Source: Escherichia phage vB_EcoP-CC1
Reading direction: 5' to 3' (one strand)
Length of the DNA stretch: 44,532 nt
Sequence record: OX457022
In this document: one piece after another, positions 1 to 44,532 of the stretch
Numbering within the stretch: the first letter of the stretch is position 1
How the letters are laid out: the number at the start of each line of letters is the position of its first letter
Made by a program: the position numbers and the translations under genes
Notes under the pieces: generated by a model
What the model was told of the DNA's origin: nothing
Database searches by the model: none
The model's input: only the letters and a program-made list of their open reading frames with translations

Positions 1-127
1 CATGTGCTGAAGGAGTGGCCTACATGCGACCAAACTTCGACTTCGGAGCTACAGTATCGGAAGACAATAATCTCATCCTGTGGCCGACTGAAGGTGAGAG
101 AATCGCTCTCATAGATGCTGACATGTT
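1..127. repeat. terminal overlap of the contig (identical to 44406-44532)
   Basis: Exact 127-nt identity between window start and end; consistent with a circular or concatemeric assembly opened inside the exonuclease gene. Confidence 0.95.
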
Positions 128-1052
128 ACCTTATATCGTAGGGTACACAATCAGTGACATGACTTATGTACGAGCCACAACTCGTGTTAAGTCAGGACAA
201 GTCCAATCAATCAAAGATACACCTGAGTGTAAGCAAGCATGTGACCGTGTGAACTCCTTGCTTAACTCTTGGGTGTATGCAGCAGAGTGTGATGCAGCTA
301 AGCTATTCATGACAAAATCAGAAGCTAACTTCCGTGTTCGCCTAGCATTCACCAAGCCTTATAAGGGTCAACGTAAGACCGAGAAGCCTCCATTCTTCTA
401 TGAATTACGAGAGCATCTCTTAGAGGTGCATGGTGCAATCTTGGCTGATGGTGAGGAAGCAGATGACCTAATGAGCATCGCACAATGGGACAGCCATCGC
501 CGCTTCCAGCAAGATACAGGTAACGAGTTCCCTATCGGTAGTCCAGAGCATAAAGCATTCTCTGATACTTGCATCGTTTCCTTAGATAAGGATTTGATGA
601 TTGTTCCCGGTTGGCATCTACTGCCGGGAGGTGAGAAGAAATGGGTAGAGCCTATGGGTTGGCTTGAGCTACGCCGCAAGGCTAATGGTCAAGTGAAAGA
701 CCTTAAAGGTGCTGGCCTCATGTTCCATTATGCACAGATGATTATCGGTGATGACATAGATAATTATGCTGGCATACCTGGGCGTGGAGCTAAATATGCC
801 TATGATCTTCTCAAAGATTGCAAGACAGAGAAAGAGTTGTACATGGCAGTGCTTGGTGCTTACAAGGCTAAGTTCGGACATGGACAAGTTAAGATTAAGA
901 ATTACCGAGGTGGTTATCGTATCGGCAAGGCTTTTGATCTCATGCTTGAATGTGGTCGCCTAGCTCACATGGCGAGATTCAAAGGTGATATCTGGAGGGC
1001 TGATAAGAATGAAATCTTATGGGGAGAAGGTGATGGATGGCTAGTAAACTAA
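24..1052 (+). CDS. 5'-3' exonuclease (T7 gene 6-like, FEN/H3TH family)
   Basis: ATG at 24 with AGGAG 8 nt upstream (ORF track begins at GTG 15); H3TH-like motif GDDIDNYAGIPGRGAKYA; sits beside endonuclease and ligase. Confidence 0.8.
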   Translation: MRPNFDFGATVSEDNNLILWPTEGERIALIDADMLPYIVGYTISDMTYVRATTRVKSGQVQSIKDTPECKQACDRVNSLLNSWVYAAECDAAKLFMTKSEANFRVRLAFTKPYKGQRKTEKPPFFYELREHLLEVHGAILADGEEADDLMSIAQWDSHRRFQQDTGNEFPIGSPEHKAFSDTCIVSLDKDLMIVPGWHLLPGGEKKWVEPMGWLELRRKANGQVKDLKGAGLMFHYAQMIIGDDIDNYAGIPGRGAKYAYDLLKDCKTEKELYMAVLGAYKAKFGHGQVKIKNYRGGYRIGKAFDLMLECGRLAHMARFKGDIWRADKNEILWGEGDGWLVN

Positions 1053-1447
1053 AATCTTCAGAGGTGGCAGCTTATAAGAAAGAGCTTATGGAGAAGCAAG
1101 GTTGGAAGTGTCCTCTGTGCGGAGGCAGCCTTAAGGCAGTAAGTCCTATCAACCGTGTACTTGACCATGATCATGAGACAGGTTTCTGTCGTGCTGTTGT
1201 GTGTCGTGGCTGCAACGGTGCAGAAGGAAAGATTAAGGGTGTTATATCTGGCTACGGAAAGGCAGGTAATAACCGCTACTTCCAACTACAATGGTTAGAA
1301 CGCCTGTATAACTACTGGAAGTTGCATAGTACACCTCAGACAGATAAGTTATATCATAATCATAAAACGGAGGCAGAGAAACGAGAGGCTAAAAATCGTA
1401 AGGCTCGCCTGGCTTATGCAAGAAAGAAGGAGGTTAAGAGTGGCTAA
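1037..1447 (+). CDS. endonuclease VII-like Holliday-junction resolvase
   Basis: 136 aa; Cys/His motifs CPLCGG and LDHDHETGFCRAVVCRGCNG typical of the endo VII/HNH-like family; overlaps exonuclease stop. Confidence 0.7.
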   Translation: MASKLKSSEVAAYKKELMEKQGWKCPLCGGSLKAVSPINRVLDHDHETGFCRAVVCRGCNGAEGKIKGVISGYGKAGNNRYFQLQWLERLYNYWKLHSTPQTDKLYHNHKTEAEKREAKNRKARLAYARKKEVKSG

Positions 1448-2447
1448 ACTTCGTAGCCTTTATAAAGACTCCGAGGTGCTTGATGCAATCGAGCAAGCTA
1501 CCGACGAGAAAGGTAATGTTAACTATAATGAGATGGCGAAGGTTCTATCTAGCCACCCTGTGGGTAAGAAGATCACCCGTCAACTTGCTCGCTACTGGCA
1601 TGGTCAATTCAAGAAGACCAAGAAGAATGGTGATTATTACCAGACTCTTCTGCAAGAGGATAAGCGTATCAAAGAAGAGCGTAAGCTCAGGACTCCTGAC
1701 CGCTACGAGGATTTGGCTATTGTACCATTGCCTGACTCGCCTCATCGAAGTGTACTGGTAATCCCTGATACTCATGCACCTTATGAGCACCCAGATACCT
1801 TAGAGTTCCTTGCAGCAGTGGCAGCACGTTATCGACCAGACACAGTGGTACATCTTGGAGATGAGGCAGATAAACATGCCCTGTCATTCCATGATTCGGA
1901 TCCAAATTTGGACAGTGCTGGCATGGAGTTAGAGAAGGCTCGTGTCTTCATGCACAAGTTGCACAAGATGTTCCCTGTGATGCGCCTGTGTCACTCTAAC
2001 CACGGATCTATGCATTTCCGTAAAGCGAGCGCCAAGGGTATTCCTGTGCAATACCTGCGTACCTATCGTGAAGTCTTCTTCCCGAATGGAGGTGGCGACC
2101 AGTGGGACTGGCAGCATACTCATGTGCTTGAGTTGCCGAATGGCGAACAGGTGGCATTCAAGCACCAACCTGCTGGTTCTGTCCTAGCAGATGCAGCGCA
2201 TGAGCGCATGAACCTAGTGTGTGGACATTTGCATGGTAAGATGTCGGTAGAGTATGCACGTAATACACATGAACAGTATTGGGCTGTGCAGGGTGGCTGT
2301 CTGATTGATGAGTCCTCTCGTGCATTTGCCTATGGTCGTGAGTCTAAATACAAGCCAGCATTAGGTTGTGTGGTTATTCTGGAAGGTGTGCCTCATATTG
2401 TCCCGATGCAGACCAATAGTGACAATCGCTGGATTGGTAAGATTTAG
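1416..2447 (+). CDS. calcineurin-like metallophosphoesterase
   Basis: Ordered signature motifs IPDTHAPY (DxH), HLGDEADKH (GDxxD), CHSNHGSMH (GNH-like), CGHLHGK; alternative GTG start at 1440 has AAGGAGG 7 nt upstream. Confidence 0.8.
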   Translation: MQERRRLRVAKLRSLYKDSEVLDAIEQATDEKGNVNYNEMAKVLSSHPVGKKITRQLARYWHGQFKKTKKNGDYYQTLLQEDKRIKEERKLRTPDRYEDLAIVPLPDSPHRSVLVIPDTHAPYEHPDTLEFLAAVAARYRPDTVVHLGDEADKHALSFHDSDPNLDSAGMELEKARVFMHKLHKMFPVMRLCHSNHGSMHFRKASAKGIPVQYLRTYREVFFPNGGGDQWDWQHTHVLELPNGEQVAFKHQPAGSVLADAAHERMNLVCGHLHGKMSVEYARNTHEQYWAVQGGCLIDESSRAFAYGRESKYKPALGCVVILEGVPHIVPMQTNSDNRWIGKI

Positions 2448-2463
2448 TTGACACTATAGAACA
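2442..2463 (+). promoter_or_regulatory. phage RNAP promoter, SP6-type variant (ATTTAGTTGACACTATAGAAC), +1 G at 2459
   Basis: Matches core GACACTATAG of the promoter family; -12 to -10 is GTT rather than the class I CTG/CCG. Confidence 0.6.
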
Positions 2464-2515
2464 AAGGGCAGGTAATGTCTTGCCCTTGATTGTATAGTGA
2501 ATGGAGGAATTAATT

Positions 2516-3001
2516 ATGTCAGAGACTGATATTAGAAAGATTGATATTGGAGAGTACGTCGTACGCCGTGCAGCTTACCGAGATGCCAACTGGAATAAAC
2601 TGTGTGAAAGACTAAACAAGAAACCAGATGAGGTATTCAAAGTATCCAGTGCAGAACCTAATTATAACTCTATCATGTTAGAAGGTGTTGAGAAGCGCGA
2701 ATGGTATGCGCCTTACTTCCATGTTGTTGACTCATTGCAAGGTGAAGAACCTAACACGTTGGACAACAATATGGTTACTAAGCCGAAGCACTATGAGTTC
2801 TTCGAAGGTGTAGAAGCGATTACTATCATTGCCCGCAGCATGACCGAGAAGCAATTCGCTGGCTATTGCATGGGTAATGCTTTGAAGTACCGCCTACGTG
2901 CAGGTAAGAAGTTCAACACTGAAGAAGACCTGAAGAAAGCAGACTACTATAAGGAGTTATTCCAGAAGCATCGTCACGAATGTATTGATGAGGATATTTG
3001 A
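2516..3001 (+). CDS. T7 gp1.7-like nucleotide (dNMP) kinase
   Basis: C-terminal half KPKHYEFFEGVEAITIIARSMTEKQFAGYCMGNALKYRLRAGKK...ADYYKELFQKH matches recalled C-terminus of T7 gene 1.7 protein; GGAGGA 8 nt upstream of ATG 2516. Confidence 0.55.
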   Translation: MSETDIRKIDIGEYVVRRAAYRDANWNKLCERLNKKPDEVFKVSSAEPNYNSIMLEGVEKREWYAPYFHVVDSLQGEEPNTLDNNMVTKPKHYEFFEGVEAITIIARSMTEKQFAGYCMGNALKYRLRAGKKFNTEEDLKKADYYKELFQKHRHECIDEDI

Positions 3002-3002
3002 T

Positions 3003-3950
3003 ATGAATATCTTTGAGTTCCTAGGTCTTCCAGAAGATCACCGCAACCACCCATTCATGTTGGTGAAACATCGTGGTGAAGTCCCTGAGAAGAAATTAAC
3101 CTTTCCATGTTATGCACAGGTGAAACGAGATGGAATATTCAGTGCTGTTGTGGTGCGTAATGATGGTGCTGTTGCCATCTTTGGTCGTACTGGTAAGAAG
3201 CTCGCAAATGTTGAAGCCTTGGAAAAGACATTTAGTGTATTTCCTGTCGGGTTGTATCTTGGTGAGTTGCAATCTATGGCTGTTGATGTTTATCTTGAAG
3301 CTCTATCAGGAGTGGTAAACCCTAATCGTACAGAGCCACTTGATTTCATAGGCCAGCAGATTAAAGACAACCTGTATATCGACTTCTTCGATATGTTAAC
3401 CATTAAGGCATTCCATGATGGATTCACTGATGTTTCTTATCTCAAACGTTACGATGCTTTACATCGTCGCATCGGCACTCATCTTAGCGGGTACAACGCT
3501 ATTCTTCCTATTACTCCTTGCCATAATGAGAGAGAGGTTGAAGCGTTTGCTCAAGAGCAAATAGATGCAGGCCGAGAGGGTGCTGTCTTTAAACTTGACT
3601 GTGATTATGAAGCAGGCCATAAAGGATATCGTCAGACTAAAGAAGTCCGTAAGGTAACTTATGACCTTACTTGTATTGGCTTTGAAGAAGGCAAAGGTAA
3701 GTACAAGGGTAAGGTAGCTAACCTCATTTTCAAATGGAAAGGAGGCAAGACAATCAAAGCTATGCTAGGTAAGGGGTGGACTCATGCAGATGCAGAACAG
3801 ATGTTCCATGATATTAAACATGGCGGACGATTGAATGTCATTGGTAAAATCTTTGAAGTCAAAGGTCTTCAGGATTCAAGCAAGGGCAACATTCGTCAGC
3901 CCAAAGCGGGAGAATTAAGACATGACAAAGATGAACCAGATTTCTTTTGA
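3003..3950 (+). CDS. ATP-dependent DNA ligase
   Basis: Adenylation motif KxDG present as VKRDGIFSAVV; ~315 aa; ORF track start 2985, likely start ATG 3003. Confidence 0.8.
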   Translation: MNIFEFLGLPEDHRNHPFMLVKHRGEVPEKKLTFPCYAQVKRDGIFSAVVVRNDGAVAIFGRTGKKLANVEALEKTFSVFPVGLYLGELQSMAVDVYLEALSGVVNPNRTEPLDFIGQQIKDNLYIDFFDMLTIKAFHDGFTDVSYLKRYDALHRRIGTHLSGYNAILPITPCHNEREVEAFAQEQIDAGREGAVFKLDCDYEAGHKGYRQTKEVRKVTYDLTCIGFEEGKGKYKGKVANLIFKWKGGKTIKAMLGKGWTHADAEQMFHDIKHGGRLNVIGKIFEVKGLQDSSKGNIRQPKAGELRHDKDEPDFF

Positions 3951-4137
3951 TAGTATGAAGGCGACTCGTGCTGTTGAGGTAGCAGAAGCTATCTTTGAAA
4001 CTTTATCTTGCGGCATGGAAGTGCCATATACTTTACTGGCTGATGCAGAAGAACTTGGTCTTTCTGTAGAAGCTATCCAAGAGAAAGTTGAGGAACTCTA
4101 TGGTACAGACGAAGAAGAAACCGACGATTTCATTTGA
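3922..4137 (+). CDS. hypothetical small acidic protein
   Basis: 71-codon ORF, GGGAGA 8 nt upstream of ATG; overlaps ligase 3' end; acidic C-terminus. Confidence 0.4.
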   Translation: MTKMNQISFDSMKATRAVEVAEAIFETLSCGMEVPYTLLADAEELGLSVEAIQEKVEELYGTDEEETDDFI

Positions 4138-4141
4138 GGGG

Positions 4142-4270
4142 ATGGAGATGCTTGAGATGATTCTCAAGCCTTCTTCTCCGAAAGTAACTAAGACTCATGA
4201 AGAGTTAATCGTAGATGAAGTGAAGCGTTACATTATGGATTGTGTCAAGGCACAACTGGTAGTCCAATGA
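4142..4270 (+). CDS. hypothetical protein (about 42 aa)
   Basis: Short ORF filling gap between flanking genes; start uncertain (ORF track 4088). Confidence 0.25.
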   Translation: MEMLEMILKPSSPKVTKTHEELIVDEVKRYIMDCVKAQLVVQ

Positions 4271-4728
4271 TACGTCAAGCATCTTTCTTAGATATACCTG
4301 AGATTATTAATCTAGGCGACAAGTATGTAGAAGAGGAAGTTAAGGTAGTAGCACACCACTCTCCTTCATGGAATGCAGAACAAAGCGCAGCAAACCTGTG
4401 TGCATCTCTTGTCCGAGATGATTTATTCTTATGGGTTGCTGTAGATGAGGGAATCATTGTAGGATTCCTATGGGCTGGGTATCATGACTTAGCACCTTGG
4501 ACACCAGTGCGTGTTGCATCTGATATTCTTTTCTACATCGTACCAGAGAAGCGTGGCACTCTCTTAGGAATGAGACTTATCAAAGCCTATAAGCAATGGG
4601 CTTTTGAGAAGGAATGTGCTGAAGTGAGACTGTCTATTGCCTCTGGTATCAATGAAGAGCGTGTTGGGCGTATGTATGAGCGGTTAGGCTTTGAGACGTT
4701 CGGCACTGTGTATAACCTGAAACTTTAA
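4267..4728 (+). CDS. hypothetical protein, possible GNAT-like acetyltransferase
   Basis: 153 aa; VPEKRGTLLGMRLI and C-terminal YERLGFE resemble GNAT motif A and C-terminal signature; weak, unverified. Confidence 0.4.
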   Translation: MIRQASFLDIPEIINLGDKYVEEEVKVVAHHSPSWNAEQSAANLCASLVRDDLFLWVAVDEGIIVGFLWAGYHDLAPWTPVRVASDILFYIVPEKRGTLLGMRLIKAYKQWAFEKECAEVRLSIASGINEERVGRMYERLGFETFGTVYNLKL

Positions 4729-4737
4729 GGAGGCAAT

Positions 4738-4947
4738 ATGGGTGTCGTGAAGAAGGCATTTAAAGCAATTGGTCTTGCACCTGAGACGCCGAAAATTGAG
4801 GCGGCTAAGACTCCGGCACAACAGTTAGCGCGTGAACCGGAGACTACGGCAGAGGATATTACATTAGGCCAAGATGATAGCGCAACTGCTGCGGCACGTG
4901 GCAAGCGTGGCCTGATTCGTCCAGTGGCATCGAGCTTAGGGGTTTAA
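4738..4947 (+). CDS. small Ala/Pro/Thr-rich protein, possibly virion-associated
   Basis: 69 aa; AAGGAGG RBS 7 nt upstream; immediately precedes portal gene (position of small head proteins in T7-like genomes). Confidence 0.45.
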   Translation: MGVVKKAFKAIGLAPETPKIEAAKTPAQQLAREPETTAEDITLGQDDSATAAARGKRGLIRPVASSLGV

Positions 4948-4948
4948 T

Positions 4949-6499
4949 ATGATGCAAGACACCGACCTTGAGTATGGTGGAAAGCGGTCGAAGATACCTA
5001 AGTTGTGGGAGAAGCTATCTACTAAGCGCAGTCCTTTCATGGACAGGGCAAAGCACTATGCGAGGTTGACTTTGCCATACCTCATGAATGAGGAGGGAGA
5101 CAACAATACTTCTCAGAATGGGTGGCAAGGTGTAGGTGCACAGGCCACTAACCACTTAGCTAACAAGTTAGCACAAGTTCTCTTCCCTGCTCAACGCTCT
5201 TTCTTCCGAGTTGACTTGACAGCAAAAGGGGAGAAGATATTAAACAACAGAGGTCTTAAGAAGACCAAATTAGCTACGCTGTTTGCTCAAGTAGAGACTG
5301 CTGCTATGAAGCAACTAGAGCAGCGGCAGTTCCGCCCAGCGGTGGTAGAATGCTTCAAGCATTTGATTGTTGCAGGTAACTGTATGCTGTACAAGCCAAG
5401 CAAGGGTGCAATCAGTGCGATACCTATGCATCACTATGTAGTTAATCGAGATGCTAATGGGGAACTGCTGGATATTATCTTACTACAAGAGAAGGCGCTA
5501 AAGACATTCGACCCTGCAACTCGCATGGCTATTGAAGTAGGCATGAAAGGTAAGAAGTGCAAAGACAGTGATAATGTAAAACTCTACACACACGCCAAGT
5601 ATGAGGGTGAAGGTTTTTGGGAATTAAATCAATCAGCAGATGATATTCCTATTGGTAAATCTAGCAGAATCAAGGCTGATAAACTCCCATTCATCCCTCT
5701 TACTTGGAAGAGGTCTTATGGAGAAGATTGGGGTCGCCCTCTTGCAGAGGATTATTCTGGAGATTTATTCGTAATCCAATTCCTGTCTGAAGCGGTTGCG
5801 CGTGGCGCTGCTTTGATGGCCGACATTAAATACCTGATTCGTCCAGGTGCTCAGACAGATGTAGACCACTTTGTTAACTCAGGAACAGGCGAAGTAATCA
5901 CTGGTGTGGAAGAGGACATCCATATCGTACAACTAGGCAAGTATGCAGACCTAACACCAATAAGTGCTGTACTAGAGGTTTATACCAGACGCATCGGCGT
6001 AGTCTTTATGATGGAGACTATGACACGACGAGATGCAGAACGTGTAACTGCTGTAGAGATACAGCGAGATGCTCTTGAGATTGAGCAGAACATGGGTGGC
6101 GTATACTCACTCTTTGCTACGACTATGCAGACACCCGTGGCTATGTGGGGTTTGCTTGATGCCGGAGACTCTTTCACCAGTGACCTAGTAGATCCTGTTA
6201 TCATCACAGGTATTGAAGCATTAGGTCGCATGGCAGAGTTGGATAAGCTGGCTAACTTCGCTCAGTATATGGCATTACCTATGAGTTGGCCTGAGCCAGT
6301 ACAGGCAGCGGTGAACTGGCCTGATTATATGGATTGGGTTCGTGGTCAGATCTCCGCTGAACTTCCATTCCTAAAATCAGAAGAGCAGATGAAGAAAGAG
6401 CAAGCACAGATGGCACAAGCACAGCAAGAGCAGATGCTTAATGAAGGAGTAGCTAAAGCTGTACCTGGTGTCATTCAACAAGAACTTAAGGAGGCGTAA
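4949..6499 (+). CDS. head-to-tail connector (portal) protein
   Basis: 516 aa; position before scaffold/capsid; segments WQGVGAQATNHLANKL and ERVTAVEIQ resemble recalled T7 gp8 WQAVGARGLNNLASKL / ERVTAEEIR. Confidence 0.9.
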   Translation: MMQDTDLEYGGKRSKIPKLWEKLSTKRSPFMDRAKHYARLTLPYLMNEEGDNNTSQNGWQGVGAQATNHLANKLAQVLFPAQRSFFRVDLTAKGEKILNNRGLKKTKLATLFAQVETAAMKQLEQRQFRPAVVECFKHLIVAGNCMLYKPSKGAISAIPMHHYVVNRDANGELLDIILLQEKALKTFDPATRMAIEVGMKGKKCKDSDNVKLYTHAKYEGEGFWELNQSADDIPIGKSSRIKADKLPFIPLTWKRSYGEDWGRPLAEDYSGDLFVIQFLSEAVARGAALMADIKYLIRPGAQTDVDHFVNSGTGEVITGVEEDIHIVQLGKYADLTPISAVLEVYTRRIGVVFMMETMTRRDAERVTAVEIQRDALEIEQNMGGVYSLFATTMQTPVAMWGLLDAGDSFTSDLVDPVIITGIEALGRMAELDKLANFAQYMALPMSWPEPVQAAVNWPDYMDWVRGQISAELPFLKSEEQMKKEQAQMAQAQQEQMLNEGVAKAVPGVIQQELKEA

Positions 6500-7407
6500 T
6501 GTCTTTTGAAATTATTAATGAACCTGTAAGTCAGTCTGACGTTACTGAACCTAAGGAGGTTGCTGATGTTACTACTACCGACACTGATTCTACTGTTGAT
6601 TCTTCTGGCAGCGATGTACAAGCTGACACAGGCAGTGCAGACGTACAAGACACCGGAGGAGCTGATATTGGAGGAGATGCAGGACAAGGAGAAGCATCTA
6701 GTGGATCGGATGATAAACCTGAGCCAGATGGTTCCTCGGACGAAGATGTACGATTCTTCTTTGGCGAACAAGAAGTAGAGATTGAAATCCCTGAAGATGT
6801 CTCCTCTGCCTTGAAAGAGAAAGGCATTGATGCAATGCAGGTAGCCAAGGAGCTTTACGGTGAAGGTGGCAAGTTTGAACTTACGGAAGAGACAAAGCAG
6901 AAGCTGTATGATGCATTTGGCAAGTTCGCAGTAGACGCTTATCTGAATGGACTGAAAGCATCTAACGAGGCATTCCTGATTAAATCTGAAGCTCAAGCTA
7001 AAGAAGCAGAAGCAGCAGATGCCCAACGCTTTACCGATATTGCATCGGAAGTTGGCGGAGAAGAAGGCTGGTCACGACTAGAAGAGTGGGCGCTAGAGAC
7101 GCTGTCTGATGAAGAATTAGCAGCCTTCAATGCAGTGATGGCCTCAGGTAATCAGTACCTGCAACAGTATGCTGTGCGTGAGCTGGAAGGTCGCCGTAAG
7201 CAAGCACAGGGCGATGACAAGCCATCATTGATTGAGCCGTCAGCACCTGCGAAGGCTAATGATGAGAACAGCCCACTTACGAGAGATCAGTATGTCCGAG
7301 CTATCGCAACTCTTAGCCAGAAATATGGTAATGACCGTAAAGCTATGGCGGAGGCTCAGGCGAAACTTGACGCTCGCCGTCGTGCTGGTATGGCTCGCGG
7401 ACTGTAA
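6499..7407 (+). CDS. capsid scaffolding protein
   Basis: 302 aa, highly acidic low-complexity N-terminal half, between portal and major capsid genes; start overlaps portal stop (TAATG). Confidence 0.75.
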   Translation: MSFEIINEPVSQSDVTEPKEVADVTTTDTDSTVDSSGSDVQADTGSADVQDTGGADIGGDAGQGEASSGSDDKPEPDGSSDEDVRFFFGEQEVEIEIPEDVSSALKEKGIDAMQVAKELYGEGGKFELTEETKQKLYDAFGKFAVDAYLNGLKASNEAFLIKSEAQAKEAEAADAQRFTDIASEVGGEEGWSRLEEWALETLSDEELAAFNAVMASGNQYLQQYAVRELEGRRKQAQGDDKPSLIEPSAPAKANDENSPLTRDQYVRAIATLSQKYGNDRKAMAEAQAKLDARRRAGMARGL

Positions 7408-7413
7408 TTCAGT

Positions 7414-7435
7414 ATTTACTGGACACTATAGAAGG
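7414..7435 (+). promoter_or_regulatory. phage RNAP promoter class I (ATTTACTGGACACTATAGAAGG), +1 G at 7431; capsid promoter
   Basis: Exact family consensus 55 nt upstream of capsid ATG. Confidence 0.85.
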
Positions 7436-7449
7436 GAGAAAACTCTCCC
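7434..7449 (+). promoter_or_regulatory. 5' leader stem-loop of capsid transcript (GGGAGA-AAAC-TCTCCC)
   Basis: 6-bp inverted repeat at transcript +4 to +19, followed by strong RBS TAAGGAGA; analogous to the T7 gene 10 leader hairpin. Confidence 0.5.
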
Positions 7450-7485
7450 TAGTTATCAATTTGATTTATAAGGAGATTATAATAC

Positions 7486-8685
7486 ATGTCTACACCGAAC
7501 ACTCTGACTAACGTTGCTGTGTCCGCATCTGGTGAGGTTGACAGCCTTCTTATTGAGAAGTTTAATGGTAAGGTAAACGAGCAGTACCTGAAAGGTGAGA
7601 ACATTCTGTCCTACTTTGATGTACAGACGGTAACTGGTACTAACACGGTTAGCAATAAATATTTAGGTGAAACTGAGTTGCAGGTGTTAGCACCGGGTCA
7701 GTCACCTAATGCTACTCCAACTCAGGCCGATAAAAACCAGTTGGTAATTGATACCACTGTGATCGCCCGTAACACCGTGGCACACATCCACGACGTACAG
7801 GGTGACATCGACAGCCTTAAGCCTAAGTTGGCTATGAACCAAGCCAAGCAACTGAAGCGTCTGGAAGACCAGATGGCAATCCAGCAGATGCTGTTAGGTG
7901 GCATCGCTAACACCAAAGCAAAGCGTAACAAACCTCGTGTAAAAGGACACGGCTTCTCTATCAACGTTAACGTGACTGAAAGTGAAGCACTGGCTAACCC
8001 GCAGTATGTCATGGCTGCTGTAGAATATGCTCTGGAGCAGCAGCTTGAACAGGAAGTGGATATCTCTGATGTAGCGATCCTGATGCCGTGGAAATTCTTC
8101 AACTCGCTGCGTGACGCAGACCGCATTGTAGATAAGACTTACACTATTAGTCAGTCCGGTGCTACTATCAGTGGCTTTGTTCTGTCTTCCTACAACTGCC
8201 CTGTTATCCCGTCTAACCGATTCCCGACATTTGTACAGAGTGCTCCACATCACTTACTGTCTAACGAAGATAACGGTTATCGTTATGACCCTACCGCAGA
8301 GATGAACGGCGCTGTAGCTGTGCTGTTTACTGCTGATGCATTGCTGGTAGGTCGCACCATTGAAGTAACAGGTGACATCTTCTATGAGAAGAAAGAGAAG
8401 ACTTACTATATTGATACCTTCATGGCTGAAGGTGCAATCCCTGACCGCTGGGAGGCTGTGTCTGTAGTTACTACTAAACGTAATGCAGGTACTGGTGCGG
8501 CTGACGGTGCAGGCGACGATCACGCAACCGTACTGGCTCGTGCACAGCGTAAGGCTGTCTACGTCAAGACCGCAGGTGCTGCCGCATTATCCGCCGCTAG
8601 CCTGCAAGCAGAAGACTTAGTAGCCGCTGTACGTGCTGTAATGGCTAATGACGTCAAGCCGACTGCACTGAAACCTACTGAGTAA
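7486..8685 (+). CDS. major capsid protein
   Basis: 399 aa; own strong promoter and RBS, followed by terminator; canonical position after scaffold gene. Confidence 0.85.
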   Translation: MSTPNTLTNVAVSASGEVDSLLIEKFNGKVNEQYLKGENILSYFDVQTVTGTNTVSNKYLGETELQVLAPGQSPNATPTQADKNQLVIDTTVIARNTVAHIHDVQGDIDSLKPKLAMNQAKQLKRLEDQMAIQQMLLGGIANTKAKRNKPRVKGHGFSINVNVTESEALANPQYVMAAVEYALEQQLEQEVDISDVAILMPWKFFNSLRDADRIVDKTYTISQSGATISGFVLSSYNCPVIPSNRFPTFVQSAPHHLLSNEDNGYRYDPTAEMNGAVAVLFTADALLVGRTIEVTGDIFYEKKEKTYYIDTFMAEGAIPDRWEAVSVVTTKRNAGTGAADGAGDDHATVLARAQRKAVYVKTAGAAALSAASLQAEDLVAAVRAVMANDVKPTALKPTE

Positions 8686-8694
8686 TAACCTATG

Positions 8695-8730
8695 CCCTAT
8701 CTACCTTGCGTAGGTAGGGTTCTTTTGTTT
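8695..8730 (+). terminator. T-phi-like transcription terminator after capsid gene
   Basis: 10-bp stem CCCTATCTAC/GTAGGTAGGG (one G-U pair), loop CTTGC, then TTCTTTTGTTT. Confidence 0.7.
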
Positions 8731-8740
8731 AGGAGGGTTC

Positions 8741-9481
8741 ATGCCTTTAATTCAAAATACAAGTGATGTTGGACGTATCATGGCTGAGGCTTCCTTCAAT
8801 ATCATTGATAGCAAACTGGAAGCAGTTAACCTGTGTATGCGAGCTATCGGTCGTGAGGGTGTGGATTCCCTTGACTCTGGCGACTTAGATGCTGAAGATG
8901 CTAATAAGATTATTGATATTGTCTCACAACGTTTCCAGTACAATAAAGGTGGTGGTTGGTGGTTTAACAGGGAACCTAATTGGCTGCTTAAACCTGATAC
9001 CAACGGCGAAGTGAATATGCCAAACAATTGCCTTGCGGTACTCCAGTGTTACGCCCTAGGTGAACGTAAAGTACCTATGACTATACGAGCAGGCAAGTTG
9101 TATTCTGTTTGGAATCACACTTTCGACATGTCAAAGTATGTGAATCAGGATGGGCGTATTAGGTTGACTCTGGTAACATTACTACCTTTTGAGCATCTAC
9201 CTGCAAGTGTTATGCAAGCTATTGCCTATCAAGCTGCCGTAGAGTTTATTGTGTCTAAGGATGCTGATAAGACTAAGTTACAAGCACACCAGCAGATCGC
9301 AGCACAGCTTATGATTGATGTTCAGTCAGAGCAGTCTTCTCAGAAGAGACTCAATATGCTTGTACATAACCCTACTCAGCGCAACTTCGGAATCATGGCA
9401 GGTGGCTCACAGAATGTACCAGCATTCTCCTATTCCCCTTATGATACTTACCCTGTAAGGCCGTGGGAGGTTGATCGCTGA
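8741..9481 (+). CDS. tail tubular protein A
   Basis: 246 aa directly after capsid and before large tail tube gene; RBS AGGAGGG. Confidence 0.75.
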   Translation: MPLIQNTSDVGRIMAEASFNIIDSKLEAVNLCMRAIGREGVDSLDSGDLDAEDANKIIDIVSQRFQYNKGGGWWFNREPNWLLKPDTNGEVNMPNNCLAVLQCYALGERKVPMTIRAGKLYSVWNHTFDMSKYVNQDGRIRLTLVTLLPFEHLPASVMQAIAYQAAVEFIVSKDADKTKLQAHQQIAAQLMIDVQSEQSSQKRLNMLVHNPTQRNFGIMAGGSQNVPAFSYSPYDTYPVRPWEVDR

Positions 9482-11886
9482 TGGAAGTGCAAGGCTCATT
9501 AGGTCGTCAGATTCAAGGTATTAGCCAACAACCAGCAGCAGTGCGGTTAGATGGGCAATGTACCGATATGGTTAATATGGTTCCAGATGTAGTCAACGGT
9601 ACACAATCTCGCATGGGGAGTGTGCACATTGCAAAGCTACTGGACTCCGGCAGTGACAATATGGCAACACATCACTATCGAAGAGGCGATGGTGATGAGG
9701 AATACTTCTTTGTTTTAAAGAAAGGTAGTTTGCCGGAAATCTTTGACAAGCAAGGCCGTAGGTGTAATGTGACAACAAGGGATGCTCCTTTAGATTATCT
9801 AAAAGAAGTAGTAAATCCACGAGAAGATGTACAGTTTATGACTATTGCAGATGTCACATTTATGCTGAATAGGAGAAAGGTCGTAAAGACAAGGTCTGCA
9901 CGGTCGCCTAAGATCGGTAACACTGCCTTAGTTTTTAGTGCCTATGGTCAGTATGGGACTACATATCGTATAAAGATTAACAACGTTACAGCGGCAGAGT
10001 ACAGAACTGCAAATGGTGGAGAGGCTAGTGACATTAGTACAATCAGAACCGAAAGGATAGCAAGGGAGTTGTATGAGAAACTGCTCGCTTGGGAAGGTGC
10101 TGCCGATTATAAATTCAGTCGTGATGAGAATGTCATAACCATTAGTACTGTGGACGGTTCTACTGATTTTACTGTATCTACTAATGATGGTGCGAAAGGG
10201 CAAGACTTAGTTGCAATTAAATATAAGGTAACGTCTACTGACCTCCTACCTTCTAGAGCACCCGCTGGTTACAAAGTTCAAGTCTGGCCTACAGGAAGTA
10301 AACCAGAGTCCAGATATTGGCTAGAAGCAGAGAAGAAAGAAGGCAGCTTGGTTACTTGGAAAGAAACCATTGCAGCAGATGTCCTTCTAGGTTTTGATAA
10401 AGCCACAATGCCTTACCTTATAGAGCGCACAGATATTATAGATGGGATAGCGCAGTTCACTATAAGGCAGGGAGATTGGGAAGACCGCAAGGTTGGTGAT
10501 GACCTCACTAACCCCATGCCGTCCTTCATTGATAAAGAGAACCCACAAACTATAGGCGGCATGTTTATGGTACAGAATAGGCTCTGTGTAACAGCAGGAG
10601 AGGCTGTCATAGCTACTAGGACTTCTGCGTTCTTTGACTTCTTTCGCTACTCAGCAGTGGCTAGCGTTGCTACTGACCCGTTTGATGTGTTCTCAGATGC
10701 AAGTGAAGTCTATCAGCTAAAACATGCAGTTACTCTGGATGGTGCTACGGTCTTATTTGCTAACAGGTCGCAGTTTACAATCCCTGGAGATAAAGTACTG
10801 GAGAAGTCAAACATCGTATTACAACCAGCGACCACCTTCGAAGTTGACAACAGGGTTCCTCCTGTGGCAACGGGTGAGTCTGTGATGTTTGCTACTAGTG
10901 AGGGTGCTTACTCTGGTATCCGTGAGTTTTACACAGATTCATATAGCGATACGAAGAAGGCACAGGCTATTACTAGTCATGTGAATAAGTTGATACAAGG
11001 TAACATCACTCACATGGTTGCCAGTACCAATATTAACAGGCTACTCGTGATTACAGACAAAGACCCCAATATCGTCTATTGTTATGATTGGTTGTGGCAA
11101 GGGACAGACCGTGTACAATCCGCATGGCATAAGTGGGTGTGGCCTAAAAATACTCTGATACGATCTATGTTCTACTCTTCGGAGGCTTTGTATCTTCTAG
11201 TAGAAAGAGGCAATACGGGTGTCTACTTAGAGGTGATGGATATGGGGGATGCCCTCACATACGGATTGGTTGATAGGATAAGATTAGATAGGCAGGCAGA
11301 GCTTATCTTTACTTATGACTCTTACAACTCCCAGTGGGTATCAAATCCTTTACCTTGGATACCAACAGACACTACATTGCTAGATTGTGTACTGACCACA
11401 GGGTGGCCTGCTTATATTGGTGGGGCTTTTGGTTTCGAATATGATGCAGGTAGCAACACACTACGGACTACATTTGATTTAGCTGATGAGCAATCTAACG
11501 CTATCGTAGTGGTCGGACAGTTGTATCAACAGGAGTTTGAACCTACGCAAGTGGTTATCAGGGATAATCAAGATAGAGTCTCCTATATAGATGTACCTGT
11601 GGTTGGGTTAGTGCACCTTAATCTGGATAAATACCCTGACTTTGAAGTGCACATTAAGAATTTGAAAAGTGGAAAGGTGCGAAAAGCACTAGCCTCTAAT
11701 CGCAAAGGTGGTGCACTGAATAACATCGTGGGATATGTTAAACCTGAAGAGGGTTCTTTTAAGTTCCCCCTTAGGTCGCTAAGTACCGACACGGTTTATA
11801 GGATAGTTGTCAAATCACCTCACACTTTTCAACTAAGAGATATTGAGTGGGAGGGTTCGTATAACCCAACTAAGAGGAGGGTATAA
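9481..11886 (+). CDS. tail tubular protein B
   Basis: 801 aa, size and position match T7 gp12-type; start overlaps preceding stop. Confidence 0.8.
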   Translation: MEVQGSLGRQIQGISQQPAAVRLDGQCTDMVNMVPDVVNGTQSRMGSVHIAKLLDSGSDNMATHHYRRGDGDEEYFFVLKKGSLPEIFDKQGRRCNVTTRDAPLDYLKEVVNPREDVQFMTIADVTFMLNRRKVVKTRSARSPKIGNTALVFSAYGQYGTTYRIKINNVTAAEYRTANGGEASDISTIRTERIARELYEKLLAWEGAADYKFSRDENVITISTVDGSTDFTVSTNDGAKGQDLVAIKYKVTSTDLLPSRAPAGYKVQVWPTGSKPESRYWLEAEKKEGSLVTWKETIAADVLLGFDKATMPYLIERTDIIDGIAQFTIRQGDWEDRKVGDDLTNPMPSFIDKENPQTIGGMFMVQNRLCVTAGEAVIATRTSAFFDFFRYSAVASVATDPFDVFSDASEVYQLKHAVTLDGATVLFANRSQFTIPGDKVLEKSNIVLQPATTFEVDNRVPPVATGESVMFATSEGAYSGIREFYTDSYSDTKKAQAITSHVNKLIQGNITHMVASTNINRLLVITDKDPNIVYCYDWLWQGTDRVQSAWHKWVWPKNTLIRSMFYSSEALYLLVERGNTGVYLEVMDMGDALTYGLVDRIRLDRQAELIFTYDSYNSQWVSNPLPWIPTDTTLLDCVLTTGWPAYIGGAFGFEYDAGSNTLRTTFDLADEQSNAIVVVGQLYQQEFEPTQVVIRDNQDRVSYIDVPVVGLVHLNLDKYPDFEVHIKNLKSGKVRKALASNRKGGALNNIVGYVKPEEGSFKFPLRSLSTDTVYRIVVKSPHTFQLRDIEWEGSYNPTKRRV

Positions 11887-12611
11887 TGGCGATAATGGCG
11901 ACAGTAGGGTCAAGCCTAGCCAGCATGTTCTCCAGTAGTGCAGGTGCTGCGGCTGCTAGTAGTGCTGCTGGTAGTGCCGCCGCTGGAAGTGGTGGTGTAC
12001 TTGGCTCTATCGGAAGTTTCTTAGGTGGAAGCTCTGCTGGCTTTTCTAATGCAGGTTTGTTGTCTGCTGGACTACAAGGCTTAAACTTACTAGGCGGTCT
12101 ATTCGGTGGACGAGATACCGCTAAGGCTATGCAGAAAGCACAAGAAGAAGAATGGAGACAAAGGCTAGAAGCCACACGTGAAGCCTATTCTTCTGTGGCA
12201 GATGCAGAGCGGGCTGCTGCAAAGCAATATCATTCTGACTTCCTTAGTAATCAAATTTCACTGATGCAGCAACGAGCGCAAGTTGCAGTAATGGCAGGCG
12301 CTACTGGAACAGGTGGTAGCTCCATCACATCCATGCTCAATGATTTGACGGCAGAAGGCGGTCGCAATCAGTCAACCATTATAGATAATTATGAGAATCA
12401 GCAAATCAACTTTGCCAACCAGTTGAAGTCTATTCAACGCAGTGGACAGATGCAGATGCGAACGTTTGACAAACCTTCCGCTTTGGGTACTTTGGTGAAA
12501 GGAATACCAAGCATTGCATCTTCCTATGTCACCGGAAGTAAAGCAGGTATGGCACTTGGCAAGGCTATCACTGAGTCTCGTACTTATTCATCAGGAACTA
12601 GAGGAGTTTAA
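11886..12611 (+). CDS. internal virion protein (gp14-like), Gly/Ala/Ser-rich
   Basis: 241 aa, low-complexity Ala/Gly/Ser N-terminal half; first of three consecutive internal-core genes. Confidence 0.65.
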   Translation: MAIMATVGSSLASMFSSSAGAAAASSAAGSAAAGSGGVLGSIGSFLGGSSAGFSNAGLLSAGLQGLNLLGGLFGGRDTAKAMQKAQEEEWRQRLEATREAYSSVADAERAAAKQYHSDFLSNQISLMQQRAQVAVMAGATGTGGSSITSMLNDLTAEGGRNQSTIIDNYENQQINFANQLKSIQRSGQMQMRTFDKPSALGTLVKGIPSIASSYVTGSKAGMALGKAITESRTYSSGTRGV

Positions 12612-15554
12612 ATGGCAATTGAACGTCAAGCTGTACAAGGACTAGAAAGAGTACAGTCAAGGGGCGCGCCAACACCTATGTCTTTCACACCACGACAAGT
12701 GAGTATCTCAGGGGGCGCGGATGCCTCCGGTAGTAGATTTTTGGAAGACTTAGTAAACGCTGCAAGTAGTGTGGCTGATGTCACTACTGCTATCCTTAAT
12801 CAGCAAGTAGAAGACGATAAGGTTCGCCAGATGGATAGGGCTTTATCTGGCATGATGCCTTCTGAGGATGCTACGGTAGGTGGTGCTCGTGCGCATATGC
12901 TGGTTAGTTTACAAAATGATGTAATCGCACAGACAACTGCGCTACAAGTAGAAGCACAGCGATTTCAAGGTAGTGACGAGGATTGGGAAAACTATGTAGT
13001 TCAATCTCGTAATGAGGTACAAAATAGGTTATGGCAAAGTTATCCAGAGCTTCGTGGTGACAAAGATTCTATGAGACTTGTCACTAACGCGTTCATGGAG
13101 CAGCAACCTAGAATTACTGCAACTAGAGCAGAGGCTAAACTTCGTCAAGAAGAAGAAGCACGAATGCAATCTATGCAGTCTCGTATTATCATGGCTACAC
13201 GGGACGTAGCGCCAGATGCCACTGGTGCAGCACTCATCCAGTTACAAAAAGAAGCACTGGCGATGGGTCTTAGTAAACCTGAGTTTGATCAGATGGTTGC
13301 TAAGATTGCATCTGACAGAGCGGCAGTAGGAGATGATAGTCTTATTCAGGGAACCAAAGCACTGGTGGATGATAAGGGTGTCTCTTTGTATGACCGTGTT
13401 GGTGCTTTGCAAACTGGAGAGATTCAAGCTAACAGAGCTTGGGCTGCGCAGAATCAGGTTGCCCTCTTTGAGAAGAAGGATGCAGCTATAAAGGCATTCG
13501 ATGCAGGGCAACTTACTCGTGAAGAGTTACTTCAGGTGATGCAGAATCACAATGAATTGACTGGTGGTACTGCTTGGTCTGATAGCGAGATCAAGGCTAT
13601 CTTCGATAGGCAAGCTAAGGCTAATGCAGAGAAAGCAAAGCTCGAAGATCTTATTGCACGAGGTGAATCTGGGTCGCCTTTAGGTTTACAGGATATTAGT
13701 AAGGATGACAGAAAATCCTATGCTGAAGCCTTAGTTAGTACCTACACTAAGTTGGCAGAAGATGAAATTGCCCGTACTGGTGCAACGGGAGAACAGGCTG
13801 AAGCTATTCGCGGTAGGTATGAGCAGATGCGTTATCTTAAATTAGGGCAACAACTTATTGAAGACCCAATCATTAAGGAAAGATATTCGTCGCTTATGCA
13901 ATTATCCTCTGCCAACCTTAAAGATATGAATGTTGAGCCTGAAGCATTACAGACCATCATGCGAGCGCGGGACTCTATTCCAGAGGATGCACGTCGTGCT
14001 GTCATGGGAGACAAAGAGTATGCCTTTGTAGAGAACTACGACCTAGCAACTCGCATGGGGTATAACGCAGGTCAAGCTATTGAGTTTGCACAGAATGCCT
14101 CTCGTGGAGAGAAGCTACAAGGTTCTGTACTTAAAGAACTGAATGATGATGTAGATGGAGTTGTAAGTGATGTGGCAGGAGGTAGTTGGCTTACTCGTGG
14201 CGATAATATGAGTGAGATGGGTCGTGACATTATGATGGAGGAGGCAAGTACAATTGCGAGAGCAATGAAGGTTGCAGGTCATAATAATGACACGATTAAA
14301 CGTCATCTTAAATCCTATTTGACGAGCCAGTATACACAGTTATCAGAGGGCTTCTTCACCCAAGGTGTTCTGGTGAAAGGTGATGTACGAACATTAGGTG
14401 ACACTATAGGAGTAAACCAGAATGACCTTCCTATGGCGCTACGTCAATATATGGATAACAACAAGCAAGCACTTCTTGATGCATCAGGTGGCTTAGAAGA
14501 GGGTGATTTGTATTTTGATGTAGATGCGCAGCGGGGACTCTTTACCATACGTGCAGGGTCTGGTCGTGTACCTGTTACGCAGGCAATGCCTTTGTCTGAA
14601 ATCAAAGGGCAGTCCTTGCTTAAGCAAAGATATGATGCAGAGGTTAAAGCCCGTGATGAGGGGCGTAAGAATTTTGAAGCACAGCAAATGAGGATGTGGG
14701 GCGCAGGTGGCTACCAAGCACAACCACCTGCAAAGACTACAGCCAAAACTGTAGGCTCCCGTGGGATTGCTGACTTCTTAATGTCACCTGCCTTTGCATC
14801 AGGCGAGAATCTACCAGCAAACTTTGAGTTTGGATATAAGAGGAATAATATGGACTTCTACAATTATGTAGCCAAGATGGAGAATAATGCCAATGTGGGC
14901 TTTGACCGAGTAGCTGGTGTTTATACACCATACAAAGATGCACATGGTCAATCTGTCGGGTACGGTCACTTCCTTACTACTGAAGAGAAGAAGAACGGAT
15001 ACATTATGATTGGTACAGAGAAAGTGCCATTCACTCCGGGACAATCTCAATTAACACCAGAACGAGCCATGCGCCTTCTACAGCAAGACTTGAAGAGTCA
15101 TGTGCCAAACACTTCAGGGTGGGCTGTTCCATTCGAAGAGATGCACCCAGGTGTTCAGCGTGGCCTTATGGACTTGTCCTATAATTTAGGCAAAGGAGGT
15201 ATCCAGAATGCACCTAAAGCCTATGTTGCGTTTAAGGCTGGCAAGTTTACTGATGGATTTATTGAGATGTTATCTACTGCATCTACTGAAGGTAAGCGTA
15301 GTACTGGGTTGTTGGTTCGTAGAGCAGAAGCATACAACCTTGCACAGAGTGGAGGTGCTATTCCTAAGATTAGTGAAGTAGAGACACGAGCCGATGGGTC
15401 TATGTATGTTAAGTTTGCAGGACAGATGTCAGAGGCTTTCGTAAATAAATCAATCTACAATCAGATTGGTAAGGATGGATGGCTGCAAGTGTACCCTCCA
15501 AAACAAGGTGTACTTGCACCTAACACCAAGATTGGTAGAATCAAACTAAGCTAG
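12612..15554 (+). CDS. internal virion protein with lysozyme-like (T4-lysozyme-type) domain
   Basis: 980 aa; residues ~760-900 contain YKDAHGQSVGYGHFLT, closely resembling T4 lysozyme YKDTEGYYTIGIGHLLT. Confidence 0.75.
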   Translation: MAIERQAVQGLERVQSRGAPTPMSFTPRQVSISGGADASGSRFLEDLVNAASSVADVTTAILNQQVEDDKVRQMDRALSGMMPSEDATVGGARAHMLVSLQNDVIAQTTALQVEAQRFQGSDEDWENYVVQSRNEVQNRLWQSYPELRGDKDSMRLVTNAFMEQQPRITATRAEAKLRQEEEARMQSMQSRIIMATRDVAPDATGAALIQLQKEALAMGLSKPEFDQMVAKIASDRAAVGDDSLIQGTKALVDDKGVSLYDRVGALQTGEIQANRAWAAQNQVALFEKKDAAIKAFDAGQLTREELLQVMQNHNELTGGTAWSDSEIKAIFDRQAKANAEKAKLEDLIARGESGSPLGLQDISKDDRKSYAEALVSTYTKLAEDEIARTGATGEQAEAIRGRYEQMRYLKLGQQLIEDPIIKERYSSLMQLSSANLKDMNVEPEALQTIMRARDSIPEDARRAVMGDKEYAFVENYDLATRMGYNAGQAIEFAQNASRGEKLQGSVLKELNDDVDGVVSDVAGGSWLTRGDNMSEMGRDIMMEEASTIARAMKVAGHNNDTIKRHLKSYLTSQYTQLSEGFFTQGVLVKGDVRTLGDTIGVNQNDLPMALRQYMDNNKQALLDASGGLEEGDLYFDVDAQRGLFTIRAGSGRVPVTQAMPLSEIKGQSLLKQRYDAEVKARDEGRKNFEAQQMRMWGAGGYQAQPPAKTTAKTVGSRGIADFLMSPAFASGENLPANFEFGYKRNNMDFYNYVAKMENNANVGFDRVAGVYTPYKDAHGQSVGYGHFLTTEEKKNGYIMIGTEKVPFTPGQSQLTPERAMRLLQQDLKSHVPNTSGWAVPFEEMHPGVQRGLMDLSYNLGKGGIQNAPKAYVAFKAGKFTDGFIEMLSTASTEGKRSTGLLVRRAEAYNLAQSGGAIPKISEVETRADGSMYVKFAGQMSEAFVNKSIYNQIGKDGWLQVYPPKQGVLAPNTKIGRIKLS
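14392..14413 (+). promoter_or_regulatory. promoter-like sequence inside coding region (CATTAGGTGACACTATAGGAG)
   Basis: Matches SP6-type consensus better than this phage's class I promoters; lies inside the 980-aa gene (codons GDTIGV); function unproven. Confidence 0.3.
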
Positions 15555-15570
15555 TGGTATACTCAAGGTT

Positions 15571-15588
15571 TGTCTCACATGTGAGACA
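15571..15588. repeat. 18-bp perfect palindrome TGTCTCACATGTGAGACA
   Basis: 16 nt after stop of 980-aa gene; member of palindrome family; flanked by AAGG...CCTT. Confidence 0.9.
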
Positions 15589-15621
15589 TGCCTTTATGAA
15601 TGACACTGACTAGGAGGTAAC

Positions 15622-18600
15622 ATGGTTGATAGTATTAACCAAAACTGGGTGGCGGTGACTCAACGCAAGTTACCGCCTACCTTCTCTCAAATTGCTGAAG
15701 CTGAGCGTAAGGCTGAAGCCCAGAGAGCTAATGATAAAGTGTTTCAAACAGCATTAGAAAGTGAGTGGGCTTTATATGGCGGACAACGTGCCTATGAACG
15801 CCACACTACAGAGTTTGCTGAACAAGAAGGCTATGAAGTGCCTGAGTCAACTAAGGATGAGTTATCCAAGTTGTATGGGTATGAAATAGCGCAAGACATA
15901 GTTAAGAATGTAAAGTCTCCAGAAGAGTTGCAATTCCGTATGTCTAATGCTGCTGCTGATAAAGACAGAGCAGACATCTTAGCACGTAATGGTTTCACGG
16001 GTTTCAGCGCGCAGATTGCTGCTGGCATCCTTGACCCTGTAGGTTGGGCTGCATCCTTAGTGGCTGCGCCTGTAGCGGGTGCTGTCAAAGTAGGTAGGCT
16101 AGGTAGGATTATCAAGACGGCTGCCTTATCAGGTGCTGAAAATGCTGCATTAGAAGCTATACTTGCACAAGGTGATTACCAGCGAGGGGTTGATGATGTA
16201 CTGGCTGCTGCCGGATTTGGTATGATTATGGGCGGCACTATTGGTGCTGCAACCAGAGAGCGCATAGCCAGTGCTGGTTCTCGTACAGCGGCAGAACGAG
16301 CAGATGCTGTAGTTGATGACTTGGACACTGTAGTAAAAGGTGCTGATGAATTTGACTCGTCTGCGGCTCGTGCTGTACGTGAAGCTATGGAATATGACGC
16401 GTATATGGCAGCGCGTAATTACGAACCACTTCGTGCAAGAGAGGTAGATGCAGACATGGCGATTCTGTCTCACACAGACAATTTGAAAGCCAATGCATCG
16501 GTAAGGATGAGTGCTAGTGAGAAGGGGCAACTGAAGAAGCAGATACGTCAGCTTGAAGCAGAAGCAGCAACACTTAAAGGGAAGAAGATAGACACTGTAG
16601 CGGAAGCTGCGGCTGCTAAGGGTGCACCTAAATCTGCTGCTGACAGATTAGATTTGGATGTTCAGAAGAAAGCATTAGCACGTAGATTTGATGAACCACT
16701 GGCAGACTTACAAGCGCGTCTTGATGAGTTGAATGCTAAATTGTCTCGTGTAAACAATGTAGGCAAAGCCAAGGAAGAGCTTAAGAGATTCTCATCGCTA
16801 TCTCGTGAAGAGCAAATAAAGGAGTTAGGTCTAGACGCACCAGTGCGCAAGGTAGAGATGACCCGTGCCGTGCGAGATGCAATTGACGCAATCCGTGCCG
16901 AGCGTAAGAAGACGCCTACCGAAATACATGCTGAACAAGTCGCAGAAGATGCAATTAAGCAAAGGGCAGACGACTCTGTTGGTGCTAAACGTGTTGAAGG
17001 TTCAGAGATTGCAGGTGAACAGTTTGACCTATCTAAAAACATGGAAGAACTTATGGATGACTTGGCACGAGAAGCATACCAGTCAGAGGTGCGGCCTATT
17101 AATCTTAAGGGTTTAGGTTCAGTGTCTTCTGTGATTCTTAACTCAGAGAATCCTGTGTTCCGAGGCCTAGGTCTTCGTCTGCTTGAAAATGCTCAAGGTG
17201 GTGCATATCAAGGTAAGACAGCTTCTATCTTATCAGATGTGTATGGCAACCTTATTCGTCATGCAGAACGTAACAGATACAATGATGGCTTCTCTCAGTT
17301 CATCAAAGATAATAACCTACGTGCGGTAGACTATCTTAACCCTGCAACGACAAGGGATTTCAATAATCAGATTTATACAGCAATTGTTCGTGGCATACCA
17401 GAAGATACACCTCGTGGTGTTAAACTGGCAGCCGAAGGTATTGCAGATAAGCTCAAGAAAGCACTGGAGATTCGTAAGCAAGCAGGTGAGCGAGGCTTCG
17501 AGGATGTGCAATCTGCTAAAGATTATATTCCCGTTATCTACGATGGTATCAAGATCACAGAGGCAGTTAACAAGTTAGGTAGTAGTGAAGCTGTCATTCA
17601 CTTGCTATCTAAAGGGTATCAGACAGGCAAGTACAAACTTGGCAAGAAAGCTGCTGATGCACTAGCCAAAGTTCAGTATATTCGCGCATCTGACTCCACC
17701 CTCTCTAGTCGTGTTGCATTCGATAGGGTGGTATCCCAGCAGCAGCAGGCTCAATTGATTGAGGATCTGAAGAAAGCAGGAGTACCAGACCATATCATTG
17801 ATAATTTCATTGAAGGTACGGAATTAGCAGAAATGGCTGAATCGGTATCCAATCGAGCTAAAGCTAGTATGGGTATTAATACGCAAGCCGAATATGGCGG
17901 TTTGAAGGTGCAGGATTTGCTTAATACAAACGTAGGCGAGCTAGCTGAGAACTACGGCAAAGAGGCAGCAGGCGGTGCTGCATTAGCTGCCATGGGTTTC
18001 CCCACTCGCCAGTCTGTGCTGAATGCGATAGATGCCGCAGAACGCGCAGGTCGTAATATGGCGGGGTCAAATGCTAAGGCAATCAAACAGCTTAGGGCTG
18101 AGGCAGAAATGCTCAGAGATGCCGTTAAGCTCATTTACGGCAACACTATTGACGCCGACCCTAACTCTGGAATTGTCAGGGGCACTCGACGTGTCCGTGA
18201 GATTACAGGCTTGTTACGATTGGGTCAAATGGGCTTCGCTCAGATACCAGAACTGGCACGTGCAATCTCTAAGATGGGATTAGGTACTGTGCTGAAGTCC
18301 ATACCTGCCACGAAGTTCTTACGTTCAAGGGCGGCTCGTAAGGGAGGAACAGCTCAAGGTGAATTACTTGAACCTGAACTGCGAGAAATGGAGGAACTCT
18401 TAGGCTATATCGGGGAAGATAACTGGCTTACAGGGTGGAACGTCCGTCATGATGAGTTCGGAGAAACTGCTGATAACCTAGGTAAGCTGTCTGCTATTAT
18501 TGATAACGGATTAGCTATGGGTAGTAGAATCAACACAATACTCTCTGGATTTAAAGCAGTACAAGGTGGTTCAGAGAAAATTGTAGCTCGCTCTATCAAT

Positions 18601-19425
18601 AAGAGATTAAAGCAGCACTTGATGGGTGAGAGACAATTACCTAAAGCAGACCTTGAAGAAGTAGGCCTAAGTGAAGATGTCATGAAAAGACTTAAGCGTC
18701 ACTTTGATGACAACCCTCTGTACGCTGAGTACAATGGAGAAAAAGTTCGTATGCTGAACTTTGATGCTATGGAGCCAGACCTGAGAGAGACAGTGGGTGT
18801 TGCTGTGCGAAGAATGTCAGGCCGTCTTATTCAACGTAACTTCATTGGCGATGAAGGTATCTGGATGAATAAATGGTGGGGTAAGGCATTAACGCAGTTT
18901 AAGTCATTCTCTATTGTCTCTATTGAGAAACAGCTAATCCATGATTTACGAGGTGATAAGATTCAGGCTGCACAGATACTTGCATGGTCTACTTTACTAG
19001 GTTATGCATCTTATGCACTACAGATGCAGATGCAAGCGATTGGTAGGGAGGATAGAGACAAGTTCTTGAGGGATAAGTTTGACACACAGAACATCGCTAT
19101 GGGTGTCTTTAATAAACTTCCACAAGTTGCAGGCTTTGGTTTAGCTGGTGATGCTTTGGCAACCTTTGGCCTAATGCCAGACTCCATGATGCAAGCACCG
19201 GGACGCATGGGTTTCCGTCAGCAAGGCTTTGGGGATTTGGTAGCAGGTGCTGGTGTAATAAGTGATACAGTTAATTTGTCACAAGCACTGGTTAAGTATG
19301 CCAGTGGAGACGATGATGTCTCTACGAGGCAGTTGGTAGACAAGGTTCGTCGCCTTGTTCCTTTGGCAAATACTATTGGTGTGGGTCAGATGACTAAAGC
19401 CAGTGTAGATTTATTGGAGGATTGA
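15622..19425 (+). CDS. internal virion protein (gp16-like, large ejection protein)
   Basis: 1267 aa, third internal-core gene, RBS AGGAGG; size close to T7 gp16. Confidence 0.75.
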   Translation: MVDSINQNWVAVTQRKLPPTFSQIAEAERKAEAQRANDKVFQTALESEWALYGGQRAYERHTTEFAEQEGYEVPESTKDELSKLYGYEIAQDIVKNVKSPEELQFRMSNAAADKDRADILARNGFTGFSAQIAAGILDPVGWAASLVAAPVAGAVKVGRLGRIIKTAALSGAENAALEAILAQGDYQRGVDDVLAAAGFGMIMGGTIGAATRERIASAGSRTAAERADAVVDDLDTVVKGADEFDSSAARAVREAMEYDAYMAARNYEPLRAREVDADMAILSHTDNLKANASVRMSASEKGQLKKQIRQLEAEAATLKGKKIDTVAEAAAAKGAPKSAADRLDLDVQKKALARRFDEPLADLQARLDELNAKLSRVNNVGKAKEELKRFSSLSREEQIKELGLDAPVRKVEMTRAVRDAIDAIRAERKKTPTEIHAEQVAEDAIKQRADDSVGAKRVEGSEIAGEQFDLSKNMEELMDDLAREAYQSEVRPINLKGLGSVSSVILNSENPVFRGLGLRLLENAQGGAYQGKTASILSDVYGNLIRHAERNRYNDGFSQFIKDNNLRAVDYLNPATTRDFNNQIYTAIVRGIPEDTPRGVKLAAEGIADKLKKALEIRKQAGERGFEDVQSAKDYIPVIYDGIKITEAVNKLGSSEAVIHLLSKGYQTGKYKLGKKAADALAKVQYIRASDSTLSSRVAFDRVVSQQQQAQLIEDLKKAGVPDHIIDNFIEGTELAEMAESVSNRAKASMGINTQAEYGGLKVQDLLNTNVGELAENYGKEAAGGAALAAMGFPTRQSVLNAIDAAERAGRNMAGSNAKAIKQLRAEAEMLRDAVKLIYGNTIDADPNSGIVRGTRRVREITGLLRLGQMGFAQIPELARAISKMGLGTVLKSIPATKFLRSRAARKGGTAQGELLEPELREMEELLGYIGEDNWLTGWNVRHDEFGETADNLGKLSAIIDNGLAMGSRINTILSGFKAVQGGSEKIVARSINKRLKQHLMGERQLPKADLEEVGLSEDVMKRLKRHFDDNPLYAEYNGEKVRMLNFDAMEPDLRETVGVAVRRMSGRLIQRNFIGDEGIWMNKWWGKALTQFKSFSIVSIEKQLIHDLRGDKIQAAQILAWSTLLGYASYALQMQMQAIGREDRDKFLRDKFDTQNIAMGVFNKLPQVAGFGLAGDALATFGLMPDSMMQAPGRMGFRQQGFGDLVAGAGVISDTVNLSQALVKYASGDDDVSTRQLVDKVRRLVPLANTIGVGQMTKASVDLLED

Positions 19426-22400
19426 TGAGTTATACATATACAGACCATGTAGCTAATGGCTCACAGGTTACATTCCCTTTTCGTTTTGCAGGCAGAGATA
19501 AGGCATACATTAGTGCGACAGATGTCCAAGTGGGTTTTGTAGAAGCAGGCACTTGGCTGCCAGCAACAGGTTGGACGCTAAGTGGCACCAATCAGATCAC
19601 TTTCTTAACCCCACCGACAGAAGGTAAACAAATACGAATCAGACGTATTGTAGATAAAATAAACCCATATGCTTACTTCGAGCGGGGTAATGTTTTAGAT
19701 ATTAACTCTTTAAATAACTCATTCATTAAGAACCTGCAAGTCAGTCAAGAAATCCTTGATGGCTTCTTCCCAGAAGGTTTCTACTTCAAGACAGACTTAG
19801 ACATGGGTGGTCATAAGATCATAAACCTACATGAAGGTTCGGAGTCAGGTGATGCTGTAAATTATGATCAGTTTAAAGAGTTATCAGACCGCGTTAATGA
19901 GATTGAGTCAGATTTAACAGGTTTATCTCACAGAACAGTACCTATGTATTATATTGCAACTGGCGGAGAGTCACGTTGGGAGATCGGTCACTGGACTTTC
20001 GACGCTGCAATATTATTTATTAATGGTATATTCCAGAACCAAAACCTAGGAGCTTTTACCATCAGCAACAACGGTTTTAACTTTGCAGAACCATTGCAGA
20101 AGGGGGATGAAGTATATGCCCTTGTAGGAAGCCGCATTGCAGCACCCGATGAGTATGTAACAATCTCTGACTTGAAAGACCCAGATAAAGCATGGAGGCT
20201 AATTGGACGTAAGTACCCATTTGCGACAGATGGAACTTTTATGTCAAAAGTGGTACATGATGTAGACTACTCCAATATCTTCATTGGAGCATCAGGACTT
20301 AGTCAAGGCTTCTGTATTGTAGACACTCCGCAAGGTGCTCGCATGTTCTTCCATCAACCTATCCCAAGCACTAATAAGGTTCGTTTCGTTGAAACAACCT
20401 TTAACCCTGAAGGGGATAATGAAAATCCTTCTGTTATTTCATTCAGCCAGGAACTGGATGATATTGGACACCAGACTGTGTGTGGTGTATATGAGGCGGG
20501 GGGTGTGCGTTTGTACACCTTGAGTGCAGATGAAAAATCTTATTATATCATAGATTGGTTAGGTAATAATACGTCTAATGCACATATGCGTAAGGTGCAG
20601 ATCCCTACGGAGGGTATCTACTCTAAGGACTTATTTGTCTCAGTGGGCATGTCAGAAGATACTAAAACGCTGGTATTCCATGCAACCACCAATACTCAGG
20701 CTTTTGGTAACAAGGATGATGCGAGAGCTATTTACCTCTTCGATAGAAAAACATTGGATTCAACCTCAACTAGAGGTCTTAAGCGTAGATTCGAAGTAGG
20801 AGCACCTGCTGCACCAGATATGGTCTTCCAAGGGGTTGCTTGTGATGACCGCTTCTTGTATATATATCAGGGATATAATGGTGTCCTGCTGTCTCACAAG
20901 ATCTCCGTCTTCACCCTCTCAGGGGAGCATGTACGGGATATTCCCGTTGATAGTGTGCGTGTAAAATATGGAGAAAGGATGTATGGTGACGAAACTTTAG
21001 GGTATCCTGTATTGCAGGAACCGGAAGGTTTGGCAATGTATAAAGGCAAACTTTATATGTTGTGTATGGATTTCTGGTACAAGAATGCAAGTGTAGTTAC
21101 TTTCGCTGGCAGGACTTTTGCTACAAGGAAATCTTCAGCGTTTTCTGGGTACAGTCCATTACAAGCATCATATTGGACACCTACGAACCTAATACCACCT
21201 ACGGGTGCACCAGAGTATAACAAGACTGCTACTTATTCCTGCTCTAATGCTACTAAGCTCAGTAAAGCTATTGTTAGCTTAGAAATAGATGATGGCACAG
21301 GCTTCCCTGCAAGTGTTGGGTGTTCTTTGCCAGAGAGTAGCGCCAGTGTATACCTAAACAACCGAGCGATGAATATGGCTATTGGCCCGAATGAAAACTT
21401 CCAGTTTGGGGTATTTCACCAGAACCTACAGTCATACAAAAACCTGTTACAGCTCAATAGAGAGAACCCAAATACGGATGGATCAGCGGCTGTGTGGAGG
21501 TTGTTCGGAGGTGCGTTCACAGATGACATTCAGAATGAAAGATTTGTTCAGATTAAGCATAGACTTAATCCCACACAAGATGCCATGGAGCTTCGTGCGG
21601 ATGTTGACCTTACGAGCGGTGGTGGGATTAACTTGTATTCTATGAACGACTCTGCCTCTCCTGGTCGAGTAAGGCTATATTGTACTGACGGGTATTCTTA
21701 TTGGTCAGCTCTACTGAGTCCTGTATCCCCATCTTTTCACCCTGATCAAGATAAGACTCTAAACTTAGGTACAGCAAACAACCGTTGGAACCTAGTCCAT
21801 TGTCAAGGTATCCGTATCATCTCTAACGACGAGTTACAGAAGCAAGTCTTTCTTGAAACTACCCGTAAAAAAGGTGCACTACAGATCTCCACTTCCGGCA
21901 ATCTAGGGGTGTGGGATAGTAGCGCAGGTACTTATGTTGTGGCAACCAGACCTGATGGTACAGGCTTTTCACAGGTAGAGATGAGCTTCAAAGGTGATGT
22001 TTTTCCTGAAATAAATAATACTTACAATTTAGGTCGTGAGAATAAGGCATGGGCTAATGCCTACTTTCAAAACGCACCGACTGTTGTCTGTGATGCCAGA
22101 CTTAAAACAGATGCTAGGGAGTTAACAGACGCAGAGAAATCCGCATTCTTAGAGATCTCTAAACTTCCGGCAGTTTGGCAATGGCTTGCTAAACTGGAAG
22201 TAGAAGGAGAGGATGCCCGCTTACACTCTGGATGTACTGTCCAAGCTGCTATCTCGGTTATGGAGAAACATGGCCTAGATTGGACTAAGTATAGTGCTTT
22301 CTGTTATGACAAATGGGATGCCAAGGAGGCTGTCTATGATATAGTGGATGGTAAGGCTATCCTTGTTGAAGAGGCAGTTGAGGCTGGCGACCGTTATCGT

Positions 22401-22508
22401 CTTCGTAGAGAAGAGCTGATGTGGTGGTGCATGAAGGCACAGAATGCTTGGATTGAATCTATTGAGGGGAGGCTGGCGAAATTAGAAGATAAACTCAAGG
22501 AGGTGTAA
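19422..22508 (+). CDS. tail fibre/tailspike with T7 gp17-like N-terminal attachment domain
   Basis: 1028 aa; position of T7 gene 17 and N-terminal region loosely resembles recalled gp17 attachment domain (no motif checked); C-terminal CDARLKTDARELTDAEKSAF resembles S74 intramolecular-chaperone motif; probable depolymerase body. Confidence 0.8.
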   Translation: MMSYTYTDHVANGSQVTFPFRFAGRDKAYISATDVQVGFVEAGTWLPATGWTLSGTNQITFLTPPTEGKQIRIRRIVDKINPYAYFERGNVLDINSLNNSFIKNLQVSQEILDGFFPEGFYFKTDLDMGGHKIINLHEGSESGDAVNYDQFKELSDRVNEIESDLTGLSHRTVPMYYIATGGESRWEIGHWTFDAAILFINGIFQNQNLGAFTISNNGFNFAEPLQKGDEVYALVGSRIAAPDEYVTISDLKDPDKAWRLIGRKYPFATDGTFMSKVVHDVDYSNIFIGASGLSQGFCIVDTPQGARMFFHQPIPSTNKVRFVETTFNPEGDNENPSVISFSQELDDIGHQTVCGVYEAGGVRLYTLSADEKSYYIIDWLGNNTSNAHMRKVQIPTEGIYSKDLFVSVGMSEDTKTLVFHATTNTQAFGNKDDARAIYLFDRKTLDSTSTRGLKRRFEVGAPAAPDMVFQGVACDDRFLYIYQGYNGVLLSHKISVFTLSGEHVRDIPVDSVRVKYGERMYGDETLGYPVLQEPEGLAMYKGKLYMLCMDFWYKNASVVTFAGRTFATRKSSAFSGYSPLQASYWTPTNLIPPTGAPEYNKTATYSCSNATKLSKAIVSLEIDDGTGFPASVGCSLPESSASVYLNNRAMNMAIGPNENFQFGVFHQNLQSYKNLLQLNRENPNTDGSAAVWRLFGGAFTDDIQNERFVQIKHRLNPTQDAMELRADVDLTSGGGINLYSMNDSASPGRVRLYCTDGYSYWSALLSPVSPSFHPDQDKTLNLGTANNRWNLVHCQGIRIISNDELQKQVFLETTRKKGALQISTSGNLGVWDSSAGTYVVATRPDGTGFSQVEMSFKGDVFPEINNTYNLGRENKAWANAYFQNAPTVVCDARLKTDARELTDAEKSAFLEISKLPAVWQWLAKLEVEGEDARLHSGCTVQAAISVMEKHGLDWTKYSAFCYDKWDAKEAVYDIVDGKAILVEEAVEAGDRYRLRREELMWWCMKAQNAWIESIEGRLAKLEDKLKEV

Positions 22509-22702
22509 TGATAAACTCCGAACTGGTAGATAATGGTGTGAAGCTGGCGCCACCTGCATTAGTCTCAGGTGGGTACTTCCTCGGTATCAGTTGGGACAAT
22601 TTGGTACTGATAGCAACATTCATTTATACAGTGTTGCAGATTGGCGATTGGTTCTATACTAAATATACAATATGGAGGAATAAGCATGAGCGTGCACAAT
22701 AA
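22508..22702 (+). CDS. class II holin (T7 gp17.5-like)
   Basis: 64 aa; segment FIYTVLQIGDWFY resembles T7 holin YTVVQIGAKV; hydrophobic core plus basic C-terminus; RBS AAGGAGG. Confidence 0.7.
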   Translation: MINSELVDNGVKLAPPALVSGGYFLGISWDNLVLIATFIYTVLQIGDWFYTKYTIWRNKHERAQ

Positions 22703-22985
22703 ACATGCAGCCACAGAGGATGAAGTAGGCATCCTTCATGGCGCTATTACGAAGATGTTTAATAAGAAAGCACAGGCTATACTGGACACTATAGAAGAAG
22801 ACCCTGATTCTGCTATGCACTTAGTGTCAGGTAAGGATATTGGAGCCATGTGTAAGTGGGTTTTAGATAATGGCATTACTGCAACCCCTGCTGCACAGCA
22901 GGAAGAATCTAAGTTGTCTAAGCGTCTCAAGGCTATCCGAGAGGCGTCCAGTGGTAAGATCATTCAGTTTACTAAGGAGGATTAA
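22686..22985 (+). CDS. terminase small subunit (gp18-like)
   Basis: 99 aa from ATG 22686 (GGAGGA upstream); immediately precedes terminase large subunit. Confidence 0.55.
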   Translation: MSVHNKHAATEDEVGILHGAITKMFNKKAQAILDTIEEDPDSAMHLVSGKDIGAMCKWVLDNGITATPAAQQEESKLSKRLKAIREASSGKIIQFTKED

Positions 22986-24880
22986 TGGCTAAGGCAAGAG
23001 AATCACAAGCGGAGGCTCTTGCCAGATGGGAGATGCTACACGAGTTACAGCAGACCTTCCCTTATACGGCAGAAGGTTTGCTTCTCTTTGCTGATACAGT
23101 TATTCATAATTTAATTGCAGGTAGTCCTCATCTGATTCGTATGCAGGCAGACATCTTGAAGTTCCTATTCTATGGGCACAAGTATCGCCTCATCGAAGCG
23201 CCCCGTGGTATCGCTAAAACTACGCTGGCAGCAATCTATACGGTGTTCCGTATCATTCATGAGCCTCATAAGCGTATCATGGTTGTATCCCAAAACGCCA
23301 AGCGAGCAGAGGAAATTGCAGGTTGGGTGGTCAAAATCTTCCGAGGATTGGACTTCCTTGAGTTTATGCTACCGGATATATATGCTGGCGACCGTGCATC
23401 CGTCAAGGCATTTGAGATTCACTACACGTTACGCGGCAGCGATAAGTCGCCTTCTGTATCCTGTTACTCTATCGAAGCAGGAATGCAGGGTGCTCGTGCT
23501 GACATCATTCTAGCAGATGACGTTGAATCTATGCAGAATGCGCGTACAGCAGCAGGTCGTGCATTACTTGAGGAACTGACAAAGGAGTTTGAATCTATCA
23601 ACCAGTTTGGTGATATCATCTACCTTGGTACACCTCAGAACGTCAACTCAATCTATAATAACCTTCCGGCTCGTGGTTATTCCGTGCGCATCTGGACTGC
23701 TCGCTATCCTTCGGTAGAACAGGAGCAATGCTATGGTGATTTCCTTGCACCTATGATTGTGCAAGATATGAAGGATAACCCAGCATTGCGAACAGGCTAT
23801 GGTCTGGATGGCAACAGCGGCGCTCCTTGTGCGCCTGAAATGTACGATGATGATGTCCTGATTGAGAAGGAAATCTCACAGGGTGCTGCTAAATTCCAGC
23901 TTCAGTTCATGCTTAACACTCGCATGATGGATGCTGACAGATACCCATTGCGCCTAAACAATCTAATCTTCACCTCATTTGGTACAGAGGAAGTCCCTGT
24001 GATGCCTACGTGGAGTAATGATTCCATTAACATCATTGGGGATGCACCTAAGTATGGCAACAAGCCTACAGATTTCATGTATCGACCTGTGGCACGTCCA
24101 TACGAATGGGGTGCTGTTACACGCAAGATTATGTATATTGACCCCGCTGGTGGCGGTAAGAACGGAGATGAGACTGGTGTAGCCATCGTATTCCTGCACG
24201 GCACATTCATTTATGTGTATCAGTGCTTTGGTGTACCGGGCGGATACCGAGAATCTTCCCTGAATCGCATTGTGCAGGCCGCAAAGCAGGCAGGGGTTAA
24301 AGAGGTATTCATAGAGAAAAACTTTGGTCATGGCGCGTTTGAGGCGGTAATTAAGCCATACTTTGAACGAGAGTGGCCTGTGACACTTGAAGAGGATTAC
24401 GCAACTGGTCAGAAAGAACTCCGCATCATTGAGACGCTAGAGCCATTGATGACCGCGCATAGGCTCATCTTCAATGCGGAAATGGTTAAGTCAGATTTCG
24501 CTTCAGTACAGAACTACCCGCTTGAACTGCGGATGTCTTATAGTCTGTTCCATCAAATGTCGAACATCACTATTGAGAAGAACAGCCTTAGGCATGATGA
24601 CCGCTTAGACGCTCTGTATGGCGCTGTGCGTCAATTAACTTCCCAGATAGACTATGACGAGGTTACTCGAATTAATCGCCTCAGAGCGCAGGAGATGCGC
24701 GATTATATACAGGCGATGAATACACCTAAACTTCGTCGGGCTATGCTGTACGGCGATTATGGTGATGAGCGAAGAACAACCAACACCTCCTTAGCGATGC
24801 AGCAGCGGGTTTACGGTCAGAATTGGAGGAGCCGCTCTGGGTCTAGAAATACACTTTCCTCAAGGATTTCAAGGATTTAG
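22985..24880 (+). CDS. terminase large subunit
   Basis: 631 aa, position and size of T7 gp19; no nucleotide-binding motif could be confirmed by eye. Confidence 0.85.
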   Translation: MAKARESQAEALARWEMLHELQQTFPYTAEGLLLFADTVIHNLIAGSPHLIRMQADILKFLFYGHKYRLIEAPRGIAKTTLAAIYTVFRIIHEPHKRIMVVSQNAKRAEEIAGWVVKIFRGLDFLEFMLPDIYAGDRASVKAFEIHYTLRGSDKSPSVSCYSIEAGMQGARADIILADDVESMQNARTAAGRALLEELTKEFESINQFGDIIYLGTPQNVNSIYNNLPARGYSVRIWTARYPSVEQEQCYGDFLAPMIVQDMKDNPALRTGYGLDGNSGAPCAPEMYDDDVLIEKEISQGAAKFQLQFMLNTRMMDADRYPLRLNNLIFTSFGTEEVPVMPTWSNDSINIIGDAPKYGNKPTDFMYRPVARPYEWGAVTRKIMYIDPAGGGKNGDETGVAIVFLHGTFIYVYQCFGVPGGYRESSLNRIVQAAKQAGVKEVFIEKNFGHGAFEAVIKPYFEREWPVTLEEDYATGQKELRIIETLEPLMTAHRLIFNAEMVKSDFASVQNYPLELRMSYSLFHQMSNITIEKNSLRHDDRLDALYGAVRQLTSQIDYDEVTRINRLRAQEMRDYIQAMNTPKLRRAMLYGDYGDERRTTNTSLAMQQRVYGQNWRSRSGSRNTLSSRISRI

Positions 24881-24881
24881 T

Positions 24882-24903
24882 ATTTACTGGACACTATAGG
24901 AGG
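24882..24903 (+). promoter_or_regulatory. phage RNAP promoter class I (ATTTACTGGACACTATAGGAGG), +1 G at 24899
   Basis: Family consensus immediately after terminase stop. Confidence 0.8.
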
Positions 24904-24920
24904 AAGACCAAGAGAGTAAA

Positions 24921-24963
24921 AGGAATATTATAGGATAATATAGGATTACCTAGGTTATATAGG
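24921..24963. repeat. periodic AGG-containing array (TAGG at 24931, 24941, 24951, 24960)
   Basis: AT-rich; 9-10 bp spacing; followed by hairpin GGTGTAC-TCCT-GTACACC (24978-24995). Confidence 0.8.
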
Positions 24964-25037
24964 TGTACCTTAGTATGGGTGTACTCCTGTACACCTATTC
25001 TTACTTGCTATTTACTTATACGTATAAGGAGTATTAG

Positions 25038-25319
25038 ATGGCTAATGATTATAGTAATCAGCCCTTAACTGGTCGCTATGACCGTAAACAGATTACACCA
25101 ACTAGTGAAGCATTAATGCTCCCTGTTGTTACAGAGGAGTCTATTAAGAAGAAAGCCAATGTTATCAATGATGCAACCAAATCTGGTAAACAGAAAGCAG
25201 CAATGGTGTGTCGTCCTGTAGGTGGCACTCTTGAGATTGCCATTGCTACTGGTAGCAAAGAGGATGCAGATTGGTTGTCTGTTAAAATGGATGGCGTTGG
25301 TTTTATTACACCGGCTTAA
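25038..25319 (+). CDS. hypothetical protein, paralog 1 of 3 (SGKQK...IAIATGS motif)
   Basis: 93 aa; strong RBS AAGGAG; shares LSGKQKxAMV...IAIAxGS...DxW block with next two ORFs. Confidence 0.6.
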   Translation: MANDYSNQPLTGRYDRKQITPTSEALMLPVVTEESIKKKANVINDATKSGKQKAAMVCRPVGGTLEIAIATGSKEDADWLSVKMDGVGFITPA

Positions 25320-25336
25320 TAAAAGGAGAAGATAAT

Positions 25337-25624
25337 ATGTCTAAGTATGGCGATGCAGGTACGACTACTGGTCAGGCTTTTCGTGTAAAAGCAGTACAAA
25401 CTATTGCAACTGCAATCCCTATGCCTATCGTGGCAGAAGCTGACCTTAAAAAGAAAGATCATCCAATTAATATTGAACACCTATCTGGTAAGCAGAAAGG
25501 TGCTATGGTGGTTGTAGATAAAGGAGATAATAGCCTTTATATTGCTATTGCACGTGGTTCTGCACCAACTGACCAGTGGGATGTAACTACTATGGAAGCT
25601 GTACCTGTAACACCAGGAGCTTAA
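25337..25624 (+). CDS. hypothetical protein, paralog 2 of 3
   Basis: 95 aa; RBS AAAGGAGA; same conserved block. Confidence 0.6.
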   Translation: MSKYGDAGTTTGQAFRVKAVQTIATAIPMPIVAEADLKKKDHPINIEHLSGKQKGAMVVVDKGDNSLYIAIARGSAPTDQWDVTTMEAVPVTPGA

Positions 25625-25625
25625 T

Positions 25626-26315
25626 ATGCTGGGAGTAACAGGACAACGCAATAAGAATGTAGCCACCAAAGTAGTGGCTGATTTAGCTACTGCTGCTACT
25701 GTCGAGGAATTACGAGACACACATAACTCTATTAACCGTGCTGACCTTTCTGGTAAACAAGAAGGTTCTGTTGTTCTTGTTAAGAAAGAGGATGGCAACT
25801 ATTCTATCTTTGTAGCAACAGGTAGCAAGCCTACTGATGTTTGGAAAGAGTTGTCTCCAACAATACCAGAGCAAGAGATGCCTGCTGAATATATTGATAT
25901 GGTTGATATTCAAATTCATCAAGACTCTGCAAGTAACTTACGTATGGATTCTTCTCGCACGAGCTTAATACAAACACCAATGTGGGATACTGAAGGTGAA
26001 TTGCTATTCCGTAATACCCTGAGCGCAACATGTTCTTGTACCATTCTTGCTGACGGTGCATCTGGTGTTCGTCAGGATTTTAATTTTAAGATTAATGGAA
26101 TCTTAGAGCAAGAAGAGCAGTATTATGACATTGACACTCTTATGTGCTCTATTCATTCTGCAACAACAACTAATGGTCTTACACTGTGTATGCCAGATGT
26201 TAAGAGCGCAAAGACCAATAAGATGGTAGTAAAGGTCGACACTATGCAGTCATTAACAATGAGTTTTGATCTTAACTTCCTTGTTGAATGGACGTCACCT
26301 ACGAGGTTACTATAA
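25626..26315 (+). CDS. hypothetical protein, paralog 3 of 3 with ~150-aa C-terminal extension
   Basis: 229 aa; N-terminal 80 aa carries the shared block (LSGKQEGSVVLV...IFVATGSKPTDVW). Confidence 0.6.
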   Translation: MLGVTGQRNKNVATKVVADLATAATVEELRDTHNSINRADLSGKQEGSVVLVKKEDGNYSIFVATGSKPTDVWKELSPTIPEQEMPAEYIDMVDIQIHQDSASNLRMDSSRTSLIQTPMWDTEGELLFRNTLSATCSCTILADGASGVRQDFNFKINGILEQEEQYYDIDTLMCSIHSATTTNGLTLCMPDVKSAKTNKMVVKVDTMQSLTMSFDLNFLVEWTSPTRLL

Positions 26316-26659
26316 TGCTAAACGAATACTTCAAGCGTAAAGAATTTGCTTGCCGTTGTGGGTGCGGTACATCCACTGTTGATGCTGAGTTACTACAGGT
26401 AGTAACAGATGTGCGTGAGCACTTTGGTGCTCCTGTGGTTATTACTTCTGGTCATCGTTGCGCCAAGCACAATGCTAATGTAGGTAGAGCTAAGAACTCC
26501 ATGCATCTTACTGGTAAGGCTGCTGACATTAAGGTCACTGGTGTTAGCCCAATGGAGGTACGTGCGTACCTATGCAATAAGTACACTGATAAGTATGGCA
26601 TTGGTGCTTATCCTACTTTTACACATATCGACGTTAGAGGTAACAAAGCACGATGGTAG
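26315..26659 (+). CDS. endolysin, peptidase M15-like (zinc D-Ala-D-Ala carboxypeptidase family)
   Basis: 114 aa from ATG 26315 (TAATG overlap with upstream stop); motif SGHRCAKHNANVGRAKNSMHLTGKAADI resembles M15 His/Asp zinc-binding signature. Confidence 0.6.
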   Translation: MLNEYFKRKEFACRCGCGTSTVDAELLQVVTDVREHFGAPVVITSGHRCAKHNANVGRAKNSMHLTGKAADIKVTGVSPMEVRAYLCNKYTDKYGIGAYPTFTHIDVRGNKARW

Positions 26660-26767
26660 GTTGTGTTGCATGGTGTGAACGCATGGTTGCTAAGGCTTCA
26701 GAGGAAGGCAACTATGCAGATTGGCAGAACTATTCGACTTTATTAGCTCAATGGAAAGGGAGGTGCA

Positions 26768-26917
26768 ATGAAAAAGCTGTTTAAGTCTAAGAAGGTTGTA
26801 GGTGCACTAGTTGCACTAGCAATTGCCCTTGTTTCTGTAGGACTTGGTGTAGACCTTGGTTCTGGCACTGAGGGGTCTGTGACAGATGTAGTTTGCCAAG
26901 TAATTACTTGTGAATAA
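26768..26917 (+). CDS. small membrane protein (49 aa)
   Basis: Below ORF-track cutoff; GGGAGG RBS; basic N-terminus then hydrophobic span VVGALVALAIALVSVGLGV. Confidence 0.4.
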   Translation: MKKLFKSKKVVGALVALAIALVSVGLGVDLGSGTEGSVTDVVCQVITCE

Positions 26918-27131
26918 ATTTCTTGAAGCACTTGCAGGTCTTATTGGCCTGCTTGTTGCAGCTAAGAAGAAACAGGAAGAGAAGGAGGCACAAAGTGAAG
27001 CGAATCATGTTGGTGATGACCCTGCTGATTGGTTCGCTAATCACTTCCGGGTGTCAGCAGGCGTTACCAGAGAAGAAGGGTGTGAAGCCGCTGAAGCCGA
27101 CGCTGACGGCAGTTTACGAAGTGGACGATAA
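26910..27131 (+). CDS. putative i-spanin-like protein (Rz-like), short
   Basis: 73 aa; N-terminal hydrophobic segment FLEALAGLIGLLVAA then charged region; shorter than typical Rz. Confidence 0.35.
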   Translation: MNKFLEALAGLIGLLVAAKKKQEEKEAQSEANHVGDDPADWFANHFRVSAGVTREEGCEAAEADADGSLRSGR

Positions 27132-27204
27132 GGTCTGCTTCAGTAAGACTGACGCTACACAATTAGGTTTGTATATTCTTTCGCTAGAACGCGGGTATAA
27201 TTAA
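26923..27204 (+). CDS. putative o-spanin lipoprotein (Rz1-like)
   Basis: Arg-rich N-terminus, hydrophobic segment and lipobox-like LITSGC (functional start may be M at 27004), comparable to T7 gp18.7 ATISGC; overlaps previous ORF in another frame. Confidence 0.5.
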   Translation: MKHLQVLLACLLQLRRNRKRRRHKVKRIMLVMTLLIGSLITSGCQQALPEKKGVKPLKPTLTAVYEVDDKVCFSKTDATQLGLYILSLERGYN

Positions 27205-27233
27205 TACATATCTTTATGTATCAATGTCCTACG

Positions 27234-27255
27234 ATTTACTGGACACTATAGAAGG
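27234..27255 (+). promoter_or_regulatory. phage RNAP promoter class I (ATTTACTGGACACTATAGAAGG), +1 G at 27251
   Basis: Family consensus 83 nt upstream of second tailspike ATG. Confidence 0.8.
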
Positions 27256-27333
27256 AGAGATAGTGCCGTTCATTTGAGCGGCCTATTACTAGCCAATCTT
27301 CATGGTGAGGGTTGGGAAGTAATAGGAGATAAC

Positions 27334-28857
27334 ATGGCTAAACTAACGAGAGTCACTGACTGGCTTGTTAAGGTAAAGTCCAGACTCACTGGTGCAGTAG
27401 AGCGACTGCTTGAAGATAAGTTAAATGACACGGTTAGTGTTAAGGACTTCGGTGCTAAGGGTGACGGTGTGACAGACGACACACAAGCATTTGCTGCCGC
27501 CTCAGCCGCATCGCCTCAAGGTGTTTATGTGCCTGACGGAACATATTTATTACCAGAAGATATTAATGGCAGGTTCTATGGTTCTGGTAAACGCATCAAG
27601 GCTGTAGGTGATGGTGGTATTCCTTTTACCAATGTAGCTCAGTCACATAGTAACCTAATATTAGGATATGATGCTGCAAAGGATTACACGGACGAAGGGA
27701 AAGGCAACCAATTAGTATTACTTGGCCCAAGCTCCGGTCGTAACCTTACCACTGGTACTAACTCCATTGTGGTAGGTGTTGGTGGCCTATCGGGTGATAC
27801 ATTAGAAGATGCACTAACAGATAAATCACCTTTCACTGGTACAGAGATTATTAGCATTGGTATCAATGCTCTTAAGAAAACTACCACTGGTAACAACATG
27901 ATTGGTATTGGTCGTGATGCCCTGAACGAGTGTAAGGATGGAAGATTCAACGTAGCTATAGGTATGTCTGCTTTGCAGCAGCTACACTCTGGTGAGGCTA
28001 ACGTAGCAATAGGGCGTTCAGCCGGTATGCGTACTGGCATCTTCACTAACGAAGATGGTGTACGATTAGGCTATACAAAATGTAGCGGTAATACCTTAAT
28101 AGGTAACGCGGCTGGTCGTGAATTGAAGTCAGGTAATCATAACACCGCCGTAGGCAATGGTGCTATGCGAGGTGTCAGTTCTGATATTAATCCATATACT
28201 GGCACTCTAGAGGGTAATTTTAATACAGCTATTGGTGTTGATACCTTAAACTCCTTAGCATCTGGTGAGTTGAACACCATGATTGGCGCAAGGGCTGGGC
28301 GTAAATTACCTAGTGGCTCTGGTAACATCTTCATCGGTGCGGATGCAGGTGCAGGTATTAACATTGAAAAGTCTAACACTCTCATTATTAACAACCACAC
28401 TGGCTTACCTTTCGTAGAAGGTATTATGGATGGTGCTCAGAGTGAGAATAACTACTTACGTGTTGATGGAAGTGTAGCACCTCAGATTGATAACACAAGA
28501 ACTTGTGGTCAGTCTAGCCGTAGATGGCAGACTGTCTTTTCTACCAATGGTGTTATCCAGACATCGGATGGACGATGCAAGGATGTCTACGATATTGCCA
28601 AGACGGAGTACATGGCTGGTCTAGAGTTATCTTCTAGTATGATTAAGTTCAAATGGACAGATACTAAAGAAGATAAGTATCACTTCGGTTGTCTGGCACA
28701 AGAGGTCATGCTGATTATGGAGAAACATGGGTTAAACCCTCTGGATTATTCCCTCGTTACCTATGATGCTGAAGCAGATATGTATGGTGTTAACTATGCA
28801 GAATTGTCTTGCTTCTGTATCGCAGCAATGTCCAATCATGTACTAGGCAGTGCGTAA
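27334..28857 (+). CDS. tailspike with pectate-lyase-like beta-helix and C-terminal S74-like chaperone domain
   Basis: 507 aa from ATG 27334 (AGGAGA RBS); motif VKDFGAKGDGVTDDTQAF typical of pectate-lyase-fold depolymerases; C-terminal SDGRCKDVYDI chaperone-like motif. Confidence 0.8.
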   Translation: MAKLTRVTDWLVKVKSRLTGAVERLLEDKLNDTVSVKDFGAKGDGVTDDTQAFAAASAASPQGVYVPDGTYLLPEDINGRFYGSGKRIKAVGDGGIPFTNVAQSHSNLILGYDAAKDYTDEGKGNQLVLLGPSSGRNLTTGTNSIVVGVGGLSGDTLEDALTDKSPFTGTEIISIGINALKKTTTGNNMIGIGRDALNECKDGRFNVAIGMSALQQLHSGEANVAIGRSAGMRTGIFTNEDGVRLGYTKCSGNTLIGNAAGRELKSGNHNTAVGNGAMRGVSSDINPYTGTLEGNFNTAIGVDTLNSLASGELNTMIGARAGRKLPSGSGNIFIGADAGAGINIEKSNTLIINNHTGLPFVEGIMDGAQSENNYLRVDGSVAPQIDNTRTCGQSSRRWQTVFSTNGVIQTSDGRCKDVYDIAKTEYMAGLELSSSMIKFKWTDTKEDKYHFGCLAQEVMLIMEKHGLNPLDYSLVTYDAEADMYGVNYAELSCFCIAAMSNHVLGSA

Positions 28858-28870
28858 GCACTGCTTTTCT
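28847..28870 (+). terminator. hairpin terminator overlapping tailspike stop (GCAGTGC-GUAA-GCACTGC then TTTTCT)
   Basis: 7-bp perfect stem, GNRA-type loop containing the stop codon, U-rich tail. Confidence 0.55.
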
Positions 28871-28937
28871 CGCAACTTCCCTTGAAGCAATCTAGCGATA
28901 CCTTCAAGGGAATAGCTCAAGAAAGCAAGGAGGTTTG

Positions 28938-29087
28938 ATGCCGTTGATCAAATCAGTTAAGCAAAGTGCTGTACACCAGAACACAGAAGAACTTATTCAA
29001 TCAGGACGTGACCCTAAGCAGGCCTATGCCATTGCCAAGGATGTACAGCGTCGTGCCATGAAGAAACCTTCTGCATCTTCTGCGTAA
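28938..29087 (+). CDS. hypothetical small basic protein (49 aa)
   Basis: Below ORF-track cutoff; strong RBS AAGGAGG 6 nt upstream of ATG. Confidence 0.4.
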   Translation: MPLIKSVKQSAVHQNTEELIQSGRDPKQAYAIAKDVQRRAMKKPSASSA

Positions 29088-29221
29088 TCAGGTTAATATC
29101 TTAGTGTACACAAGGGCAAACCTATGATAGCTCACAGCACACCTCTGAGTGCCGCTCTGGATTCTATGAATTGTTCCCTGACTATCTAGGTTTGCTCTTA
29201 GTATATTACAAAGGAGGTCAC

Positions 29222-29377
29222 ATGATTTGGATCCACACGTATGGTGTAGGGTCATTCAAGAAGAATGTACTCAGGAAGATCCATGAGTCCGAGGAATCAG
29301 CCTTAGCCAGCCAGAAGGTACTTGGTGGTACTATCCAGTGCTACATGAAGAAGCCACAAGGTTTTGACTTAGTGTAA
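29222..29377 (+). CDS. hypothetical small protein (51 aa)
   Basis: AAAGGAGG RBS 5 nt upstream of ATG 29222 (ORF track begins 29171). Confidence 0.4.
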   Translation: MIWIHTYGVGSFKKNVLRKIHESEESALASQKVLGGTIQCYMKKPQGFDLV

Positions 29378-29430
29378 CCAAAGGTGGTCACAAAGTAACC
29401 AAAGTCAAAATTTTGATGTAGGCGTGTGTC

Positions 29431-29475
29431 AGCCCTCTCGCCCTCGCCCTCGCCGGGTTGTCCCCATAGGGTGGC
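29431..29475. other. GC-rich block in terminal region ((CCCTCG)n then CCCCATAGGG)
   Basis: Non-coding; CCCCATAGGG resembles the CCCCCATAGGGGG element recalled near the T7 left end; candidate terminal-repeat/packaging region. Confidence 0.4.
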
Positions 29476-30092
29476 CTGAGGGAATCCGTCTTCGACGGGC
29501 AGGGCTGATGTACTCCTTGTACTAGCTTAGTAGTACACAAGGGCTGGCCTTTTGTTTTGCCATGTACTAGCAAGGTGGAACGCTGGAGAGCGCCTAGGAC
29601 GGCCTAGGGATGGGCTTAGTGGTGGACAAGGTGATTGCCTTAGTGAAGCCTCTTAGTGCATTCCTGAGGCCATTCAGGGCGTTTATGAGATATTGACAGG
29701 GTGTGCGTGGGTGGGCTATCTGTTCGTTTCGTTCACTCCGCTTGCGCTACGTTCACTCGCTCACGTGTACCTTAGGTTGTTCCTTGATGGATAGCTTAGG
29801 TTAGCCTTAGTGGACTACCTTAGTTATAACCTTAGTGCTTATCTTAGTAATAGCTTAGTAATGTACCTTAGTAAGTCTTAGTGTCTTCTCTTAGTGATTG
29901 CACATGCAAGCATGTAAGATGCCATTAGGTCGCGGTCGGTAGACCGCTAAAGAAAGAGAATAGTAATAAGATGCAGTAGGAGGAACACCAGAAACCTAGC
30001 CAACCTAACCTATCCTAGCTCTGTATCTATTGCTTTTCCTTAGTCTAACATGTGAGACAACCTAGATTTATCTTAGTGATGATAGCTTAGTG

Positions 30093-30121
30093 TTGACAAG
30101 GCCATCTCAATGTAATACTAT
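30093..30121 (+). promoter_or_regulatory. candidate host sigma70 early promoter (TTGACA-17-TACTAT)
   Basis: Perfect -35, 5/6 -10, 17-nt spacer; upstream of early small ORFs. Confidence 0.45.
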
Positions 30122-30193
30122 TCATCACGTAGGCAGCACTGAGGTGCTTAGTAGCCAGCTAGTAAGGCATACGAAGAGACTAGTGCCTGCATT

Positions 30194-30209
30194 GCTCTTT
30201 AACAATTTG
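30194..30209 (+). promoter_or_regulatory. RNase-III-site-like element GCTCTTTAACAATTTG (copy 1)
   Basis: 16-mer repeated exactly at 30805; resembles recalled T7 R0.3 site GCTCTTTAACAATCTGG. Confidence 0.4.
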
Positions 30210-30263
30210 CTTAGTGTAACCTATGTATGCCGTGGTTAATTACTTATTGAATGAGGGTTAACT

Positions 30264-30359
30264 ATGAATTACGAAGAAATGTATGAAGACTACTTCAATT
30301 CACTTGATGAAGGAGAAGAAGCATTGTCCTTTGCTGAGTTTATGGAGGCTTTATCATGA
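30264..30359 (+). CDS. hypothetical early protein (31 aa, acidic)
   Basis: Short ORF with GAGGG upstream; first ORF after terminal region. Confidence 0.3.
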   Translation: MNYEEMYEDYFNSLDEGEEALSFAEFMEALS

Positions 30360-30532
30360 TTCTGAATAACCGTGAACTATCCATTCTCTTCACCTTGTTG
30401 TGCTATATGATTCGTAACAACGAATTACTTACAGACGATGAACTGGCACTATATCACCGTTTCCTTAACGAAGGTTGGGTCGATACAGTTAACCAGAAAC
30501 GTGACTTGATGAAGGAGTTAAGCAATGTTTAA
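30356..30532 (+). CDS. hypothetical early protein (58 aa)
   Basis: ATGA overlap with previous ORF; stop overlaps next ORF start. Confidence 0.35.
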   Translation: MILNNRELSILFTLLCYMIRNNELLTDDELALYHRFLNEGWVDTVNQKRDLMKELSNV

Positions 30533-30734
30533 ACATGAGATTTACACTGATTGCAGTAAATCGGCTAAAGCTATCTGCGATTTGTACAAGGCAGAATGCC
30601 AGACGTACAACCTCAACGATGGTACTGAGATGTTTTATCTTCAGTTTGAAAGCAAGTTATCTCACAAACGAGTGATTAACAGCCTGAATCAACACTCCTT
30701 GGAGTGGGAAGAAGTAAATAGCAATAAAGTTTAA
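30525..30734 (+). CDS. hypothetical early protein (69 aa)
   Basis: GAAGGAG RBS 8 nt upstream. Confidence 0.45.
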   Translation: MFKHEIYTDCSKSAKAICDLYKAECQTYNLNDGTEMFYLQFESKLSHKRVINSLNQHSLEWEEVNSNKV

Positions 30735-30743
30735 ATTAACTAT

Positions 30744-30772
30744 TGACAGCCACGGCATACAAGGTTACATTA
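30744..30772 (+). promoter_or_regulatory. candidate host sigma70 promoter (TTGACA-17-TACATT) upstream of ocr
   Basis: Perfect -35, 4/6 -10. Confidence 0.4.
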
Positions 30773-30804
30773 AGCATCAAGACGGCGACGTCTTTAAACA
30801 TCCC

Positions 30805-30820
30805 GCTCTTTAACAATTTG
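30805..30820 (+). promoter_or_regulatory. RNase-III-site-like element GCTCTTTAACAATTTG (copy 2)
   Basis: Exact repeat of 30194-30209, 94 nt upstream of ocr ATG, same relative position as R0.3 in T7. Confidence 0.45.
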
Positions 30821-30913
30821 GATGGTAGCTTCTTAGTCTGGATAGGTTAAACCTAGGGGATTCTCTTGAGTCTCCTATAATGTAACCTAACTAACTAAAT
30901 GAGGATTAATAAC

Positions 30914-31273
30914 ATGACTATGTCTAATATGACTTACTCTCAGGTTTACAACACCGCTCATGCTGCATTAGTTGAACGTATCTGGAATGATGCTATTGAT
31001 TGTATCGATAACGCACATGATGCAATCCATGAGGTAGCGGACAGTGCTGTACCAATCTATTATGCTGACATCTTCTCAGTGATGGCGAGTGAAGGTATTG
31101 ATCACTTCTTCGAAGACTCCGGCCTGATGCCAGATACTAAGGATGTAACGGTCGTACTACAAGCCCGTATTTATGAACAACTCACCATTGATTTATGGGA
31201 ACGTGTTCAAGATATGATTGTTGCGTACACCAATTACGCTGAGGATTCAGAAGAAGAAGAAGAGGAAGAATAA
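30914..31273 (+). CDS. ocr: Ocr (T7 gene 0.3-like DNA-mimic anti-restriction protein)
   Basis: MTMSNMTY...[42 protein letters not shown]...[14 protein letters not shown] plus poly-Glu tail matches recalled T7 Ocr nearly residue for residue; GAGGA RBS. Confidence 0.85.
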
Positions 31274-31275
31274 GG

Positions 31276-31389
31276 ATGGAAAAGCAATATAACTTTATCT
31301 TTTCAGACGGTGTGACCCTGAAGTGTTCCCTGCGTTTCGCACAGATTCGCGAGGAAGTGCTAGGAACTACATACAAACTATTTAGCTGA
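31276..31389 (+). CDS. hypothetical small protein (37 aa)
   Basis: Short ORF right after ocr; its 3' end contains promoter-like sequence at 31380. Confidence 0.25.
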   Translation: MEKQYNFIFSDGVTLKCSLRFAQIREEVLGTTYKLFS

Positions 31390-31401
31390 CACTATAAGAG
31401 A
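31380..31401 (+). promoter_or_regulatory. variant phage promoter-like sequence (ATTTAGCTGACACTATAAGAG)
   Basis: 16/17 match to SP6-type -17 to -1 but A at +1; upstream of RNAP gene. Confidence 0.4.
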
Positions 31402-31462
31402 GGGTTTAACAGGGCGCTCTTGCGAGAGTGCCCGATTAAATCAACTTAACGAGATATTAAAT

Positions 31463-31639
31463 ATGAAATACATACTGATTGCTATGTTTTCTGGCTTCAT
31501 TGGCTATGCTGGTGCTTCTTATGACAACTACAGAAGTAAGCAATTGGCTGCTGAAAAGTGGGATAAAACCTATTTTGCTTGTATGAAACAAGGTAATTTG
31601 ATGCAAGATTGCATACTTAAAGCGCACAGCGAAGAGTGA
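31463..31639 (+). CDS. hypothetical small membrane protein (58 aa)
   Basis: Below ORF-track cutoff; N-terminal hydrophobic segment ILIAMFSGFIGYAGA; weak RBS. Confidence 0.35.
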   Translation: MKYILIAMFSGFIGYAGASYDNYRSKQLAAEKWDKTYFACMKQGNLMQDCILKAHSEE

Positions 31640-31703
31640 TGAGCCTATAGCCTACTTAAGTGGGCTATGTGAACACCATTCATTAACTCAAAAGGTGACT
31701 ATT

Positions 31704-32627
31704 ATGACTACTGAAAACACCCTCCTGTCTGTTCGTGAAGCTGCAACCGCTGAGATCAAGCAACACTTAGACAATATCGGCACTTCTTACATCAAAGTTG
31801 GCGCTTGTCTTAATGAGTTACGCGGTGACTTTGAAGGTCAAAAAGACTTTTTGGCTTATGTAGAATCAGAATTTGGAATCAAGAAAGCACAATGTTACAA
31901 GCTGATGAGTGTAGCCCGTGTCTTTGAAGGCGATGATCGCTTTAAAGGCGTGGCGATGCGTGTAATGCTGGCACTTGTTCCTTTCGCTGATGAAAATATC
32001 ATCATGGAGAAAGCCGCAGAACTTGCCGCAGCGGGCAAGCTGGACACTAATGCCGTAAATGCCCTGATTGATCCTAAGAAAGAGACAAAGGCCGAGACGG
32101 TACAATCTAAGGCTGAGGCGGTAAAACCGCAGGAGAATGCGACTGAGGCCGCAGAAACTATGCAAGGACATGCGACCTTTGAGGATTTCATCTTAGAGAA
32201 GGCGAAAGAGGAATTACAAAGTGTGCCGCCAGTAAGTGAGTCGGGTAACGACGAATCCGCACCGTGGGAAGATGAAAGCAAGCCGGAAGCGCCAAAGGCC
32301 GCGCCACTGGATAACACGGCTAACACGGAGAACGCCGCTATGTCTGGCCTACTGGCACAAATTAAGGCACTGACTGAGCAATTACAGGCAGCTAACGACC
32401 GCATCGCCGCCCTAACCAGTGCACGGGAAGGTAAGAAAGCGGCTGCGCCTATGCTTCCGCAGTTTAAATCCTCTTGCTTCTACGCTCGCTTAGGCTTGAG
32501 CGCCGAGGAAGCAACGAAGAAAACAGCAGTGAATAAGGCACGCCGTGAACTGGTTAAACTAGGGTATGGTGAAGGTCATGAGGCATGGCCTTTGATCTCT
32601 GAGGCAGTAGAAGAATTAACTAAGTAA
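31704..32627 (+). CDS. hypothetical early protein (307 aa), Ala/Glu/Lys-rich C-terminal half
   Basis: ATG 31704 with AAAGG upstream (ORF track start is GTG 31695); occupies slot between ocr and RNAP; no kinase motifs recognised. Confidence 0.6.
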   Translation: MTTENTLLSVREAATAEIKQHLDNIGTSYIKVGACLNELRGDFEGQKDFLAYVESEFGIKKAQCYKLMSVARVFEGDDRFKGVAMRVMLALVPFADENIIMEKAAELAAAGKLDTNAVNALIDPKKETKAETVQSKAEAVKPQENATEAAETMQGHATFEDFILEKAKEELQSVPPVSESGNDESAPWEDESKPEAPKAAPLDNTANTENAAMSGLLAQIKALTEQLQAANDRIAALTSAREGKKAAAPMLPQFKSSCFYARLGLSAEEATKKTAVNKARRELVKLGYGEGHEAWPLISEAVEELTK

Positions 32628-32690
32628 CCTTATCGGTGGCATCTTCTTAGGTGTCACCTATTAAGGTTTCTTTCACTAGGAGTAAACAAG

Positions 32691-35318
32691 ATGCAAGATC
32701 TACACGCTATTCAGCTTCAGCTTGAGGAAGAAATGTTTAACGGCGGTATTCGTCGCTTTGAAGCAGACCAACAACGCCAGATTGCATCAGGTAATGAATC
32801 CGATACGGCATGGAATCGTCGCCTGTTGTCGGAGCTTATCGCACCTATGGCGGAAGGTATTCAGGCTTATAAGGAAGCCTACGAAGGAAAGAAAGGACGC
32901 GCACCGCGTGCACTGGCCTTCATTAACTGCGTAGAGAACGAAGTGGCAGCATATATCACGATGAAGATCGTAATGGATATGCTTAACACAGATGTAACCT
33001 TGCAAGCCATAGCAATGAATGTAGCTGATCGCATCGAAGATCAAGTACGCTTCAGCAAGCTGGAAGGCCACGCCGCCAAATACTTTGAAAAAGTTAAGAA
33101 GTCACTCAAGGCAAGTAAGACTAAATCATATCGCCATGCGCACAACGTAGCGGTAGTGGCTGAGAAGTCAGTAGCTGACCGTGACACTGATTTCTCCCGC
33201 TGGGAGGCGTGGCCTAAAGATACCTTACTGCAAATCGGTATGACCTTGCTAGAAATACTGGAGAATAGCGTATTCTTCAATGGTCAACCTGTCTTCCTCC
33301 GCACCTTGCGCACTAATGGTGGCAAGCATGGTGTTTACTACTTACAGACCAGTGAGCACGTAGGGGAGTGGGTTACAGCATTTAAAGAACATGTAGCGCA
33401 ACTTAGTCCGGCCTATGCACCTTGCGTCATTCCTCCGCGCCCTTGGGTGTCCCCTTTTAATGGTGGGTTTCATACTGAGAAGGTGGCAAGTCGCATCCGT
33501 TTGGTAAAAGGCAACCGTGAGCACGTCCGTAAGCTGACCAAAAAGCAAATGCCAGCAGTTTATAAGGCTGTTAATGCTTTACAGGCCACTAAGTGGCAAG
33601 TTAACAAAGAAGTTTTGCAGGTAGTAGAAGACGTTATCCGTCTCGACCTTGGTTATGGTGTACCTTCCTTTAAACCACTCATCGACCGCGAGAACAAGCC
33701 GGCTAACCCAGTGCCGTTAGAATTTCAACACTTGCGAGGCCGCGAACTGAAGGAAATGTTAACGCCGGAACAATGGCAAGCCTTCATCAACTGGAAAGGT
33801 GAATGCACCAAGCTGTATACCGCTGAGACTAAGCGCGGAAGTAAGTCGGCGGCAACCGTTCGCATGGTAGGACAAGCGCGCAAATACAGCCAGTTTGATG
33901 CGATTTATTTCGTGTATGCACTGGATAGCCGCTCACGCGTTTATGCGCAATCTAGCACACTCTCACCGCAATCAAACGACCTAGGCAAGGCGTTACTGCG
34001 TTTTACCGAAGGGCAGCCGCTAAATAGCTCTGAGGCGCTTAAATGGTTTTTGGTGAACGGGGCGAATAACTGGGGTTGGGATAAGAAGACTTTCGACGTG
34101 CGCACCGCTAACGTACTGGACGGCGAGTTTCAAGATATGTGCCGCGACATTGCAGCGGATCCTCTGACCTTTACTCAATGGGTAAATGCCGATTCACCTT
34201 ATGGATTCCTTGCATGGTGCTTTGAGTATGCTCGTTATTTGGATGCACTGGATGAAGGAACACAAGATCAGTTTGTGACGCATTTACCTGTTCATCAAGA
34301 TGGTAGCTGTTCTGGCATCCAGCACTACAGTGCTATGCTACGCGACGAAGTGGGTGCGAAGGCGGTAAACCTTAAACCATCCGACTCGCCTCAAGATATT
34401 TATGGAGCGGTTGCGCAGGTTGTTATCCAGAAGAACTACGCCTACATGAATGCAGATGATACAGAAACTTTCACATCTGGAAGCGTAACACTTACAGGTG
34501 CAGAACTGCGCAGCATGGCTAACGCGTGGGATATGATTGGGATCACTCGCGGCTTAACCAAAAAGCCAGTAATGACCTTGCCATACGGCTCCACCCGCTT
34601 AACCTGCCGTGAATCGGTGATTGATTATATCGTTGATTTGGAAGAAAAAGAGGCGCAGAGAGCTGTTGCCGAAGGGCGGACGGCTAATCCTGTGCACCCT
34701 TTTGATAATGACCGTAAAGACTATCTGACACCTGGTGCAGCTTACAACTATATGACCGCTTTAATTTGGCCTTCTATCTCTGAGGTTGTTAAAGCGCCTA
34801 TAGTGGCGATGAAAATGATTCGCCAGCTTGCACGATTCGCAGCTAAAAGAAACGAAGGGTTAGAGTACACCTTACCCACTGGTTTCATCTTGCAGCAAAA
34901 GATAATGGCTACCGACATGCTACGCGTATCCACTTGCTTGATGGGTGAAATCAAGATGAGTCTACAGATTGAGACTGATGTAGTGGATGAAACGGCAATG
35001 ATGGGCGCTGCCGCTCCTAACTTTGTTCACGGTCATGATGCGAGTCACCTTATTCTGACTGTATGTGACCTAGTTGACAAAGGTATTACATCAATTGCAG
35101 TTATTCATGACTCTTTCGGAACTCATGCAGGCCGTACATCAGATCTTCGTGATAGCTTAAGGGCAGAAATGGTTAAGATGTATCAAGGGCGTAACGCCTT
35201 GCAGCAATTGCTGGATGAGCATGAAGAACGTTGGTTGGTGGACACTGGCATTCAAGTGCCGGAACAAGGGGAGTTTAACCTTGAAGAGATATTAGTTTCT
35301 GACTATTGTTTTGCATAA
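32691..35318 (+). CDS. single-subunit DNA-directed RNA polymerase (SP6-type)
   Basis: 875 aa; N-terminus [32 protein letters not shown] and C-terminus ending DYCFA agree with recalled SP6 RNAP; AGGAG RBS. Confidence 0.95.
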
Positions 35319-35325
35319 TATTGAT

Positions 35326-35357
35326 AGGCCATTCCTTAGGGAGTGGCCTTTTCTTTT
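35326..35357 (+). terminator. intrinsic (rho-independent-type) terminator after RNAP gene
   Basis: Stem AGGCCATTCC/GGAGTGGCCT (one G-U), loop TTAG, then TTTTCTTTT; candidate early terminator. Confidence 0.7.
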
Positions 35358-35391
35358 ACCTATTACCTGTAACATTTAATTAACATAACCG

Positions 35392-35409
35392 TGTCTCACG
35401 CGTGAGACT
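35392..35409. repeat. palindrome family member TGTCTCAC-GC-GTGAGACT
   Basis: Perfect 16-bp palindrome GTCTCACGCGTGAGAC; 2 nt upstream of promoter at 35411. Confidence 0.85.
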
Positions 35410-35410
35410 T

Positions 35411-35432
35411 ATTTACCGGACACTATAGGATA
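35411..35432 (+). promoter_or_regulatory. phage RNAP promoter class I (ATTTACCGGACACTATAGGAT), +1 G at 35428
   Basis: Family consensus with C at -11. Confidence 0.8.
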
Positions 35433-35463
35433 ACCGTCGGAGACGGAAAGAGAAGGGAAGATA

Positions 35464-35513
35464 AGGATATAAAGGAAGTAATAGGTATTAAAGGTTGTAT
35501 AGGTTTACCTAGG
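35464..35513. repeat. periodic AGG array (AGG at 35464, 35473, 35483, 35492, 35501, 35511)
   Basis: Six AT-rich (T)A(A)AGG units at 9-10 bp period between two promoters downstream of RNAP gene; candidate replication origin. Confidence 0.8.
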
Positions 35514-35572
35514 AATACTTATTACCTTCTTCCTTCCTCTTCTTACTACCTAGAGGAAGGGCAGACCTAGGT

Positions 35573-35590
35573 TGTCTCACATGTGAGACT
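35573..35590. repeat. palindrome family member TGTCTCAC-AT-GTGAGACT
   Basis: 4 nt upstream of promoter-like sequence at 35595. Confidence 0.85.
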
Positions 35591-35594
35591 TCGT

Positions 35595-35616
35595 ATTTAC
35601 CGGACAGTATAGATAA
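35595..35616 (+). promoter_or_regulatory. variant phage promoter (ATTTACCGGACAGTATAGATAAG), +1 G at 35612
   Basis: C to G change at -5 relative to family consensus; directly upstream of gp1.1-like gene. Confidence 0.45.
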
Positions 35617-35642
35617 GACTAACTTACTTTGGAGATTTAACC

Positions 35643-35771
35643 ATGCGTAACTTTGAGAAGATGACCCGTAAAGCTAACCGTTTTGACATGGAAGAAGGGC
35701 AGACGAGAGGCAAGAAGCTGAATAAACCTGTCCGTGACCGTGCATCTAAACGAGCAGCGTGGGAGTCCTAA
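35643..35771 (+). CDS. T7 gp1.1-like small basic protein
   Basis: 42 aa MRNFEKMTRKANRF...GKKLNKPVRDRASKRAAWES matches recalled T7 gene 1.1 MRNFEKMTKRSNRN...GRKLNKTKRDRSHKRSWEGQ; GGAGA RBS. Confidence 0.6.
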   Translation: MRNFEKMTRKANRFDMEEGQTRGKKLNKPVRDRASKRAAWES

Positions 35772-35774
35772 GTT

Positions 35775-37763
35775 ATGGCTATTATTCAGAACGTACCGTG
35801 CCCTGCCTGCCAAAAGAATGGACACGATAAATCCGGCAACCATCTTATGATATTTGAGGATGGCGCTGGTTACTGTAACCGTGGTCATTTCCATGATAAT
35901 GGCAAACCTTATTACCATAAGCCAGAGGGCGGCATCGAGATAACCGAATTGCCCATTACTGGCAATATCAAATACACACCTTCTCAATTCAAAGAAATGG
36001 AGAAGGAAGGGAAGATAAGCGACCCTAAGCTACGCGCCATCGCACTTGGTGGTATGCGTATGAAAGACCGTTGGGAGGTCATGAATGAGCAAGAAAGGGC
36101 AGACCAAGAAGCAGAGTGGAAACTTGATGTTGAATGGTTCCTCACGCTTAAGCGTAAGAACCTTGTTTCCCGACACATTCGCGGCGACATTTGCGCATTG
36201 TATGATGTACGTGTCGGACACGATGAAGAGGGTAGAGTCTCGCGGCATTACTATCCACGCTTCGAGAAAGGTGAGCTAGTAGGAGCTAAGTGTCGCACAT
36301 TACCTAAAGACTTTAAGTTTGGTCATTTAGGTAAACTCTTTGGTATGCAAGATCTTTTCGGGATGAATACTTTGTCTCACGTGTTAGACAAGGGAAGACG
36401 AAAGGATTGCTTGCTTATTGTTGGTGGGGAACTGGATGCGCTAGCAGCGCAGCAGATGCTCCTTGATTCTGCCAAGGGTACTAAGTGGGAAGGTCAACCT
36501 TACCATGTATGGTCTGTTAACAAAGGGGAGTCTTGCCTTGAAGAGATTGTGCAGAACCGTGAACACATCGCCCAATTCAAGAAGATTATTTGGGGCTTCG
36601 ATGGGGATGAGGTAGGGCAGAAGCAGAACCAGCAAGCGGCTCGCCTGTTCCCTGGCAAATCTTATATCCTTGAATACCCCTCTGGTTGCAAAGATGCCAA
36701 CAAGGCATTGATGGCTGGTAAAGCCAAAGAATTTGTGGATGCTTGGTTTAATGCAAAGTCATCTGATGAAGTCTTTGGTAGCCAGATTAAATCTATCGCA
36801 TCTCAAAGGGATAAGCTCAAGGCTGCACGTCCAGAACAAGGGCTGTCATGGCCTTGGCCTAAGCTAAACAAGGTAACACTGGGTATCCGTAAGAACCAGC
36901 TTATCATTATAGGTGCAGGCTCTGGTGTTGGTAAGACAGAGTTCCTCCGTGAAGTGGTAAAGCATCTCATCGAAGAACACGGTGAATCTGTAGGTATCAT
37001 TTCTACAGAAGACCCGATGGTCAAAGTGTCCCGTGCTTTTATCGGTAAGTGGATTGATAAGCGTATTGAACTACCGCCAACCAATGACCCGAAAGAAGAT
37101 GGCTACCGTGAGGTGTTCGACTATACAGAGGAAGAGGCTAATGCTGCCATTGATTATGTAGCTGATACAGGGAAGCTGTTTGTAGCTGACCTAGAGGGTG
37201 ACTATTCGATGGAGAAGGTAGAGCAAACTTGCCTAGAGTTTGAGGCTATGGGTATTTCTAATATCATCATTGATAACTTAACGGGGATTAAATTAGATGA
37301 GCGTGCTTTTGGTGGGAAGGTTGGTGCACTTGATGAATGCGTCAAACGAATTGGTACTATCAAAGACCGACATGCGGTTACGATTTTCCTTGTCTCTCAC
37401 CTTACACGCCCTCCGGCAAACCGTACCCAACACGAAGAAGGTGGCGAAGTTATCCTTTCTGACTTCCGAGGCTCAGGCGCTATCGGATTCTGGGCATCTT
37501 ACGCCTTGGGGATTGAGCGTAATACAAGAGCTGAAACGCTTGATGAACGGACTACCACGTACATCTCATGTGTCAAAGACCGCGACCAAGGTATCTACAC
37601 TGGAACCAAGGTCATGCTTAAGGGTGACATTCAAACCGGACGTTTAATGGAACCACAAGCCCGTACTAAGTCATTTGATACAGGTGAAGCAAGGCAACAA
37701 GAAGTACCTGATTTACCGGACACTATAGAAGAGACAACCTTTGACGATGAACAGGAGTTTTGA
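35775..37763 (+). CDS. DNA primase/helicase (T7 gp4-like)
   Basis: N-terminal zinc-binding CPACQKNG...GYCNRGHFHD, central primase-type region, helicase Walker A GAGSGVGKT; acidic C-terminus DDEQEF. Confidence 0.9.
   Translation: MAIIQNVPCPACQKNGHDKSGNHLMIFEDGAGYCNRGHFHDNGKPYYHKPEGGIEITELPITGNIKYTPSQFKEMEKEGKISDPKLRAIALGGMRMKDRWEVMNEQERADQEAEWKLDVEWFLTLKRKNLVSRHIRGDICALYDVRVGHDEEGRVSRHYYPRFEKGELVGAKCRTLPKDFKFGHLGKLFGMQDLFGMNTLSHVLDKGRRKDCLLIVGGELDALAAQQMLLDSAKGTKWEGQPYHVWSVNKGESCLEEIVQNREHIAQFKKIIWGFDGDEVGQKQNQQAARLFPGKSYILEYPSGCKDANKALMAGKAKEFVDAWFNAKSSDEVFGSQIKSIASQRDKLKAARPEQGLSWPWPKLNKVTLGIRKNQLIIIGAGSGVGKTEFLREVVKHLIEEHGESVGIISTEDPMVKVSRAFIGKWIDKRIELPPTNDPKEDGYREVFDYTEEEANAAIDYVADTGKLFVADLEGDYSMEKVEQTCLEFEAMGISNIIIDNLTGIKLDERAFGGKVGALDECVKRIGTIKDRHAVTIFLVSHLTRPPANRTQHEEGGEVILSDFRGSGAIGFWASYALGIERNTRAETLDERTTTYISCVKDRDQGIYTGTKVMLKGDIQTGRLMEPQARTKSFDTGEARQQEVPDLPDTIEETTFDDEQEF
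37711..37732 (+). promoter_or_regulatory. phage RNAP promoter class I embedded in primase/helicase 3' end (ATTTACCGGACACTATAGAAGAG), +1 G at 37728
   Basis: Exact consensus inside coding sequence (encodes DLPDTIEET). Confidence 0.7.
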
Positions 37764-37924
37764 TGGAAATTATTAAACCATTATTAAATATCGGCGTTGA
37801 CATCCTATTCATGCTTATGCTAGCAAACTATGCTGCACGATATGGATTCAAGCCAGCTGTGAAACTTATCGTTGCATCTGGTTTTCTTATGTCAATGTTC
37901 TTTATTGTAACACACCTTATCTAG
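37763..37924 (+). CDS. hypothetical small hydrophobic protein (53 aa)
   Basis: Below ORF-track cutoff; TGATG overlap with primase stop; two predicted hydrophobic segments. Confidence 0.35.
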   Translation: MEIIKPLLNIGVDILFMLMLANYAARYGFKPAVKLIVASGFLMSMFFIVTHLI

Positions 37925-37940
37925 TGTATTTATCAGGGCT

Positions 37941-37958
37941 TGTCTCACATGTGAGACA
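37941..37958. repeat. 18-bp perfect palindrome TGTCTCACATGTGAGACA
   Basis: 17 nt after stop of small ORF; identical to copy at 15571. Confidence 0.9.
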
Positions 37959-37996
37959 GGCTCTTATTAAGTACATTAAATAACTGGAGATTGATT

Positions 37997-38719
37997 ATGT
38001 ATAAATTAGTATTGAATGCAGGTGATTATGTTCGTAACATCAATGAAGCCTCACGTCGTTATCGTTGCCGTGGTGTGGTTAGCTATGTAAGTGAGAACAT
38101 GTACCATGTGGAGTACAGCAACGGCATTAAACAATCTTATCATAAGAAGTTAGCACATAACTACCTTGAGAAGATTGGCGAGACAAGCAATCAATGCAAG
38201 TGTGTACATGATGAGGTTTGCGATAAGTGCAAACGTCAGGCAATTAAAGCCTTTACCTTTGCGCAACGTTATGGTTCTATGTATGGTGCTGGTCACAAGA
38301 CCGTTGCAGAAGCAGCTTGGAAGACATTACAGTTTGAGCATTCAAATGGACGACGCACCACAATTAAGAAAGAGCGCCGCAATGTCATCACTGGTAAGAC
38401 TCAAAGTGAGATGATTAAGCAATGTGGCACTGCATTAGGTGTTACACAGTTCAATACACGTGCTCTAGGTAAATCTACAGGACAAGCTATGTTTAAGATT
38501 GGTGAAGCCATGATGCACCCAAATGTACCTGTGCGAATCATGGATGTTGACCATGCAATCACAGAACATGGTACAACACGGCGTGTAGTTAATAATCATT
38601 TTGCCGACACTATAGAAGATATTATCCGTAAGCAAGGATTGAAAGGTCTTCACATCTTAAATGGTGAAGAGTTGCTGTACCTTCCTATTGTTACCGAAGA
38701 AACCTACGTGAATATCTAA
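37997..38719 (+). CDS. hypothetical protein (240 aa) with Cys cluster
   Basis: GGAGA RBS 6 nt upstream of ATG 37997; CKCVHDEVCDKC cluster; between primase and DNA polymerase. Confidence 0.55.
   Translation: MYKLVLNAGDYVRNINEASRRYRCRGVVSYVSENMYHVEYSNGIKQSYHKKLAHNYLEKIGETSNQCKCVHDEVCDKCKRQAIKAFTFAQRYGSMYGAGHKTVAEAAWKTLQFEHSNGRRTTIKKERRNVITGKTQSEMIKQCGTALGVTQFNTRALGKSTGQAMFKIGEAMMHPNVPVRIMDVDHAITEHGTTRRVVNNHFADTIEDIIRKQGLKGLHILNGEELLYLPIVTEETYVNI
38588..38609 (+). promoter_or_regulatory. weak promoter-like sequence inside coding region (ATTTTGCCGACACTATAGAAG)
   Basis: Core CACTATAGAAG intact but 3 mismatches at -13, -12, -10; probably non-functional. Confidence 0.2.
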
Positions 38720-38729
38720 GGAGTTAATC

Positions 38730-38918
38730 ATGACTAAAGTATTGATTTATATGAGAGGTGCTAATAAATGCTATGCAGTTGTAGCACCTGATGGGGTCAA
38801 GCCTTACGGTACTTCAAAAGGATTAGCATTAATAGGTGCTAGTCGCAGTGCAAGTTTCCAAATGGAACTTTTTGGTCATTGGACTGAAAAAAAGAATTCC
38901 GTGAAGAGTTTAATGTAA
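38730..38918 (+). CDS. hypothetical protein (62 aa)
   Basis: AAGGAG RBS 7 nt upstream. Confidence 0.5.
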   Translation: MTKVLIYMRGANKCYAVVAPDGVKPYGTSKGLALIGASRSASFQMELFGHWTEKKNSVKSLM

Positions 38919-38939
38919 TTGGCAGCTTTATGGTGAAAC

Positions 38940-39137
38940 ATGCAAAATAAACATAGCCTTAAGATGTTTGATGGTCACGAAGACCTGCAAGCACAAATTA
39001 CCAACCAAGCCTTCCTGTTTGCACAGTTAACTATGGCTGAAGCAAAGAAGAACAGCCTTACTCGTGAGCAGATTATCAAGGAAGGTAGCCGTGGTGCTAC
39101 TCGTCGTACCAAGAACCACAGAAGTGGTGCTCGCTAG
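38940..39137 (+). CDS. hypothetical protein (65 aa)
   Basis: ORF only; weak RBS. Confidence 0.35.
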   Translation: MQNKHSLKMFDGHEDLQAQITNQAFLFAQLTMAEAKKNSLTREQIIKEGSRGATRRTKNHRSGAR

Positions 39138-39153
39138 TCGATAAGTCAAGGGT

Positions 39154-39171
39154 TGTCTCACGTGTGAGACA
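39154..39171. repeat. palindrome family member TGTCTCAC-GT-GTGAGACA
   Basis: 17 nt after preceding stop; flanked by AAGGG...CCTTT. Confidence 0.9.
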
Positions 39172-39201
39172 GCCTTTCATCATATTGATTGGAGGTGCAT
39201 T

Positions 39202-39309
39202 ATGCCACGTGATTATGATTCTGATTGGGACTACTATGACTCAATGAATCCAAAACCCGAACGTTCAGATGATTACTACGAAACAGAGGCAATGTATGAA
39301 AACTATTGA
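39202..39309 (+). CDS. hypothetical small acidic protein (35 aa)
   Basis: Below ORF-track cutoff; GGAGGTG RBS; Asp/Tyr-rich; overlaps DNA polymerase start. Confidence 0.4.
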   Translation: MPRDYDSDWDYYDSMNPKPERSDDYYETEAMYENY

Positions 39310-41842
39310 TTGGAAGAAGGAAGCAGAAGGCCGCATCCTCGTCATGGACGCAGAAGCTAAAGGTCTGCTTGATGCTATCCGCTACGGTCATCGTGAAGAT
39401 GTACACATCATTTGCTGCATGGACTTGCTCACCACTGAGGAGTTCCTCTTCTTCGACCCATATGAGATGCGTGACCCTGAAGCAAGAGAACGCCTGAAGG
39501 AGTGGGAAGGCCATCAAGATGGTGACTTGGTTGACGGTGTTAACTTCCTGAAACACTGTGAAGCTATCGTGTCACAGAACTTCCTAGGGTATGACGGCCT
39601 CCTTTTTGAGAAAGCCTTCCCTGATATCTGGAAAGGTTTTAACTATACCGAAAGGCGCGGCAAGGGCAGACTCCGTGCCGACCTGTGTCCTGTGCGAGTC
39701 ATGGACACGCTGGTGATGAGCCGCCTGTTAAACCCCGATAGACGCCTTCCTCCGCAAGCATATGCCAAAGGTATGGGTAACGTCGCCCCTCATTCAATTG
39801 AGGCGCACGGCATCCGTATAGGACGCTATAAGCCGGAGAATGAGGACTGGTCTAAACTAACTGACCACATGGTTCACCGTGTCCGCGAGGACGTGGCAAT
39901 CGGTCGTGACCTTTTCCTGTGGCTGTACAATGGAGAGTGGACGGAGCATAAACGCCGTGGCGTGAATAAACGCACTGGCCTAGGCATTGAGACAGCCTTC
40001 CACATGGAGTCTATTGTGGCGCTGGAGATGAGCCGTCAGGCAGAGCGTGGATTCCGTCTGGATATTGACAAAGCACTAGCGCGATGCGAAGAACTGGACG
40101 CTAAGATTGATGAGACAGTCGCAGCGTTCCGCCCTCACATGCCTATGCGTATCAAGTCTAAACCTTTTAAACCGGAAGAAAAGAATGAAGTATGCCAACG
40201 CGCAAATGAGTATGGAGCTAGCAACAATATACCTACTGTCCTTGACCCCTCACACTTTCTTCATGCCGAGAGACGAGGAGATCGCAAGACAGTATGGAGT
40301 GTCACTACTAAGTCTGGTGATTGGTCGGCTAGCGTCAAGAAAGACTTTCCTCACCTTAGAGGAAACCGTAATGACACGCCAAGCATCAAGTGGATTGGCG
40401 CTTACTCGCCTGTTACTTTCGAAGAGATTCCCTTGGGTAACAGGGATACAGTTAAGCAAGTGCTCTATGATTATGGATGGAAAGGTGTTGAATTTAACGA
40501 TACCGAGCAAGCGCATCTCGATGAGCATGGCGTATTACCCAAACCTTGGAGTGGAAAGATAAATGAGAAATCCCTTACTTTATGGCAAGAAAGAGCCGCA
40601 CGTGAAGGTAAAACAGTACCAGATTGGTGCTTGGGTATCGCTGCATGGTACATACTCGTATCCCGTCGTGGTCAGATCCTCAACCGTGGTGACGTTGAAG
40701 CCTTCGATCAGAAGGGGGCGTGGCCTTCGCAAGCTGGTGTACGAAAGTGTCGCGGCCTTATACCTGTAGCCTTTAACAAGGAATTAGGAATCAATGCGCA
40801 ACAATACTACGAGAGGTATGGGTATTGGCCTACGTCTGACAAGGATGACGGAGAGTGGCGTGTGCCAGCTATTGCTATTAGTATTGGCACTTCTACGTTC
40901 CGTATGCGTCATCGCAATGTGGTTAATATTCCTGCCCGTGGCTTGTATCCTTTACGTGATTTATTCATAGCAGGTAAAGGTAAGCTAATCCTTGGTTGTG
41001 ATGGTGCAGGTCTTGAACTACGTGTACTTTCTCACTTCATGAATGACCCTGAGTACCAAGATATTGTACTGCATGGCGATATACATACTCATAACCAGAT
41101 GAAGGCGGGTCTTCCTAAGCGTGATATGGCGAAGACATTTATATATGCCTTCCTTTACGGCTCTGGTATAGCTAACCTTGCAGCAGTGTGCGGTGTTACT
41201 GAGGAAGAAATGAAGGAAGTTGTGGCAAGATTCGAGATTGAATTACCATCCCTTGCACGTCTTCGTGAGAATGTTATCGCACAAGGCAACAAGTTTGGAT
41301 ACTTACAAGCACCTGACGGGCATTGGGGTCGCATCCGTATGTCTGGTGGAGAACTTAAAGAGCACACTATGCTTAATGTATTACTCCAAATGACTGGCTC
41401 TTTGTGTATGAAATACGCATTGGTCAAAGCGTTTGCAGTGATGCGCAAGGAAGGTGTGGCCTTAGATAGTATGGGACACCCTTGTGGTGTAGCTAACGTG
41501 CACGATGAAATCCAGATGGAAGTACCTGAAGAAGAGGTATTGTATCTTAACTACGACCTACCTTTCACCTTAGAGGGGTTTGAAACAGAGAAGGCTGCTG
41601 TGAAAGCAGTATTCGATGCAGAGGAGAAACGTGTTCATGTGGATTCTGAAGGACGTATGTGGTCTGCTGCAAATCTCATTAGTGTTGATGCTGCTGCTGG
41701 TGTACTTCATTGCCAGCGTCGTTATCACCGCGCAGGGCATATCATTGCCGACGCCATGACTTGGGCTGGTCAGTATCTGAAGATGCGTTGCCCGATGGCA
41801 GGCGAGTATAAGATTGGCGCAAGCTGGAAGGAAACGCACTAG
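39296..41842 (+). CDS. DNA polymerase (family A, T7 gp5-like)
   Basis: 848 aa from ATG 39296 (ORF track 39269); polymerase-type motifs incl. HDEIQMEV; position after primase-helicase. Confidence 0.9.
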   Translation: MKTIDWKKEAEGRILVMDAEAKGLLDAIRYGHREDVHIICCMDLLTTEEFLFFDPYEMRDPEARERLKEWEGHQDGDLVDGVNFLKHCEAIVSQNFLGYDGLLFEKAFPDIWKGFNYTERRGKGRLRADLCPVRVMDTLVMSRLLNPDRRLPPQAYAKGMGNVAPHSIEAHGIRIGRYKPENEDWSKLTDHMVHRVREDVAIGRDLFLWLYNGEWTEHKRRGVNKRTGLGIETAFHMESIVALEMSRQAERGFRLDIDKALARCEELDAKIDETVAAFRPHMPMRIKSKPFKPEEKNEVCQRANEYGASNNIPTVLDPSHFLHAERRGDRKTVWSVTTKSGDWSASVKKDFPHLRGNRNDTPSIKWIGAYSPVTFEEIPLGNRDTVKQVLYDYGWKGVEFNDTEQAHLDEHGVLPKPWSGKINEKSLTLWQERAAREGKTVPDWCLGIAAWYILVSRRGQILNRGDVEAFDQKGAWPSQAGVRKCRGLIPVAFNKELGINAQQYYERYGYWPTSDKDDGEWRVPAIAISIGTSTFRMRHRNVVNIPARGLYPLRDLFIAGKGKLILGCDGAGLELRVLSHFMNDPEYQDIVLHGDIHTHNQMKAGLPKRDMAKTFIYAFLYGSGIANLAAVCGVTEEEMKEVVARFEIELPSLARLRENVIAQGNKFGYLQAPDGHWGRIRMSGGELKEHTMLNVLLQMTGSLCMKYALVKAFAVMRKEGVALDSMGHPCGVANVHDEIQMEVPEEEVLYLNYDLPFTLEGFETEKAAVKAVFDAEEKRVHVDSEGRMWSAANLISVDAAAGVLHCQRRYHRAGHIIADAMTWAGQYLKMRCPMAGEYKIGASWKETH

Positions 41843-42026
41843 TGGATAGATTAGATATTGTTTGCTTGTTCTTTACCTTCTTTCTTGTCTTTCTTATGCT
41901 TGCTTGTTATGGAAGTATTCAGGTAAATATACCTGATGAAGAGGAAGGATACGACTGAGTTATACTCAAGGTCACTTACGAGTGGCCTTTATGAATAACT
42001 TACTCCTACTTATTTTGTCTAACATG

Positions 42027-42048
42027 ATTTACTGGACACTATAGAAGG
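42027..42048 (+). promoter_or_regulatory. phage RNAP promoter class I (ATTTACTGGACACTATAGAAGG), +1 G at 42044
   Basis: Exact consensus downstream of DNA polymerase gene. Confidence 0.85.
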
Positions 42049-42103
42049 AAAGCCTAGGTAATCTAGGTTTATAAGGTAGTATAGGTAATTAAGTAAATAT
42101 AGG
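42046..42103. repeat. periodic AGG array (AGG at 42046, 42056, 42065, 42074, 42083, 42101)
   Basis: AT-rich TAGG/TAAGG units at 9-10 bp period in leader of 125-aa gene. Confidence 0.8.
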
Positions 42104-42113
42104 AGATATAAAT

Positions 42114-42491
42114 ATGTCTATGGTAACTACTCTGGTATTCGTAGCTCAATACTTTCGTGGCCTGGCTAATAAGTTTAAACAGAAAGCAATCTTTGCAATT
42201 CAAGAACGTATTAATAAAATTGAAGAAGAACAAGTAGATGTAGAGGAACATCGTAGTTCTCAGATGATTGACCTGCATAATCGTCTGTACAAAGATCGTG
42301 ATGAGATGCGTCACCGTCATGCGAAGGAAGTTGAAGACATGCTTAACCGCCATGCGGAAGAACAAGCTAAGTTGGAAACCACTTTCCATGAGGATAAACG
42401 TAGCATCGCTCTAGCACATCAAGCTGCATCGGATAGCCTGAAGAAAGAGATTGTTATGCTGGAGATTGAGTTAGACAATCTTACCAAATAA
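42114..42491 (+). CDS. hypothetical coiled-coil protein (125 aa)
   Basis: RBS TAGGAGA; charged heptad-like sequence through most of the length. Confidence 0.55.
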   Translation: MSMVTTLVFVAQYFRGLANKFKQKAIFAIQERINKIEEEQVDVEEHRSSQMIDLHNRLYKDRDEMRHRHAKEVEDMLNRHAEEQAKLETTFHEDKRSIALAHQAASDSLKKEIVMLEIELDNLTK

Positions 42492-42511
42492 TTACTGGAC
42501 ACTATAGAACA
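42490..42511 (+). promoter_or_regulatory. phage RNAP promoter (AATTACTGGACACTATAGAAC), +1 G at 42507
   Basis: One mismatch from class I consensus (A for T at -16); overlaps stop codon of preceding gene. Confidence 0.7.
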
Positions 42512-42653
42512 ATAGGTCGGCTTAGTTCGGCCTATGATTGTAAAGTGTTGAACCTTATTGTGCATCTTGCACAACCCGATACCGTATCGGGCTTTCTAGT
42601 GAGTACATGCTTGTGCTCAGTACAAAGCTAACTGACAATAGGAGACTAAATAA

Positions 42654-43460
42654 ATGGCACGTGGTGATTTTGATTTTGGTGCTCAAGTTACTAAAGCTGA
42701 AGGTAAAGTATTTAAGAACCCAGAAGTAGGTGATCATGAAGCAGTTATCTCTGGCATCATTCATGTTGGTTCCTTCCAAGACATCTTTAAGAAAGGTAAT
42801 ACCACTGAAGTTAAGAAGCCAGCAAACTTTGTTCTGGTTAAGATTATCCTGATGGGTGACGATGACAAGAACGAAGATGATTCTCGCATGGAACAATGGA
42901 TGGCTGTGCCTCTGAAGTCTGGTGATAAGGCAACACTGACTAAGTTCCTGAATGCAGTTGACCCTAAAGAATTGCTTGGTGGCTTCGATGACTTCATTGG
43001 TGAATGCCTGACTGCAACCATGGTTGGCTCTGGTGATAAGAATGACGATGGCTCATTCAAGTATGTTAACTGGAAGGGCTTTGGTGGTATGCCGGAAAAG
43101 CTGAAGAAACTTGTAATTGCTCAGGTTGAAGAAGAAGGTCTGTCTATGACAGGTCACATTACCTTTGACAAGCTGACCAAAGAAATCCTTGATGATATTC
43201 CTGCTAACTTGGTACGCCAATACTTCCTGAATGAAACACCTCGTGGTAAGAACCTGTCTGTTGCTGGTTCTCACGTAGAAGAAATCATTAAAGCTGCTCG
43301 TGAAGAAGACCCAGAATGGAAGAAGGCTAAGAAGAAAGATGATGAGGATGCTACTCCAGCTAATCGTAAGTCTCTGGATACTGGCGAGTCTGTTCCGCAG
43401 GAAGTGCCTGAAGCAGAAGACGCACCTGCACCGGAAATGGATGAAGACGCGGAATACTAA
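42654..43460 (+). CDS. hypothetical protein, possible ssDNA-binding protein (gp2.5-like by features)
   Basis: 268 aa in replication module; acidic C-terminal tail ending in aromatic residue (EMDEDAEY) like the T7 gp2.5 tail; RBS TAGGAGA. Confidence 0.5.
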   Translation: MARGDFDFGAQVTKAEGKVFKNPEVGDHEAVISGIIHVGSFQDIFKKGNTTEVKKPANFVLVKIILMGDDDKNEDDSRMEQWMAVPLKSGDKATLTKFLNAVDPKELLGGFDDFIGECLTATMVGSGDKNDDGSFKYVNWKGFGGMPEKLKKLVIAQVEEEGLSMTGHITFDKLTKEILDDIPANLVRQYFLNETPRGKNLSVAGSHVEEIIKAAREEDPEWKKAKKKDDEDATPANRKSLDTGESVPQEVPEAEDAPAPEMDEDAEY

Positions 43461-43469
43461 GGAGGGATG

Positions 43470-43688
43470 ATGAAGGTACAAATCGTAACCCTGCACTGCA
43501 AGAAGGGCATTACAACCCTTGGCGGAAACACTTTTCACTCCTTCTCTGAAGGGGAGACATATTCTGACCTGCACTACATCTGGCGCGATGGGCAGCACGT
43601 GGTGAACTACAGCGACCCCGCTACAGGGAAACGCCACGGCGTATCTCTTCCGGCGCACGACATTGCTCAGGTGAACACAGTTTTATAA
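43470..43688 (+). CDS. hypothetical protein (73 aa)
   Basis: Strong RBS TAAGGAGGG. Confidence 0.5.
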   Translation: MKVQIVTLHCKKGITTLGGNTFHSFSEGETYSDLHYIWRDGQHVVNYSDPATGKRHGVSLPAHDIAQVNTVL

Positions 43689-43689
43689 A

Positions 43690-43705
43690 GTCTCACATGT
43701 GAGAC
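43690..43705. repeat. palindrome family member GTCTCAC-AT-GTGAGAC
   Basis: Starts 2 nt after preceding stop; 15 nt upstream of promoter 43721. Confidence 0.85.
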
Positions 43706-43720
43706 AAATCGGTGTCCAGT

Positions 43721-43742
43721 ATTTACTGGACACTATAGAAGA
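43721..43742 (+). promoter_or_regulatory. phage RNAP promoter class I (ATTTACTGGACACTATAGAAGAG), +1 G at 43738
   Basis: Exact consensus 55 nt upstream of 122-aa gene. Confidence 0.85.
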
Positions 43743-43792
43743 GAAGAATTTTAATCGGCGATAATGCCATAACTAACAAAGGAGAATTTAAT

Positions 43793-44161
43793 ATGTTCAA
43801 GATTGAAACTATCGTAAACCGTGTTGTTAAAGGTGCTGCTCTGGTGTCCGTTGAATCTTTCATTATCGTCGATGAAGCTGATCAACTGGTAGCTGGCACT
43901 AAGGCTTACGATACCCGTGAAGAAGCTCAGGCTAAGATTGACAGCATGGGTAACTTTGCTGCTGGTCTGGAGTTCGCTCGTGCTTGCTTCCCTGAGCAGG
44001 CTGACAAAGCACAGATTGGTAAGGCTAATATCGTAGCTGAATATCTGGATTGGGTTGCTGCTGGTAAACCAGTGAAAGAAGCTAAGGCTGAAGAAGCTGA
44101 AGCTCCTGCAGTAGAAGAAACCAAAGCAGAAGAAGCTCTGTCTGCTGAAGAAGAATTTTAA
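43793..44161 (+). CDS. hypothetical acidic protein (122 aa), own promoter and terminator
   Basis: RBS AAAGGAGA; net charge about -12; C-terminus AEEEF; monocistronic unit. Confidence 0.65.
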   Translation: MFKIETIVNRVVKGAALVSVESFIIVDEADQLVAGTKAYDTREEAQAKIDSMGNFAAGLEFARACFPEQADKAQIGKANIVAEYLDWVAAGKPVKEAKAEEAEAPAVEETKAEEALSAEEEF

Positions 44162-44167
44162 TTGATG

Positions 44168-44203
44168 CCCTGTCTGCCTTAGTGTAGGCAGGGTCTTTTG
44201 TGT
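44168..44203 (+). terminator. T-phi-like terminator (paralog of 8695-8730)
   Basis: Stem CCCTGTCTGC/GTAGGCAGGG (two G-U pairs), loop CTTAGT, then TCTTTTGTGT; compensatory changes relative to the 8695 copy. Confidence 0.7.
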
Positions 44204-44225
44204 AATAGTTATTGGAGAATGAATT

Positions 44226-44519
44226 ATGCCGACTATTGAAGAACGTTTCCTGATTCACGTAGACTTCTCACCCATACATCTTGGTTATCTTATCACTATT
44301 CTCTTAGGAGAGGAGGTTTATCTACATAATTACCTTATACCTGAATATGTATGTTTTAGGGATAAGATACACCCGCTTACTTGGGCACAAGAGTGGCTGC
44401 GTGAACATGTGCTGAAGGAGTGGCCTACATGCGACCAAACTTCGACTTCGGAGCTACAGTATCGGAAGACAATAATCTCATCCTGTGGCCGACTGAAGGT
44501 GAGAGAATCGCTCTCATAG
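44226..44519 (+). CDS. hypothetical protein spanning the contig junction
   Basis: 97-codon ORF with GGAGA RBS; runs into the duplicated 127 nt and would overlap exonuclease start by about 90 nt in another frame. Confidence 0.3.
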   Translation: MPTIEERFLIHVDFSPIHLGYLITILLGEEVYLHNYLIPEYVCFRDKIHPLTWAQEWLREHVLKEWPTCDQTSTSELQYRKTIISSCGRLKVRESLS

Positions 44520-44532
44520 ATGCTGACATGTT
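44406..44532. repeat. terminal overlap of the contig (identical to 1-127)
   Basis: Exact 127-nt identity with window start. Confidence 0.95.

Follow-up and report, generated by a model that had tools for sequence, protein, structure and literature searches.

A repeated 16-mer in the early region of an SP6-like Escherichia phage is likely an rrn-type boxA element

The early region of Escherichia phage vB_EcoP-CC1 contains a 16-nucleotide sequence, GCTCTTTAACAATTTG, in two perfect copies, one in front of a group of three small ORFs and one in front of the anti-restriction gene ocr. This raises the question of what the repeated element does. An earlier note on this DNA had compared it with R0.3, the RNase III processing site of phage T7. 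Our analysis leads to a different answer: judging from sequence comparison, the two 16-mers very likely represent rrn-type boxA RNA elements, which would load Nus factors for processive antitermination of early transcription by the host RNA polymerase (RNAP).

Throughout the window, i.e., the whole 44.5-kb stretch of DNA that was analysed, GCTCTTTAACAATTTG is found in exactly two exact copies, both on the plus strand, with the three small early ORFs between them (Table 1), as the earlier note had described. A search of the whole window on either strand revealed no further match with up to two mismatches, with 0.08 expected by chance, and two or more such matches occurred in one of 100 shuffles. 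The repeat is exactly 16 nt long because the flanking bases differ on either side (t or c at the 5′ end, c or g at the 3′ end). Copy 2 does lie just upstream of ocr, at a measured distance of 109 nt. Over nucleotides 29400-31600, the window matches Escherichia phage vB_EcoP-CC2 (OX638290.1) at 100% identity. This phage belongs to the Autographiviridae, Molineuxvirinae, genus Vectrevirus (K1-5/SP6-like group), and relative to its OX638290.1 genome the window is circularly permuted. Since several related records start at about window position 29437, the region with the two copies corresponds to the left-end early region.

Table 1. Features of the early region and of the presumed end of the early transcription unit (window coordinates).
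Feature	Position	Strand	Basis or remark
Predicted sigma-70 early promoter 1, TTGACA-17-TACTAT	30093..30121	+	10/12 consensus match
Predicted boxA copy 1, GCTCTTTAACAATTTG	30194..30209	+	Exact 16-mer; 70 nt 5′ of first small ORF
Three small overlapping early ORFs (31, 58, 69 aa)	30264-30359, 30356-30532, 30525-30734	+	ORF list; CDSs in OX638290
Predicted sigma-70 early promoter 2, TTGACA-17-TACATT	30743..30771	+	10/12 consensus match
Short hairpin, AAGACG-GCGA-CGUCUU	30779..30794	+	In minimum-free-energy and centroid structures
Predicted boxA copy 2, GCTCTTTAACAATTTG	30805..30820	+	Exact 16-mer; 109 nt 5′ of ocr start
Three-tier hairpin, 29 bp plus internal loops, candidate RNase III site	30829..30904	+	Folding, covariation
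ocr (gp0.3-like anti-restriction DNA mimic)	30914..31273	+	OX638290: 'Overcome classical restriction gp0.3'; 68% identical to T7 gp0.3
First SP6-type phage-RNAP promoter, ATTTAGCTGACACTATAAGAGAG	31380..31402	+	Exact pattern match, 0 expected by chance
Phage single-subunit RNA polymerase gene	32691..35318	+	875-aa ORF; 97% identical to K1-5 gp7 'putative RNA polymerase'
Strong intrinsic terminator, 10-bp stem (6 G-C pairs), then TTTCTTTT	35326..35357	+	Terminator scan

The gamma-proteobacterial BoxA consensus is GYTCTTTAANA (Baniulyte et al., 2017, PMC5725501). The first 11 nt of either copy, GCTCTTTAACA, match this consensus; both lie on the plus strand, and the consensus occurs nowhere else in the 44.5-kb window. 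When the window was scanned for degenerate extra boxA copies, the only additional sequence was a 1-mismatch match at 34787, within the RNAP gene and on the minus strand, which corresponds to chance level. Comparison with the host revealed closely similar elements in the rRNA operons. The boxA of the E. coli rrnB leader, GCTCTTTAACAATTTA, which is located just 3′ of promoter P2, is identical to the 16-mer at 15 of 16 positions. The boxA in the rrnB 16S-23S spacer is GCTCTTTAAAAATCTGGAT, and copy 2 together with its 3′ flank, GCTCTTTAACAATTTGGAT, agrees with it at 17 of 19 positions. The 3′ extension AATyTGGAT is common to both window copies and the rrnB spacer boxA, and many of the relatives' copies read GCTCTTTAACAATyTGGAT. 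The 15/16 match to the leader element and the spacer-like 3′ end together show that the phage copies combine a leader-type core with a spacer-type 3′ extension. We are highly confident that the 16-mers are homologous to the boxA of T7 and of rrn operons, and from this homology we infer an antitermination role for boxA in this phage.

An Rfam scan of positions 28800-32800 at a permissive E-value returned nothing relevant, with no match over either 16-mer copy and only a chance snoRNA match at E=4. In ensemble folding, the boxA core of copy 2 had an unpaired probability of 0.94 and that of copy 1 of 0.41; the corresponding values were 0.29-0.74 in the relatives and 0.62 in rrnB, in calculations that ignore co-transcriptional binding.

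Both copies are found downstream of a predicted sigma-70 promoter, which ends 72 nt 5′ of boxA for copy 1 and 33 nt 5′ of it for copy 2. From the inferred start sites (~30128 for promoter 1 and ~30778 for promoter 2), boxA would be reached ~65 nt into the first and ~27 nt into the second predicted transcript; the rrnB boxA lies ~31 nt past the estimated P2 start. In a sigma-70 promoter scan of the region, promoter-like sites were no more frequent than in shuffles. Promoter 1 is identical and at the same position in K1-5 (609-637 in locus L004), and promoter 2 is kept base for base in K1-5 and in locus L103. The short hairpin at 30779-30794 is placed between predicted promoter 2 and boxA copy 2, i.e., where boxB is found in rrn leaders. 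It is kept in K1-5 and in L103, a 5′ hairpin also precedes the third boxA copy of K1-5, and both the rrnB leader and the rrnB spacer have a hairpin directly 5′ of their boxA. A clear or convincing boxC-like element was not detected 3′ of boxA.

The position of the two copies relative to the phage's own transcription signals is in agreement with a function in host-driven transcription. Both are located 5′ of the first phage-RNAP promoter (31380). T7-type RNAP appears not to use Nus factors (PMC5725501), which fits the confinement of boxA to host-transcribed DNA. The RNAP gene is presumed to be the last gene of the host-transcribed early unit. Directly 3′ of it, a terminator stem (35326-35349) is followed by a T tract, and this terminator plausibly ends the unit.

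In rrn operons, nut-like sites have the order boxB-boxA-boxC, with boxA as the dominant element whose linear RNA is bound by NusB-NusE; boxB is dispensable, whereas boxC leads into the RNase III stem (PMC8632103). With a promoter, a small hairpin, boxA and the 5′ arm of a putative RNase III stem, the phage leader mimics this layout of the rrn leader. For T7, the passage of PMC3709561 that cites Savalia et al. (2010) describes boxA as an antitermination element, the mutation of which makes Gp2, an inhibitor of host RNAP, dispensable. In the mechanism that we propose, host RNAP would start transcription at the two early promoters of the entering left genome end, and the nascent boxA RNA would be bound by NusB-NusE(S10). 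NusA, NusG, and SuhB would join NusB-NusE, so that an antitermination complex of the rrn type would assemble on the polymerase. Modified in this way, the polymerase would resist Rho and pausing over untranslated leaders, RNase III-processed segments, and tiny ORFs and would quickly get to ocr and the phage RNA polymerase gene, before early transcription would end at the intrinsic terminator at 35326. RNase III would trim the ocr leader at the hairpin 30829-30904 and, by analogy to T7, the boxA complex may also help to pull the genome into the cell.

Comparison with known boxA systems shows which features the phage elements share with each of them. The core GCTCTTTAACAAT of the E. coli rrn boxA is identical in the phage copies, and in both systems boxA is promoter-proximal, with a small hairpin directly 5′ and an RNase III-type stem arm directly 3′. 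However, the phage copies precede protein-coding genes whereas rrn boxA precedes rRNA, and the phage stem is a local hairpin whereas the rrn stem is a long-range duplex between leader and spacer. The nearly identical T7 sequence to which the earlier note had pointed does exist: T7 nt 813-828, GCTCTTTAACAATCTG, matches at 15 of 16 positions and lies downstream of promoters A1-A3, between A3 (750) and gene 0.3 (925). Its distance to ocr is 112 nt, compared to 109 nt in this phage, and a similar hairpin comes next. T7 and this phage probably share a boxA-hairpin-ocr module, given that their ocr products are much more similar (68% identity) than their RNAPs (~33%). The two differ in that T7 has one boxA copy after three promoters, whereas this phage has one after each of two promoters and relatives have three copies. 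A functional phenotype is known from T7 alone.

Lambda-type nut sites resemble the phage elements in that boxA RNA together with NusB-NusE makes host RNAP resistant to termination (PMC8632103). The order of the elements is different, being hairpin-boxA, as in rrn, in this phage and boxA-boxB, acting with the N protein, in lambda. While the boxA of this phage has the full rrn consensus, lambda boxA is a weaker variant of it. Antitermination in this phage is presumably independent of any phage factor. Finally, a consensus BoxA is also found 5′ of protein-coding genes in the suhB 5′-UTR and other mRNA leaders (Baniulyte et al., 2017). BoxA of the suhB type serves repression or autoregulation from within 50 nt of the start codon, whereas the phage copies are 70 and 109 nt away and belong to a lytic early operon, in which read-through is the expected need.

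To see how far the element is conserved, we used a scan of viral contigs together with ocr-anchored loci, which yielded at least 120 viral contigs with boxA. Among the matches listed, every SP6-like locus has two or three boxA copies and every T7-like locus has one, so the conservation between the two lineages that the earlier note had suggested holds for the boxA motif. In nearly all loci examined, boxA lies 99-114 nt 5′ of the ocr ATG. K1-5 has three boxA copies (710, 1255, and 1467), and SP6 has two consensus copies and a near-copy at 1536. In the leader alignments, which cover SP6-like and T7-like phages, the core G.TCTTTAACAA is invariant and the adjacent spacer diverges. The 5′ flank of 33 distinct SP6-like copies has an information content of only ~0.1-0.5 bits per position. 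Positions 12-16 of the same copies, which played no part in selecting the boxA sequences, reach 1.4-1.8 bits except for the y position. For copy 1, the motif is kept in relatives despite a completely different 5′ flank. We also looked for host rrn operons within prophage calls, and none of the viral-contig matches has a 16S 5′ end within 1.5 kb downstream. GenBank features in the respective stretches of T7 (NC_001604, V01146), K1-5, SP6, and CC2 include neither boxA nor RNase III sites, and a search of the open literature for boxA in connection with SP6, K1-5, Autographiviridae, or T7-like phages, with original genome papers outside its scope, found nothing for the SP6 group.

The 93 nt that separate copy 2 from ocr are largely occupied by a 76-nt hairpin (30829-30904). 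Its predicted free energy is -29.7 kcal/mol (z -3.96) and none of 200 shuffles was equally stable. At its 3′ foot, the hairpin overlaps with the Shine-Dalgarno sequence of ocr (GAGG, 30901-30904). Hairpins of like architecture with unrelated upper-stem sequences are found in SP6 (z -6.2), in loci L152 and L154 (z ~-6), and in the T7 leader (z -3.1), where the hairpin spans ~844-911 and boxA 813-828; L131 keeps the architecture with two compensatory pairs. A covariance model derived from five close Vectrevirus sequences gave full-length matches in the leaders of SP6, of the L152/L154 type, and of T7-like phages. The T7 leader was detected at 813-927, with E ~3e-4 in a restricted search. At copy 1, at K1-5 copy 2, and at SP6 copies 1 and 2, the model found no full-structure match.

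In the covariance alignment, which was fitted to the structure of the model, 93.5% of the cells are paired and compensatory changes occur in 20 of the 29 pairs, among them each of the 10 upper-stem pairs. Covariation scored 0.438, compared to 0.154 in shuffles, none of which (0/500) reached the observed value, and to 0.05-0.13 in slid controls. MAFFT and RNAalifold applied to the divergent SP6-like leaders gave a weak consensus of -2.8 kcal/mol from misaligned sequences, and this was superseded by the individual folds and the covariance-model alignment.

Substrates of E. coli RNase III comprise about two helical turns (~20 bp) with internal loops restricting cleavage, and conserved positive sequence determinants have not been found in them (PMC1540722). 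The hairpin 30829-30904 has these properties, forming a quasi-continuous helix of at least about two turns with coaxial tiers and internal loops. According to this structural model, trimming of the ocr mRNA by RNase III probably takes place in the hairpin and not in the 16-mer. Like T7 R0.3, it lies between boxA and ocr and consists of a three-tier stem with internal loops and an upper stem capped by a tetraloop. The two differ in that the sequence of the upper stem is unrelated. Dunn and Studier, in 1983, reportedly placed the T7 R0.3 cleavage at nt 890; within the T7 hairpin (~844-911), this position falls on the 3′ side. A search of open papers for 'R0.3' found no mention of it.

The number of boxA copies in the window can be traced by comparison with the relatives. 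K1-5 and L103 show the order promoter, hairpin, second boxA, small ORF, second hairpin, third boxA, long hairpin, and ocr. On its left side, window copy 2 has the flank of K1-5 copy 2, and on its right side that of K1-5 copy 3; the segment between these K1-5 copies is missing from the window and the junction is inside the repeat. Judged by these flanks, window copy 2 is a fusion of the ancestral second and third boxA with deletion of the intervening cassette. Recombination between the two boxA repeats would have led to the loss of the small-ORF cassette that K1-5 retains. The fused form is present in a minority of relatives, namely Raoultella phage P3a, Citrobacter phage CrRp3, and Vectrevirus PDP21P3 and PDP21P6. 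In the relatives as a whole, the interval between the second and third copies is 0 to ~570 nt and mostly ~210-570 nt. The fused form set against intervals of up to ~570 nt indicates that the repeats bracket a variable cassette slot. Between this phage and T7, identity amounts to 68% for Ocr (T7 gp0.3) but to ~33% for the compared part of the RNAPs; these values are compatible with either lateral exchange of the boxA-hairpin-ocr module or strong constraint on it.

How do other explanations of the repeat compare with these data? Copy 2 and its T7 counterpart are only ~10-15 nt away from the long conserved hairpin that precedes ocr, and rrn boxA is also physically joined to an RNase III stem (PMC8632103). 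Both observations favour the reading that RNase III processes the early mRNA at the 16-mer itself, which would be the whole site or a part of it. We nevertheless regard this as very improbable. In every lineage the 16-mer lies outside the hairpin, and it is 5′ of it in the window (30805-30820 compared to 30829-30904) as well as in T7, where the sequence that had been equated with the R0.3 region, nt 813-828, is boxA and precedes the R0.3 hairpin. Instead of being part of a ~20-bp helix, the 16-mer of copy 2 is unpaired in the transcript fold. Full-length hairpins are absent at copy 1, K1-5 copy 2, and SP6 copies 1 and 2. At copy 1, we searched for an RNase III-type hairpin and obtained a fold that is not significant (z -1.37) and no match to the covariance model, which shows that the 16-mer is not tied to RNase III sites. 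Moreover, it is helix length and not a conserved sequence that defines RNase III substrates (PMC1540722), so an invariant linear 16-mer is no marker of such sites, and the motif agrees with both the BoxA consensus and the rrn boxA of the host. From the proposal of a processing site before ocr in both lineages, the conserved hairpin can be retained and the 16-mer as the site has to be given up. Likewise, the folding around both copies that had been suggested as a check yielded the long hairpin 3′ of copy 2 and nothing significant at copy 1. It is also conceivable that the repeats chiefly serve as recombination substrates, or mark module boundaries or scars of early-cassette swaps, and have no RNA function. 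The precise fusion of two repeats minus the intervening cassette in window copy 2 is in line with this, as is the variation of the interval between the second and third copies from 0 to ~570 nt among relatives. Yet this explanation appears extremely unlikely, as it accounts neither for the 15-17 nt identity with the host rrn boxA nor for the single copy at a fixed ocr distance in T7-like phages, the strict strand and promoter context, and the T7 genetic phenotype. It is more plausible that recombination is secondary to the presence of repeated functional sites.

The remaining alternatives accept boxA but assign it a different function. BoxA might act mainly as a translational or Rho-linked repressor similar to the one in the suhB 5′-UTR, with the Nus complex looping the RNA and occluding the ribosome-binding site. 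BoxA elements 5′ of protein genes can repress, also from more than 50 nt away (PMC5725501), and the hairpin foot overlaps the ocr Shine-Dalgarno sequence. However, repression of Ocr seems counter-productive, given that the protein would be needed at once and abundantly to protect the entering DNA. The copies are promoter-proximal as in rrn leaders, and the genetic phenotype of the homologous T7 element, as described in the source quoted above, is antitermination, so that we consider a mainly repressive role improbable. Alternatively, the boxA copies could be decoys that titrate NusB, S10, and SuhB or the ribosomal protein S1 off host rrn operons and thereby help to shut off ribosome synthesis in the host. 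SP6-like phages have two to three copies behind strong promoters and an affinity of S1 for boxA has been reported (PMC8632103), but one copy suffices in T7-like phages, and such an effect would in any event follow as a by-product from the Nus binding on which antitermination is based; as the main function, titration is scarcely credible. We thus retain rrn-type antitermination of host RNAP as the preferred reading of both copies.

A more far-reaching scenario is that Studiervirinae and Molineuxvirinae, which are only distantly related subfamilies within the T7 supergroup, share a complete, laterally exchanged mimic of the rrn leader, consisting of hairpin, boxA, and RNase III stem, that is fused to ocr. 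In SP6-like phages, boxA would have multiplied to one copy per host promoter, the repeats would double as crossover points for cassettes, and the boxA RNA might in addition be a Nus decoy. Taken as a whole, we regard this scenario as doubtful. That boxA occurs in rrn operons and in the early leaders of T7 is already established and, as the concept is known from these two systems, our analysis does not resolve an open question. It does correct a misreading, since the conserved sequence before ocr appears to be a Nus-factor loading signal and not a nuclease site, and it moves the probable RNase III site to the hairpin adjoining the 16-mer. The hijacking of host rRNA antitermination would thus be a conserved feature of early transcription in both T7-like and SP6-like phages. 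These conclusions are relevant to models of how the genome enters and how early genes are timed, to the engineering of K1-type phages that are candidates for therapy, and to forecasting the sensitivity of these phages to host nus, suhB, or rho alleles.

The covariance model built from the ocr leader in five close Vectrevirus sequences also gives matches in T7-like loci, at a distance of about 570 nt on the 3' side of boxA, the rrn-type antitermination element. These second matches, found in L139, L149, and L150, correspond roughly to T7 nt 1382-1495, a region that holds the R0.5 RNase III site of T7. The matches point to a hairpin style shared among early processing sites. In the window, a weak match of the model (E 0.055) falls on a long intergenic hairpin (z -3.25) whose top is the third of three GTCTCAC-N2-GTGAGAC palindromes. 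This hairpin may be another RNA-processing element or a terminator. A strong intrinsic terminator lies 8 nt past the stop codon of the phage RNA polymerase gene and is a likely early terminator for host RNA polymerase.

Features outside the ocr leader, with coordinates in the locus named
Feature	Locus	Coordinates	Remark
Second covariance-model match	L139 (T7-like)	2961-3075	
Second covariance-model match	L149 (T7-like)	2958-3071	
Second covariance-model match	L150 (T7-like)	2976-3090	
Strong intrinsic terminator	window	35326-35357	10-bp stem with 6 G-C pairs, then TTTCTTTT
First palindrome	window	35393-35408	
Second palindrome	window	35574-35589	
Third palindrome (hairpin top)	window	37922-37978	
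Weak leader-model match	window	37897-38001	

TAACTAACTAA (30886-30899), immediately before the Shine-Dalgarno sequence of ocr, is invariant across SP6-like leaders. It provides stop codons in all three frames and at the same time makes up the 3' side of the lower stem in the ocr-leader hairpin. The window has 57 copies of the hexamer CTTAGT, where 29.6 would be expected; 21 of them, all on the + strand, are clustered in the 1.7 kb of genome-end and left-end non-coding region at 29100-30837. One copy (30210) directly adjoins boxA copy 1, and another (30832) falls in the hairpin of the ocr leader, on its 5' arm.

In relatives, the second and third boxA repeats (boxA#2 and boxA#3) are 0 to about 570 nt apart and enclose a variable cassette, which in K1-5 (1271-1466) contains an ORF of about 36 aa that is missing from the annotation and has a Shine-Dalgarno sequence of its own. 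The cassette is absent from CC2 and a few relatives (fusion site 30805-30820 in the window), a loss that reflects deletion via recombination inside the boxA repeat. CTAACTAACTAACTAAGG, which is similar to TAACTAACTAA, precedes a small ORF 3' of K1-5 boxA#2.

The boxA sequence GCTCTTTAACAATYTG is present in more than 120 viral contigs. Among the matches listed (L007-L126, from IMG/VR), most belong to neither the T7-like nor the SP6-like type, and in none does a 16S gene follow within 1.5 kb. Contexts such as TTAGCTCTTTAACAATCTGGTCC recur around it in the same matches and may represent nut sites of temperate phages.

The window Ocr (30914-31273) shares 68% identity with T7 gp0.3, whereas the RNA polymerase (32691-35318) shares only about 33% with its T7 counterpart over the compared part. 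Between the subfamilies, the boxA-hairpin-ocr module is much better conserved than the core RNA polymerase gene, which could reflect either lateral exchange or strong constraint.

Follow-up and report, generated by a model that had tools for sequence, protein, structure and literature searches.

Among the described systems closest to the locus considered here, the class I region of bacteriophage T7 comprises the promoters A1-A3, a boxA-like sequence, the R0.3 RNase III site, gene 0.3 (ocr) and genes 0.4-0.7. Its leftmost genes are driven by host promoters, a structured leader precedes ocr, and small host-directed proteins are encoded nearby. The boxA-like sequence of T7 is present in one copy, at position 813 between A3 and gene 0.3, and there are no genes between the early promoters and ocr. 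Phages of the SP6/K1E-like group, many isolates of which infect K1-capsulated, uropathogenic and avian-pathogenic E. coli, carry small genes in this part of the genome. In SP6 they are gp2, gp3 and gp4, the orthologues of the ORF1, ORF2 and ORF3 described below, with the order and the overlapping starts kept. K1E and K1-5 possess the ORF2 and ORF3 families as gp1 and gp2. In K1E, the two are separated by an additional gene, gp1.5, and the cassettes gp2.5 and gp2.8 precede ocr. A published study characterising the leftmost early operon of these phages was not found.

Two further systems are relevant at the level of individual proteins. YdfB is a 42-aa protein of the Qin cryptic prophage of E. 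coli K-12, a lambdoid element in which it is encoded by the dicBF operon (ydfA-ydfB-ydfC-dicF-dicB-ydfD). A literature search for functional work on YdfB found none. Additionally, small alpha+beta domains with a ferredoxin-like arrangement, such as CutA, PII-like, ACT and HisG C-terminal domains, are among the closest known systems to ORF3.

The only work found in the literature on the function of SP6/K1E early genes is an accessory-gene screen by Silas et al. (bioRxiv 10.1101/2023.04.06.535777), in which 200 phage accessory genes were expressed in wild E. coli. One of these genes is orf24 (AUE22229.1; Supplementary File 3) of phage VEc3 (MG251390.1, 1130..1339), which, when expressed alone, inhibits the growth of E. 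coli ECOR61 (bioRxiv 10.1101/2023.04.06.535777). The response of ECOR61 depends on a prophage system of six genes, among them those for a primase and an Icd-like division inhibitor, and leads to cell death or growth arrest. The phage accessory region to which the authors independently assigned orf24 contains ocr as well.

The present analysis concerns three small genes of Escherichia phage vB_EcoP-CC1 (sequence record OX457022). The window is the whole stretch of DNA that was analysed, 44,532 nucleotides long. As originally predicted, the ORF listing contains overlapping ORFs of 31, 58 and 69 aa on the + strand upstream of ocr, namely ORF1 (30264..30359), ORF2 (30356..30532) and ORF3 (30525..30734).

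Genome position and transcription signals

Positions 30000-30900 of the window are identical (100% over the full length) to Escherichia phage vB_EcoP-CC2 (OX638290.1). The latter, a member of Vectrevirus (Autographiviridae, Molineuxvirinae), has a length of 44,531 bp, and the window is rotated relative to the deposited record. Owing to this match, the phage is assigned to the SP6/K1E/K1-5 group and not to the T7 group, and the "T7-like" setting of the original prediction is corrected as imprecise. The first 12 kb of T7 and MmP1 were searched, over all ORFs, with family HMMs of ORF1-3, and no homologues were found; the best E-values were 0.37 (ORF3 family), 0.085 (ORF2) and 0.022 (ORF1), corresponding to 3.8-7.7 bits. 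Within these 12 kb, a relationship of ORF1-3 to gp0.4-gp0.7 or to other small early or middle proteins of T7 was likewise rejected, with no detectable homology.

When K1E, SP6 and Raoultella phage P3a are aligned to the window, their physical left ends fall at about position 29436. Measured from there, the candidate promoter P1 is located some 657 nt and ORF1 some 828 nt into the genome. Repeat-rich non-coding DNA alone is located leftward of ORF1, and ORF1-3 are the leftmost genes. By analogy with T7, the left end is presumably the end that enters the cell first. Given the left end at about 29436, ORF1-3 are very probably the first genes to be transcribed by host RNA polymerase, which agrees with the expectation that they would be expressed first. 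As in T7, the leftmost genes would be host-promoter-driven and a structured leader precedes ocr, whereas here ORF1-3 are located between the early promoter and ocr.

The sigma70-like site anticipated at 30093 is present. P1 (30093..30121, + strand; TTGACA-17-TACTAT) agrees with the consensus at 10 of 12 positions and is a putative promoter. The consensus scan yielded 4 sites against 5.6 expected and is not significant alone. In most, but not all, of the related loci examined, the first boxA is preceded by a TTGACA-N16-18-TANNNT element. An rrn-type antitermination box with the sequence GCTCTTTAACAATTT, boxA-1 (30194..30208, + strand), is located in the leader of ORF1-3. This 15-mer occurs in exactly two copies in the window (starting at 30194 and 30805) against 0 expected, and is identical to a 15-mer of the E. 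coli rrnB leader, which is the established rrn boxA. The second copy, boxA-2, is found at 30805..30819 (+ strand), and each copy is situated 3' of one of two promoters. Moreover, the 12-nt core GCTCTTTAACAA is present in one to three copies in every SP6-like locus examined, and in the loci with inspected flanks every early cassette has a copy in front of it.

The other promoter, P2 (30743..30771, + strand; TTGACA-17-TACATT), is also of the sigma70 type with a 10/12 match, and is located between ORF3 and ocr. P2 and boxA-2 had not been mentioned in the original prediction. Their position between ORF3 and ocr indicates that ocr also has its own transcription unit. The module of P2 and boxA is conserved among relatives, and in K1E it is placed before gp2.5, not ocr. 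The gene ocr itself (30914..31273, + strand) encodes the DNA-mimic anti-restriction protein (PF08684, E = 2.5e-42; phrog_2568) and is annotated in OX638290.1 as 'Overcome classical restriction gp0.3'. Its leader includes a long interrupted hairpin (30829..30904, + strand), which is compatible with the RNase-III-like site expected before ocr and is regarded as a candidate processing site. The RNA of positions 30778-30920 has a predicted minimum free energy of -41 kcal/mol (z = -4.06; 0/200 shuffles fold as well), and a search of positions 29300-31700 against Rfam gave no RNA family.

A plausible order of early events can be proposed from this architecture. Host sigma70 RNA polymerase would initiate at P1 and pass the rrn-type boxA, where NusB/S10 would presumably be recruited against termination. 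The polycistronic ORF1-ORF2-ORF3 mRNA would be made before the remaining genome is drawn in, and P2 together with boxA-2 would then drive ocr.

Coding status and conservation

ORF1 and ORF2 overlap by 4 nt (ATGA), and ORF2 and ORF3 by 8 nt (ATGTTTAA). Shine-Dalgarno sequences are positioned 5-7 nt upstream of the starts of ORF1 (GAGGG), ORF2 (GGAGG) and ORF3 (AAGGAG). Identical overlaps are found in Citrobacter phage CrRp3, SP6 and other relatives, and in the relatives from Klebsiella phages a gap of 3 nt takes their place. The stop/start overlaps and the internal Shine-Dalgarno sites, kept in relatives, bear out the predicted translational coupling. An embedded 46-aa ORF in the +2 frame (30535-30675) was discarded as a candidate gene, being open in near-identical relatives only.

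ORF1-3 are already annotated in OX638290.1 as hypothetical proteins, and all three match PHROG families of unassigned function, namely phrog_2061 (ORF1, E = 3e-15), phrog_9275 (ORF2, 2.3e-39) and phrog_6403 (ORF3, 1.4e-27). By tblastn, they are found in 52, 101 and 47 phage records, respectively. The dN/dS ratios, calculated by the Nei-Gojobori method for 16 IMG/VR loci plus K1E and P3a, were 0.04-0.14 for ORF2, 0.10-0.34 for ORF1 and 0.10-0.30 for ORF3, the last within its own sequence type. Such substitution patterns indicate that purifying selection acts on all three ORFs. Conservation in relatives, on which the original prediction had been staked, is therefore evident from both the PHROG matches and dN/dS values well below 1. 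No significant family was obtained for ORF1, ORF2 or ORF3 in Pfam, NCBIfam or PADLOC. The anti-phage defence and toxin-antitoxin models of PADLOC-DB gave no match to any of them at E <= 1, and the best E-value against PDB sequence profiles was not below 0.18.

These data bear on the reading that ORF1-3 are untranslated and form a leader or regulatory RNA upstream of ocr with incidental open frames. Such a reading could appeal to the mere 31 codons of ORF1, the structured leader and a promoter scan that alone does not rise above chance. However, it is highly improbable and effectively already refuted by canonical Shine-Dalgarno sequences at the correct spacing before all three ORFs, numerous synonymous changes together with dN/dS far below 1, and protein homologues that outlast DNA similarity (SP6, Klebsiella phages, K-12 YdfB). 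The confident structural model of ORF3 (pLDDT 96.6), the phenotype obtained on expression of the orf24 protein and the lack of an Rfam match likewise speak against it. ORF1-3 are real genes, and almost certainly early genes that are expressed first from the entering genome.

ORF1 and the YdfB family

ORF1 encodes a strongly acidic peptide with 10 D+E and 0 K+R, which corresponds to gp2 of SP6 and to an unannotated ORF in K1E. Its residues 1-31 align with positions 17-47 of the phrog_2061 profile. By BLASTP, ORF1 and E. coli K-12 YdfB are identical at 19/28 positions (68%; E = 1e-11 for the pair) and have the motif YE-YF--L-EGEEALSF-EF in common. Like ORF1, YdfB is small, very acidic and promoter-proximal in a mobile-element early operon. 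Judged by its similarity to YdfB and PHROG 2061, and by its small, acidic and promoter-proximal nature, ORF1 is a member of the YdfB family. It lacks the N-terminal 7 and the C-terminal 7 residues of YdfB and belongs to a virulent SP6-like phage, whereas YdfB belongs to a lambdoid prophage.

The family is spread over several kinds of mobile elements. Beyond SP6-like phages, tblastn with ORF1 retrieved temperate-phage genes annotated as 'YdfB'. Genes of this type are located directly 3' of the repressor in Qin, in the lambdoid phage 689R5 and in one Klebsiella pneumoniae plasmid, which carries a lambdoid-type repressor and replication genes. Furthermore, ORF1 has matches on 538 plasmids, of which 485 are conjugative, with single E-values that are weak because the query is short. 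In IncX4 plasmids, the ORF1 homologue forms the C-terminal part of a 72-aa ORF. Early-left operons (dicBF-type) of lambdoid prophages and conjugative plasmids share the ORF1 cassette with this phage.

Within the SP6-like group, ORF1 occurs in 5/19 loci. Its nucleotide identity to Citrobacter phage CrRp3 is 99%, compared with 89% for the adjoining ORF2. In Raoultella phage P3a, the ORF2-ORF3-P2-ocr segment is 98-100% identical, and the ORF1 slot is occupied by an unrelated gene, annotated with 77 aa (approximately 63 aa from an internal ATG). These sequence comparisons clearly point to ORF1 as an exchangeable cassette, swapped at gene boundaries.

Several other assignments of ORF1 were considered. 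By eye, its shape is predicted to be helix-turn-helix-like. An EF-hand was rejected, as the match to PF23564 reached 16.7 bits against the Pfam gathering threshold of 27 bits, and as the putative Ca2+ loop L14-E25 is non-canonical, its positions 1 and 6 being occupied by L and E (the canonical 12-residue loop being D-x-[DNS]-x-[DNS]-G-x-[ILV]-x-x-x-E). An Ocr-type DNA mimic was also rejected; ORF1 has 31 aa, compared with an elongated dimer of about 110-120 aa, and has no match to PF08684 or phrog_2568. An N-terminal extension from the ATG at 30224 is out of frame and ends at a TAA. As the frame relation of this ATG varies among relatives, the region around it is considered to be leader sequence.

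The ORF2-ORF3 pair and the proposed role of the early operon

ORF2, which is equivalent to gp1 of K1E and gp3 of SP6, is a core early gene found in 19/19 loci. Structure prediction had been proposed as a check, and AlphaFold2 (AF2) gave defined folds for both ORF2 and ORF3. From 44 homologues, ORF2 is modelled as a three-helix bundle (pLDDT 85.7) with helices at residues 5-20, 27-38 and 41-56. A profile search of 1.84 billion representatives returned only 4 clusters with E < 1e-10, all of them short relatives, and two further matches that were spurious repeat proteins. These sequence searches place ORF2 in an orphan family restricted to SP6-like phages. It was also considered as a helix-turn-helix DNA-binding protein, and this was rejected for want of a match to any HTH family and because the protein is acidic (pI 4.8).

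ORF3 is modelled as beta-alpha-beta-beta-alpha-beta with high confidence (pLDDT 96.6, pTM 0.83). The topology of the model, beta1-alpha1-beta2-beta3-alpha2-beta4, is ferredoxin-like, and a fold search gave generic ferredoxin-like matches only. Membership in the CutA, PII or ACT superfamilies was rejected, as neither Pfam nor PDB profiles matched their family signatures. In BFVD, ORF3 retrieved its own family in Autographiviridae only (uncharacterised proteins of CrRp3, Pectobacterium PP1 and Proteus PM116), together with an additional weak match to a 91-aa MmP1 protein. A first sequence search with ORF3 found six close clusters only, and a profile built from distant syntenic homologues found 86 clusters, whose longest contigs are approximately 42-46 kb, with none longer.

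The ORF3 family includes SP6 gp4 and K1E gp2 and falls into several sequence types, whose common segments are limited to M-F/Y-K/Q-H-E at the N-terminus and E-E-V-I-T-N-K at the C-terminus. The window type is a rarer one, with 14 phage records at >= 80% identity, and its identity to the K1E and SP6 types is only 16-32%. Over eight representatives with <70% identity, column entropy is 0.92 and 0.97 bits in beta1 and beta4, compared with 1.95 and 1.97 bits in the two helices. One face of ORF3 is thus hypervariable, and the beta-strands are conserved. In each of the 19 SP6-like loci examined, ORF2 and ORF3 occur together as a syntenic pair. The record counts are consistent with this co-occurrence; ORF2 has 101 records, compared with 47 for the window type and 65 for the K1E type of ORF3 (the latter from a K1E-type query), and a few Klebsiella and Lelliottia records match both.

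With its universal presence and very strong purifying selection, ORF2 looks more like a gene with a housekeeping early function than like an accessory gene of an arms race. ORF2 and ORF3 might serve core phage housekeeping rather than antagonism of the host or its defences, for example in the early-to-middle transcription switch, in the modulation of host RNA polymerase or of Nus-dependent antitermination at the boxA leaders, or in transcription-coupled genome entry. The invariable pairing in the 19 loci, the low dN/dS of ORF2 and the two boxA-containing leaders that flank the pair are in accordance with such a function. So is the orthologue of ORF2 in the library of Silas et al. (SP6-type orf172), for which no phenotype is listed on expression alone in wild E. 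coli (bioRxiv 10.1101/2023.04.06.535777). Nevertheless, we consider this reading rather unlikely. ORF2 is acidic and without an HTH family match, hypervariable helices as in ORF3 are unusual for such a regulator, T7-like phages do without homologues (T7 and MmP1, first 12 kb), and K1E tolerates an extra gene between the pair.

The published phenotype of orf24 bears on ORF3. The two proteins are identical at 68/69 positions, with S11 in ORF3 and N11 in orf24 as the sole difference, and the ECOR61 phenotype was measured on the VEc3 allele (N11). Like ORF3, orf24 is encoded directly after an ORF2 homologue and upstream of ocr. Its phenotype implies that the ORF3 protein is stable and can be sensed by the immunity of bacteria or prophages. 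The earlier statement that ORF1-3 have no recognisable function therefore holds in part. No biochemical function is assigned to any of them, but ORF1 belongs to the YdfB family and ORF3 is nearly identical to a protein with a known phenotype. The anti-defence role suggested from the position of the genes is plausible on that ground and is given no support by the screen, as orf24 is listed as a cell-death trigger only, and as orf172 and the K1E-type ORF3 relative orf96 are absent from the list of phenotype-producing genes (bioRxiv 10.1101/2023.04.06.535777). Neither orf172 nor orf96 is mentioned in the follow-up paper to the screen.

The ECOR61 response can also be viewed as a countermeasure against proteins with which the phage excludes or sabotages competitors, including co-infecting phages, satellites and resident prophages. 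The prophage six-gene unit that senses orf24 was termed a superinfection-exclusion system by its authors (bioRxiv 10.1101/2023.04.06.535777), and the homologues of ORF1 are themselves carried by prophages and plasmids. We regard this possibility as quite improbable. There is no reported exclusion phenotype, and the reconstituted ECOR61 effect was muted outside the native strain (bioRxiv 10.1101/2023.04.06.535777). Moreover, by their sequences, AF2 models and composition, ORF1-3 are small and soluble, without the membrane segment typical of exclusion proteins.

On balance, we hold it reasonably probable that ORF1-3 are small protein-binding effectors directed against proteins of the host or of resident elements, with the variable helices of ORF3 as a contested surface. 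Being small, soluble and devoid of enzymatic motifs, the three proteins would bind host proteins or resident mobile elements in the first minutes of infection, whether for host takeover or for counter-defence. The hypervariable helical face of ORF3 would represent an arms-race surface, which would serve either to bind targets or to evade sensors. The negative searches of Pfam, NCBIfam, PADLOC and PDB sequences, the strong constraint on ORF2 and the outcome of the screen count against the effector reading.

A more specific form of the effector reading is offered tentatively, as an unlikely model. ORF2 and ORF3 would constitute an undescribed two-protein early effector module, universal among SP6-like phages, in which the constrained three-helix ORF2 partners the hypervariable ferredoxin-like ORF3. 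The variable helical face of ORF3 may neutralise polymorphic immunity proteins of the host, prophages or satellites, and may be sensed in turn, as in ECOR61. ORF1/YdfB would act as a 'first-in' acidic mini-protein that blocks a conserved host factor at DNA entry.

The finding is largely known already and will be unsurprising to specialists, as the genes are annotated, fall into existing PHROGs, equal numbered genes of SP6 and K1E, have been partly screened and include one with a published phenotype. The additions made here are modest and consist of the link between ORF1 and YdfB, the fold and variability map of ORF3, the strict synteny of ORF2 and ORF3, and the boxA-per-cassette architecture. 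The natural sequence types of ORF3 provide a panel for mapping how a phage protein is recognised by the prophage Icd-like system. Furthermore, ORF1 connects ydfB of the K-12 prophage with virulent phages and with conjugative plasmids, which hints at a common early-entry function. If true, the 'first-in' reading of ORF1/YdfB would give K-12 ydfB a function.

Mosaic junction of the small early genes

The ATGA overlap joining the first two small early genes, ORF1 (30264-30359, YdfB family) and ORF2 (30356-30532), represents a sharp mosaic breakpoint when 30264-30532 is compared with Citrobacter phage CrRp3 and Raoultella phage P3a. Identity to CrRp3 is 99% across ORF1 and only 89% across ORF2, and identity to P3a is 98-100% from ORF2 through ocr. 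The ORF1 slot of P3a is filled by an unrelated gene of ~63 aa, counted from an internal ATG and starting MVKLYRSKY, relatives of which are also present in LL11 and UAB_Phi78. Additionally, the YdfB motif is found on the IncX4 plasmid pEC1283, at the C-terminus (…YEKYFDSLKDGDECLSFKDFIECLC) of a 72-aa ORF (3568-3786) with the relaxosome genes taxA/taxC located ~1.7 kb downstream.

ORF1 is preceded by a conserved leader (30224-30262) carrying an ATG-initiated mini-ORF (MYAVVNYLLNEG). In relatives, this mini-ORF shares the reading frame of ORF1 or ORF2, thus giving rise to inflated ORFs and annotations of 45 and 72-77 aa; in the window it is out of frame and ends at a stop codon. The same leader region is predicted to form a hairpin that spans the Shine-Dalgarno site of ORF1.

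Flanking repeats and genes downstream of ocr

The hexamer CTTAGT occurs 17 times within the 825 nt of 29436-30260, a density of 20.6 per kb as against 0.41 per kb elsewhere. Eight copies, spaced 10-13 nt apart, constitute an array (29806-29890) adjoining the left genome end, which we take to be similar to the arrays of short repeats found towards the ends of the T7 genome.

Directly 3' of ocr lies a strongly conserved 37-aa ORF (31276-31389; phrog_11746, E = 4.7e-30) corresponding to K1E gp4. It is followed by a 58-aa ORF (31463-31639) with a hydrophobic N-terminus (MKYILIAMFSGFIGYAGA...), for which PHROG and Pfam gave no match, and by a 310-aa early gene (31695-32627, + strand) homologous to K1E gp6 (phrog_4571, E = 2.8e-130). 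The deposited record of phage vB_EcoP-CC2 (OX638290.1) is linearised within the latter gene, its end corresponding to 32524, and in place of this gene annotates a 169-aa antisense ORF (31895-32404, - strand) that is probably an annotation artefact.

boxA copies and their possible roles in early transcription and cassette exchange

Two exact copies of GCTCTTTAACAATTT (30194-30208 and 30805-30819) are each located downstream of a sigma70-type promoter. By sequence comparison, they are the same as a 15-mer of the E. coli rrnB leader, the established boxA. A 12-nt core of this element is present in all the SP6-like loci examined (1-3 copies per locus); in those whose flanks were inspected, every early cassette has a copy ahead of it. 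T7 has a single similar copy at position 813. These observations suggest that early transcription is under Nus-dependent antitermination.

The module combining the second promoter, P2, with boxA (30743-30819; 1601-1674 in the K1E locus) is conserved, although mobile: K1E has it ahead of gp2.5 rather than ocr, and the additional cassettes gp2.5 and gp2.8 each have their own boxA. Several copies feature complementary flanks (cctatcaaggc ... gtcttgatagg), so that boxA would sit in the loop of a hairpin. Such repeated boxA leaders may serve as recombination linkers in cassette exchange.

Follow-up and report, generated by a model that had tools for sequence, protein, structure and literature searches.

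Background

Ocr, the product of gene 0.3 of phage T7 (gp0.3; PDB 1S7Z, Pfam family PF08684), inhibits EcoKI and BREX (PMC7261183). Its counterpart in phage SP6 (Zindervirus), Gp5, has been found experimentally to inhibit or abolish the BREX defence of Salmonella (PMC11341690). Some of the residues involved are known, and mutation of F54, A58 or L82 of Ocr breaks dimerisation or lets T7 escape PARIS (PMC7261183, PMC9122126, PMC10802264). The same strategy is followed by ArdA of plasmids and transposons, whose acidic dimer imitates B-DNA and thereby blocks restriction-modification (R-M) of type I (PMC2731889), although Ocr belongs to an unrelated sequence family.

Ocr has been annotated in SP6-like phages since the genomes of SP6, K1-5 and K1E, and a conserved homologue in Vectrevirus phages has already been remarked upon in print (PMC13005862). 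The DNA studied here (the window, i.e. the whole stretch of 44532 nt that was analysed) is a rotated version, at 100% identity, of record OX638290.1 of Escherichia phage vB_EcoP-CC2 (Autographiviridae, Molineuxvirinae, Vectrevirus), and we use "CC2" in all comparisons as the name of the window phage, its ocr allele and its RNA polymerase (RNAP). The phage originates from pig faeces, infects E. coli ST131 and was isolated for the decolonising of ST131 (PMC10433417). Its ocr is already annotated (CAI9889097.1, 'Overcome classical restriction gp0.3'). Gene, family, mechanism and presence in SP6-like phages are thus all known, and the discovery value of the locus is small, since Ocr is one of the best-studied anti-restriction proteins. 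Two features remain of mild interest: the ocr slot is a cleanly bounded cassette, and several deep alleles occur within one genus. In addition, the ocr allele of a therapeutic Vectrevirus could influence which strains carrying type I R-M or BREX it is able to infect, as well as its sensitivity to PARIS-like sensors, and the clean cassette boundaries make allele swaps easy.

The ocr gene and its product

The ocr coding sequence of CC2 occupies positions 30914-31273 of the plus strand and consists of an ATG, 119 codons in all and a TAA stop, preceded by a Shine-Dalgarno sequence (GAGGA, 30901-30905, plus strand) 8 nt 5' of the ATG. A longer version of the ORF starting at an in-frame ATG at 30899 was rejected, as this codon lacks such a ribosome-binding site (RBS) and has no counterpart in the homologues. 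A minus-strand ORF (31182-31376) that overlaps ocr was likewise discarded for want of any support.

The first-pass annotation had described the product as a T7-type Ocr, almost collinear with the T7 protein and ending in an acidic tail, and both parts of this description hold. Residues 1-117 align with T7 gp0.3 without a gap at 64% full-length identity, the BLASTP comparison that it had proposed returned significant similarity (69 identities in 102 positions or 68%, no gaps, E = 5e-47), and the C-terminus of CC2 Ocr is indeed an acidic tail. A phmmer alignment likewise placed residues 1-117 on residues 1-117 of 1s7z_A (E = 4.2e-40). The family models agree: PF08684 ('DNA mimic ocr') matched with 143.9 bits (gathering score 25; E = 2.5e-42) over profile positions 1-100 of 101, and phrog_2568 ('ocr-like anti-restriction') with E = 4.6e-48.

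An AlphaFold2 model built from 60 homologues (mean pLDDT 89.1) has predicted helices at residues 8-26, 35-45, 50-58 and 78-118, i.e. the same four-helix fold that is known from T7 Ocr. A Foldseek search of the PDB with this model gave eight matches at E <= 0.001, all of them Ocr chains (9ex7, 8zek, 8v45, 8q56, 1s7z, 6r9b, 7eew), and the next match had E = 2.2. These chains include free Ocr as well as complexes with BrxX/PglX, AriA, RNA polymerase and a type I methyltransferase, and they superpose with TM scores of 0.79-0.90 by query and 0.89-0.94 by target (rmsd 1.1-1.7 A); for 1s7z itself the values are 0.82, 0.91 and 1.1 A. ArdA was absent both from the Pfam scan and from the PDB fold matches.

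CC2 Ocr carries 27 D/E against four K/R (net -23), compared with 34 acidic and six basic residues in T7 Ocr (net -28); the Biopython pI was uninformative, because almost every sequence reached its floor value of 4.05. CC2 Ocr is acidic at 23 of the alignment columns that hold the 34 acidic residues of T7 Ocr, has lost the other 11 and has gained four elsewhere. Most of the losses fall in two helices, namely helix 1 (D13, E17, D27, D30, D33) and the C-terminal one (D97, E99, E104, E107, E108), and overall identity is distributed in a similar manner, with 46 of 55 residues identical in the central region (45-99), 15 of 36 in helix 1 (9-44) and seven of 18 in the C-terminal helix. The dimer-interface residues F54, A58 and L82 are all identical to those of T7. 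Six Ocr residues are reported to make salt bridges with PglX of Salmonella, and CC2 keeps five of them, the exception being R80, which is V in CC2; this count assumes that the source paper numbers Ocr without Met1, an assumption which fits T7 at six of six positions. Because 11 acidic positions and R80 have been lost, the target range and potency of CC2 Ocr may differ from those of T7 Ocr. Nevertheless, the product of 30914-31273 is identified as an Ocr-family DNA mimic by its sequence and family model, by its predicted fold and charge, and by the residues of its dimer interface.

Expression context

In some related phages the deposited record begins at the physical left end of the genome; projected onto the window, this end would fall at about 29411-29434. 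On this basis ocr lies about 1.5 kb from the left end, comparable to its position in T7 (925) and SP6 (1637). Two sigma-70-like promoters precede the gene on the plus strand: one at 30093-30121 (TTGACA-17 nt-TACTAT, 10/12 consensus), about 0.7 kb from the presumed end and the first in order, and a second one directly 5' of ocr at 30743-30771 (TTGACA-17 nt-TACATT). Both are to be read as consensus matches only, as a scan of the region for sigma-70-like sites found no excess over shuffled sequence. By contrast, no phage promoter core occurs between the presumed left end and ocr, and the first SP6-type promoter in genome order, ATTTAGCTGACACTATAAGAGAG (31380-31402, plus strand, core at 31388), is situated 3' of the gene, where it overlaps the 3' end of the following 37-aa ORF. 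By position, CC2 ocr is thus placed as an early gene: it is close to the leading end, follows promoters of the sigma-70 type and precedes all phage promoters. By analogy with T7, host RNA polymerase would transcribe it as one of the first genes when the genome enters.

Each of the two host-type promoters is followed by a boxA-type element. The motif CTCTTTAACAAT, the core of the boxA antitermination element of E. coli rrnB, occurs 3' of the first early promoter as an exact match (30195-30206, plus strand) and again in the ocr leader, where it forms positions 30806-30817 of the longer element GCTCTTTAACAATTTGG (30805-30821, plus strand); these are its only exact copies in the 44.5-kb window. 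Among 18 loci compared from Studiervirinae and Molineuxvirinae, 16 have the same 12-mer on the plus strand upstream of ocr, including T7 (L003, 814-825). The recurrence of this motif suggests Nus-factor antitermination of the early transcription that accompanies genome entry.

The leader also contains a predicted stable hairpin (30829-30904, plus strand), which ends inside the ribosome-binding site. Energy prediction for the RNA 30775-30916 (142 nt) gave -41 kcal/mol (z = -3.9), and none of 200 shuffled sequences folded as well. In T7 the RNase III site R0.3 sits at the equivalent place, and the hairpin is possibly a processing site of the same kind. This part of the leader is strongly conserved within the genus: over 30735-30913, CC2 shares 98% identity with K1-5 and 97% with PDP21P3, though the ocr ORF differs. 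In K1-5 the leader of ocr (L012) has an insertion of about 210 nt (alignment columns about 757-968), which holds a short ORF together with a second copy of GCTCTTTAACAAT; CC2, PDP21P3 and SP6 lack this insertion.

The ocr slot in SP6-like phages

The presence of an SP6-type RNAP and promoter set beside ocr, as noted in the first-pass annotation, was confirmed. The window RNAP (32691-35318) is 86% identical to SP6 RNAP and 34% identical to T7 RNAP, and the window contains 13 SP6-type promoter cores (GACACTATA), all on the plus strand, against 0.42 expected by chance. The 9-nt core is required to reveal this set of 13, since the local 23-mer promoter used as a query has a single match in the window.

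It had further been implied that a T7-type gene in an SP6-like backbone is an oddity, and this does not stand. The ocr gene of SP6 (gene 5) has the same length of 360 nt, belongs to the same allele type and occupies the identical slot, with genes 2-4 upstream and genes 53, 6, 7 and RNAP downstream, all of which are matched in CC2. In fact, ocr lies in the same slot in all ten other Molineuxvirinae that were sampled, namely the Vectrevirus members K1-5, K1E, mutPK1A2, PDP21P3 and two metagenomic contigs (L017, L018), and, outside that genus, SP6, the Klebsiella phages K1-ULIP33 and K44PH129C1 and the Acadevirus MidiMira. Their common gene order is (small ORFs)-ocr-37 aa ORF-(about 60 aa ORF)-about 295 aa-RNAP, in which the ORF of about 60 aa is missing from PDP21P3 and L017. 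Since SP6 and every sampled relative have the gene in this slot, ocr is an ordinary feature of SP6-like phages; in all, tblastn detected it in 571 phage records.

The DNA around the gene points in the same direction. A 761-bp block comprising leader, ocr and the next ORF aligns with SP6 over 94% of its length at 69.5% identity, versus only 24% with T7, where the alignment is confined to a 186-bp conserved core (query 317-502) at 71%. No T7 homology was found by blastn in the ocr flanks beyond this core, and the backbone RNAPs differ as stated; the short boxA-type motif is the sole upstream element common to the CC2 and T7 loci. CC2 ocr resembles its T7 counterpart in being early, behind host-type promoters near the leading end and furnished with a boxA-type motif in its leader, but it differs in its 3' neighbour. 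This neighbour is a 37-aa ORF (31276-31389, plus strand; phrog_11746, E = 4.7e-30, supported by synteny) that starts 2 nt after the ocr stop, adjoins ocr in every sampled Molineuxvirinae and is 91-94% identical where ocr has been swapped, while T7 has the unrelated gene 0.4. As BLASTP produced no alignment of the 37-aa ORF to gp0.4, the idea that ocr and 0.4 constitute a shared two-gene module was rejected.

Despite the shared slot, CC2 Ocr is only 60% identical overall to SP6 Gp5 (63% over 102 aa), and Gp5 is closer to T7 Ocr. Taken as a whole, we regard it as very probable that CC2 ocr is a resident gene of a Vectrevirus (SP6/K1-5-like) coliphage and encodes a DNA-mimic anti-restriction protein.

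Allelic exchange at the ocr slot

While the slot is constant, its content is not. The phages K1-5, K1E and mutPK1A2 have RNAPs 97-98% identical to that of CC2 (97% for K1-5), yet their Ocr proteins are only about 45% identical (52% in the core), and the Ocr of PDP21P3 is visibly of the K1-5 type as well despite an equally near-identical RNAP (97-98%). Conversely, among the named phages compared, the closest Ocr to that of CC2 is found in T7 (64%, or 71% in the core), whose RNAP shares 34% identity. The K1-5-type proteins (K1-5 gp3, K1E gp3, K1F gp0.3) belong to PF08684 and possess the same conserved core, but differ from CC2 Ocr in their N-terminus (MERNANAYY...) and in a shorter C-terminal helix; they cluster at 78-85% identity with Ocrs from Kayfunavirus and Przondovirus, a group to which CC2 Ocr does not belong. 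The Ocrs of K1F (L005, 1114-1623) and SH3 (L009, 950-1459) are lengthened at the C-terminus by about 60 aa, to 169 aa. That of phiA1122 (L008, 906-1328) has a different, non-acidic C-terminus, is 140 aa long and matches Pfam PF27024 in addition to PF08684.

Neighbour-joining (NJ) trees of Ocr reproduce these groups. The alleles of CC2, SP6, T7, phiA1122, MidiMira and K44PH129C1 group together with 98% bootstrap support, those of K1-5, K1E and mutPK1A2 group with K1F, SH3 and kpssk3 with 100%, and monophyly of Vectrevirus receives 0%. A third type links K1-ULIP33 (Molineuxvirinae) with STP-SP4 (Kayfunavirus), whose Ocrs are 83% identical and whose RNAPs are 33% identical. The trees are based on p-distances over about 100 columns; clade memberships are robust, but no order of branching should be read from them within the T7/SP6-type clade. 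A large protein collection yielded a further allele, represented by P0014 and P0015 (72% and 70% identical to CC2 Ocr), on contigs with RNAPs that share 96% and 98% identity with the CC2 enzyme. In a phage collection, the CC2 type (>= 90% identity) was represented by 45 records and the K1-5 type by 24.

The limits of the exchanged segment can be located precisely by comparison with K1-5. Identity is 98% in the leader, from promoter to RBS, falls to 44, 67 and 32% in successive parts of ocr (the last being 31202-31245), rises to 82% in the GAA/GAG-rich codons of the acidic tail and the stop codon (31246-31273, plus strand) and reaches 94% in the next ORF. The break points of the cassette are accordingly the ocr start codon and the acidic tail, with 31246-31273 as its 3' junction. 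Two further early ORFs are also replaced relative to K1-5, namely the gene-4 homologue (30525-30734, plus strand, 69 aa; 42% nucleotide identity) and a 58-aa ORF after the first phage promoter (31463-31639, plus strand; 46%), the latter being absent in PDP21P3; the aligned segments flanking the replaced ORFs are 80-98% identical to K1-5, with the highest values (94-98%) beside ocr. By these alignments the whole early region of CC2 is a patchwork.

The conflict between the Ocr and RNAP trees, together with the sharp break points of the cassette, shows modular exchange at the ocr slot. At least three ocr alleles circulate in near-identical Vectrevirus backbones, and allele types recur in Studiervirinae. 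The first-pass annotation had suggested an exchange of the early anti-restriction module between lineages; for the slot in general, and in an older sense, this is correct, but a recent transfer of the CC2 allele from a T7-like to an SP6-like phage is not supported. The coexistence of deep alleles in one genus may reflect selection both by the defences that Ocr inhibits and by those that sense Ocr. A more far-reaching reading, which we offer tentatively and consider doubtful on balance, is that the ocr slot of Autographiviridae is a cassette locus where diversity is maintained by balancing selection in an arms race, and that the CC2 allele has a different defence spectrum. At least three deeply diverged alleles would then be shuffled between Studiervirinae and Molineuxvirinae by way of the boxA/hairpin/RBS leader on one side and the GAA-rich acidic-tail codons on the other, and both the inhibited systems (type I families, BREX) and the sensors (PARIS, EcoR22I, Ronin) would differ from those of T7 Ocr.

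Age and role of the CC2 allele

That 30914-31273 might be a chance ORF or an inactive remnant is so improbable as to be negligible, and the sequence statistics already refute it: the ORF is intact and has an RBS, its E-values against Ocr range from 1e-40 to 1e-48, the allele is kept at >= 90% identity in 45 phage records, and the Ocr fold is predicted with confidence. Another reading, implied by the title of the first-pass annotation, is a recent capture, in which the early module of a T7-like phage (Teseptimavirus) entered an SP6-like backbone. Exchange of ocr across subfamilies clearly happens, CC2 is closer in its core to T7 (71%) than to SP6 (66%), and in the annotated phage collection the best matches outside its own >= 90% cluster are T7-group Ocrs (64-69%) as opposed to 62.7% for SP6. 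Had the module been transferred recently, however, its DNA should resemble that of T7 beyond the gene, into the flanks, and more closely than ocr alleles otherwise resemble each other; CC2 ocr shows neither. Alignment to T7 DNA ends with the 186-bp core at 71%, the leader and downstream ORF are of the SP6/K1-5 type, and third-codon-position identity to T7 (45%) is about the same as to SP6 (46%), P0014 (46%) or any other allele compared (33-46%). Moreover, SP6 and all sampled Molineuxvirinae have ocr in this very slot, and in an expanded NJ tree the CC2 allele is nearest, outside its own cluster, to P0014 and P0015 (72% and 70% identity), both of which sit in Vectrevirus backbones. Given the third-position value, the lack of flank homology and these nearest relatives, the CC2 allele is old and no recent import from T7; the opposite reading is largely refuted and, in our view, very improbable. 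Instead, it is SP6 ocr (L002, 1637-1996) and T7 ocr (L003, 925-1278) that look most clearly like the products of a comparatively recent exchange between subfamilies; they are 79% identical in amino acids, 81% in nucleotides and 69% at third positions, with RNAPs of 34% identity.

A change of role is a different matter, as CC2 Ocr could have kept the fold but shifted its main activity to inhibition of host RNAP, to different or fewer defence targets, or to the avoidance of sensors such as PARIS, EcoR22I and Ronin. Such a shift would fit the reduced net charge (-23 vs -28) and the clustering of the 11 lost acidic positions in two helices, helix 1 and the C-terminal one. Ocr is known from the literature to bind RNAP and to trigger PARIS and EcoR22I, and the presence of several deeply diverged alleles in near-identical backbones suggests diversifying or balancing selection. 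Yet the central region is hardly altered (46 of 55 residues as in T7), F54, A58 and L82, the sites of PARIS escape in T7, are unchanged, five of six PglX salt-bridge residues are kept, and work cited within PMC7261183 indicates, as far as it is reported there, that the activity of T7 Ocr falls only after extensive loss of acidic residues. We therefore consider a diverged main role unlikely, albeit less so than a recent import.

Under the preferred reading, a resident anti-restriction gene, the events can be sketched from T7 Ocr and SP6 Gp5. Host RNA polymerase would transcribe CC2 ocr once the leading end has entered the cell, and the protein would form a dimer whose bent shape and strong negative charge imitate about 20 bp of B-DNA. 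By filling the groove in which type I R-M enzymes (HsdM2S, HsdR2M2S) and the BREX methyltransferase BrxX/PglX bind DNA, the dimer would let the remaining, unmodified phage genome enter without being restricted. The same surface could, at the same time, trigger Ocr-sensing abortive systems such as PARIS. In analogy to these described systems, type I R-M and BREX pressure on the phage in its host is a reasonable assumption from the literature.

Annotation of the locus

The deposited record and the window differ slightly, with 44531 nt in OX638290.1 against 44532 nt here, a rotation of 12007 nt and a discrepancy of one base. OX638290.1 is linearised at window position 32524, which lies inside the homologue of SP6 gene 7 (31704-32627, plus strand, 307 aa; phrog_4571, E = 2.7e-130), and as a consequence this gene is missing from the annotation. 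In its place a 169-aa minus-strand ORF (LIHBEBCN_00051, 31895-32404) is annotated, which is probably spurious.

Several GenBank records label Ocr homologues as 'protein kinase' (L010, 559-897; L004, 1899-2228; L007, 2307-2645; Enterobacter phage E-4). This label is a propagated mis-annotation, and it may be traceable to the 0.3-0.7 fusion deletions of T7 that are described in PMC7261183.

Follow-up and report, generated by a model that had tools for sequence, protein, structure and literature searches.

A probable intrinsic terminator behind the RNA polymerase gene of Escherichia phage vB_EcoP-CC1: structural conservation among SP6-like phages and likeness to the T7 elements TE and R1.1

The whole stretch of DNA analysed here, referred to as the window, comprises 44,532 nucleotides of Escherichia phage vB_EcoP-CC1 (sequence record OX457022). 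It is a rotated copy of the linear genome, in which the left ends of the phages R4596, K1-5 and SP6 align at about 29435-29438, and its genes, like the 14 phage promoter matches, all lie on the + strand. The 901 nt from 34900 to 35800 are 100% identical to Escherichia phage vB_EcoP-CC2 (OX638290.1, 44,531 bp) and 89-92% identical to many Vectrevirus phages (K1-5, K1E, R4596 and others; Autographiviridae, Molineuxvirinae). This region holds the end of the gene for the single-subunit phage RNA polymerase (RNAP), a hairpin with a U-tract, an AT-rich spacer, two phage promoters each accompanied by a palindrome, a gene 1.1 homologue and the start of the primase/helicase gene (Table 1).

Upstream of the RNAP gene, two sigma-70-like promoter candidates (30093 and 30743) lie 0.7-1.3 kb from the left end, and the stretch containing the second matches R4596 at 100% and K1-5 at 98.8% identity, with flanks that diverge. 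A promoter of the phage type at 31380 is found at the same place in R4596 (2082), K1-5 (2014) and SP6 (2104). Autogenous transcription of the RNAP gene by the phage enzyme is suggested by this site, which may be weak, with its A at +1. As a separate observation on the left end, the T7 class II pause motif ATCTGTT has its sole + strand copy at 29718-29724, 283 nt inside that end, and its total count in the window is not above chance.

Table 1. Positions of the features discussed in the text, in window coordinates.
Feature	Position	Strand	Remarks
Strict terminator	8694-8720	+	After major head gene (PHROG 267)
Sigma-70-like early promoter candidate, TTGACA-17-TACTAT	30093..30121	+	10/12 matches; ~660 nt from physical left end
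Sigma-70-like early promoter candidate, TTGACA-17-TACATT	30743..30771	+	Upstream of ocr
ocr gene	30899-31273
Phage-type promoter-like site, ATTTAGCTGACACTATA followed by A	31380..31397	+	+1 A, not G; ~1.3 kb upstream of RNAP gene
Single-subunit phage RNAP gene	32691..35318	+	875 aa; Pfam RNA_pol E = 2e-89, RPOL_N E = 3e-31; annotated RNAP in OX638290.1
RNAP stop codon, TAA	35316-35318	+
Terminator hairpin (putative)	35326-35349	+	Arms 35326-35335 and 35340-35349; loop UUAG 35336-35339
U-tract, TTTCTTTT	35350-35357	+	7/8 T; RNA 3' ends predicted here
AT-rich spacer	35358..35392	+	~26 nt (TATTACCTGTAACATTTAATTAAC) nearly invariant from Vectrevirus to SP6
Palindrome, GTCTCAC-GC-GTGAGAC	35393..35408	+	Ends 2 nt before promoter
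Phage promoter 1, ATTTACCGGACACTATA followed by G	35411..35428	+	Consensus; +1 G at 35428; first after terminator
Palindrome copy 2, GTCTCAC-AT-GTGAGAC	35574..35589	+
Phage promoter 2, ATTTACCGGACAGTATA	35595..35612	+	+1 G at 35612; upstream of gene 1.1 homologue
Gene 1.1 homologue	35643-35771		Pfam Phage_1_1 E = 1e-15
Primase/helicase	35775..37763
T7-type RNase III site	41956-42002		ACTCAAGGTCACT-TACG-AGTGGCCTTTATGA; ACTCAAGGTC...GGCCTTTATGA plus 8-bp lower stem; z = -3.5
Strict terminator	44167-44194	+	Sequence relative of the 8694 site
Palindrome, all copies	15572-15587, 35393-35408, 35574-35589, 37942-37957, 39155-39170, 43690-43705

The hairpin reads AGGCCATTCC-TTAG-GGAGTGGCCT and is followed by TTTCTTTT with a gap of 0 nt from the stem. 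Its ten pairs comprise six G-C, three A-U and one G-U, and 7 nt separate it from the RNAP stop codon, its first base being the eighth nucleotide past the stop. Folded alone it reaches -17.9 kcal/mol (z = -4.7) and in a context of 56 nt -19.0 kcal/mol (z = -3.8), and in both cases none of 200 shuffles was as good. The stem and loop are within the range of intrinsic terminators (about 5-14 bp and GC-rich, with a loop of 3-8 nt), a U-rich tract starts directly 3' of the stem at 35350, and the element lies on the transcribed strand, intergenic and downstream of a gene end. The initial annotation had described a 10-bp stem with a U-tract, beginning 8 nt past the RNAP stop, and its coordinates and pairing match those observed here; the phage promoter that it placed 54 nt further on is likewise in place, counted from the end of the U-tract to the promoter start at 35411. 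Its description of the element as a strong intrinsic terminator is borne out at the level of sequence, with every feature present and the structure conserved across the SP6-like clade. Two details count against it, namely the C that interrupts the U-tract and the absence of an A-tract upstream of the stem. An Rfam scan of 35000-35900 at E <= 10 gave sub-threshold chance matches only, none of them near the gathering score. Since the stop codon is just 7 nt from the stem, a ribosome paused there could transiently cover the 5' arm.

Hairpins followed by T-rich stretches may also arise by chance and have no function, and the loose consensus scanner, with its many matches (22 against 11.9 expected), would leave room for such an explanation; by this scanner the post-RNAP terminator ranks second within 28000-44532. 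As the generic scanner is noisy, a stricter scan was carried out over the whole window on both strands (2 x 44.5 kb), with a stem of at least 8 bp, at least 4 GC pairs and at least 6 T in 8. Three sites were detected (8694, 35326 and 44167), each located between genes on the + (coding) strand, compared with a mean of 0.375 matches on dinucleotide shuffles, and a stem of at least 10 bp with at least 6 GC pairs was seen in 0 of 40 shuffles. A chance origin of the hairpin is contradicted by this rarity under the strict filter and by the folding z-scores. The sites at 8694 and 44167 constitute a sequence family of their own (GCCCTRTCTRCC...GGYAGGGT-CTTTTGT), unlike the post-RNAP hairpin, and are found in regions driven by phage promoters only. 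These two are probably terminators for the phage RNAP, similar to T-phi of T7, and the existence of two families fits, if only weakly, a host-type terminator at 35326 and phage-RNAP terminators elsewhere.

Comparison among relatives offers a further view of the element. Using the RNAP C-terminus, 25 IMG/VR loci (74-99% amino acid identity) were found and considered together with R4596, K1-5 and SP6, and in every one of them a GC-rich hairpin with a T-rich tail begins 5-22 nt past the RNAP stop. The Vectrevirus stem is AGGCCATTCC/GGAGTGGCCT, with R4596 and K1-5 having the same stem sequence as the window, and the SP6 stem is AGGTCAGCC/GGCTGGCCT; stems at other loci are GGGAGGC/GCCTCCC, AGGGCCAGCC/GGTTGGCCTT, AAGGGCAGAC/GTCTGCCTTT, AGGCCATCC/GGGTGGCCT and GGGCGGCC/GGTCGCCC. 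When the 17 distinct sequences were anchored on the loop, pairs 1-8 were found to be paired in 98.5% of cells, compared with 32-59% in controls where the 3' arm was slid by 1-2 nt, and positions 2-7 of the stem occur as several pair types. RNAalifold on the MAFFT alignment recovers the helix, with double compensatory changes in five of the ten pairs. At least 6 T within 9 nt past the stem were observed for 16 of the 17 distinct relatives; in the remaining one (L012) the automatic stem call was defeated by a stem mismatch. The loop UUAG of the window is shared by Raoultella phage P3a, and among the 16 other distinct relatives the loop is UUCG in 13 and UUCU, UUCA or UCCG in the remaining three; the predicted stability is unchanged.

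More distant phages extend this picture, as both Erwinia phage Tapenade (63% identity in the RNAP C-terminus) and Vibrio phage D529 (41% RNAP identity) have an unrelated GC-rich hairpin with a T-run after the RNAP stop. Because these distant relatives keep the hairpin and the T-run with unrelated stems, it is the shape of a terminator that is conserved and not its sequence. This conservation of shape is the strongest evidence for function obtainable without experiments. Above all, it is this compensatory conservation at the same position, down to 41% RNAP identity, that contradicts a functionless chance hairpin, and on the comparative data that explanation may be regarded as effectively refuted.

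Given that the element is rare in the genome and that its hairpin and T-tract are kept in all relatives examined, with compensatory changes, a working intrinsic terminator is very probable. From the observed sequence features, rarity, position and conservation with compensatory changes, we infer, with a probability of roughly 85%, that the early transcription unit with the RNAP gene ends at a Rho-independent (intrinsic) terminator, an inference that covers the act of termination, the polymerase affected and the efficiency. The element is the first strong terminator downstream of the sigma-70 early promoter candidates, and the strict scan of the whole window found none between the 30093 and 30743 promoters and 35326. 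In the proposed sequence of events, host RNAP would start at the sigma-70 promoters near the left genome end, at about 30.1 and 30.7 kb, and would transcribe ocr, several small genes, gp6 and the phage RNAP gene. The nascent RNA of 35326-35349 would then fold into the 10-bp hairpin, and the weak rU:dA hybrid over the U-tract would release the transcript at about 35355-35358. A stable hairpin would remain at the 3' end of the RNAP mRNA and should also guard the message against 3' exonucleases; the downstream module of promoters and palindromes would be shielded by the terminator from host read-through. In the literature searched, no 3'-end mapping for this phage or any SP6-like phage was found, nor any relevant transcriptomics of SP6-like or Molineuxvirinae phages.

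The polymerase that is stopped need not be that of the host alone. Since the 31380 promoter is conserved upstream, phage RNAP may transcribe gp6 and the RNAP gene into the terminator, which may also act on such transcripts or be read through by them. The genome entry of T7 is driven by transcription, and if entry were driven likewise here, 31380 could be the place where phage RNAP takes over; it would then have to read through 35326 at least partly, which would speak against a terminator meant chiefly for the phage enzyme. An element of that kind, a class I terminator for the phage's own RNAP with the stopping of host RNAP as a secondary effect, would end the 31380 transcripts and limit autogenous RNAP synthesis, or bar read-through of the phage RNAP into the origin-like module downstream. 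It appears to us rather improbable, though it deserves consideration in view of the upstream phage-type promoter conserved in R4596, K1-5 and SP6, and of phiA318, which also has a promoter upstream of its RNAP gene, read as autoregulation (PMC4099482). Moreover, single-subunit RNAPs stop at signals consisting of a hairpin and a U-run, and the termination efficiency of SP6 RNAP at SP6 t5 is 86% (PMC11347151). On the other hand, the family of the 8694 and 44167 sites, located in regions with phage promoters only, differs from the post-RNAP hairpin, which looks like T7 TE, a terminator for host RNAP, and the 31380 promoter itself, with its +1 A, may be weak.

The intrinsic terminator after the RNAP gene stands at the head of a region with a recurrent layout. 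The order of terminator, spacer, 16-bp palindrome, promoter 1, 5' hairpin, repeats, pyrimidine tract, palindrome 2, promoter 2 and gene 1.1 is common to SP6-like enterobacterial phages down to loci L023-L029. Between Vectrevirus and SP6 the spacer is nearly invariant, and the neighbouring RNAP C-terminus reaches only about 83% protein identity; in more distant relatives the spacer is not conserved. The 5' hairpin after promoter 1 covaries (CCGTC-GGA-GACGG, CCATC-GAA-GATGG, CCTTC-GGA-GAAGG) and is followed by TAGGTA-like purine-rich repeats and then the pyrimidine tract, with a GC skew of +0.65 that flips to -0.33 and with the inverted repeats I1, I3 and I4. Within 35428-35612 no conserved ORF was found, and a long hairpin or ncRNA fold of the 35428-35600 transcript was considered and set aside, its z-score of -1.6 being not significant. 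The stretch 35428-35612 is likely to serve as an origin region or to yield a short non-coding RNA of about 170 nt. The T7 origin is associated with phi1.1A and phi1.1B, and in the T3 record the primary replication origin comes directly behind the promoter located past gene 1; as the module sits where the origin is placed in both phages, it is, by this analogy, probably an origin region.

The palindrome of this module recurs elsewhere in the window. Perfect copies of GTCTCAC-NN-GTGAGAC number six against 0 expected, all of them intergenic; in three cases a phage promoter follows at a distance of 2-15 nt, and some copies extend to stems of about 11 bp. SP6 and several distant relatives have GTCCAAC-NN-GTTGGAC at the same places, with both arms changed, and Erwinia phage Tapenade and Vibrio phage D529 retain GTCTCAC...GTGAGAC. 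The palindrome could be a protein-binding dyad or an RNA hairpin.

A different role is brought to mind by the sequence of the post-RNAP stem itself. The R1.1 site of T7 leaves a protective 3' hairpin on the gene 1 mRNA, and the hairpin of the window could similarly be mainly an element of RNA processing or stability, a relative of T7/T3 R1.1 whose 3' end is made or trimmed by nucleases and not by termination. Between phi1.1A and phi1.1B, T7 has the hairpin AGGTCATTC-GCAA-GAGTGGCCTTT, also given as AAGGTCATTC-GCAA-GAGTGGCCTTTATGATT, which we take to be the upper stem of the R1.1 RNase III site reported by Dunn and Studier (1983). Compared with AGGCCATTCC-TTAG-GGAGTGGCCTTT of the window, the left arms agree in 8 of 9 bases and the right arms in 11 of 11, and both hairpins are located in the interval between gene 1 and gene 1.1. 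The motif AGGYCR...YGGYCTT has five matches on the + strand of T7, at 1442, 5862, 6422, 13868 and 36831, presumably the sites R0.5, R1.1, R1.3, R4.7 and R18.5. On the + strand of the window it has three matches (32573, 35326 and 41969) against 0.1 in shuffles, and an R1.1-like upper stem of the AAGGUCR...YGGCCUU type is recognisable in AGGCCATTCC...GGAGTGGCCTT. In the T3 record, the stem-loops R1.1 and R1.3 are listed as RNase III sites, and their arms are similar in kind. Elsewhere in the window, at 41956-42002, there is a full RNase III site of the T7 type.

Several properties of the hairpin, however, speak against cleavage by RNase III. Substrates of the E. coli enzyme typically need about two helical turns (PMC1540722), and the post-RNAP stem has 10 bp compared with the roughly 20 bp needed. 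For a lower stem there is a single possibility, an AU-rich pairing worth about 1 kcal/mol that is disrupted in K1-5 with no compensating change, CTACTACC standing there in place of CTATTACC; a lower stem that would turn the hairpin into an RNase III substrate was therefore rejected as weak and not conserved, the helix falling short of two turns. The typical flanks ACTCA and TATGATT are absent and an 8-nt T-run is found instead, and the distant relatives, with their hairpin and T-run on unrelated stems, keep the shape of a terminator. When the hairpin was aligned locally to the complete T7 genome, the score was not significant, with 7 of 100 shuffles scoring as high, and the best match in T7 is a hairpin near 1456 and not R1.1. 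As the alignment is not significant, the resemblance to R1.1 rests on the match of the two arms, the motif census and the shared position.

With the lower stem and flanks absent, the U-run present and the T7 alignment not significant, processing by RNase III as the main role of the hairpin is unlikely. Nevertheless, the role of the terminator hairpin could include processing or stabilisation, given that its arms are of the same sequence family as the upper stems of T7/T3 RNase III sites. On the same grounds, it can be suggested quite tentatively, as a possibility that we would not favour, that the post-RNAP terminator of Vectrevirus and Zindervirus and R1.1 of T7 and T3 go back to a single ancestral hairpin located between genes 1 and 1.1. 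If true, the same protective 3' hairpin on the RNAP mRNA would be obtained through termination in one lineage and through RNase III cleavage in the other, with an evolutionary switch between terminator and processing site by gain or loss of the U-run or the lower stem. Two further sites in the window carry the motif. The RNase III-type site at 41956-42002 lies about 110 nt past the end of the DNA polymerase gene and just before the promoter at 42027, and a weaker relative at 32573-32593 is situated within the final part of gp6, ahead of the RNAP gene; the latter was considered as an analogue of R1 and rejected, its fold being not significant (z = -1.65).

The presence of a terminator at this place has been recorded for related phages. 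In GenBank MK373771.1 (vB_EcoP_R4596) the homologous site is entered as a terminator predicted by ARNOLD, UAB_Phi78 has its first Rho-independent terminator behind the RNAP gene, with SP6 terminators in the same positions (PMC4837284), and the equivalent post-RNAP element of phiA318 has been called 'TE' (PMC4099482). The terminator is real and strongly conserved, but it belongs to the standard features of SP6/K1-5-like phages and has been annotated before. Its significance beyond correct annotation is small: it marks the end of the host-transcribed early unit in a K1-5-like coliphage of the therapeutic type, which is useful for engineering such genomes or for reuse as a compact terminator part. 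What the comparison adds is the structural conservation down to 41% RNAP identity, the location of the element at the place of T7/T3 R1.1 with the stem sequence of R1.1 and not at the place of TE, and its position at the head of a conserved module of promoters, palindromes and repeats that, by analogy with T3 and T7, is probably a replication origin region.

Among known systems, the closest are the post-RNAP terminators of SP6-like phages (SP6, UAB_Phi78, vB_EcoP_R4596 and the 'TE' of phiA318), which occupy the same position ahead of a promoter pair and a gene 1.1 homologue and have the same design; nearly all of them have a UUCG loop where the window has UUAG, and otherwise there is no difference. 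T-phi of T7 is comparable to the site at 8694, which likewise follows the capsid or head gene with a hairpin and U-run on the coding strand. Sites of the T-phi type stop phage RNAP and follow the capsid gene, and the hairpins at 8694 and 44167 form a sequence family apart from the post-RNAP hairpin.

R1.1 of T7 and T3 shares with the window hairpin the interval between gene 1 and gene 1.1 and, in the case of T7, nearly identical stem arms, and in both cases the RNAP mRNA would end in a hairpin. The window hairpin differs in having a U-run and in having neither a conserved lower stem nor the ACUCA and UAUGAUU flanks. The order also differs, as a phage promoter precedes the hairpin in T7 whereas the hairpin precedes the promoter in the window.

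TE is a Rho-independent terminator for E. coli RNAP, and in T7 it has the form GGCTCACC-TTCG-GGTGGGCC-TTTCTGCG, which is the same design as the window hairpin. The shape shared with TE of T7 and T3 consists of a GC-rich stem of 8-10 bp, a UUCG-type tetraloop and a ...GGCC-UUUCU tail, with the T7 hairpin less stable than that of the window (-14.2 against -17.9 kcal/mol), and the presumed shared role is to end early transcription by host RNAP. The position is not equivalent. TE of T7 is found at 7588, after the ligase gene 1.3, and the 1.77 kb that separate it from the gene 1 stop contain phi1.1A, phi1.1B and phi1.3; TE of T3 (7646-7667) and a hairpin with a T-run in K1F also come after the ligase gene, and no terminator directly after gene 1 was found in T7, T3 or K1F. 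The element of the window, in contrast, follows the RNAP gene directly and precedes the promoter pair. When the initial annotation called it the analogue of T7 TE, it was therefore right as to form and likely right as to function, but not as to position; since TE lies after ligase, downstream of three phage promoters, the analogy is functional and not positional, and it need not reflect homology to TE. The same annotation regarded the element as separating host early transcription from the phage-driven region, which agrees with its location downstream of the sigma-70-like promoters and ahead of the tandem phage promoters, although the separation is not a clean one, with the conserved phage-type promoter at 31380 lying upstream. 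The terminator of the window thus resembles TE in form and probably in function, at a different place in the gene order.

Follow-up and report, generated by a model that had tools for sequence, protein, structure and literature searches.

In phage T7, the C-terminal tails of gp4 and gp2.5 bind the T7 DNA polymerase (gp5). These proteins end in ...NDTDF and ...EDGDF respectively, the DTDF peptide of gp4 has been seen on the polymerase (PDB 6P7E), and deletion of F232 abolishes the interaction between tail and polymerase. T7 gp2.5 is both an SSB (a protein that binds single-stranded DNA) and an annealing protein that stimulates the T7 exonuclease, and its tail is needed for the stimulation of that enzyme, gp6. 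The DNA analysed here, 44,532 nt of Escherichia phage vB_EcoP-CC1 (sequence record OX457022; "the window"), belongs to a K1E/SP6-like Vectrevirus. SP6, K1E and K1-5 are classic phages, known as the source of SP6 RNA polymerase and as models of capsule-targeting therapy. Three proteins in the window carry acidic tails with an aromatic end: the primase-helicase, a 268-aa protein (gp16 of K1E, gp18 of SP6; gp16 hereafter) and a 122-aa protein (gp18 of K1E, SP6_20; gp18 hereafter). We think it likely that one docking peptide is shared by the helicase-primase, by gp16 acting as a putative SSB and by gp18, and that it would address a common, phage-encoded site. The features concerned are collected in Table 1.

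Table 1. Features of the tail-bearing proteins and their surroundings in the window
Feature	Residues	Position (nt)	Strand	Remarks
5'-3' exonuclease (T7 gp6-like, K1E gp20 equivalent)		24-1052	+	phrog_107, E 6.9e-72
Exonuclease N-terminal motif		36-50		six-frame motif scan
ATP-dependent DNA ligase		3003-3950	+	ends ...RHDKDEPDFF; Pfam DNA_ligase_A_M, DNA_ligase_OB_2
71-aa protein		3922-4137	+	ends ...GTDEEETDDFI; phrog_5860, "unknown function"
Primase-helicase (K1E gp9 equivalent)	662 aa	35775-37763	+	Pfam DnaB_C, Toprim_2; phrog_239, E 3.6e-188
Helicase C-terminal tail, disordered	626-662	37650-37760	+	net charge -9 over last 37 residues, terminal F
F-D-T-G motif in helicase tail		37674-37685	+	29 residues from C-terminus
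Helicase terminal peptide DDEQEF		37743-37760	+	C-terminal sequence and homolog comparison
Family A DNA polymerase (K1E gp13 equivalent)		39269-41842	+	Pfam DNA_pol_A, phrog_17
Phage-type promoter AATTACTGGACACTATAGAAC		42490-42510	+	upstream of 268-aa gene
gp16, predicted OB-fold protein, proposed SSB	268 aa	42654-43460	+	phrog_862, "unknown function"
gp16 N-terminal peptide	1-25
gp16 FDFGA motif	6-10	42669-42683	+	conserved, predicted disordered
gp16 OB fold (predicted)	26-147	42729-43094	+
gp16 helical subdomain	148-228	43095-43337	+
gp16 acidic tail	229-268	43338-43457	+	40 residues, predicted disordered
Consensus phage promoter ATTTACTGGACACTATAGAAG		43721-43741	+	directly upstream of 122-aa gene
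gp18	122 aa	43793-44161	+	phrog_4429, "unknown function"
gp18 A/E/P-rich linker and terminal SAEEEF	93-122	44069-44158
Intrinsic-terminator-like hairpin and U-run		44167-44200 (hairpin 44167-44194)	+	after 122-aa gene; 11-bp stem

The primase-helicase ends in ...TTFDDEQEF, gp16 in ...PEMDEDAEY and gp18 in ...LSAEEEF, exactly as the preliminary description had stated. When the 49 plus-strand ORFs were screened for a terminal F, Y or W together with at least three D/E within the last six residues, four passed against 0.11 expected from the internal 6-mer rate (binomial P=5e-6 for at least four ORFs, 2e-4 for at least three), and three passing ORFs were reached in 0.02% of 5000 composition shuffles. 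The fourth passing ORF is the ATP-dependent DNA ligase. Under the same strict test gp2.5 alone passes in T7.

The tails of the helicase, gp16 and gp18 are non-random, conserved and co-varying. In gp16 the form M[DS]xxxE[YF] is kept in 24 relatives with identity down to 33%, while S[AE]EEEF in gp18 is near-invariant among close relatives (119 of 120) and an ExF/EEF ending is found in 19 of 24 relatives with identity down to about 30%. Most of 33 helicase loci, down to 42% identity, end in xE[FY]. In SP6 the helicase ends in QEFNG, which shows that the helicase can do without an aromatic residue whose carboxylate is free at the very end. Among relatives of all three proteins the linkers drift while the terminal peptides persist, and essentially all homologs of these three unrelated tail proteins, at 30-100% identity, carry F or Y as the final residue or at position -2/-3. 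In one Klebsiella-phage lineage (loci L027-L029) all three tails end in Tyr (EEESEY, DEGAEY, TEAEEY), and in a Pseudomonas-phage lineage (L041 and L044) Phe stands at -2 or -3 in all three (ETFD/EEVFE/EAFEG and KTFE/EQTFD/EESFS). Such concerted change within lineages, of which these two are the instances, argues for a single receptor, encoded by the phage and common to the three tails. Early and middle proteins of phages often have acidic low-complexity ends, and the window does hold acidic ends that lack a terminal aromatic (the Ocr-like protein; ...DDFI of the 71-aa protein), so that the tails might be a compositional coincidence in which the aromatic residue has no role. With four ORFs passing the test where 0.11 are expected, and with the aromatic kept at the end or at -2/-3 while linkers vary and changes are concerted by lineage, this explanation is highly improbable.

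An acidic run with a final Phe is also the format of bacterial SSB tails, the host SSB ending in ...DDDIPF. The tails, especially that of gp18, could then imitate the host SSB C-terminus and fill the pockets for it on host proteins such as exonuclease I, RecQ, PriA or the chi subunit, which would be recruited or inhibited, with no docking on a phage protein. Besides this format, gp18 has the profile of many host-takeover proteins of the T7 group, being small, acidic, very highly expressed as judged by sequence signals, and without a known fold. However, the tails of bacterial SSBs hardly vary among proteobacteria and the pockets that receive them depend on the last Phe having its carboxylate free, whereas the phage tails shift jointly by phage lineage, either to Tyr or to Phe at -2/-3, as they would with a co-evolving phage receptor. 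The peptide is moreover found on the helicase-primase and on an OB-fold protein, core parts of the phage replisome, and we regard mimicry of the host tail as quite unlikely.

Structure prediction, one of the checks that had been proposed, returned for the 268-aa protein an OB fold, a helical subdomain and then a disordered acidic tail. The tail has pLDDT <50 at residues 229-256 and 266-268, a net charge of -13 and a terminal Y, and the OB-fold core is mildly acidic overall (net -6). When the predicted fold was compared with known structures, the best PDB matches were ssDNA binders, the top one being PrgE. gp16 is similar in size to T7 gp2.5 and resembles it in pI (4.68 versus 4.70) and in tail charge (-13 versus -12). 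By codon usage gp16 ranks 2/41 for capsid-likeness. It is named "hypothetical" in all matches listed among 215 phage records, where no SSB is annotated, and profile searches found no other SSB candidate among the non-structural ORFs of the window. We read gp16 as the missing SSB of the K1E/SP6-like phages, with ssDNA binding predicted from the modelled fold.

In the profile comparisons made, the proposed SSB matched neither T7 gp2.5 nor bacterial SSBs by sequence. PF21265 (T7 gp2.5 family, DUF2815 group), which all gp2.5 homologs carry, gave no match at E <=1 with 24 gp16-family members, and hhalign of the gp16-family alignment against a 22-sequence gp2.5 alignment returned a probability of 0.1%. 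Neither T7 gp2.5 nor the Enc34 SSB came up among the best structural matches, the bacterial SSB profile PF00436 did not match gp16, and bacterial SSBs were only weak Foldseek matches (E >0.09). A profile that does respond is NCBIfam NF046043, "phage replication initiation protein, NGO0469 family", which 19 of the 24 family members match below its cut-off (best E 2.5e-13). The gp16 of the window scores 18.2 bits (E 0.0014) against a curated cut-off of 75 bits, over residues 20-105, the first half of the OB fold, and on these profile scores the relation is one of remote homology, not of membership.

These matches could be taken to mean that gp16 is a recombination or initiation factor, either a single-strand annealing protein that partners the exonuclease or a protein that handles origins or primers, while the host SSB serves replication. 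An N-terminal motif that co-varies between gp16 and the 5'-3' exonuclease recalls exonuclease/annealase pairs, and the closest fold, PrgE, is not a classical SSB. However, the NGO0469 name goes back to a weak BLAST similarity of 2007 (26-32% across some 100 residues) and was never put to a test. The SSB and annealing roles are combined in T7 gp2.5 and are thus not mutually exclusive, and very high codon adaptation suits a DNA-coating protein better than an initiator. A non-SSB role for gp16 therefore seems unlikely to us. As an SSB, gp16 would coat ssDNA with its OB-fold core, its N-terminal peptide would probably link neighbouring molecules as in PrgE or T4 gp32, and its acidic tail would shield the DNA-binding groove and hand gp16 to partners. 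A sequence family unrelated to T7 gp2.5 would thus have arrived at the same design.

The primase-helicase has a Toprim primase and a DnaB-type helicase (DnaB_C match, E 4.9e-15) on a single chain, as in the T7 gp4 type. By analogy with T7 gp5, and only so, we infer that the candidate receptor for the tails is the DNA polymerase. Where T7 has its thioredoxin-binding domain, this polymerase carries an insertion in the thumb. The front basic patch of T7 (K587-R591), located in a 14-residue loop, is absent from this polymerase and from SP6-like ones, and as a receptor the polymerase would use another surface. Under the shared-peptide reading, an acidic, flexible linker with [DE]-x-x-E-[F/Y]-COOH at its end would tether the replication proteins to a common site, which may be the DNA polymerase, as in T7, and/or the basic groove of the SSB itself. 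Leading- and lagging-strand polymerases, helicase and SSB would exchange on this one site.

The globular domain of gp18 (residues 1-92) consists of a beta-hairpin and three helices, for which the fold search matched no known fold, and the protein has a pI of 4.4. It is not an OB fold, and neither a profile nor a fold match was found with DUF1508/UPF0339 (YegP-like). The preliminary description had suggested that the 268-aa and/or 122-aa proteins are replisome components, SSB-like or accessory. This is supported for gp16 as the SSB-like protein, while for gp18, not being an OB-fold protein, "SSB-like" is dropped and "accessory" fits better. What that description said of the T7 tails agrees with the published work on them. 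The gene was also described as its own promoter-terminator unit. Its promoter is a 21-mer identical to the one before the major capsid gene (7414-7434), and the strong terminator hairpin has a dG of -18.3 kcal/mol (z -4.97), with 0/200 shuffles as stable. At the consensus level this description is borne out, but read-through is expected from the promoter upstream of gp16, which leaves the unit without insulation at its 5' side. In codon usage gp18 is the most capsid-like gene of the genome (rank 1/41), and the codon usage of gp16 and gp18, with the promoter and terminator of the latter, would suit proteins that are required stoichiometrically. Even the most distant loci have, downstream of gp16, a small gp18-like protein whose tail is acidic/aromatic. 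We picture gp18 as an abundant small accessory, the tethered peptide being its only recognisable functional element, that would either bring its globular domain to the common site or compete for the site and tune exchange. To our knowledge, no regulator acting as such a tethered-tail competitor has been described in T7 or T4.

Two further proteins may carry the tail. In the ligase a short aromatic-ended tail follows directly after the OB domain, the Pfam domains reaching residue 312 of 321. Its tails in 38 homologs are mostly [PAG]D[FY] or D[FV][FY], with several ending in V, A, E or Q, and it is a possible fourth, less well conserved carrier. The 71-aa protein, with codon usage rank 4/41, is a possible fifth; most of its relatives have an acidic tail that is aromatic in its last residue or close to it. 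The window also encodes an Ocr-like protein with an acidic end (...EEEEEEE) that has no terminal aromatic.

A second motif, F-D-x-G, is newly noticed here. It occurs in the tail of the helicase as well as N-terminally in gp16 and in the exonuclease, and it co-varies within each phage. In the last 55 aa, FD.G is present in 31 of 33 helicase homologs, versus 0-2 matches in each of 14 other protein families. In the gp16-family alignment M1, F6, G9 and A10 are invariant, and pLDDT is <50 at residues 1-5 and 10-17. The exonuclease, whose gene spans the window junction (its start is also present at 44429), begins MRPNFDFGATV, and its motif and that of gp16 co-vary across the 40 loci compared. An extended wiring by two motifs can be imagined, in which [DE]xxE[F/Y] would mark the helicase-primase, the SSB, gp18 and possibly the ligase and the 71-aa protein, and F-D-x-G the helicase, the SSB and the exonuclease. 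The exonuclease would then enter SSB filaments by imitating the cooperativity peptide, and gp18 would set the rate of polymerase, helicase and SSB exchange. We consider this extension doubtful.

If gp16 is the SSB, it would complete a minimal replisome of polymerase, helicase-primase and SSB, and reconstitution in vitro would thereby become possible. Phage SSBs trigger several bacterial defence systems, and recognition of the gp16 family thus matters for predicting how sensitive therapeutic Vectrevirus and Zindervirus phages are to defence. The coordination by acidic tails worked out in T7 would also be older and more modular than the proteins that bear them. Here the peptide is carried by an OB-fold family with no relation to that of T7 and, in addition, by a further small protein.

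In comparison with T7, gp4 and the helicase-primase here have tails of like format, with the terminal motif being xE[FY] here and xDF in T7. T7 gp2.5 and gp16 are alike in an OB-fold core, predicted for gp16, and in a disordered acidic tail of about 30-40 residues with a terminal aromatic, yet gp16 has in addition the helical subdomain and the conserved N-terminal FDFGA peptide. T7 has no counterpart of gp18 bearing the tail. The OB core of gp16 is structurally close to PrgE of the Enterococcus plasmid pCF10 (PDB 8s4s, 8s4t) at 12-14% identity. PrgE (about 17 kDa, 144 residues) has neither the helical subdomain nor the long acidic tail, and it serves conjugation, not replication. It binds dsDNA and ssDNA equally and is no typical SSB. 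Its N-terminal tail binds the neighbouring monomer on DNA. The N-terminus of gp16 has the invariant peptide M..F.FGA, which is predicted to be disordered. T4 gp32 is a three-part SSB with an N-terminal cooperativity peptide, a core and an acidic C-terminal protein-interaction domain. No homology between T4 gp32 and gp16 was detected, and the gp32 core contains zinc and its N-terminal peptide is basic, whereas gp16 begins with F-D-F-G-A; the same three-part logic is nevertheless what we propose for gp16.

When the sequence was re-read, the C-termini that the preliminary description had given for the primase-helicase, the 268-aa protein and the 122-aa protein (DDEQEF, EMDEDAEY and AEEEF) matched exactly. 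In K1E numbering these proteins are gp9, gp16 and gp18, of which gp16 and gp18 are annotated in K1E as "hypothetical" and fall into PHROGs with no function assigned. A tail test requiring a terminal F, Y or W plus at least three D/E within the last six residues was passed by 4 of 49 plus-strand ORFs, where 0.11 were expected from internal 6-mers (P=5e-6). Since the fourth of these ORFs encodes the DNA ligase, the DNA-metabolism module holds all four. With T7 as the control, gp2.5, which binds single-stranded DNA as an SSB (ssDNA-binding protein), passes and the primase-helicase gp4 (...SNDTDF), with two acidic residues among its last six, narrowly fails. An Ocr-like anti-restriction protein (phrog_2568, 30899-31273) has an acidic end without an aromatic residue, a different kind of tail.

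Among homologs of gp16, gp18 and the helicase the terminal peptides are kept and the linkers drift. The gp16 tail reads M[DS]xxxE[YF] in 24 relatives with identity down to 33%. Of 33 helicase loci with identity down to 42%, most have the tail xE[FY]. For gp18, 119 of 120 close relatives carry S[AE]EEEF, and ExF is kept by 19 of 24 relatives with identity down to about 30%. The SP6 helicase-primase (3257-5242 of contig L012) ends ...NTQEFNG, a two-residue extension beyond the aromatic residue relative to the ...NTQEF of close relatives. We regard the tails, with high confidence, as functional motifs.

Co-variation was analyzed in 42 viral contigs around gp16 homologs. In contigs L027-L029 all three tails end in Tyr. 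L041 and L044, from a lineage of Pseudomonas phages, have Phe in each of the three tails at -2 or -3, with one or two residues after it. The three tails thus change together within lineages. Such concerted change is expected of three peptides that share a single co-evolving pocket encoded by the phage, and, being seen in two lineages only, it is suggestive rather than conclusive evidence. Were the tails instead mimics of the host SSB tail, they would be copying an invariant sequence, with which lineage-concerted change is hard to reconcile.

As to the phage-encoded pocket, the precedent invoked earlier, docking of the acidic gp4 and gp2.5 tails of T7 onto DNA polymerase, agrees with published work. 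The T7 tails bind the front basic patch of the polymerase (K587, K589, R590, R591) and its thioredoxin-binding domain; the DTDF peptide of gp4 has been observed on the polymerase. When T7 gp5 was aligned with 14 SP6-like polymerases, the basic-patch loop (K587-R591) fell in a 14-residue gap, and the window polymerase (39269-41842) lacks this loop. A simple transfer of the T7 binding site therefore fails, and homology does not tell which protein is the receptor. Where T7 has the thioredoxin-binding domain, the window polymerase has a thumb insertion of similar size (~85 residues), in a region where the alignment is unreliable. By functional analogy the polymerase may still be the receptor, and it is the leading candidate at somewhat under even odds; the DNA-binding groove of the SSB itself is a second candidate. 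Overall, the proposal that these are docking tails of replisome components is supported by the tail statistics, the conservation, the concerted change and the T7 precedent.

The SSB-like role proposed for the 268-aa and/or the 122-aa protein, for which an OB fold was to be sought, is supported for gp16 and not for gp18. An AF2 model of gp16 from a 24-sequence alignment (pLDDT 79.8, pTM 0.72) contains a canonical OB fold, whereas the gp18 model (pLDDT 82.5) consists of a hairpin and helices (see table).

Features of the tail-bearing and FD.G-bearing proteins (nucleotide positions refer to the window)
Protein	Feature	Position	Basis
Exonuclease	FD.G motif, N-terminus MRPNFDFGATV	36-50	
gp16	FD.G motif, N-terminus MARGDFDFGA (MARGDFDFGAQV)	42669-42683	
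Helicase	F-D-T-G motif in tail KSFDTGE, 29 residues from end	37674-37685	
gp16	canonical OB fold, predicted	residues 26-147	AF2
gp16	helical subdomain, predicted	residues 148-228	AF2
gp16	tail, largely low-confidence	residues 229-268	AF2
gp18	beta-hairpin, predicted	residues 3-26	AF2
gp18	three helices, predicted	residues 42-89	AF2
gp18	disordered A/E/P-rich linker ending EEEF, predicted		AF2

Foldseek matched the gp16 model best to PrgE, apo as well as DNA-bound (E 2.5e-4 and 1.6e-3), followed by RPA, bacterial SSBs and PriB. PrgE, which is thought to be of phage origin, binds ssDNA as monomers arranged like beads along a thread, with its first 12 residues connecting adjacent monomers. In general properties gp16 resembles T7 gp2.5, with a length of 268 versus 232 aa, a pI of 4.68 versus 4.70 and a tail charge of -13 versus -12. 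No sequence relation between the two was found: hhalign against the gp2.5 family gave a probability of 0.1% and aligned only five residues (FKNPE/FGNPR), and none of the 24 gp16-family members matched PF21265. PDB sequence searches with gp16 and gp18, as single sequences and as a profile, returned nothing meaningful, and Pfam scans of both proteins and 24 relatives of each found no family. NCBIfam NF046043 ("phage replication initiation protein, NGO0469 family") matches 19 of the 24 gp16-family members (best E 2.5e-13), with gp16 of the window at 18 bits against a cut-off of 75; judged from these profile matches the gp16 family is a remote relative of NF046043. The name of the NGO0469 family derives from 26-32% BLAST similarity in 2007 and was never tested; the family may therefore be made up of OB-fold DNA binders instead.

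With tblastn gp16 was found in 215 phage records, and among the records listed all labels were hypothetical or unknown except one "HNH homing endonuclease". The bacterial genomes scanned held no prophage relatives. The codon usage of gp16, with the capsid gene as reference, ranks 2 of 41 genes, as would suit a protein produced in quantities that coat DNA. Among the non-structural ORFs of the window no further SSB candidate turned up, and none is named for SP6-like phages in the literature searched, whose coverage stopped short of the two original genome papers, Dobbins (2004) and Scholl et al. (2004). Most probably, gp16 is the missing SSB of this phage group.

Upstream of gp16, a 7-bp hairpin (42575-42591) lies between a promoter (42490-42510) and the start codon. 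With a dG of -9.8 kcal/mol and a z of -1.25 it is no more stable than shuffled sequence and is probably not a terminator. The 125-aa protein (K1E gp15, 42114-42491) is named "polysaccharide chain length determinant protein" in RefSeq and PHROGs, a name that looks doubtful given only weak coiled-coil-type Pfam matches.

A second motif, FD.G, is found near the N-termini of gp16 and of the T7 gp6-like 5'-3' exonuclease and within the helicase tail. The gp16 N-terminus, MARGDFDFGAQV, is invariant, yet predicted to be disordered. The N-termini of gp16 and the exonuclease co-vary phage by phage: K1E/SP6-like phages have FDFGA, phages of Vibrio, Marinomonas and Pseudomonas have FDYGG, and contigs L037-L039 have FDYGV. 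The last 55 residues contain FD.G in 31 of 33 helicase homologs, versus 0-2 matches in each of 14 other families, and three of the four occurrences in the whole proteome (13,777 residues) are the exonuclease, gp16 and helicase sites. Further upstream in the tails of the K1E/SP6 clade, KSLDTGE..QEVPE of gp16 resembles KSFDTGE..QEVPD of the helicase. T7 gp2.5 specifically stimulates T7 exonuclease, for which the gp2.5 tail is required. Any role of FD.G we infer by analogy: it may connect SSB molecules on DNA, like PrgE's N-terminal tail, and it may let the exonuclease and helicase dock onto the same surface.

Escherichia phage vB_EcoP-CC2 (OX638290) matches the window region at 100% identity; for K1E, K1-5 and further members of Vectrevirus (Autographiviridae, Molineuxvirinae) the identity is 91-98%. 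Positions 1-127 are identical to 44406-44532, a 127-nt assembly overlap of a circularly closed contig and not a biological repeat. The gene order therefore continues from gp18 through gp19 to the exonuclease at the window start, the exonuclease gene spanning the junction. The description of gp18 as its own promoter-terminator unit was borne out at consensus level: its consensus phage promoter is identical over 21 nt to that ahead of the capsid gene, the Shine-Dalgarno sequence is strong and the terminator hairpin stable. Its codon usage is the most capsid-like of the genome. The most distant loci encode a weakly related protein of ~78-100 aa at the same position (E 0.0025-0.36 against a local database of small size); the four examined (84-91 aa) likewise end ...ADEDF or ...EEAETF. 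From the expression signals, the codon usage and these tail-bearing proteins in distant loci, gp18 is a conserved, abundant tail carrier, its abundance being read from the first two. The globular domain, as modelled, gives no hint of activity.

Two other proteins may carry such tails. The ATP-dependent DNA ligase (3003-3950) ends ...RHDKDEPDFF, ~9 residues beyond its OB domain. The ending is [PAG]D[FY] or D[FV][FY] in most homologs, but several have a final V, A, E or Q. Perhaps the ligase is a fourth carrier, or perhaps its ending is unrelated. The 71-aa protein (phrog_5860, 3922-4137), with no function assigned, ends ...GTDEEETDDFI and ranks 4 of 41 in codon usage. In many relatives an aromatic residue closes the acidic tail or stands close to its end (DYQY, SEEY, DGSDW, DFDE), several relatives end purely acidic, and the protein is possibly a tail carrier too.

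The 2004 genome paper of Scholl and colleagues has C. C. Richardson, an expert on T7 replication, among its authors, so the tails may already be remarked on there or in the other primary paper on the SP6/K1-5 genomes, by Dobbins (2004). That acidic, aromatic-ended tails coordinate SSB, helicase and polymerase is already known from T7. New here are a likely SSB from a different, unannotated family with a predicted OB fold nearer to that of PrgE; an abundant small protein as third carrier of the same tail, possibly joined by the ligase and the 71-aa protein; a lineage-concerted change of the tails; and a second co-varying motif joining helicase, SSB and exonuclease.

Follow-up and report, generated by a model that had tools for sequence, protein, structure and literature searches.

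Does the promoter-like sequence within the final codons of the primase/helicase gene of Escherichia phage vB_EcoP-CC1 serve as a promoter, and does the promoter or the protein determine the sequence that they share? The window (record OX457022, the whole 44,532-nucleotide stretch analyzed here) belongs to a Vectrevirus of the SP6/K1-5/K1E group. The first-pass annotation had assigned a full-strength promoter to positions 37711–37732, inside the last 17 codons of this gene. Translation put the start of codon 646 at 37710, in agreement with that placement, and the codons GAT TTA CCG GAC ACT ATA GAA GAG encode DLPDTIEE (D646–E653). The site, its plus strand and its frame were confirmed, while its end had been set one base short of +6 (37733). 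From its sequence and from comparison with relatives, the site functions as a promoter of the phage's own single-subunit RNA polymerase (RNAP) with a probability of about 0.88.

The full 23-mer of the embedded site is ATTTACCGGACACTATAGAAGAG, one mismatch from the genome's own repeated consensus. With up to three mismatches allowed, the 23-mer matched the window 7 times vs. 0.00 expected. Moreover, GACACTATA was found 13 times, always on the plus strand, vs. 0.42 expected. A scoring matrix was built from the eight intergenic promoters of the window, which themselves score 32.1–38.7 bits. With this matrix the embedded site scored 35.1 bits and ranked sixth of 14 same-strand promoter-like sites, all of which are on the coding strand. 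The matrix maxima were 9.0 bits for the minus strand and 17.8 bits for 30 shuffles of the window. Because the counts exceed expectation and 35.1 bits is above the shuffle maximum, a chance match is excluded. The score supports the view that the predicted promoter is, by sequence, as good as the intergenic ones; "full-strength" is read from this similarity alone. The embedded site has C at -11, a base that it shares only with the two promoters that closely follow the RNAP gene (Table 1). A host sigma-70 promoter was rejected, as no sigma-70-like site (-35/-10 hexamers with 16–18 bp spacing) was found at 37700–37740, a region poorer in such sites than its shuffles. An Rfam search of the whole window matched no family. 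Given the peptide DLPDTIEE and the codon usage of the window, the probability of the exact codon string was ~1e-4. Codon rarity was dropped as a stand-alone argument because ATA, with 15% of the Ile codons of this phage, is insufficiently rare.

Table 1. Features of the window discussed in the text
Feature	Position	Strand	Details
SP6-type promoter-like site in internal-virion-protein gene (ORF 12612–15554)	14392–14414	+	TLGDTIG; 15.8 bits
Fourth embedded promoter-like site (ORF 22641–22985)	22777–22799	+	ILDTIEE; 28.8 bits; same frame
Single-subunit RNAP gene	32691–35318	+	Pfam RNA_pol 2e-89, RPOL_N 3e-31; specificity loop of 16 residues located
Intergenic promoter, -11C subclass	35411–35433	+	ATTTACCGGACACTATA followed by GGATAA; by matrix score
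Intergenic promoter-like site, -11C subclass	35595–35617	+	ATTTACCGGACAGTATA followed by GATAAG; by matrix score
Primase/helicase gene	35775–37763	+	T7 gp4 homologue, 662 aa; codons 646–653 (37710–37733) coincide with the promoter
Acidic C-terminal tail of helicase, last 17 codons	37710–37760	+	DLPDTIEETTFDDEQEF; ends in Phe; past the part alignable with T7 gp4
Predicted phage RNAP promoter, -17 to +6	37711–37733	+	ATTTACCGGACACTATA followed by GAAGAG; predicted +1 is G 37728
Ribosome-binding site of gene 9.5	37751–37755	+	AGGAG, within the Q-E codons of the helicase; ATG of gene 9.5 at 37763, 7 nt downstream
Gene 9.5	37763–37924	+	53 aa, hydrophobic; ATG overlaps helicase TGA; first gene on the transcript predicted from the embedded promoter
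Hairpin between gene 9.5 and gene 10	37935–37964	+	13-bp stem, loop CATG, palindrome GTCTCACATGTGAGAC; -25.8 kcal/mol
Weak promoter-like site in gene 10 (ORF 37997–38719)	38598–38620	+	ATTTTGCCGACACTATA followed by GAAGAT; HFADTIED; 19.5 bits
DNA polymerase gene	39269–41842		Downstream of the embedded promoter

The primase/helicase matched the T7 gp4 structures PDB 5ikn and 6n7i over residues 164–607 (E ~1e-23). It also matched Pfam DnaB_C (5e-15), and its Toprim_2 score of 21.4 bits was just below the 22.1-bit cut-off. The polypeptide ends in VPDLPDTIEETTFDDEQEF, and its last 25 residues include 10 D/E and only one K/R. Its terminal residue is Phe, and most relatives end in either Phe or Tyr. 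Similar to this tail, that of T7 gp4 (EEESHSESTDWSNDTDF) is short, acidic, Phe-ending and located beyond the helicase domain, although the two cannot be aligned in sequence and the T7 tail overlaps no promoter. The contact of the T7 gp4 tail with the DNA polymerase is electrostatic. The tail attaches to basic patches of gp5, and processivity drops from 17 kb to ~5 kb when the tail is removed; such binding of a tail to the phage DNA polymerase is known for T7 only (PMC12593628). By analogy, the embedded promoter may be tolerated in the window phage because the segment lies in a flexible acidic C-terminal tail, for which an open frame, net acidity and a final Phe/Tyr appear to suffice.

Comparison with relatives gave the strongest evidence. 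Matrices trained only outside the helicase gene were applied to 12 relatives that represent eight promoter-specificity types. In 11 of them the helicase gene contained one match of 24–38 bits, with a runner-up of no more than 3.6 bits, and the +1 of the embedded promoter was 24–48 nt before the helicase stop in each of the 11. The promoter types were ACYGGACACTATAG, AGGTGACACTATAG, AGAGACCACTATAG, AGGGCGGACTATAG, AGGGGCTACTATAG, A(C/G)TGGCGAGTATAG, TGTGTTGCACTATAG, and AACCACCCAGTATAG. The tail peptides by promoter type were DLPDTIEE, ELGDTIEE, ELETTIEE, DLGRTIEQ, EIGATIEQ, PIVAGIEE, DMCCTIED, and ELPPSIEE; together with further metagenomic types, there are at least nine. The RNAP specificity loop was distinct for each of the eight types, and the embedded copy followed it in 11 of the 12 genomes. 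For instance, the helicases of relatives L018 and L030 share 97.3% of their amino acids, and the change from ELGD to DMCC is the sole run of four adjacent differences between them, covering exactly -14 to -7 of the promoter. Our comparison of these sequences showed that with each change of RNAP specificity the predicted embedded copy was changed too, rewriting three to five tail residues of the helicase. Given that these residues would be written by promoter specificity, each switch of specificity would therefore leave a scar in the helicase, such as that from ELGD to DMCC.

The codons point in the same direction. Among nine helicase genes, only 14% of the columns with an invariant amino acid also kept an invariant codon (86% varied), and just two stretches of three consecutive invariant codons were found, one of them ACT ATA GAA (T650 I651 E652). 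This cross-type test was used in place of a within-genus test of synonymous sites, which was underpowered. Across 13 Vectrevirus helicase ends, 2 of 8 third positions varied in the promoter segment vs. 49% elsewhere, a difference that was not significant; third-position pi was 0.054 vs. 0.168, in the expected direction in an underpowered test, and the segment was at the 12th–28th percentile of 8-codon windows. The first-pass annotation had suggested comparing the segment across relatives, and the peptide indeed follows each phage's promoter. Its claim of a dual constraint is clear for the nucleotides. The constraint is lopsided, however, because the residues over the specificity bases vary freely between relatives (P/G/E/R/A/V/C). 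The promoter sequence dictates the tail peptide; on the protein side, little more seems to be required than an uninterrupted frame and a flexible, acidic tail with a final Phe/Tyr.

The embedded copy was lost from one relative (L022), in which the tail and the downstream gene are both different and a near-consensus promoter is found 450 nt downstream, at 9211. Possibly weakening changes were T at -7 in K1-5 and A at -10 in L007 and L010. The embedded sites of L027, L032 and L034 scored below all intergenic promoters of their own genomes, and the site reads TACAG in L069-type contigs and TCTAG in L073. In relatives with 35–50% helicase identity, the promoter is at or just past the stop codon. 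It directly follows the helicase stop in Vibrio phage Vc1 and metagenomic relatives and is 30 nt past it in contig L091. In Pseudomonas phage Alpheus a hairpin overlapping the stop comes before the promoter at this boundary. De novo motif searches of the distant loci L071 (10 kb) and L072/L033 found no clear promoter family, and L072/L033 gave only hairpins or tandem repeats. These comparisons showed that SP6-like phages have retained a predicted promoter at the downstream boundary of the primase/helicase gene and that the ORF reads through it in the SP6/K1-5 subfamily. On balance we favor a broader history, in which a phage RNAP promoter, often accompanied by a palindromic hairpin, has occupied this boundary in the entire SP6-like lineage. 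Within the SP6/K1-5 subfamily, and also in certain environmental relatives, the helicase ORF would have been extended across the promoter, so that three to five replisome-contacting tail residues came to be written by RNAP specificity. If so, any new promoter specificity must be encodable in the helicase frame without a stop.

If it acts like T7 and SP6 RNAP, the polymerase would bind duplex DNA from -17 to -5, with its specificity loop reading approximately -12 to -7, melt the TATA segment and start at the predicted +1 to yield 5'-GAAGAGACAACC... The leader would be the 35 nt that end the helicase ORF and would carry the ribosome-binding site of gene 9.5. This gene is annotated as gp9.5 in the K1E and CC2 records, and a Pfam search with its product returned no match. 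Among 13 Vectrevirus genomes, this AGGAG is confined to the 6 with gene 9.5, and the remaining genomes have AGT GAG. The transcript is predicted to cross the hairpin, which is labelled a putative terminator in the record of phage R4596, to enter gene 10 and to extend toward the DNA polymerase gene. The promoter would therefore contribute additional transcription of the genes that follow the helicase gene. The site very probably works, as far as its sequence tells, as a conserved middle-gene promoter that feeds genes 9.5 and 10 through the DNA polymerase gene.

Other readings of the site were weighed. The match could be a by-product of protein constraint, in which a polymerase-binding tail needs a DTIEE-like motif and no transcription starts. 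TIE does recur in many tails, the tail of the window phage resembles that of T7 gp4 in being acidic, and the site at 14392, whose TLGDTIG is conserved with SP6 gp36, looks like such a case. However, the residues over the specificity bases are unconserved (LPD, LGD, LET, LGR, IGA, IVA, MCC, LPP) and track each genome's promoter, and the codons ACT ATA GAA are invariant where most conserved columns vary in codon. Moreover, phages with GTATAG or GCATAG promoter cores have GIE, SIE or NID instead. A by-product is thus the least probable of the alternatives. A decaying remnant, that is, a once-intergenic promoter engulfed by extension of the ORF and now neutral, is hardly more credible. It would account for the weakened copies in L027, L032, L034, L069 and L073, the loss in L022 and the lack of significance in the within-genus test, but a remnant would neither be re-matched to new RNAP specificities in eight types nor keep a near-top score in the window genome.

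The promoter might also act mainly in replication, as a transcription-primed origin, or a point of re-initiation, located between the genes for the helicase and the DNA polymerase and similar to T7 phi1.1A/B. The T7 primary origin needs a phage promoter and then an AT-rich stretch, and gene 9.5 opens with 30 nt of ~80% A+T. This stretch, however, belongs to gene 9.5 and is missing from 7 of the 13 Vectrevirus genomes; no other origin mark was found. A mainly replicative role is unlikely, if slightly less so than the two readings above, and it would be compatible with ordinary promoter function.

Promoter-like sequences are embedded in other genes of the window as well. The first-pass annotation had listed weaker cores at 38588 and 14392 as like cases. 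The latter position was correct and the former was off by 10 bases (38598–38620). Both are embedded, but they are unequal: the site in gene 10 scored 19.5 bits, whereas the one at 14392 scored 15.8 bits and has SP6-type specificity bases, unlike those of the Vectrevirus type. The site at 14392 is probably a passenger, as its gene appears to have come from an SP6-like phage. GAC ACT ATA is in frame as D-T-I at the main site and at both of these. The tripeptide, which was said to be forced in all three, is shared yet only partly forced, as a third of the possible frames, read as CTA TAG, contains a stop and leaves two. The site at 22777–22799 was absent from the first-pass annotation.

A phage promoter inside a gene is of a textbook kind, as exemplified by T7 phi4c in gene 4, and the predicted embedded promoter is an ordinary feature in this respect. 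What the sequences of relatives add is that the promoter sequence decides amino acids of the helicase; we know of no earlier description of a helicase tail written by RNAP specificity. The current understanding of phage transcription is unchanged. Taken as a series, the relatives offer a clean example from nature of a regulatory element that overrides protein sequence in an overlap. The tail peptide is predictable from each phage's promoter and could provide a quick read-out of RNAP specificity in new SP6-like genomes, and the tail segment is marked as mutation-tolerant and usable in engineering. Promoter features are missing from the annotations of the window genome and of its close relatives, and the site merits a place on the transcription map. 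No promoter features were found in the GenBank records of K1E, R4596, SP6, K1-5, ACG-C91, and CC2, and a full-text literature search outside the SP6 and K1-5 genome papers found no paper giving promoter positions for SP6, K1-5 or K1E. The 2004 genome papers of SP6 and K1-5 reportedly list phage promoters.

Among the closest known systems are Salmonella phage SP6 and Escherichia phage K1-5. The window helicase is 92% identical to that of SP6 and ~98% identical to those of the K1E group. Orthologous sites with the core ACTATAGAAGAG are found at the same last-codon position and in the same frame in SP6 (AY288927: 8411–8433, gene 10, DNA primase/helicase) and K1-5 (AY370674: 8320–8342, gp9). Different from the window phage, the SP6 site has its own specificity bases, AATTAGGTGACACTATA, and encodes ELGDTIEE, while the T at -7 of the K1-5 site is a synonymous change from GAC to GAT. 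T7, a member of another subfamily (Studiervirinae), has promoters of the TAATACGACTCACTATAG consensus type, which differs from that of the window phage. Its class II promoters phi4c and phi4.3 likewise serve a single-subunit RNAP, lie within the primase/helicase gene or at its end, and feed genes toward the DNA polymerase. phi4.3 is 76 nt after gene 4. phi4c is wholly inside the gene 4 coding sequence (QSDSLKREI), 594 nt before the stop and in the helicase domain, whereas the site of the window phage is in the tail.

The region from 35300 to 39300 was 100% identical to that of Escherichia phage vB_EcoP-CC2 (OX638290.1), of whose genome the window is a circular permutation, and 91–97% identical to those of K1E, the K1-5 group and other Vectrevirus genomes. 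Vectrevirus belongs to the SP6-like subfamily Molineuxvirinae of the Autographiviridae. Every large ORF of the window is on the plus strand. Fourteen promoter-like sites were found, and this motif family is far beyond chance: the motif with up to three mismatches matched seven times (0 expected), and GACACTATA occurred in 13 copies, all on the plus strand (0.42 expected). With a scoring matrix built from eight clearly intergenic sites (32.1–38.7 bits), the top minus-strand match scored 9.0 bits and the highest score among 30 shuffles was 17.8 bits.

Features of the window and scores of promoter-like sites embedded in coding sequences
Feature	Position	Strand	Bits	Details
RNA polymerase (RNAP) gene, single-subunit	32691-35318	+		Pfam RNA_pol 2e-89
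T7 gp4-like primase/helicase gene	35775-37763	+		PDB 5ikn/6n7i E ~1e-23; DnaB_C
DNA polymerase-sized ORF	39269-41842	+		ORF size
Promoter in helicase gene	37711-37733	+	35.1	ATTTACCGGACACTATAGAAGAG; predicted start G 37728; rank 6/14
Promoter-like site in ORF 22641-22985	22777-22799	+	28.8	CTATACTGGACACTATA then GAAGAA; peptide ILDTIEE
Site in gene 10	38598	+	19.5	peptide HFADTIED; common to K1-5
Site in internal-virion-protein gene	14392-14414	+	15.8	TTAGGTGACACTATAGG; SP6-type bases TTAGGTG; peptide TLGDTIG
AGGAG	37751-37755	+		7 nt 5' of gene 9.5 ATG
Hairpin	37935-37964			-25.8 kcal/mol
Hairpin core	15573-15586
Hairpin core	35394-35407
Hairpin core	35575-35588
Hairpin core	37943-37956
Hairpin core	39156-39169
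Hairpin core	43691-43704

The promoter at 37711 occupies codons 646–653 of the 662 helicase codons, which bears out its placement by the first-pass annotation within the last 17. From promoter to stop, the helicase frame reads GAT TTA CCG GAC ACT ATA GAA GAG ACA ACC TTT GAC GAT GAA CAG GAG TTT TGA, giving the C-terminal peptide DLPDTIEETTFDDEQEF. The observation is confirmed, and its interpretation as a genuine promoter, with a strength predicted from sequence, is supported: the site is of consensus grade and on the correct strand, with the cognate RNAP gene upstream. GAC ACT ATA is in frame at all four embedded sites, and the Asp-Thr-Ile said earlier to be forced at the main site and two weaker cores is encoded at each. 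Since CTA TAG puts a stop in one of the three frames, two are usable; the common frame is only mildly notable. Of the two weaker cores that had been described as embedded in the same way, 14392 was correctly placed but the other had been put at 38588, 10 bases off. Both are in frame but not equivalent to the main site.

SP6 carries AATTAGGTGACACTATAGAAGAG at 8411–8433 within primase/helicase gene 10 and K1-5 carries ATTTACCGGATACTATAGAAGAG at 8320–8342 within gp9; the 37711 site is the orthologue of both. Comparison loci were fetched from viral contigs (29) and metagenomes (54). For each of 12 genomes, the helicase gene was scanned with a matrix whose training sites all lay elsewhere in that genome. 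Exactly one strong match was found in 11 of them (24.1–37.6 bits; next best ≤3.6 bits), with the +1 consistently 24–48 nt upstream of the helicase stop. The scanned genomes represented eight specificity types, and the encoded tail follows each, L032 and L034 sharing one promoter type.

Embedded promoters and encoded helicase tails (L-numbers are loci from viral or metagenomic contigs)
Source	Embedded site	Tail
Window	ATTTACCGGACACTATA	DLPDTIEE
SP6	AATTAGGTGACACTATA	ELGDTIEE
L023	AATTAGAGACCACTATA	ELETTIEE
L024	ACTTAGGGCGGACTATA	DLGRTIEQ
L025	AAATAGGGGCTACTATA	EIGATIEQ
L027	CAATAGTGGCGGGTATA	PIVAGIEE
L030	ATATGTGTTGCACTATA	DMCCTIED
L032	AATTACCACCCAGCATA	ELPPSIEE
L034	AGTTACCACCCAATATA	ELPPNIDE

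Between types, the specificity-loop segment of the RNAP (T7 residues 739–770 in the alignment) varies as well. The sharpest case of co-variation is the pair L018 and L030, whose helicases share 97.3% identity and differ at 18 residues. Four neighbouring residues differ in one place only, where ELGD (647–650) is replaced by DMCC; this stretch corresponds exactly to promoter positions -14 to -7, at which the consensus sequences of the two phages diverge. In the RNAP loops of the pair, IK is replaced by VF. Additional types came from metagenomic contigs, where this position encodes, for example, ENSATIEE (AGAATAGTGCCACTATA, L078) and ELPPAIEE (L055). These comparisons show a conserved position with compensatory change across specificity types.

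The proposed dual constraint on this segment stood for the DNA, where constraint mostly lies, but little was found on the protein side. Given the peptide DLPDTIEE and the codon usage of the window, the exact codon string has a P of ~1e-4. In the suggested comparison of codon usage and amino acids across relatives (nine helicase genes, seven types), only 64 of the 452 columns whose degenerate amino acid was invariant (14%) also kept a single codon, and ACT ATA GAA at residues 650–652 was among just two three-codon invariant runs. The within-genus third-position test of 13 Vectrevirus sequences had the same direction but was not significant (2 of 8 positions variable versus 49% elsewhere; 12th–28th percentile). 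T at -7 in K1-5 and A at -10 in L007 and L010 are synonymous, and G at +5 in L010 changes E to G.

As T7/SP6 RNAP biochemistry suggests, RNAP would bind positions -17 to -5, melt TATA and start at G 37728, and the end of the helicase ORF would form a 35-nt leader containing the AGGAG. Gene 9.5 (37763–37924) encodes a hydrophobic product of 53 aa, and its ATG at 37763 overlaps the helicase TGA. The ribosome-binding site and start codon of gene 9.5 are in the last helicase codons, and thus both fall, together with the promoter, within this stretch of the tail. Gene 9.5 is present in 6 of 13 Vectrevirus genomes, which read CAG GAG TTT TRA TG here; the seven lacking it read AGT GAG TTC TGA with a hairpin directly after. 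The transcript would then cross the stable hairpin at 37935 and gene 10 toward the DNA polymerase gene.

Alignment of the helicase to the T7 gp4 helicase domain stops at residue 607, and the overlap would be tolerated because it lies beyond this part, in an acidic tail. This tail ends in Phe, like the T7 gp4 tail, which attaches electrostatically to basic patches on gp5 (PMC12593628). By analogy, such a tail should favour charge and a terminal aromatic residue over exact sequence. The promoter start region, GAAGAG or GAAGAA, encodes Glu-Glu.

The other embedded sites differ in distribution. The 22777 site, missing from the first-pass list, has Vectrevirus-type bases and is common to K1-5 and absent from SP6 (ILAAVEE); it is plausibly a clade-specific weak promoter. 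At the place homologous to 38598, SP6-type phages have TATTACGTGACACTATAGG, which L030 retains despite having promoters of another type; L023, L024, L025 and L027 have no such site, and this site tracks specificity poorly and is weak here. The host gene of 14392 (12612–15554) shares 81% amino acid identity with SP6 gp36 versus 43% with its K1-5 homologue, which lacks the site. These features suggest mosaic exchange between genera, and the 14392 site most plausibly came along as a passenger when the gene was imported.

In distant relatives, the promoter is at the same gene boundary, outside the ORF or barely overlapping it: immediately 3' of the helicase stop in Vibrio phage Vc1 and metagenomic relatives, 30 nt 3' of it in contig L091, and 3' of a hairpin across the stop in Pseudomonas phage Alpheus. 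In the annotated T7 reference record, phi4.3 is 76 nt past gene 4 and phi4c within gene 4. In the environmental contigs L069 and L078 (~57% helicase identity), the tail coding sequence contains both the promoter and a palindromic hairpin, and L069-type contigs have a TACAG core. L022, similar to L092 and L016, lacks an embedded promoter (0.4 bits) and has another tail (EEGEVTGADETQEF) and another gene downstream, with ATTTAGGTGACACTATAGGT, a near-consensus promoter, 450 nt downstream at 9211. Thus, the embedded copy is replaceable, but this lineage still has a promoter between the genes for helicase and DNA polymerase. The lineage (L022 locus: IMGVR_UViG_2706795336_000001, 8734–9230) has SP6-type promoters, and the different ORF downstream is of 160 aa.

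In L082 (metagenome contig Ga0075011_10006457, 1228–1290), the promoter TATAG is in the frame reading TAG; the helicase ends in DKDKSPL and the usual tail EETDSEDFG is in another frame, reflecting either a genuine truncation or an assembly error of 1 nt. The SP6 helicase (L003/L017, AY288927, 8440–8457) is annotated to end in QEFNG and its close relatives in QEF; the two versions are separated by a single T within a TTTT run, which could reflect sequencing or a genuine frameshift at the very C-terminus. In L033/L072, a distant relative (helicase 55% identical), units resembling CCTGGTTGT are repeated in a long tandem array at ~1400–1700.

The palindromic hairpin core TCTCAC-NN-GTGAGA occurs in six copies versus 0.04 expected by chance, and three are 3–16 nt 5' of promoters 35411, 35595 and 43721. 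Relatives have equivalent hairpins with other stems (TTGTCCAACGTGTTGGACAA, GTCTACAACTGTAGAC, GTTTCACAGTGTGAAAC, GTCTAACACTGTTAGAC), and in three of them (L069, L072, L078) the hairpin lies within the helicase tail coding sequence. No Rfam family matched the element, which may act as a terminator, a processing site or a stabiliser of 3' ends. At -11, the embedded promoter carries C in 13 of 13 Vectrevirus genomes (ACCGG; ACCAG in two), as do the two promoters upstream of gene 8 (35411, 35595) in the 12 with usual spacing (ACCGG; ACCTG in three); L010 differs in its upstream arrangement. Later promoters (7414, 24882, 27234, 42027, 42490 and 43721 in the window) have T (ACTGG) in every case. The -11 C sites form a conserved promoter subclass, which recalls the division of T7 promoters into class II and class III.

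The 37711-type site was unannotated in all six GenBank records inspected, and the SP6 and K1-5 promoters were reportedly catalogued in the 2004 genome papers. Possibly new is a positionally fixed promoter that rewrites the helicase tail at each change of RNAP specificity. This pattern implies no new mechanism; it illustrates evolution neatly and can help annotation. In T7-group genomes, phage-RNAP promoters that overlap coding sequence are textbook knowledge.
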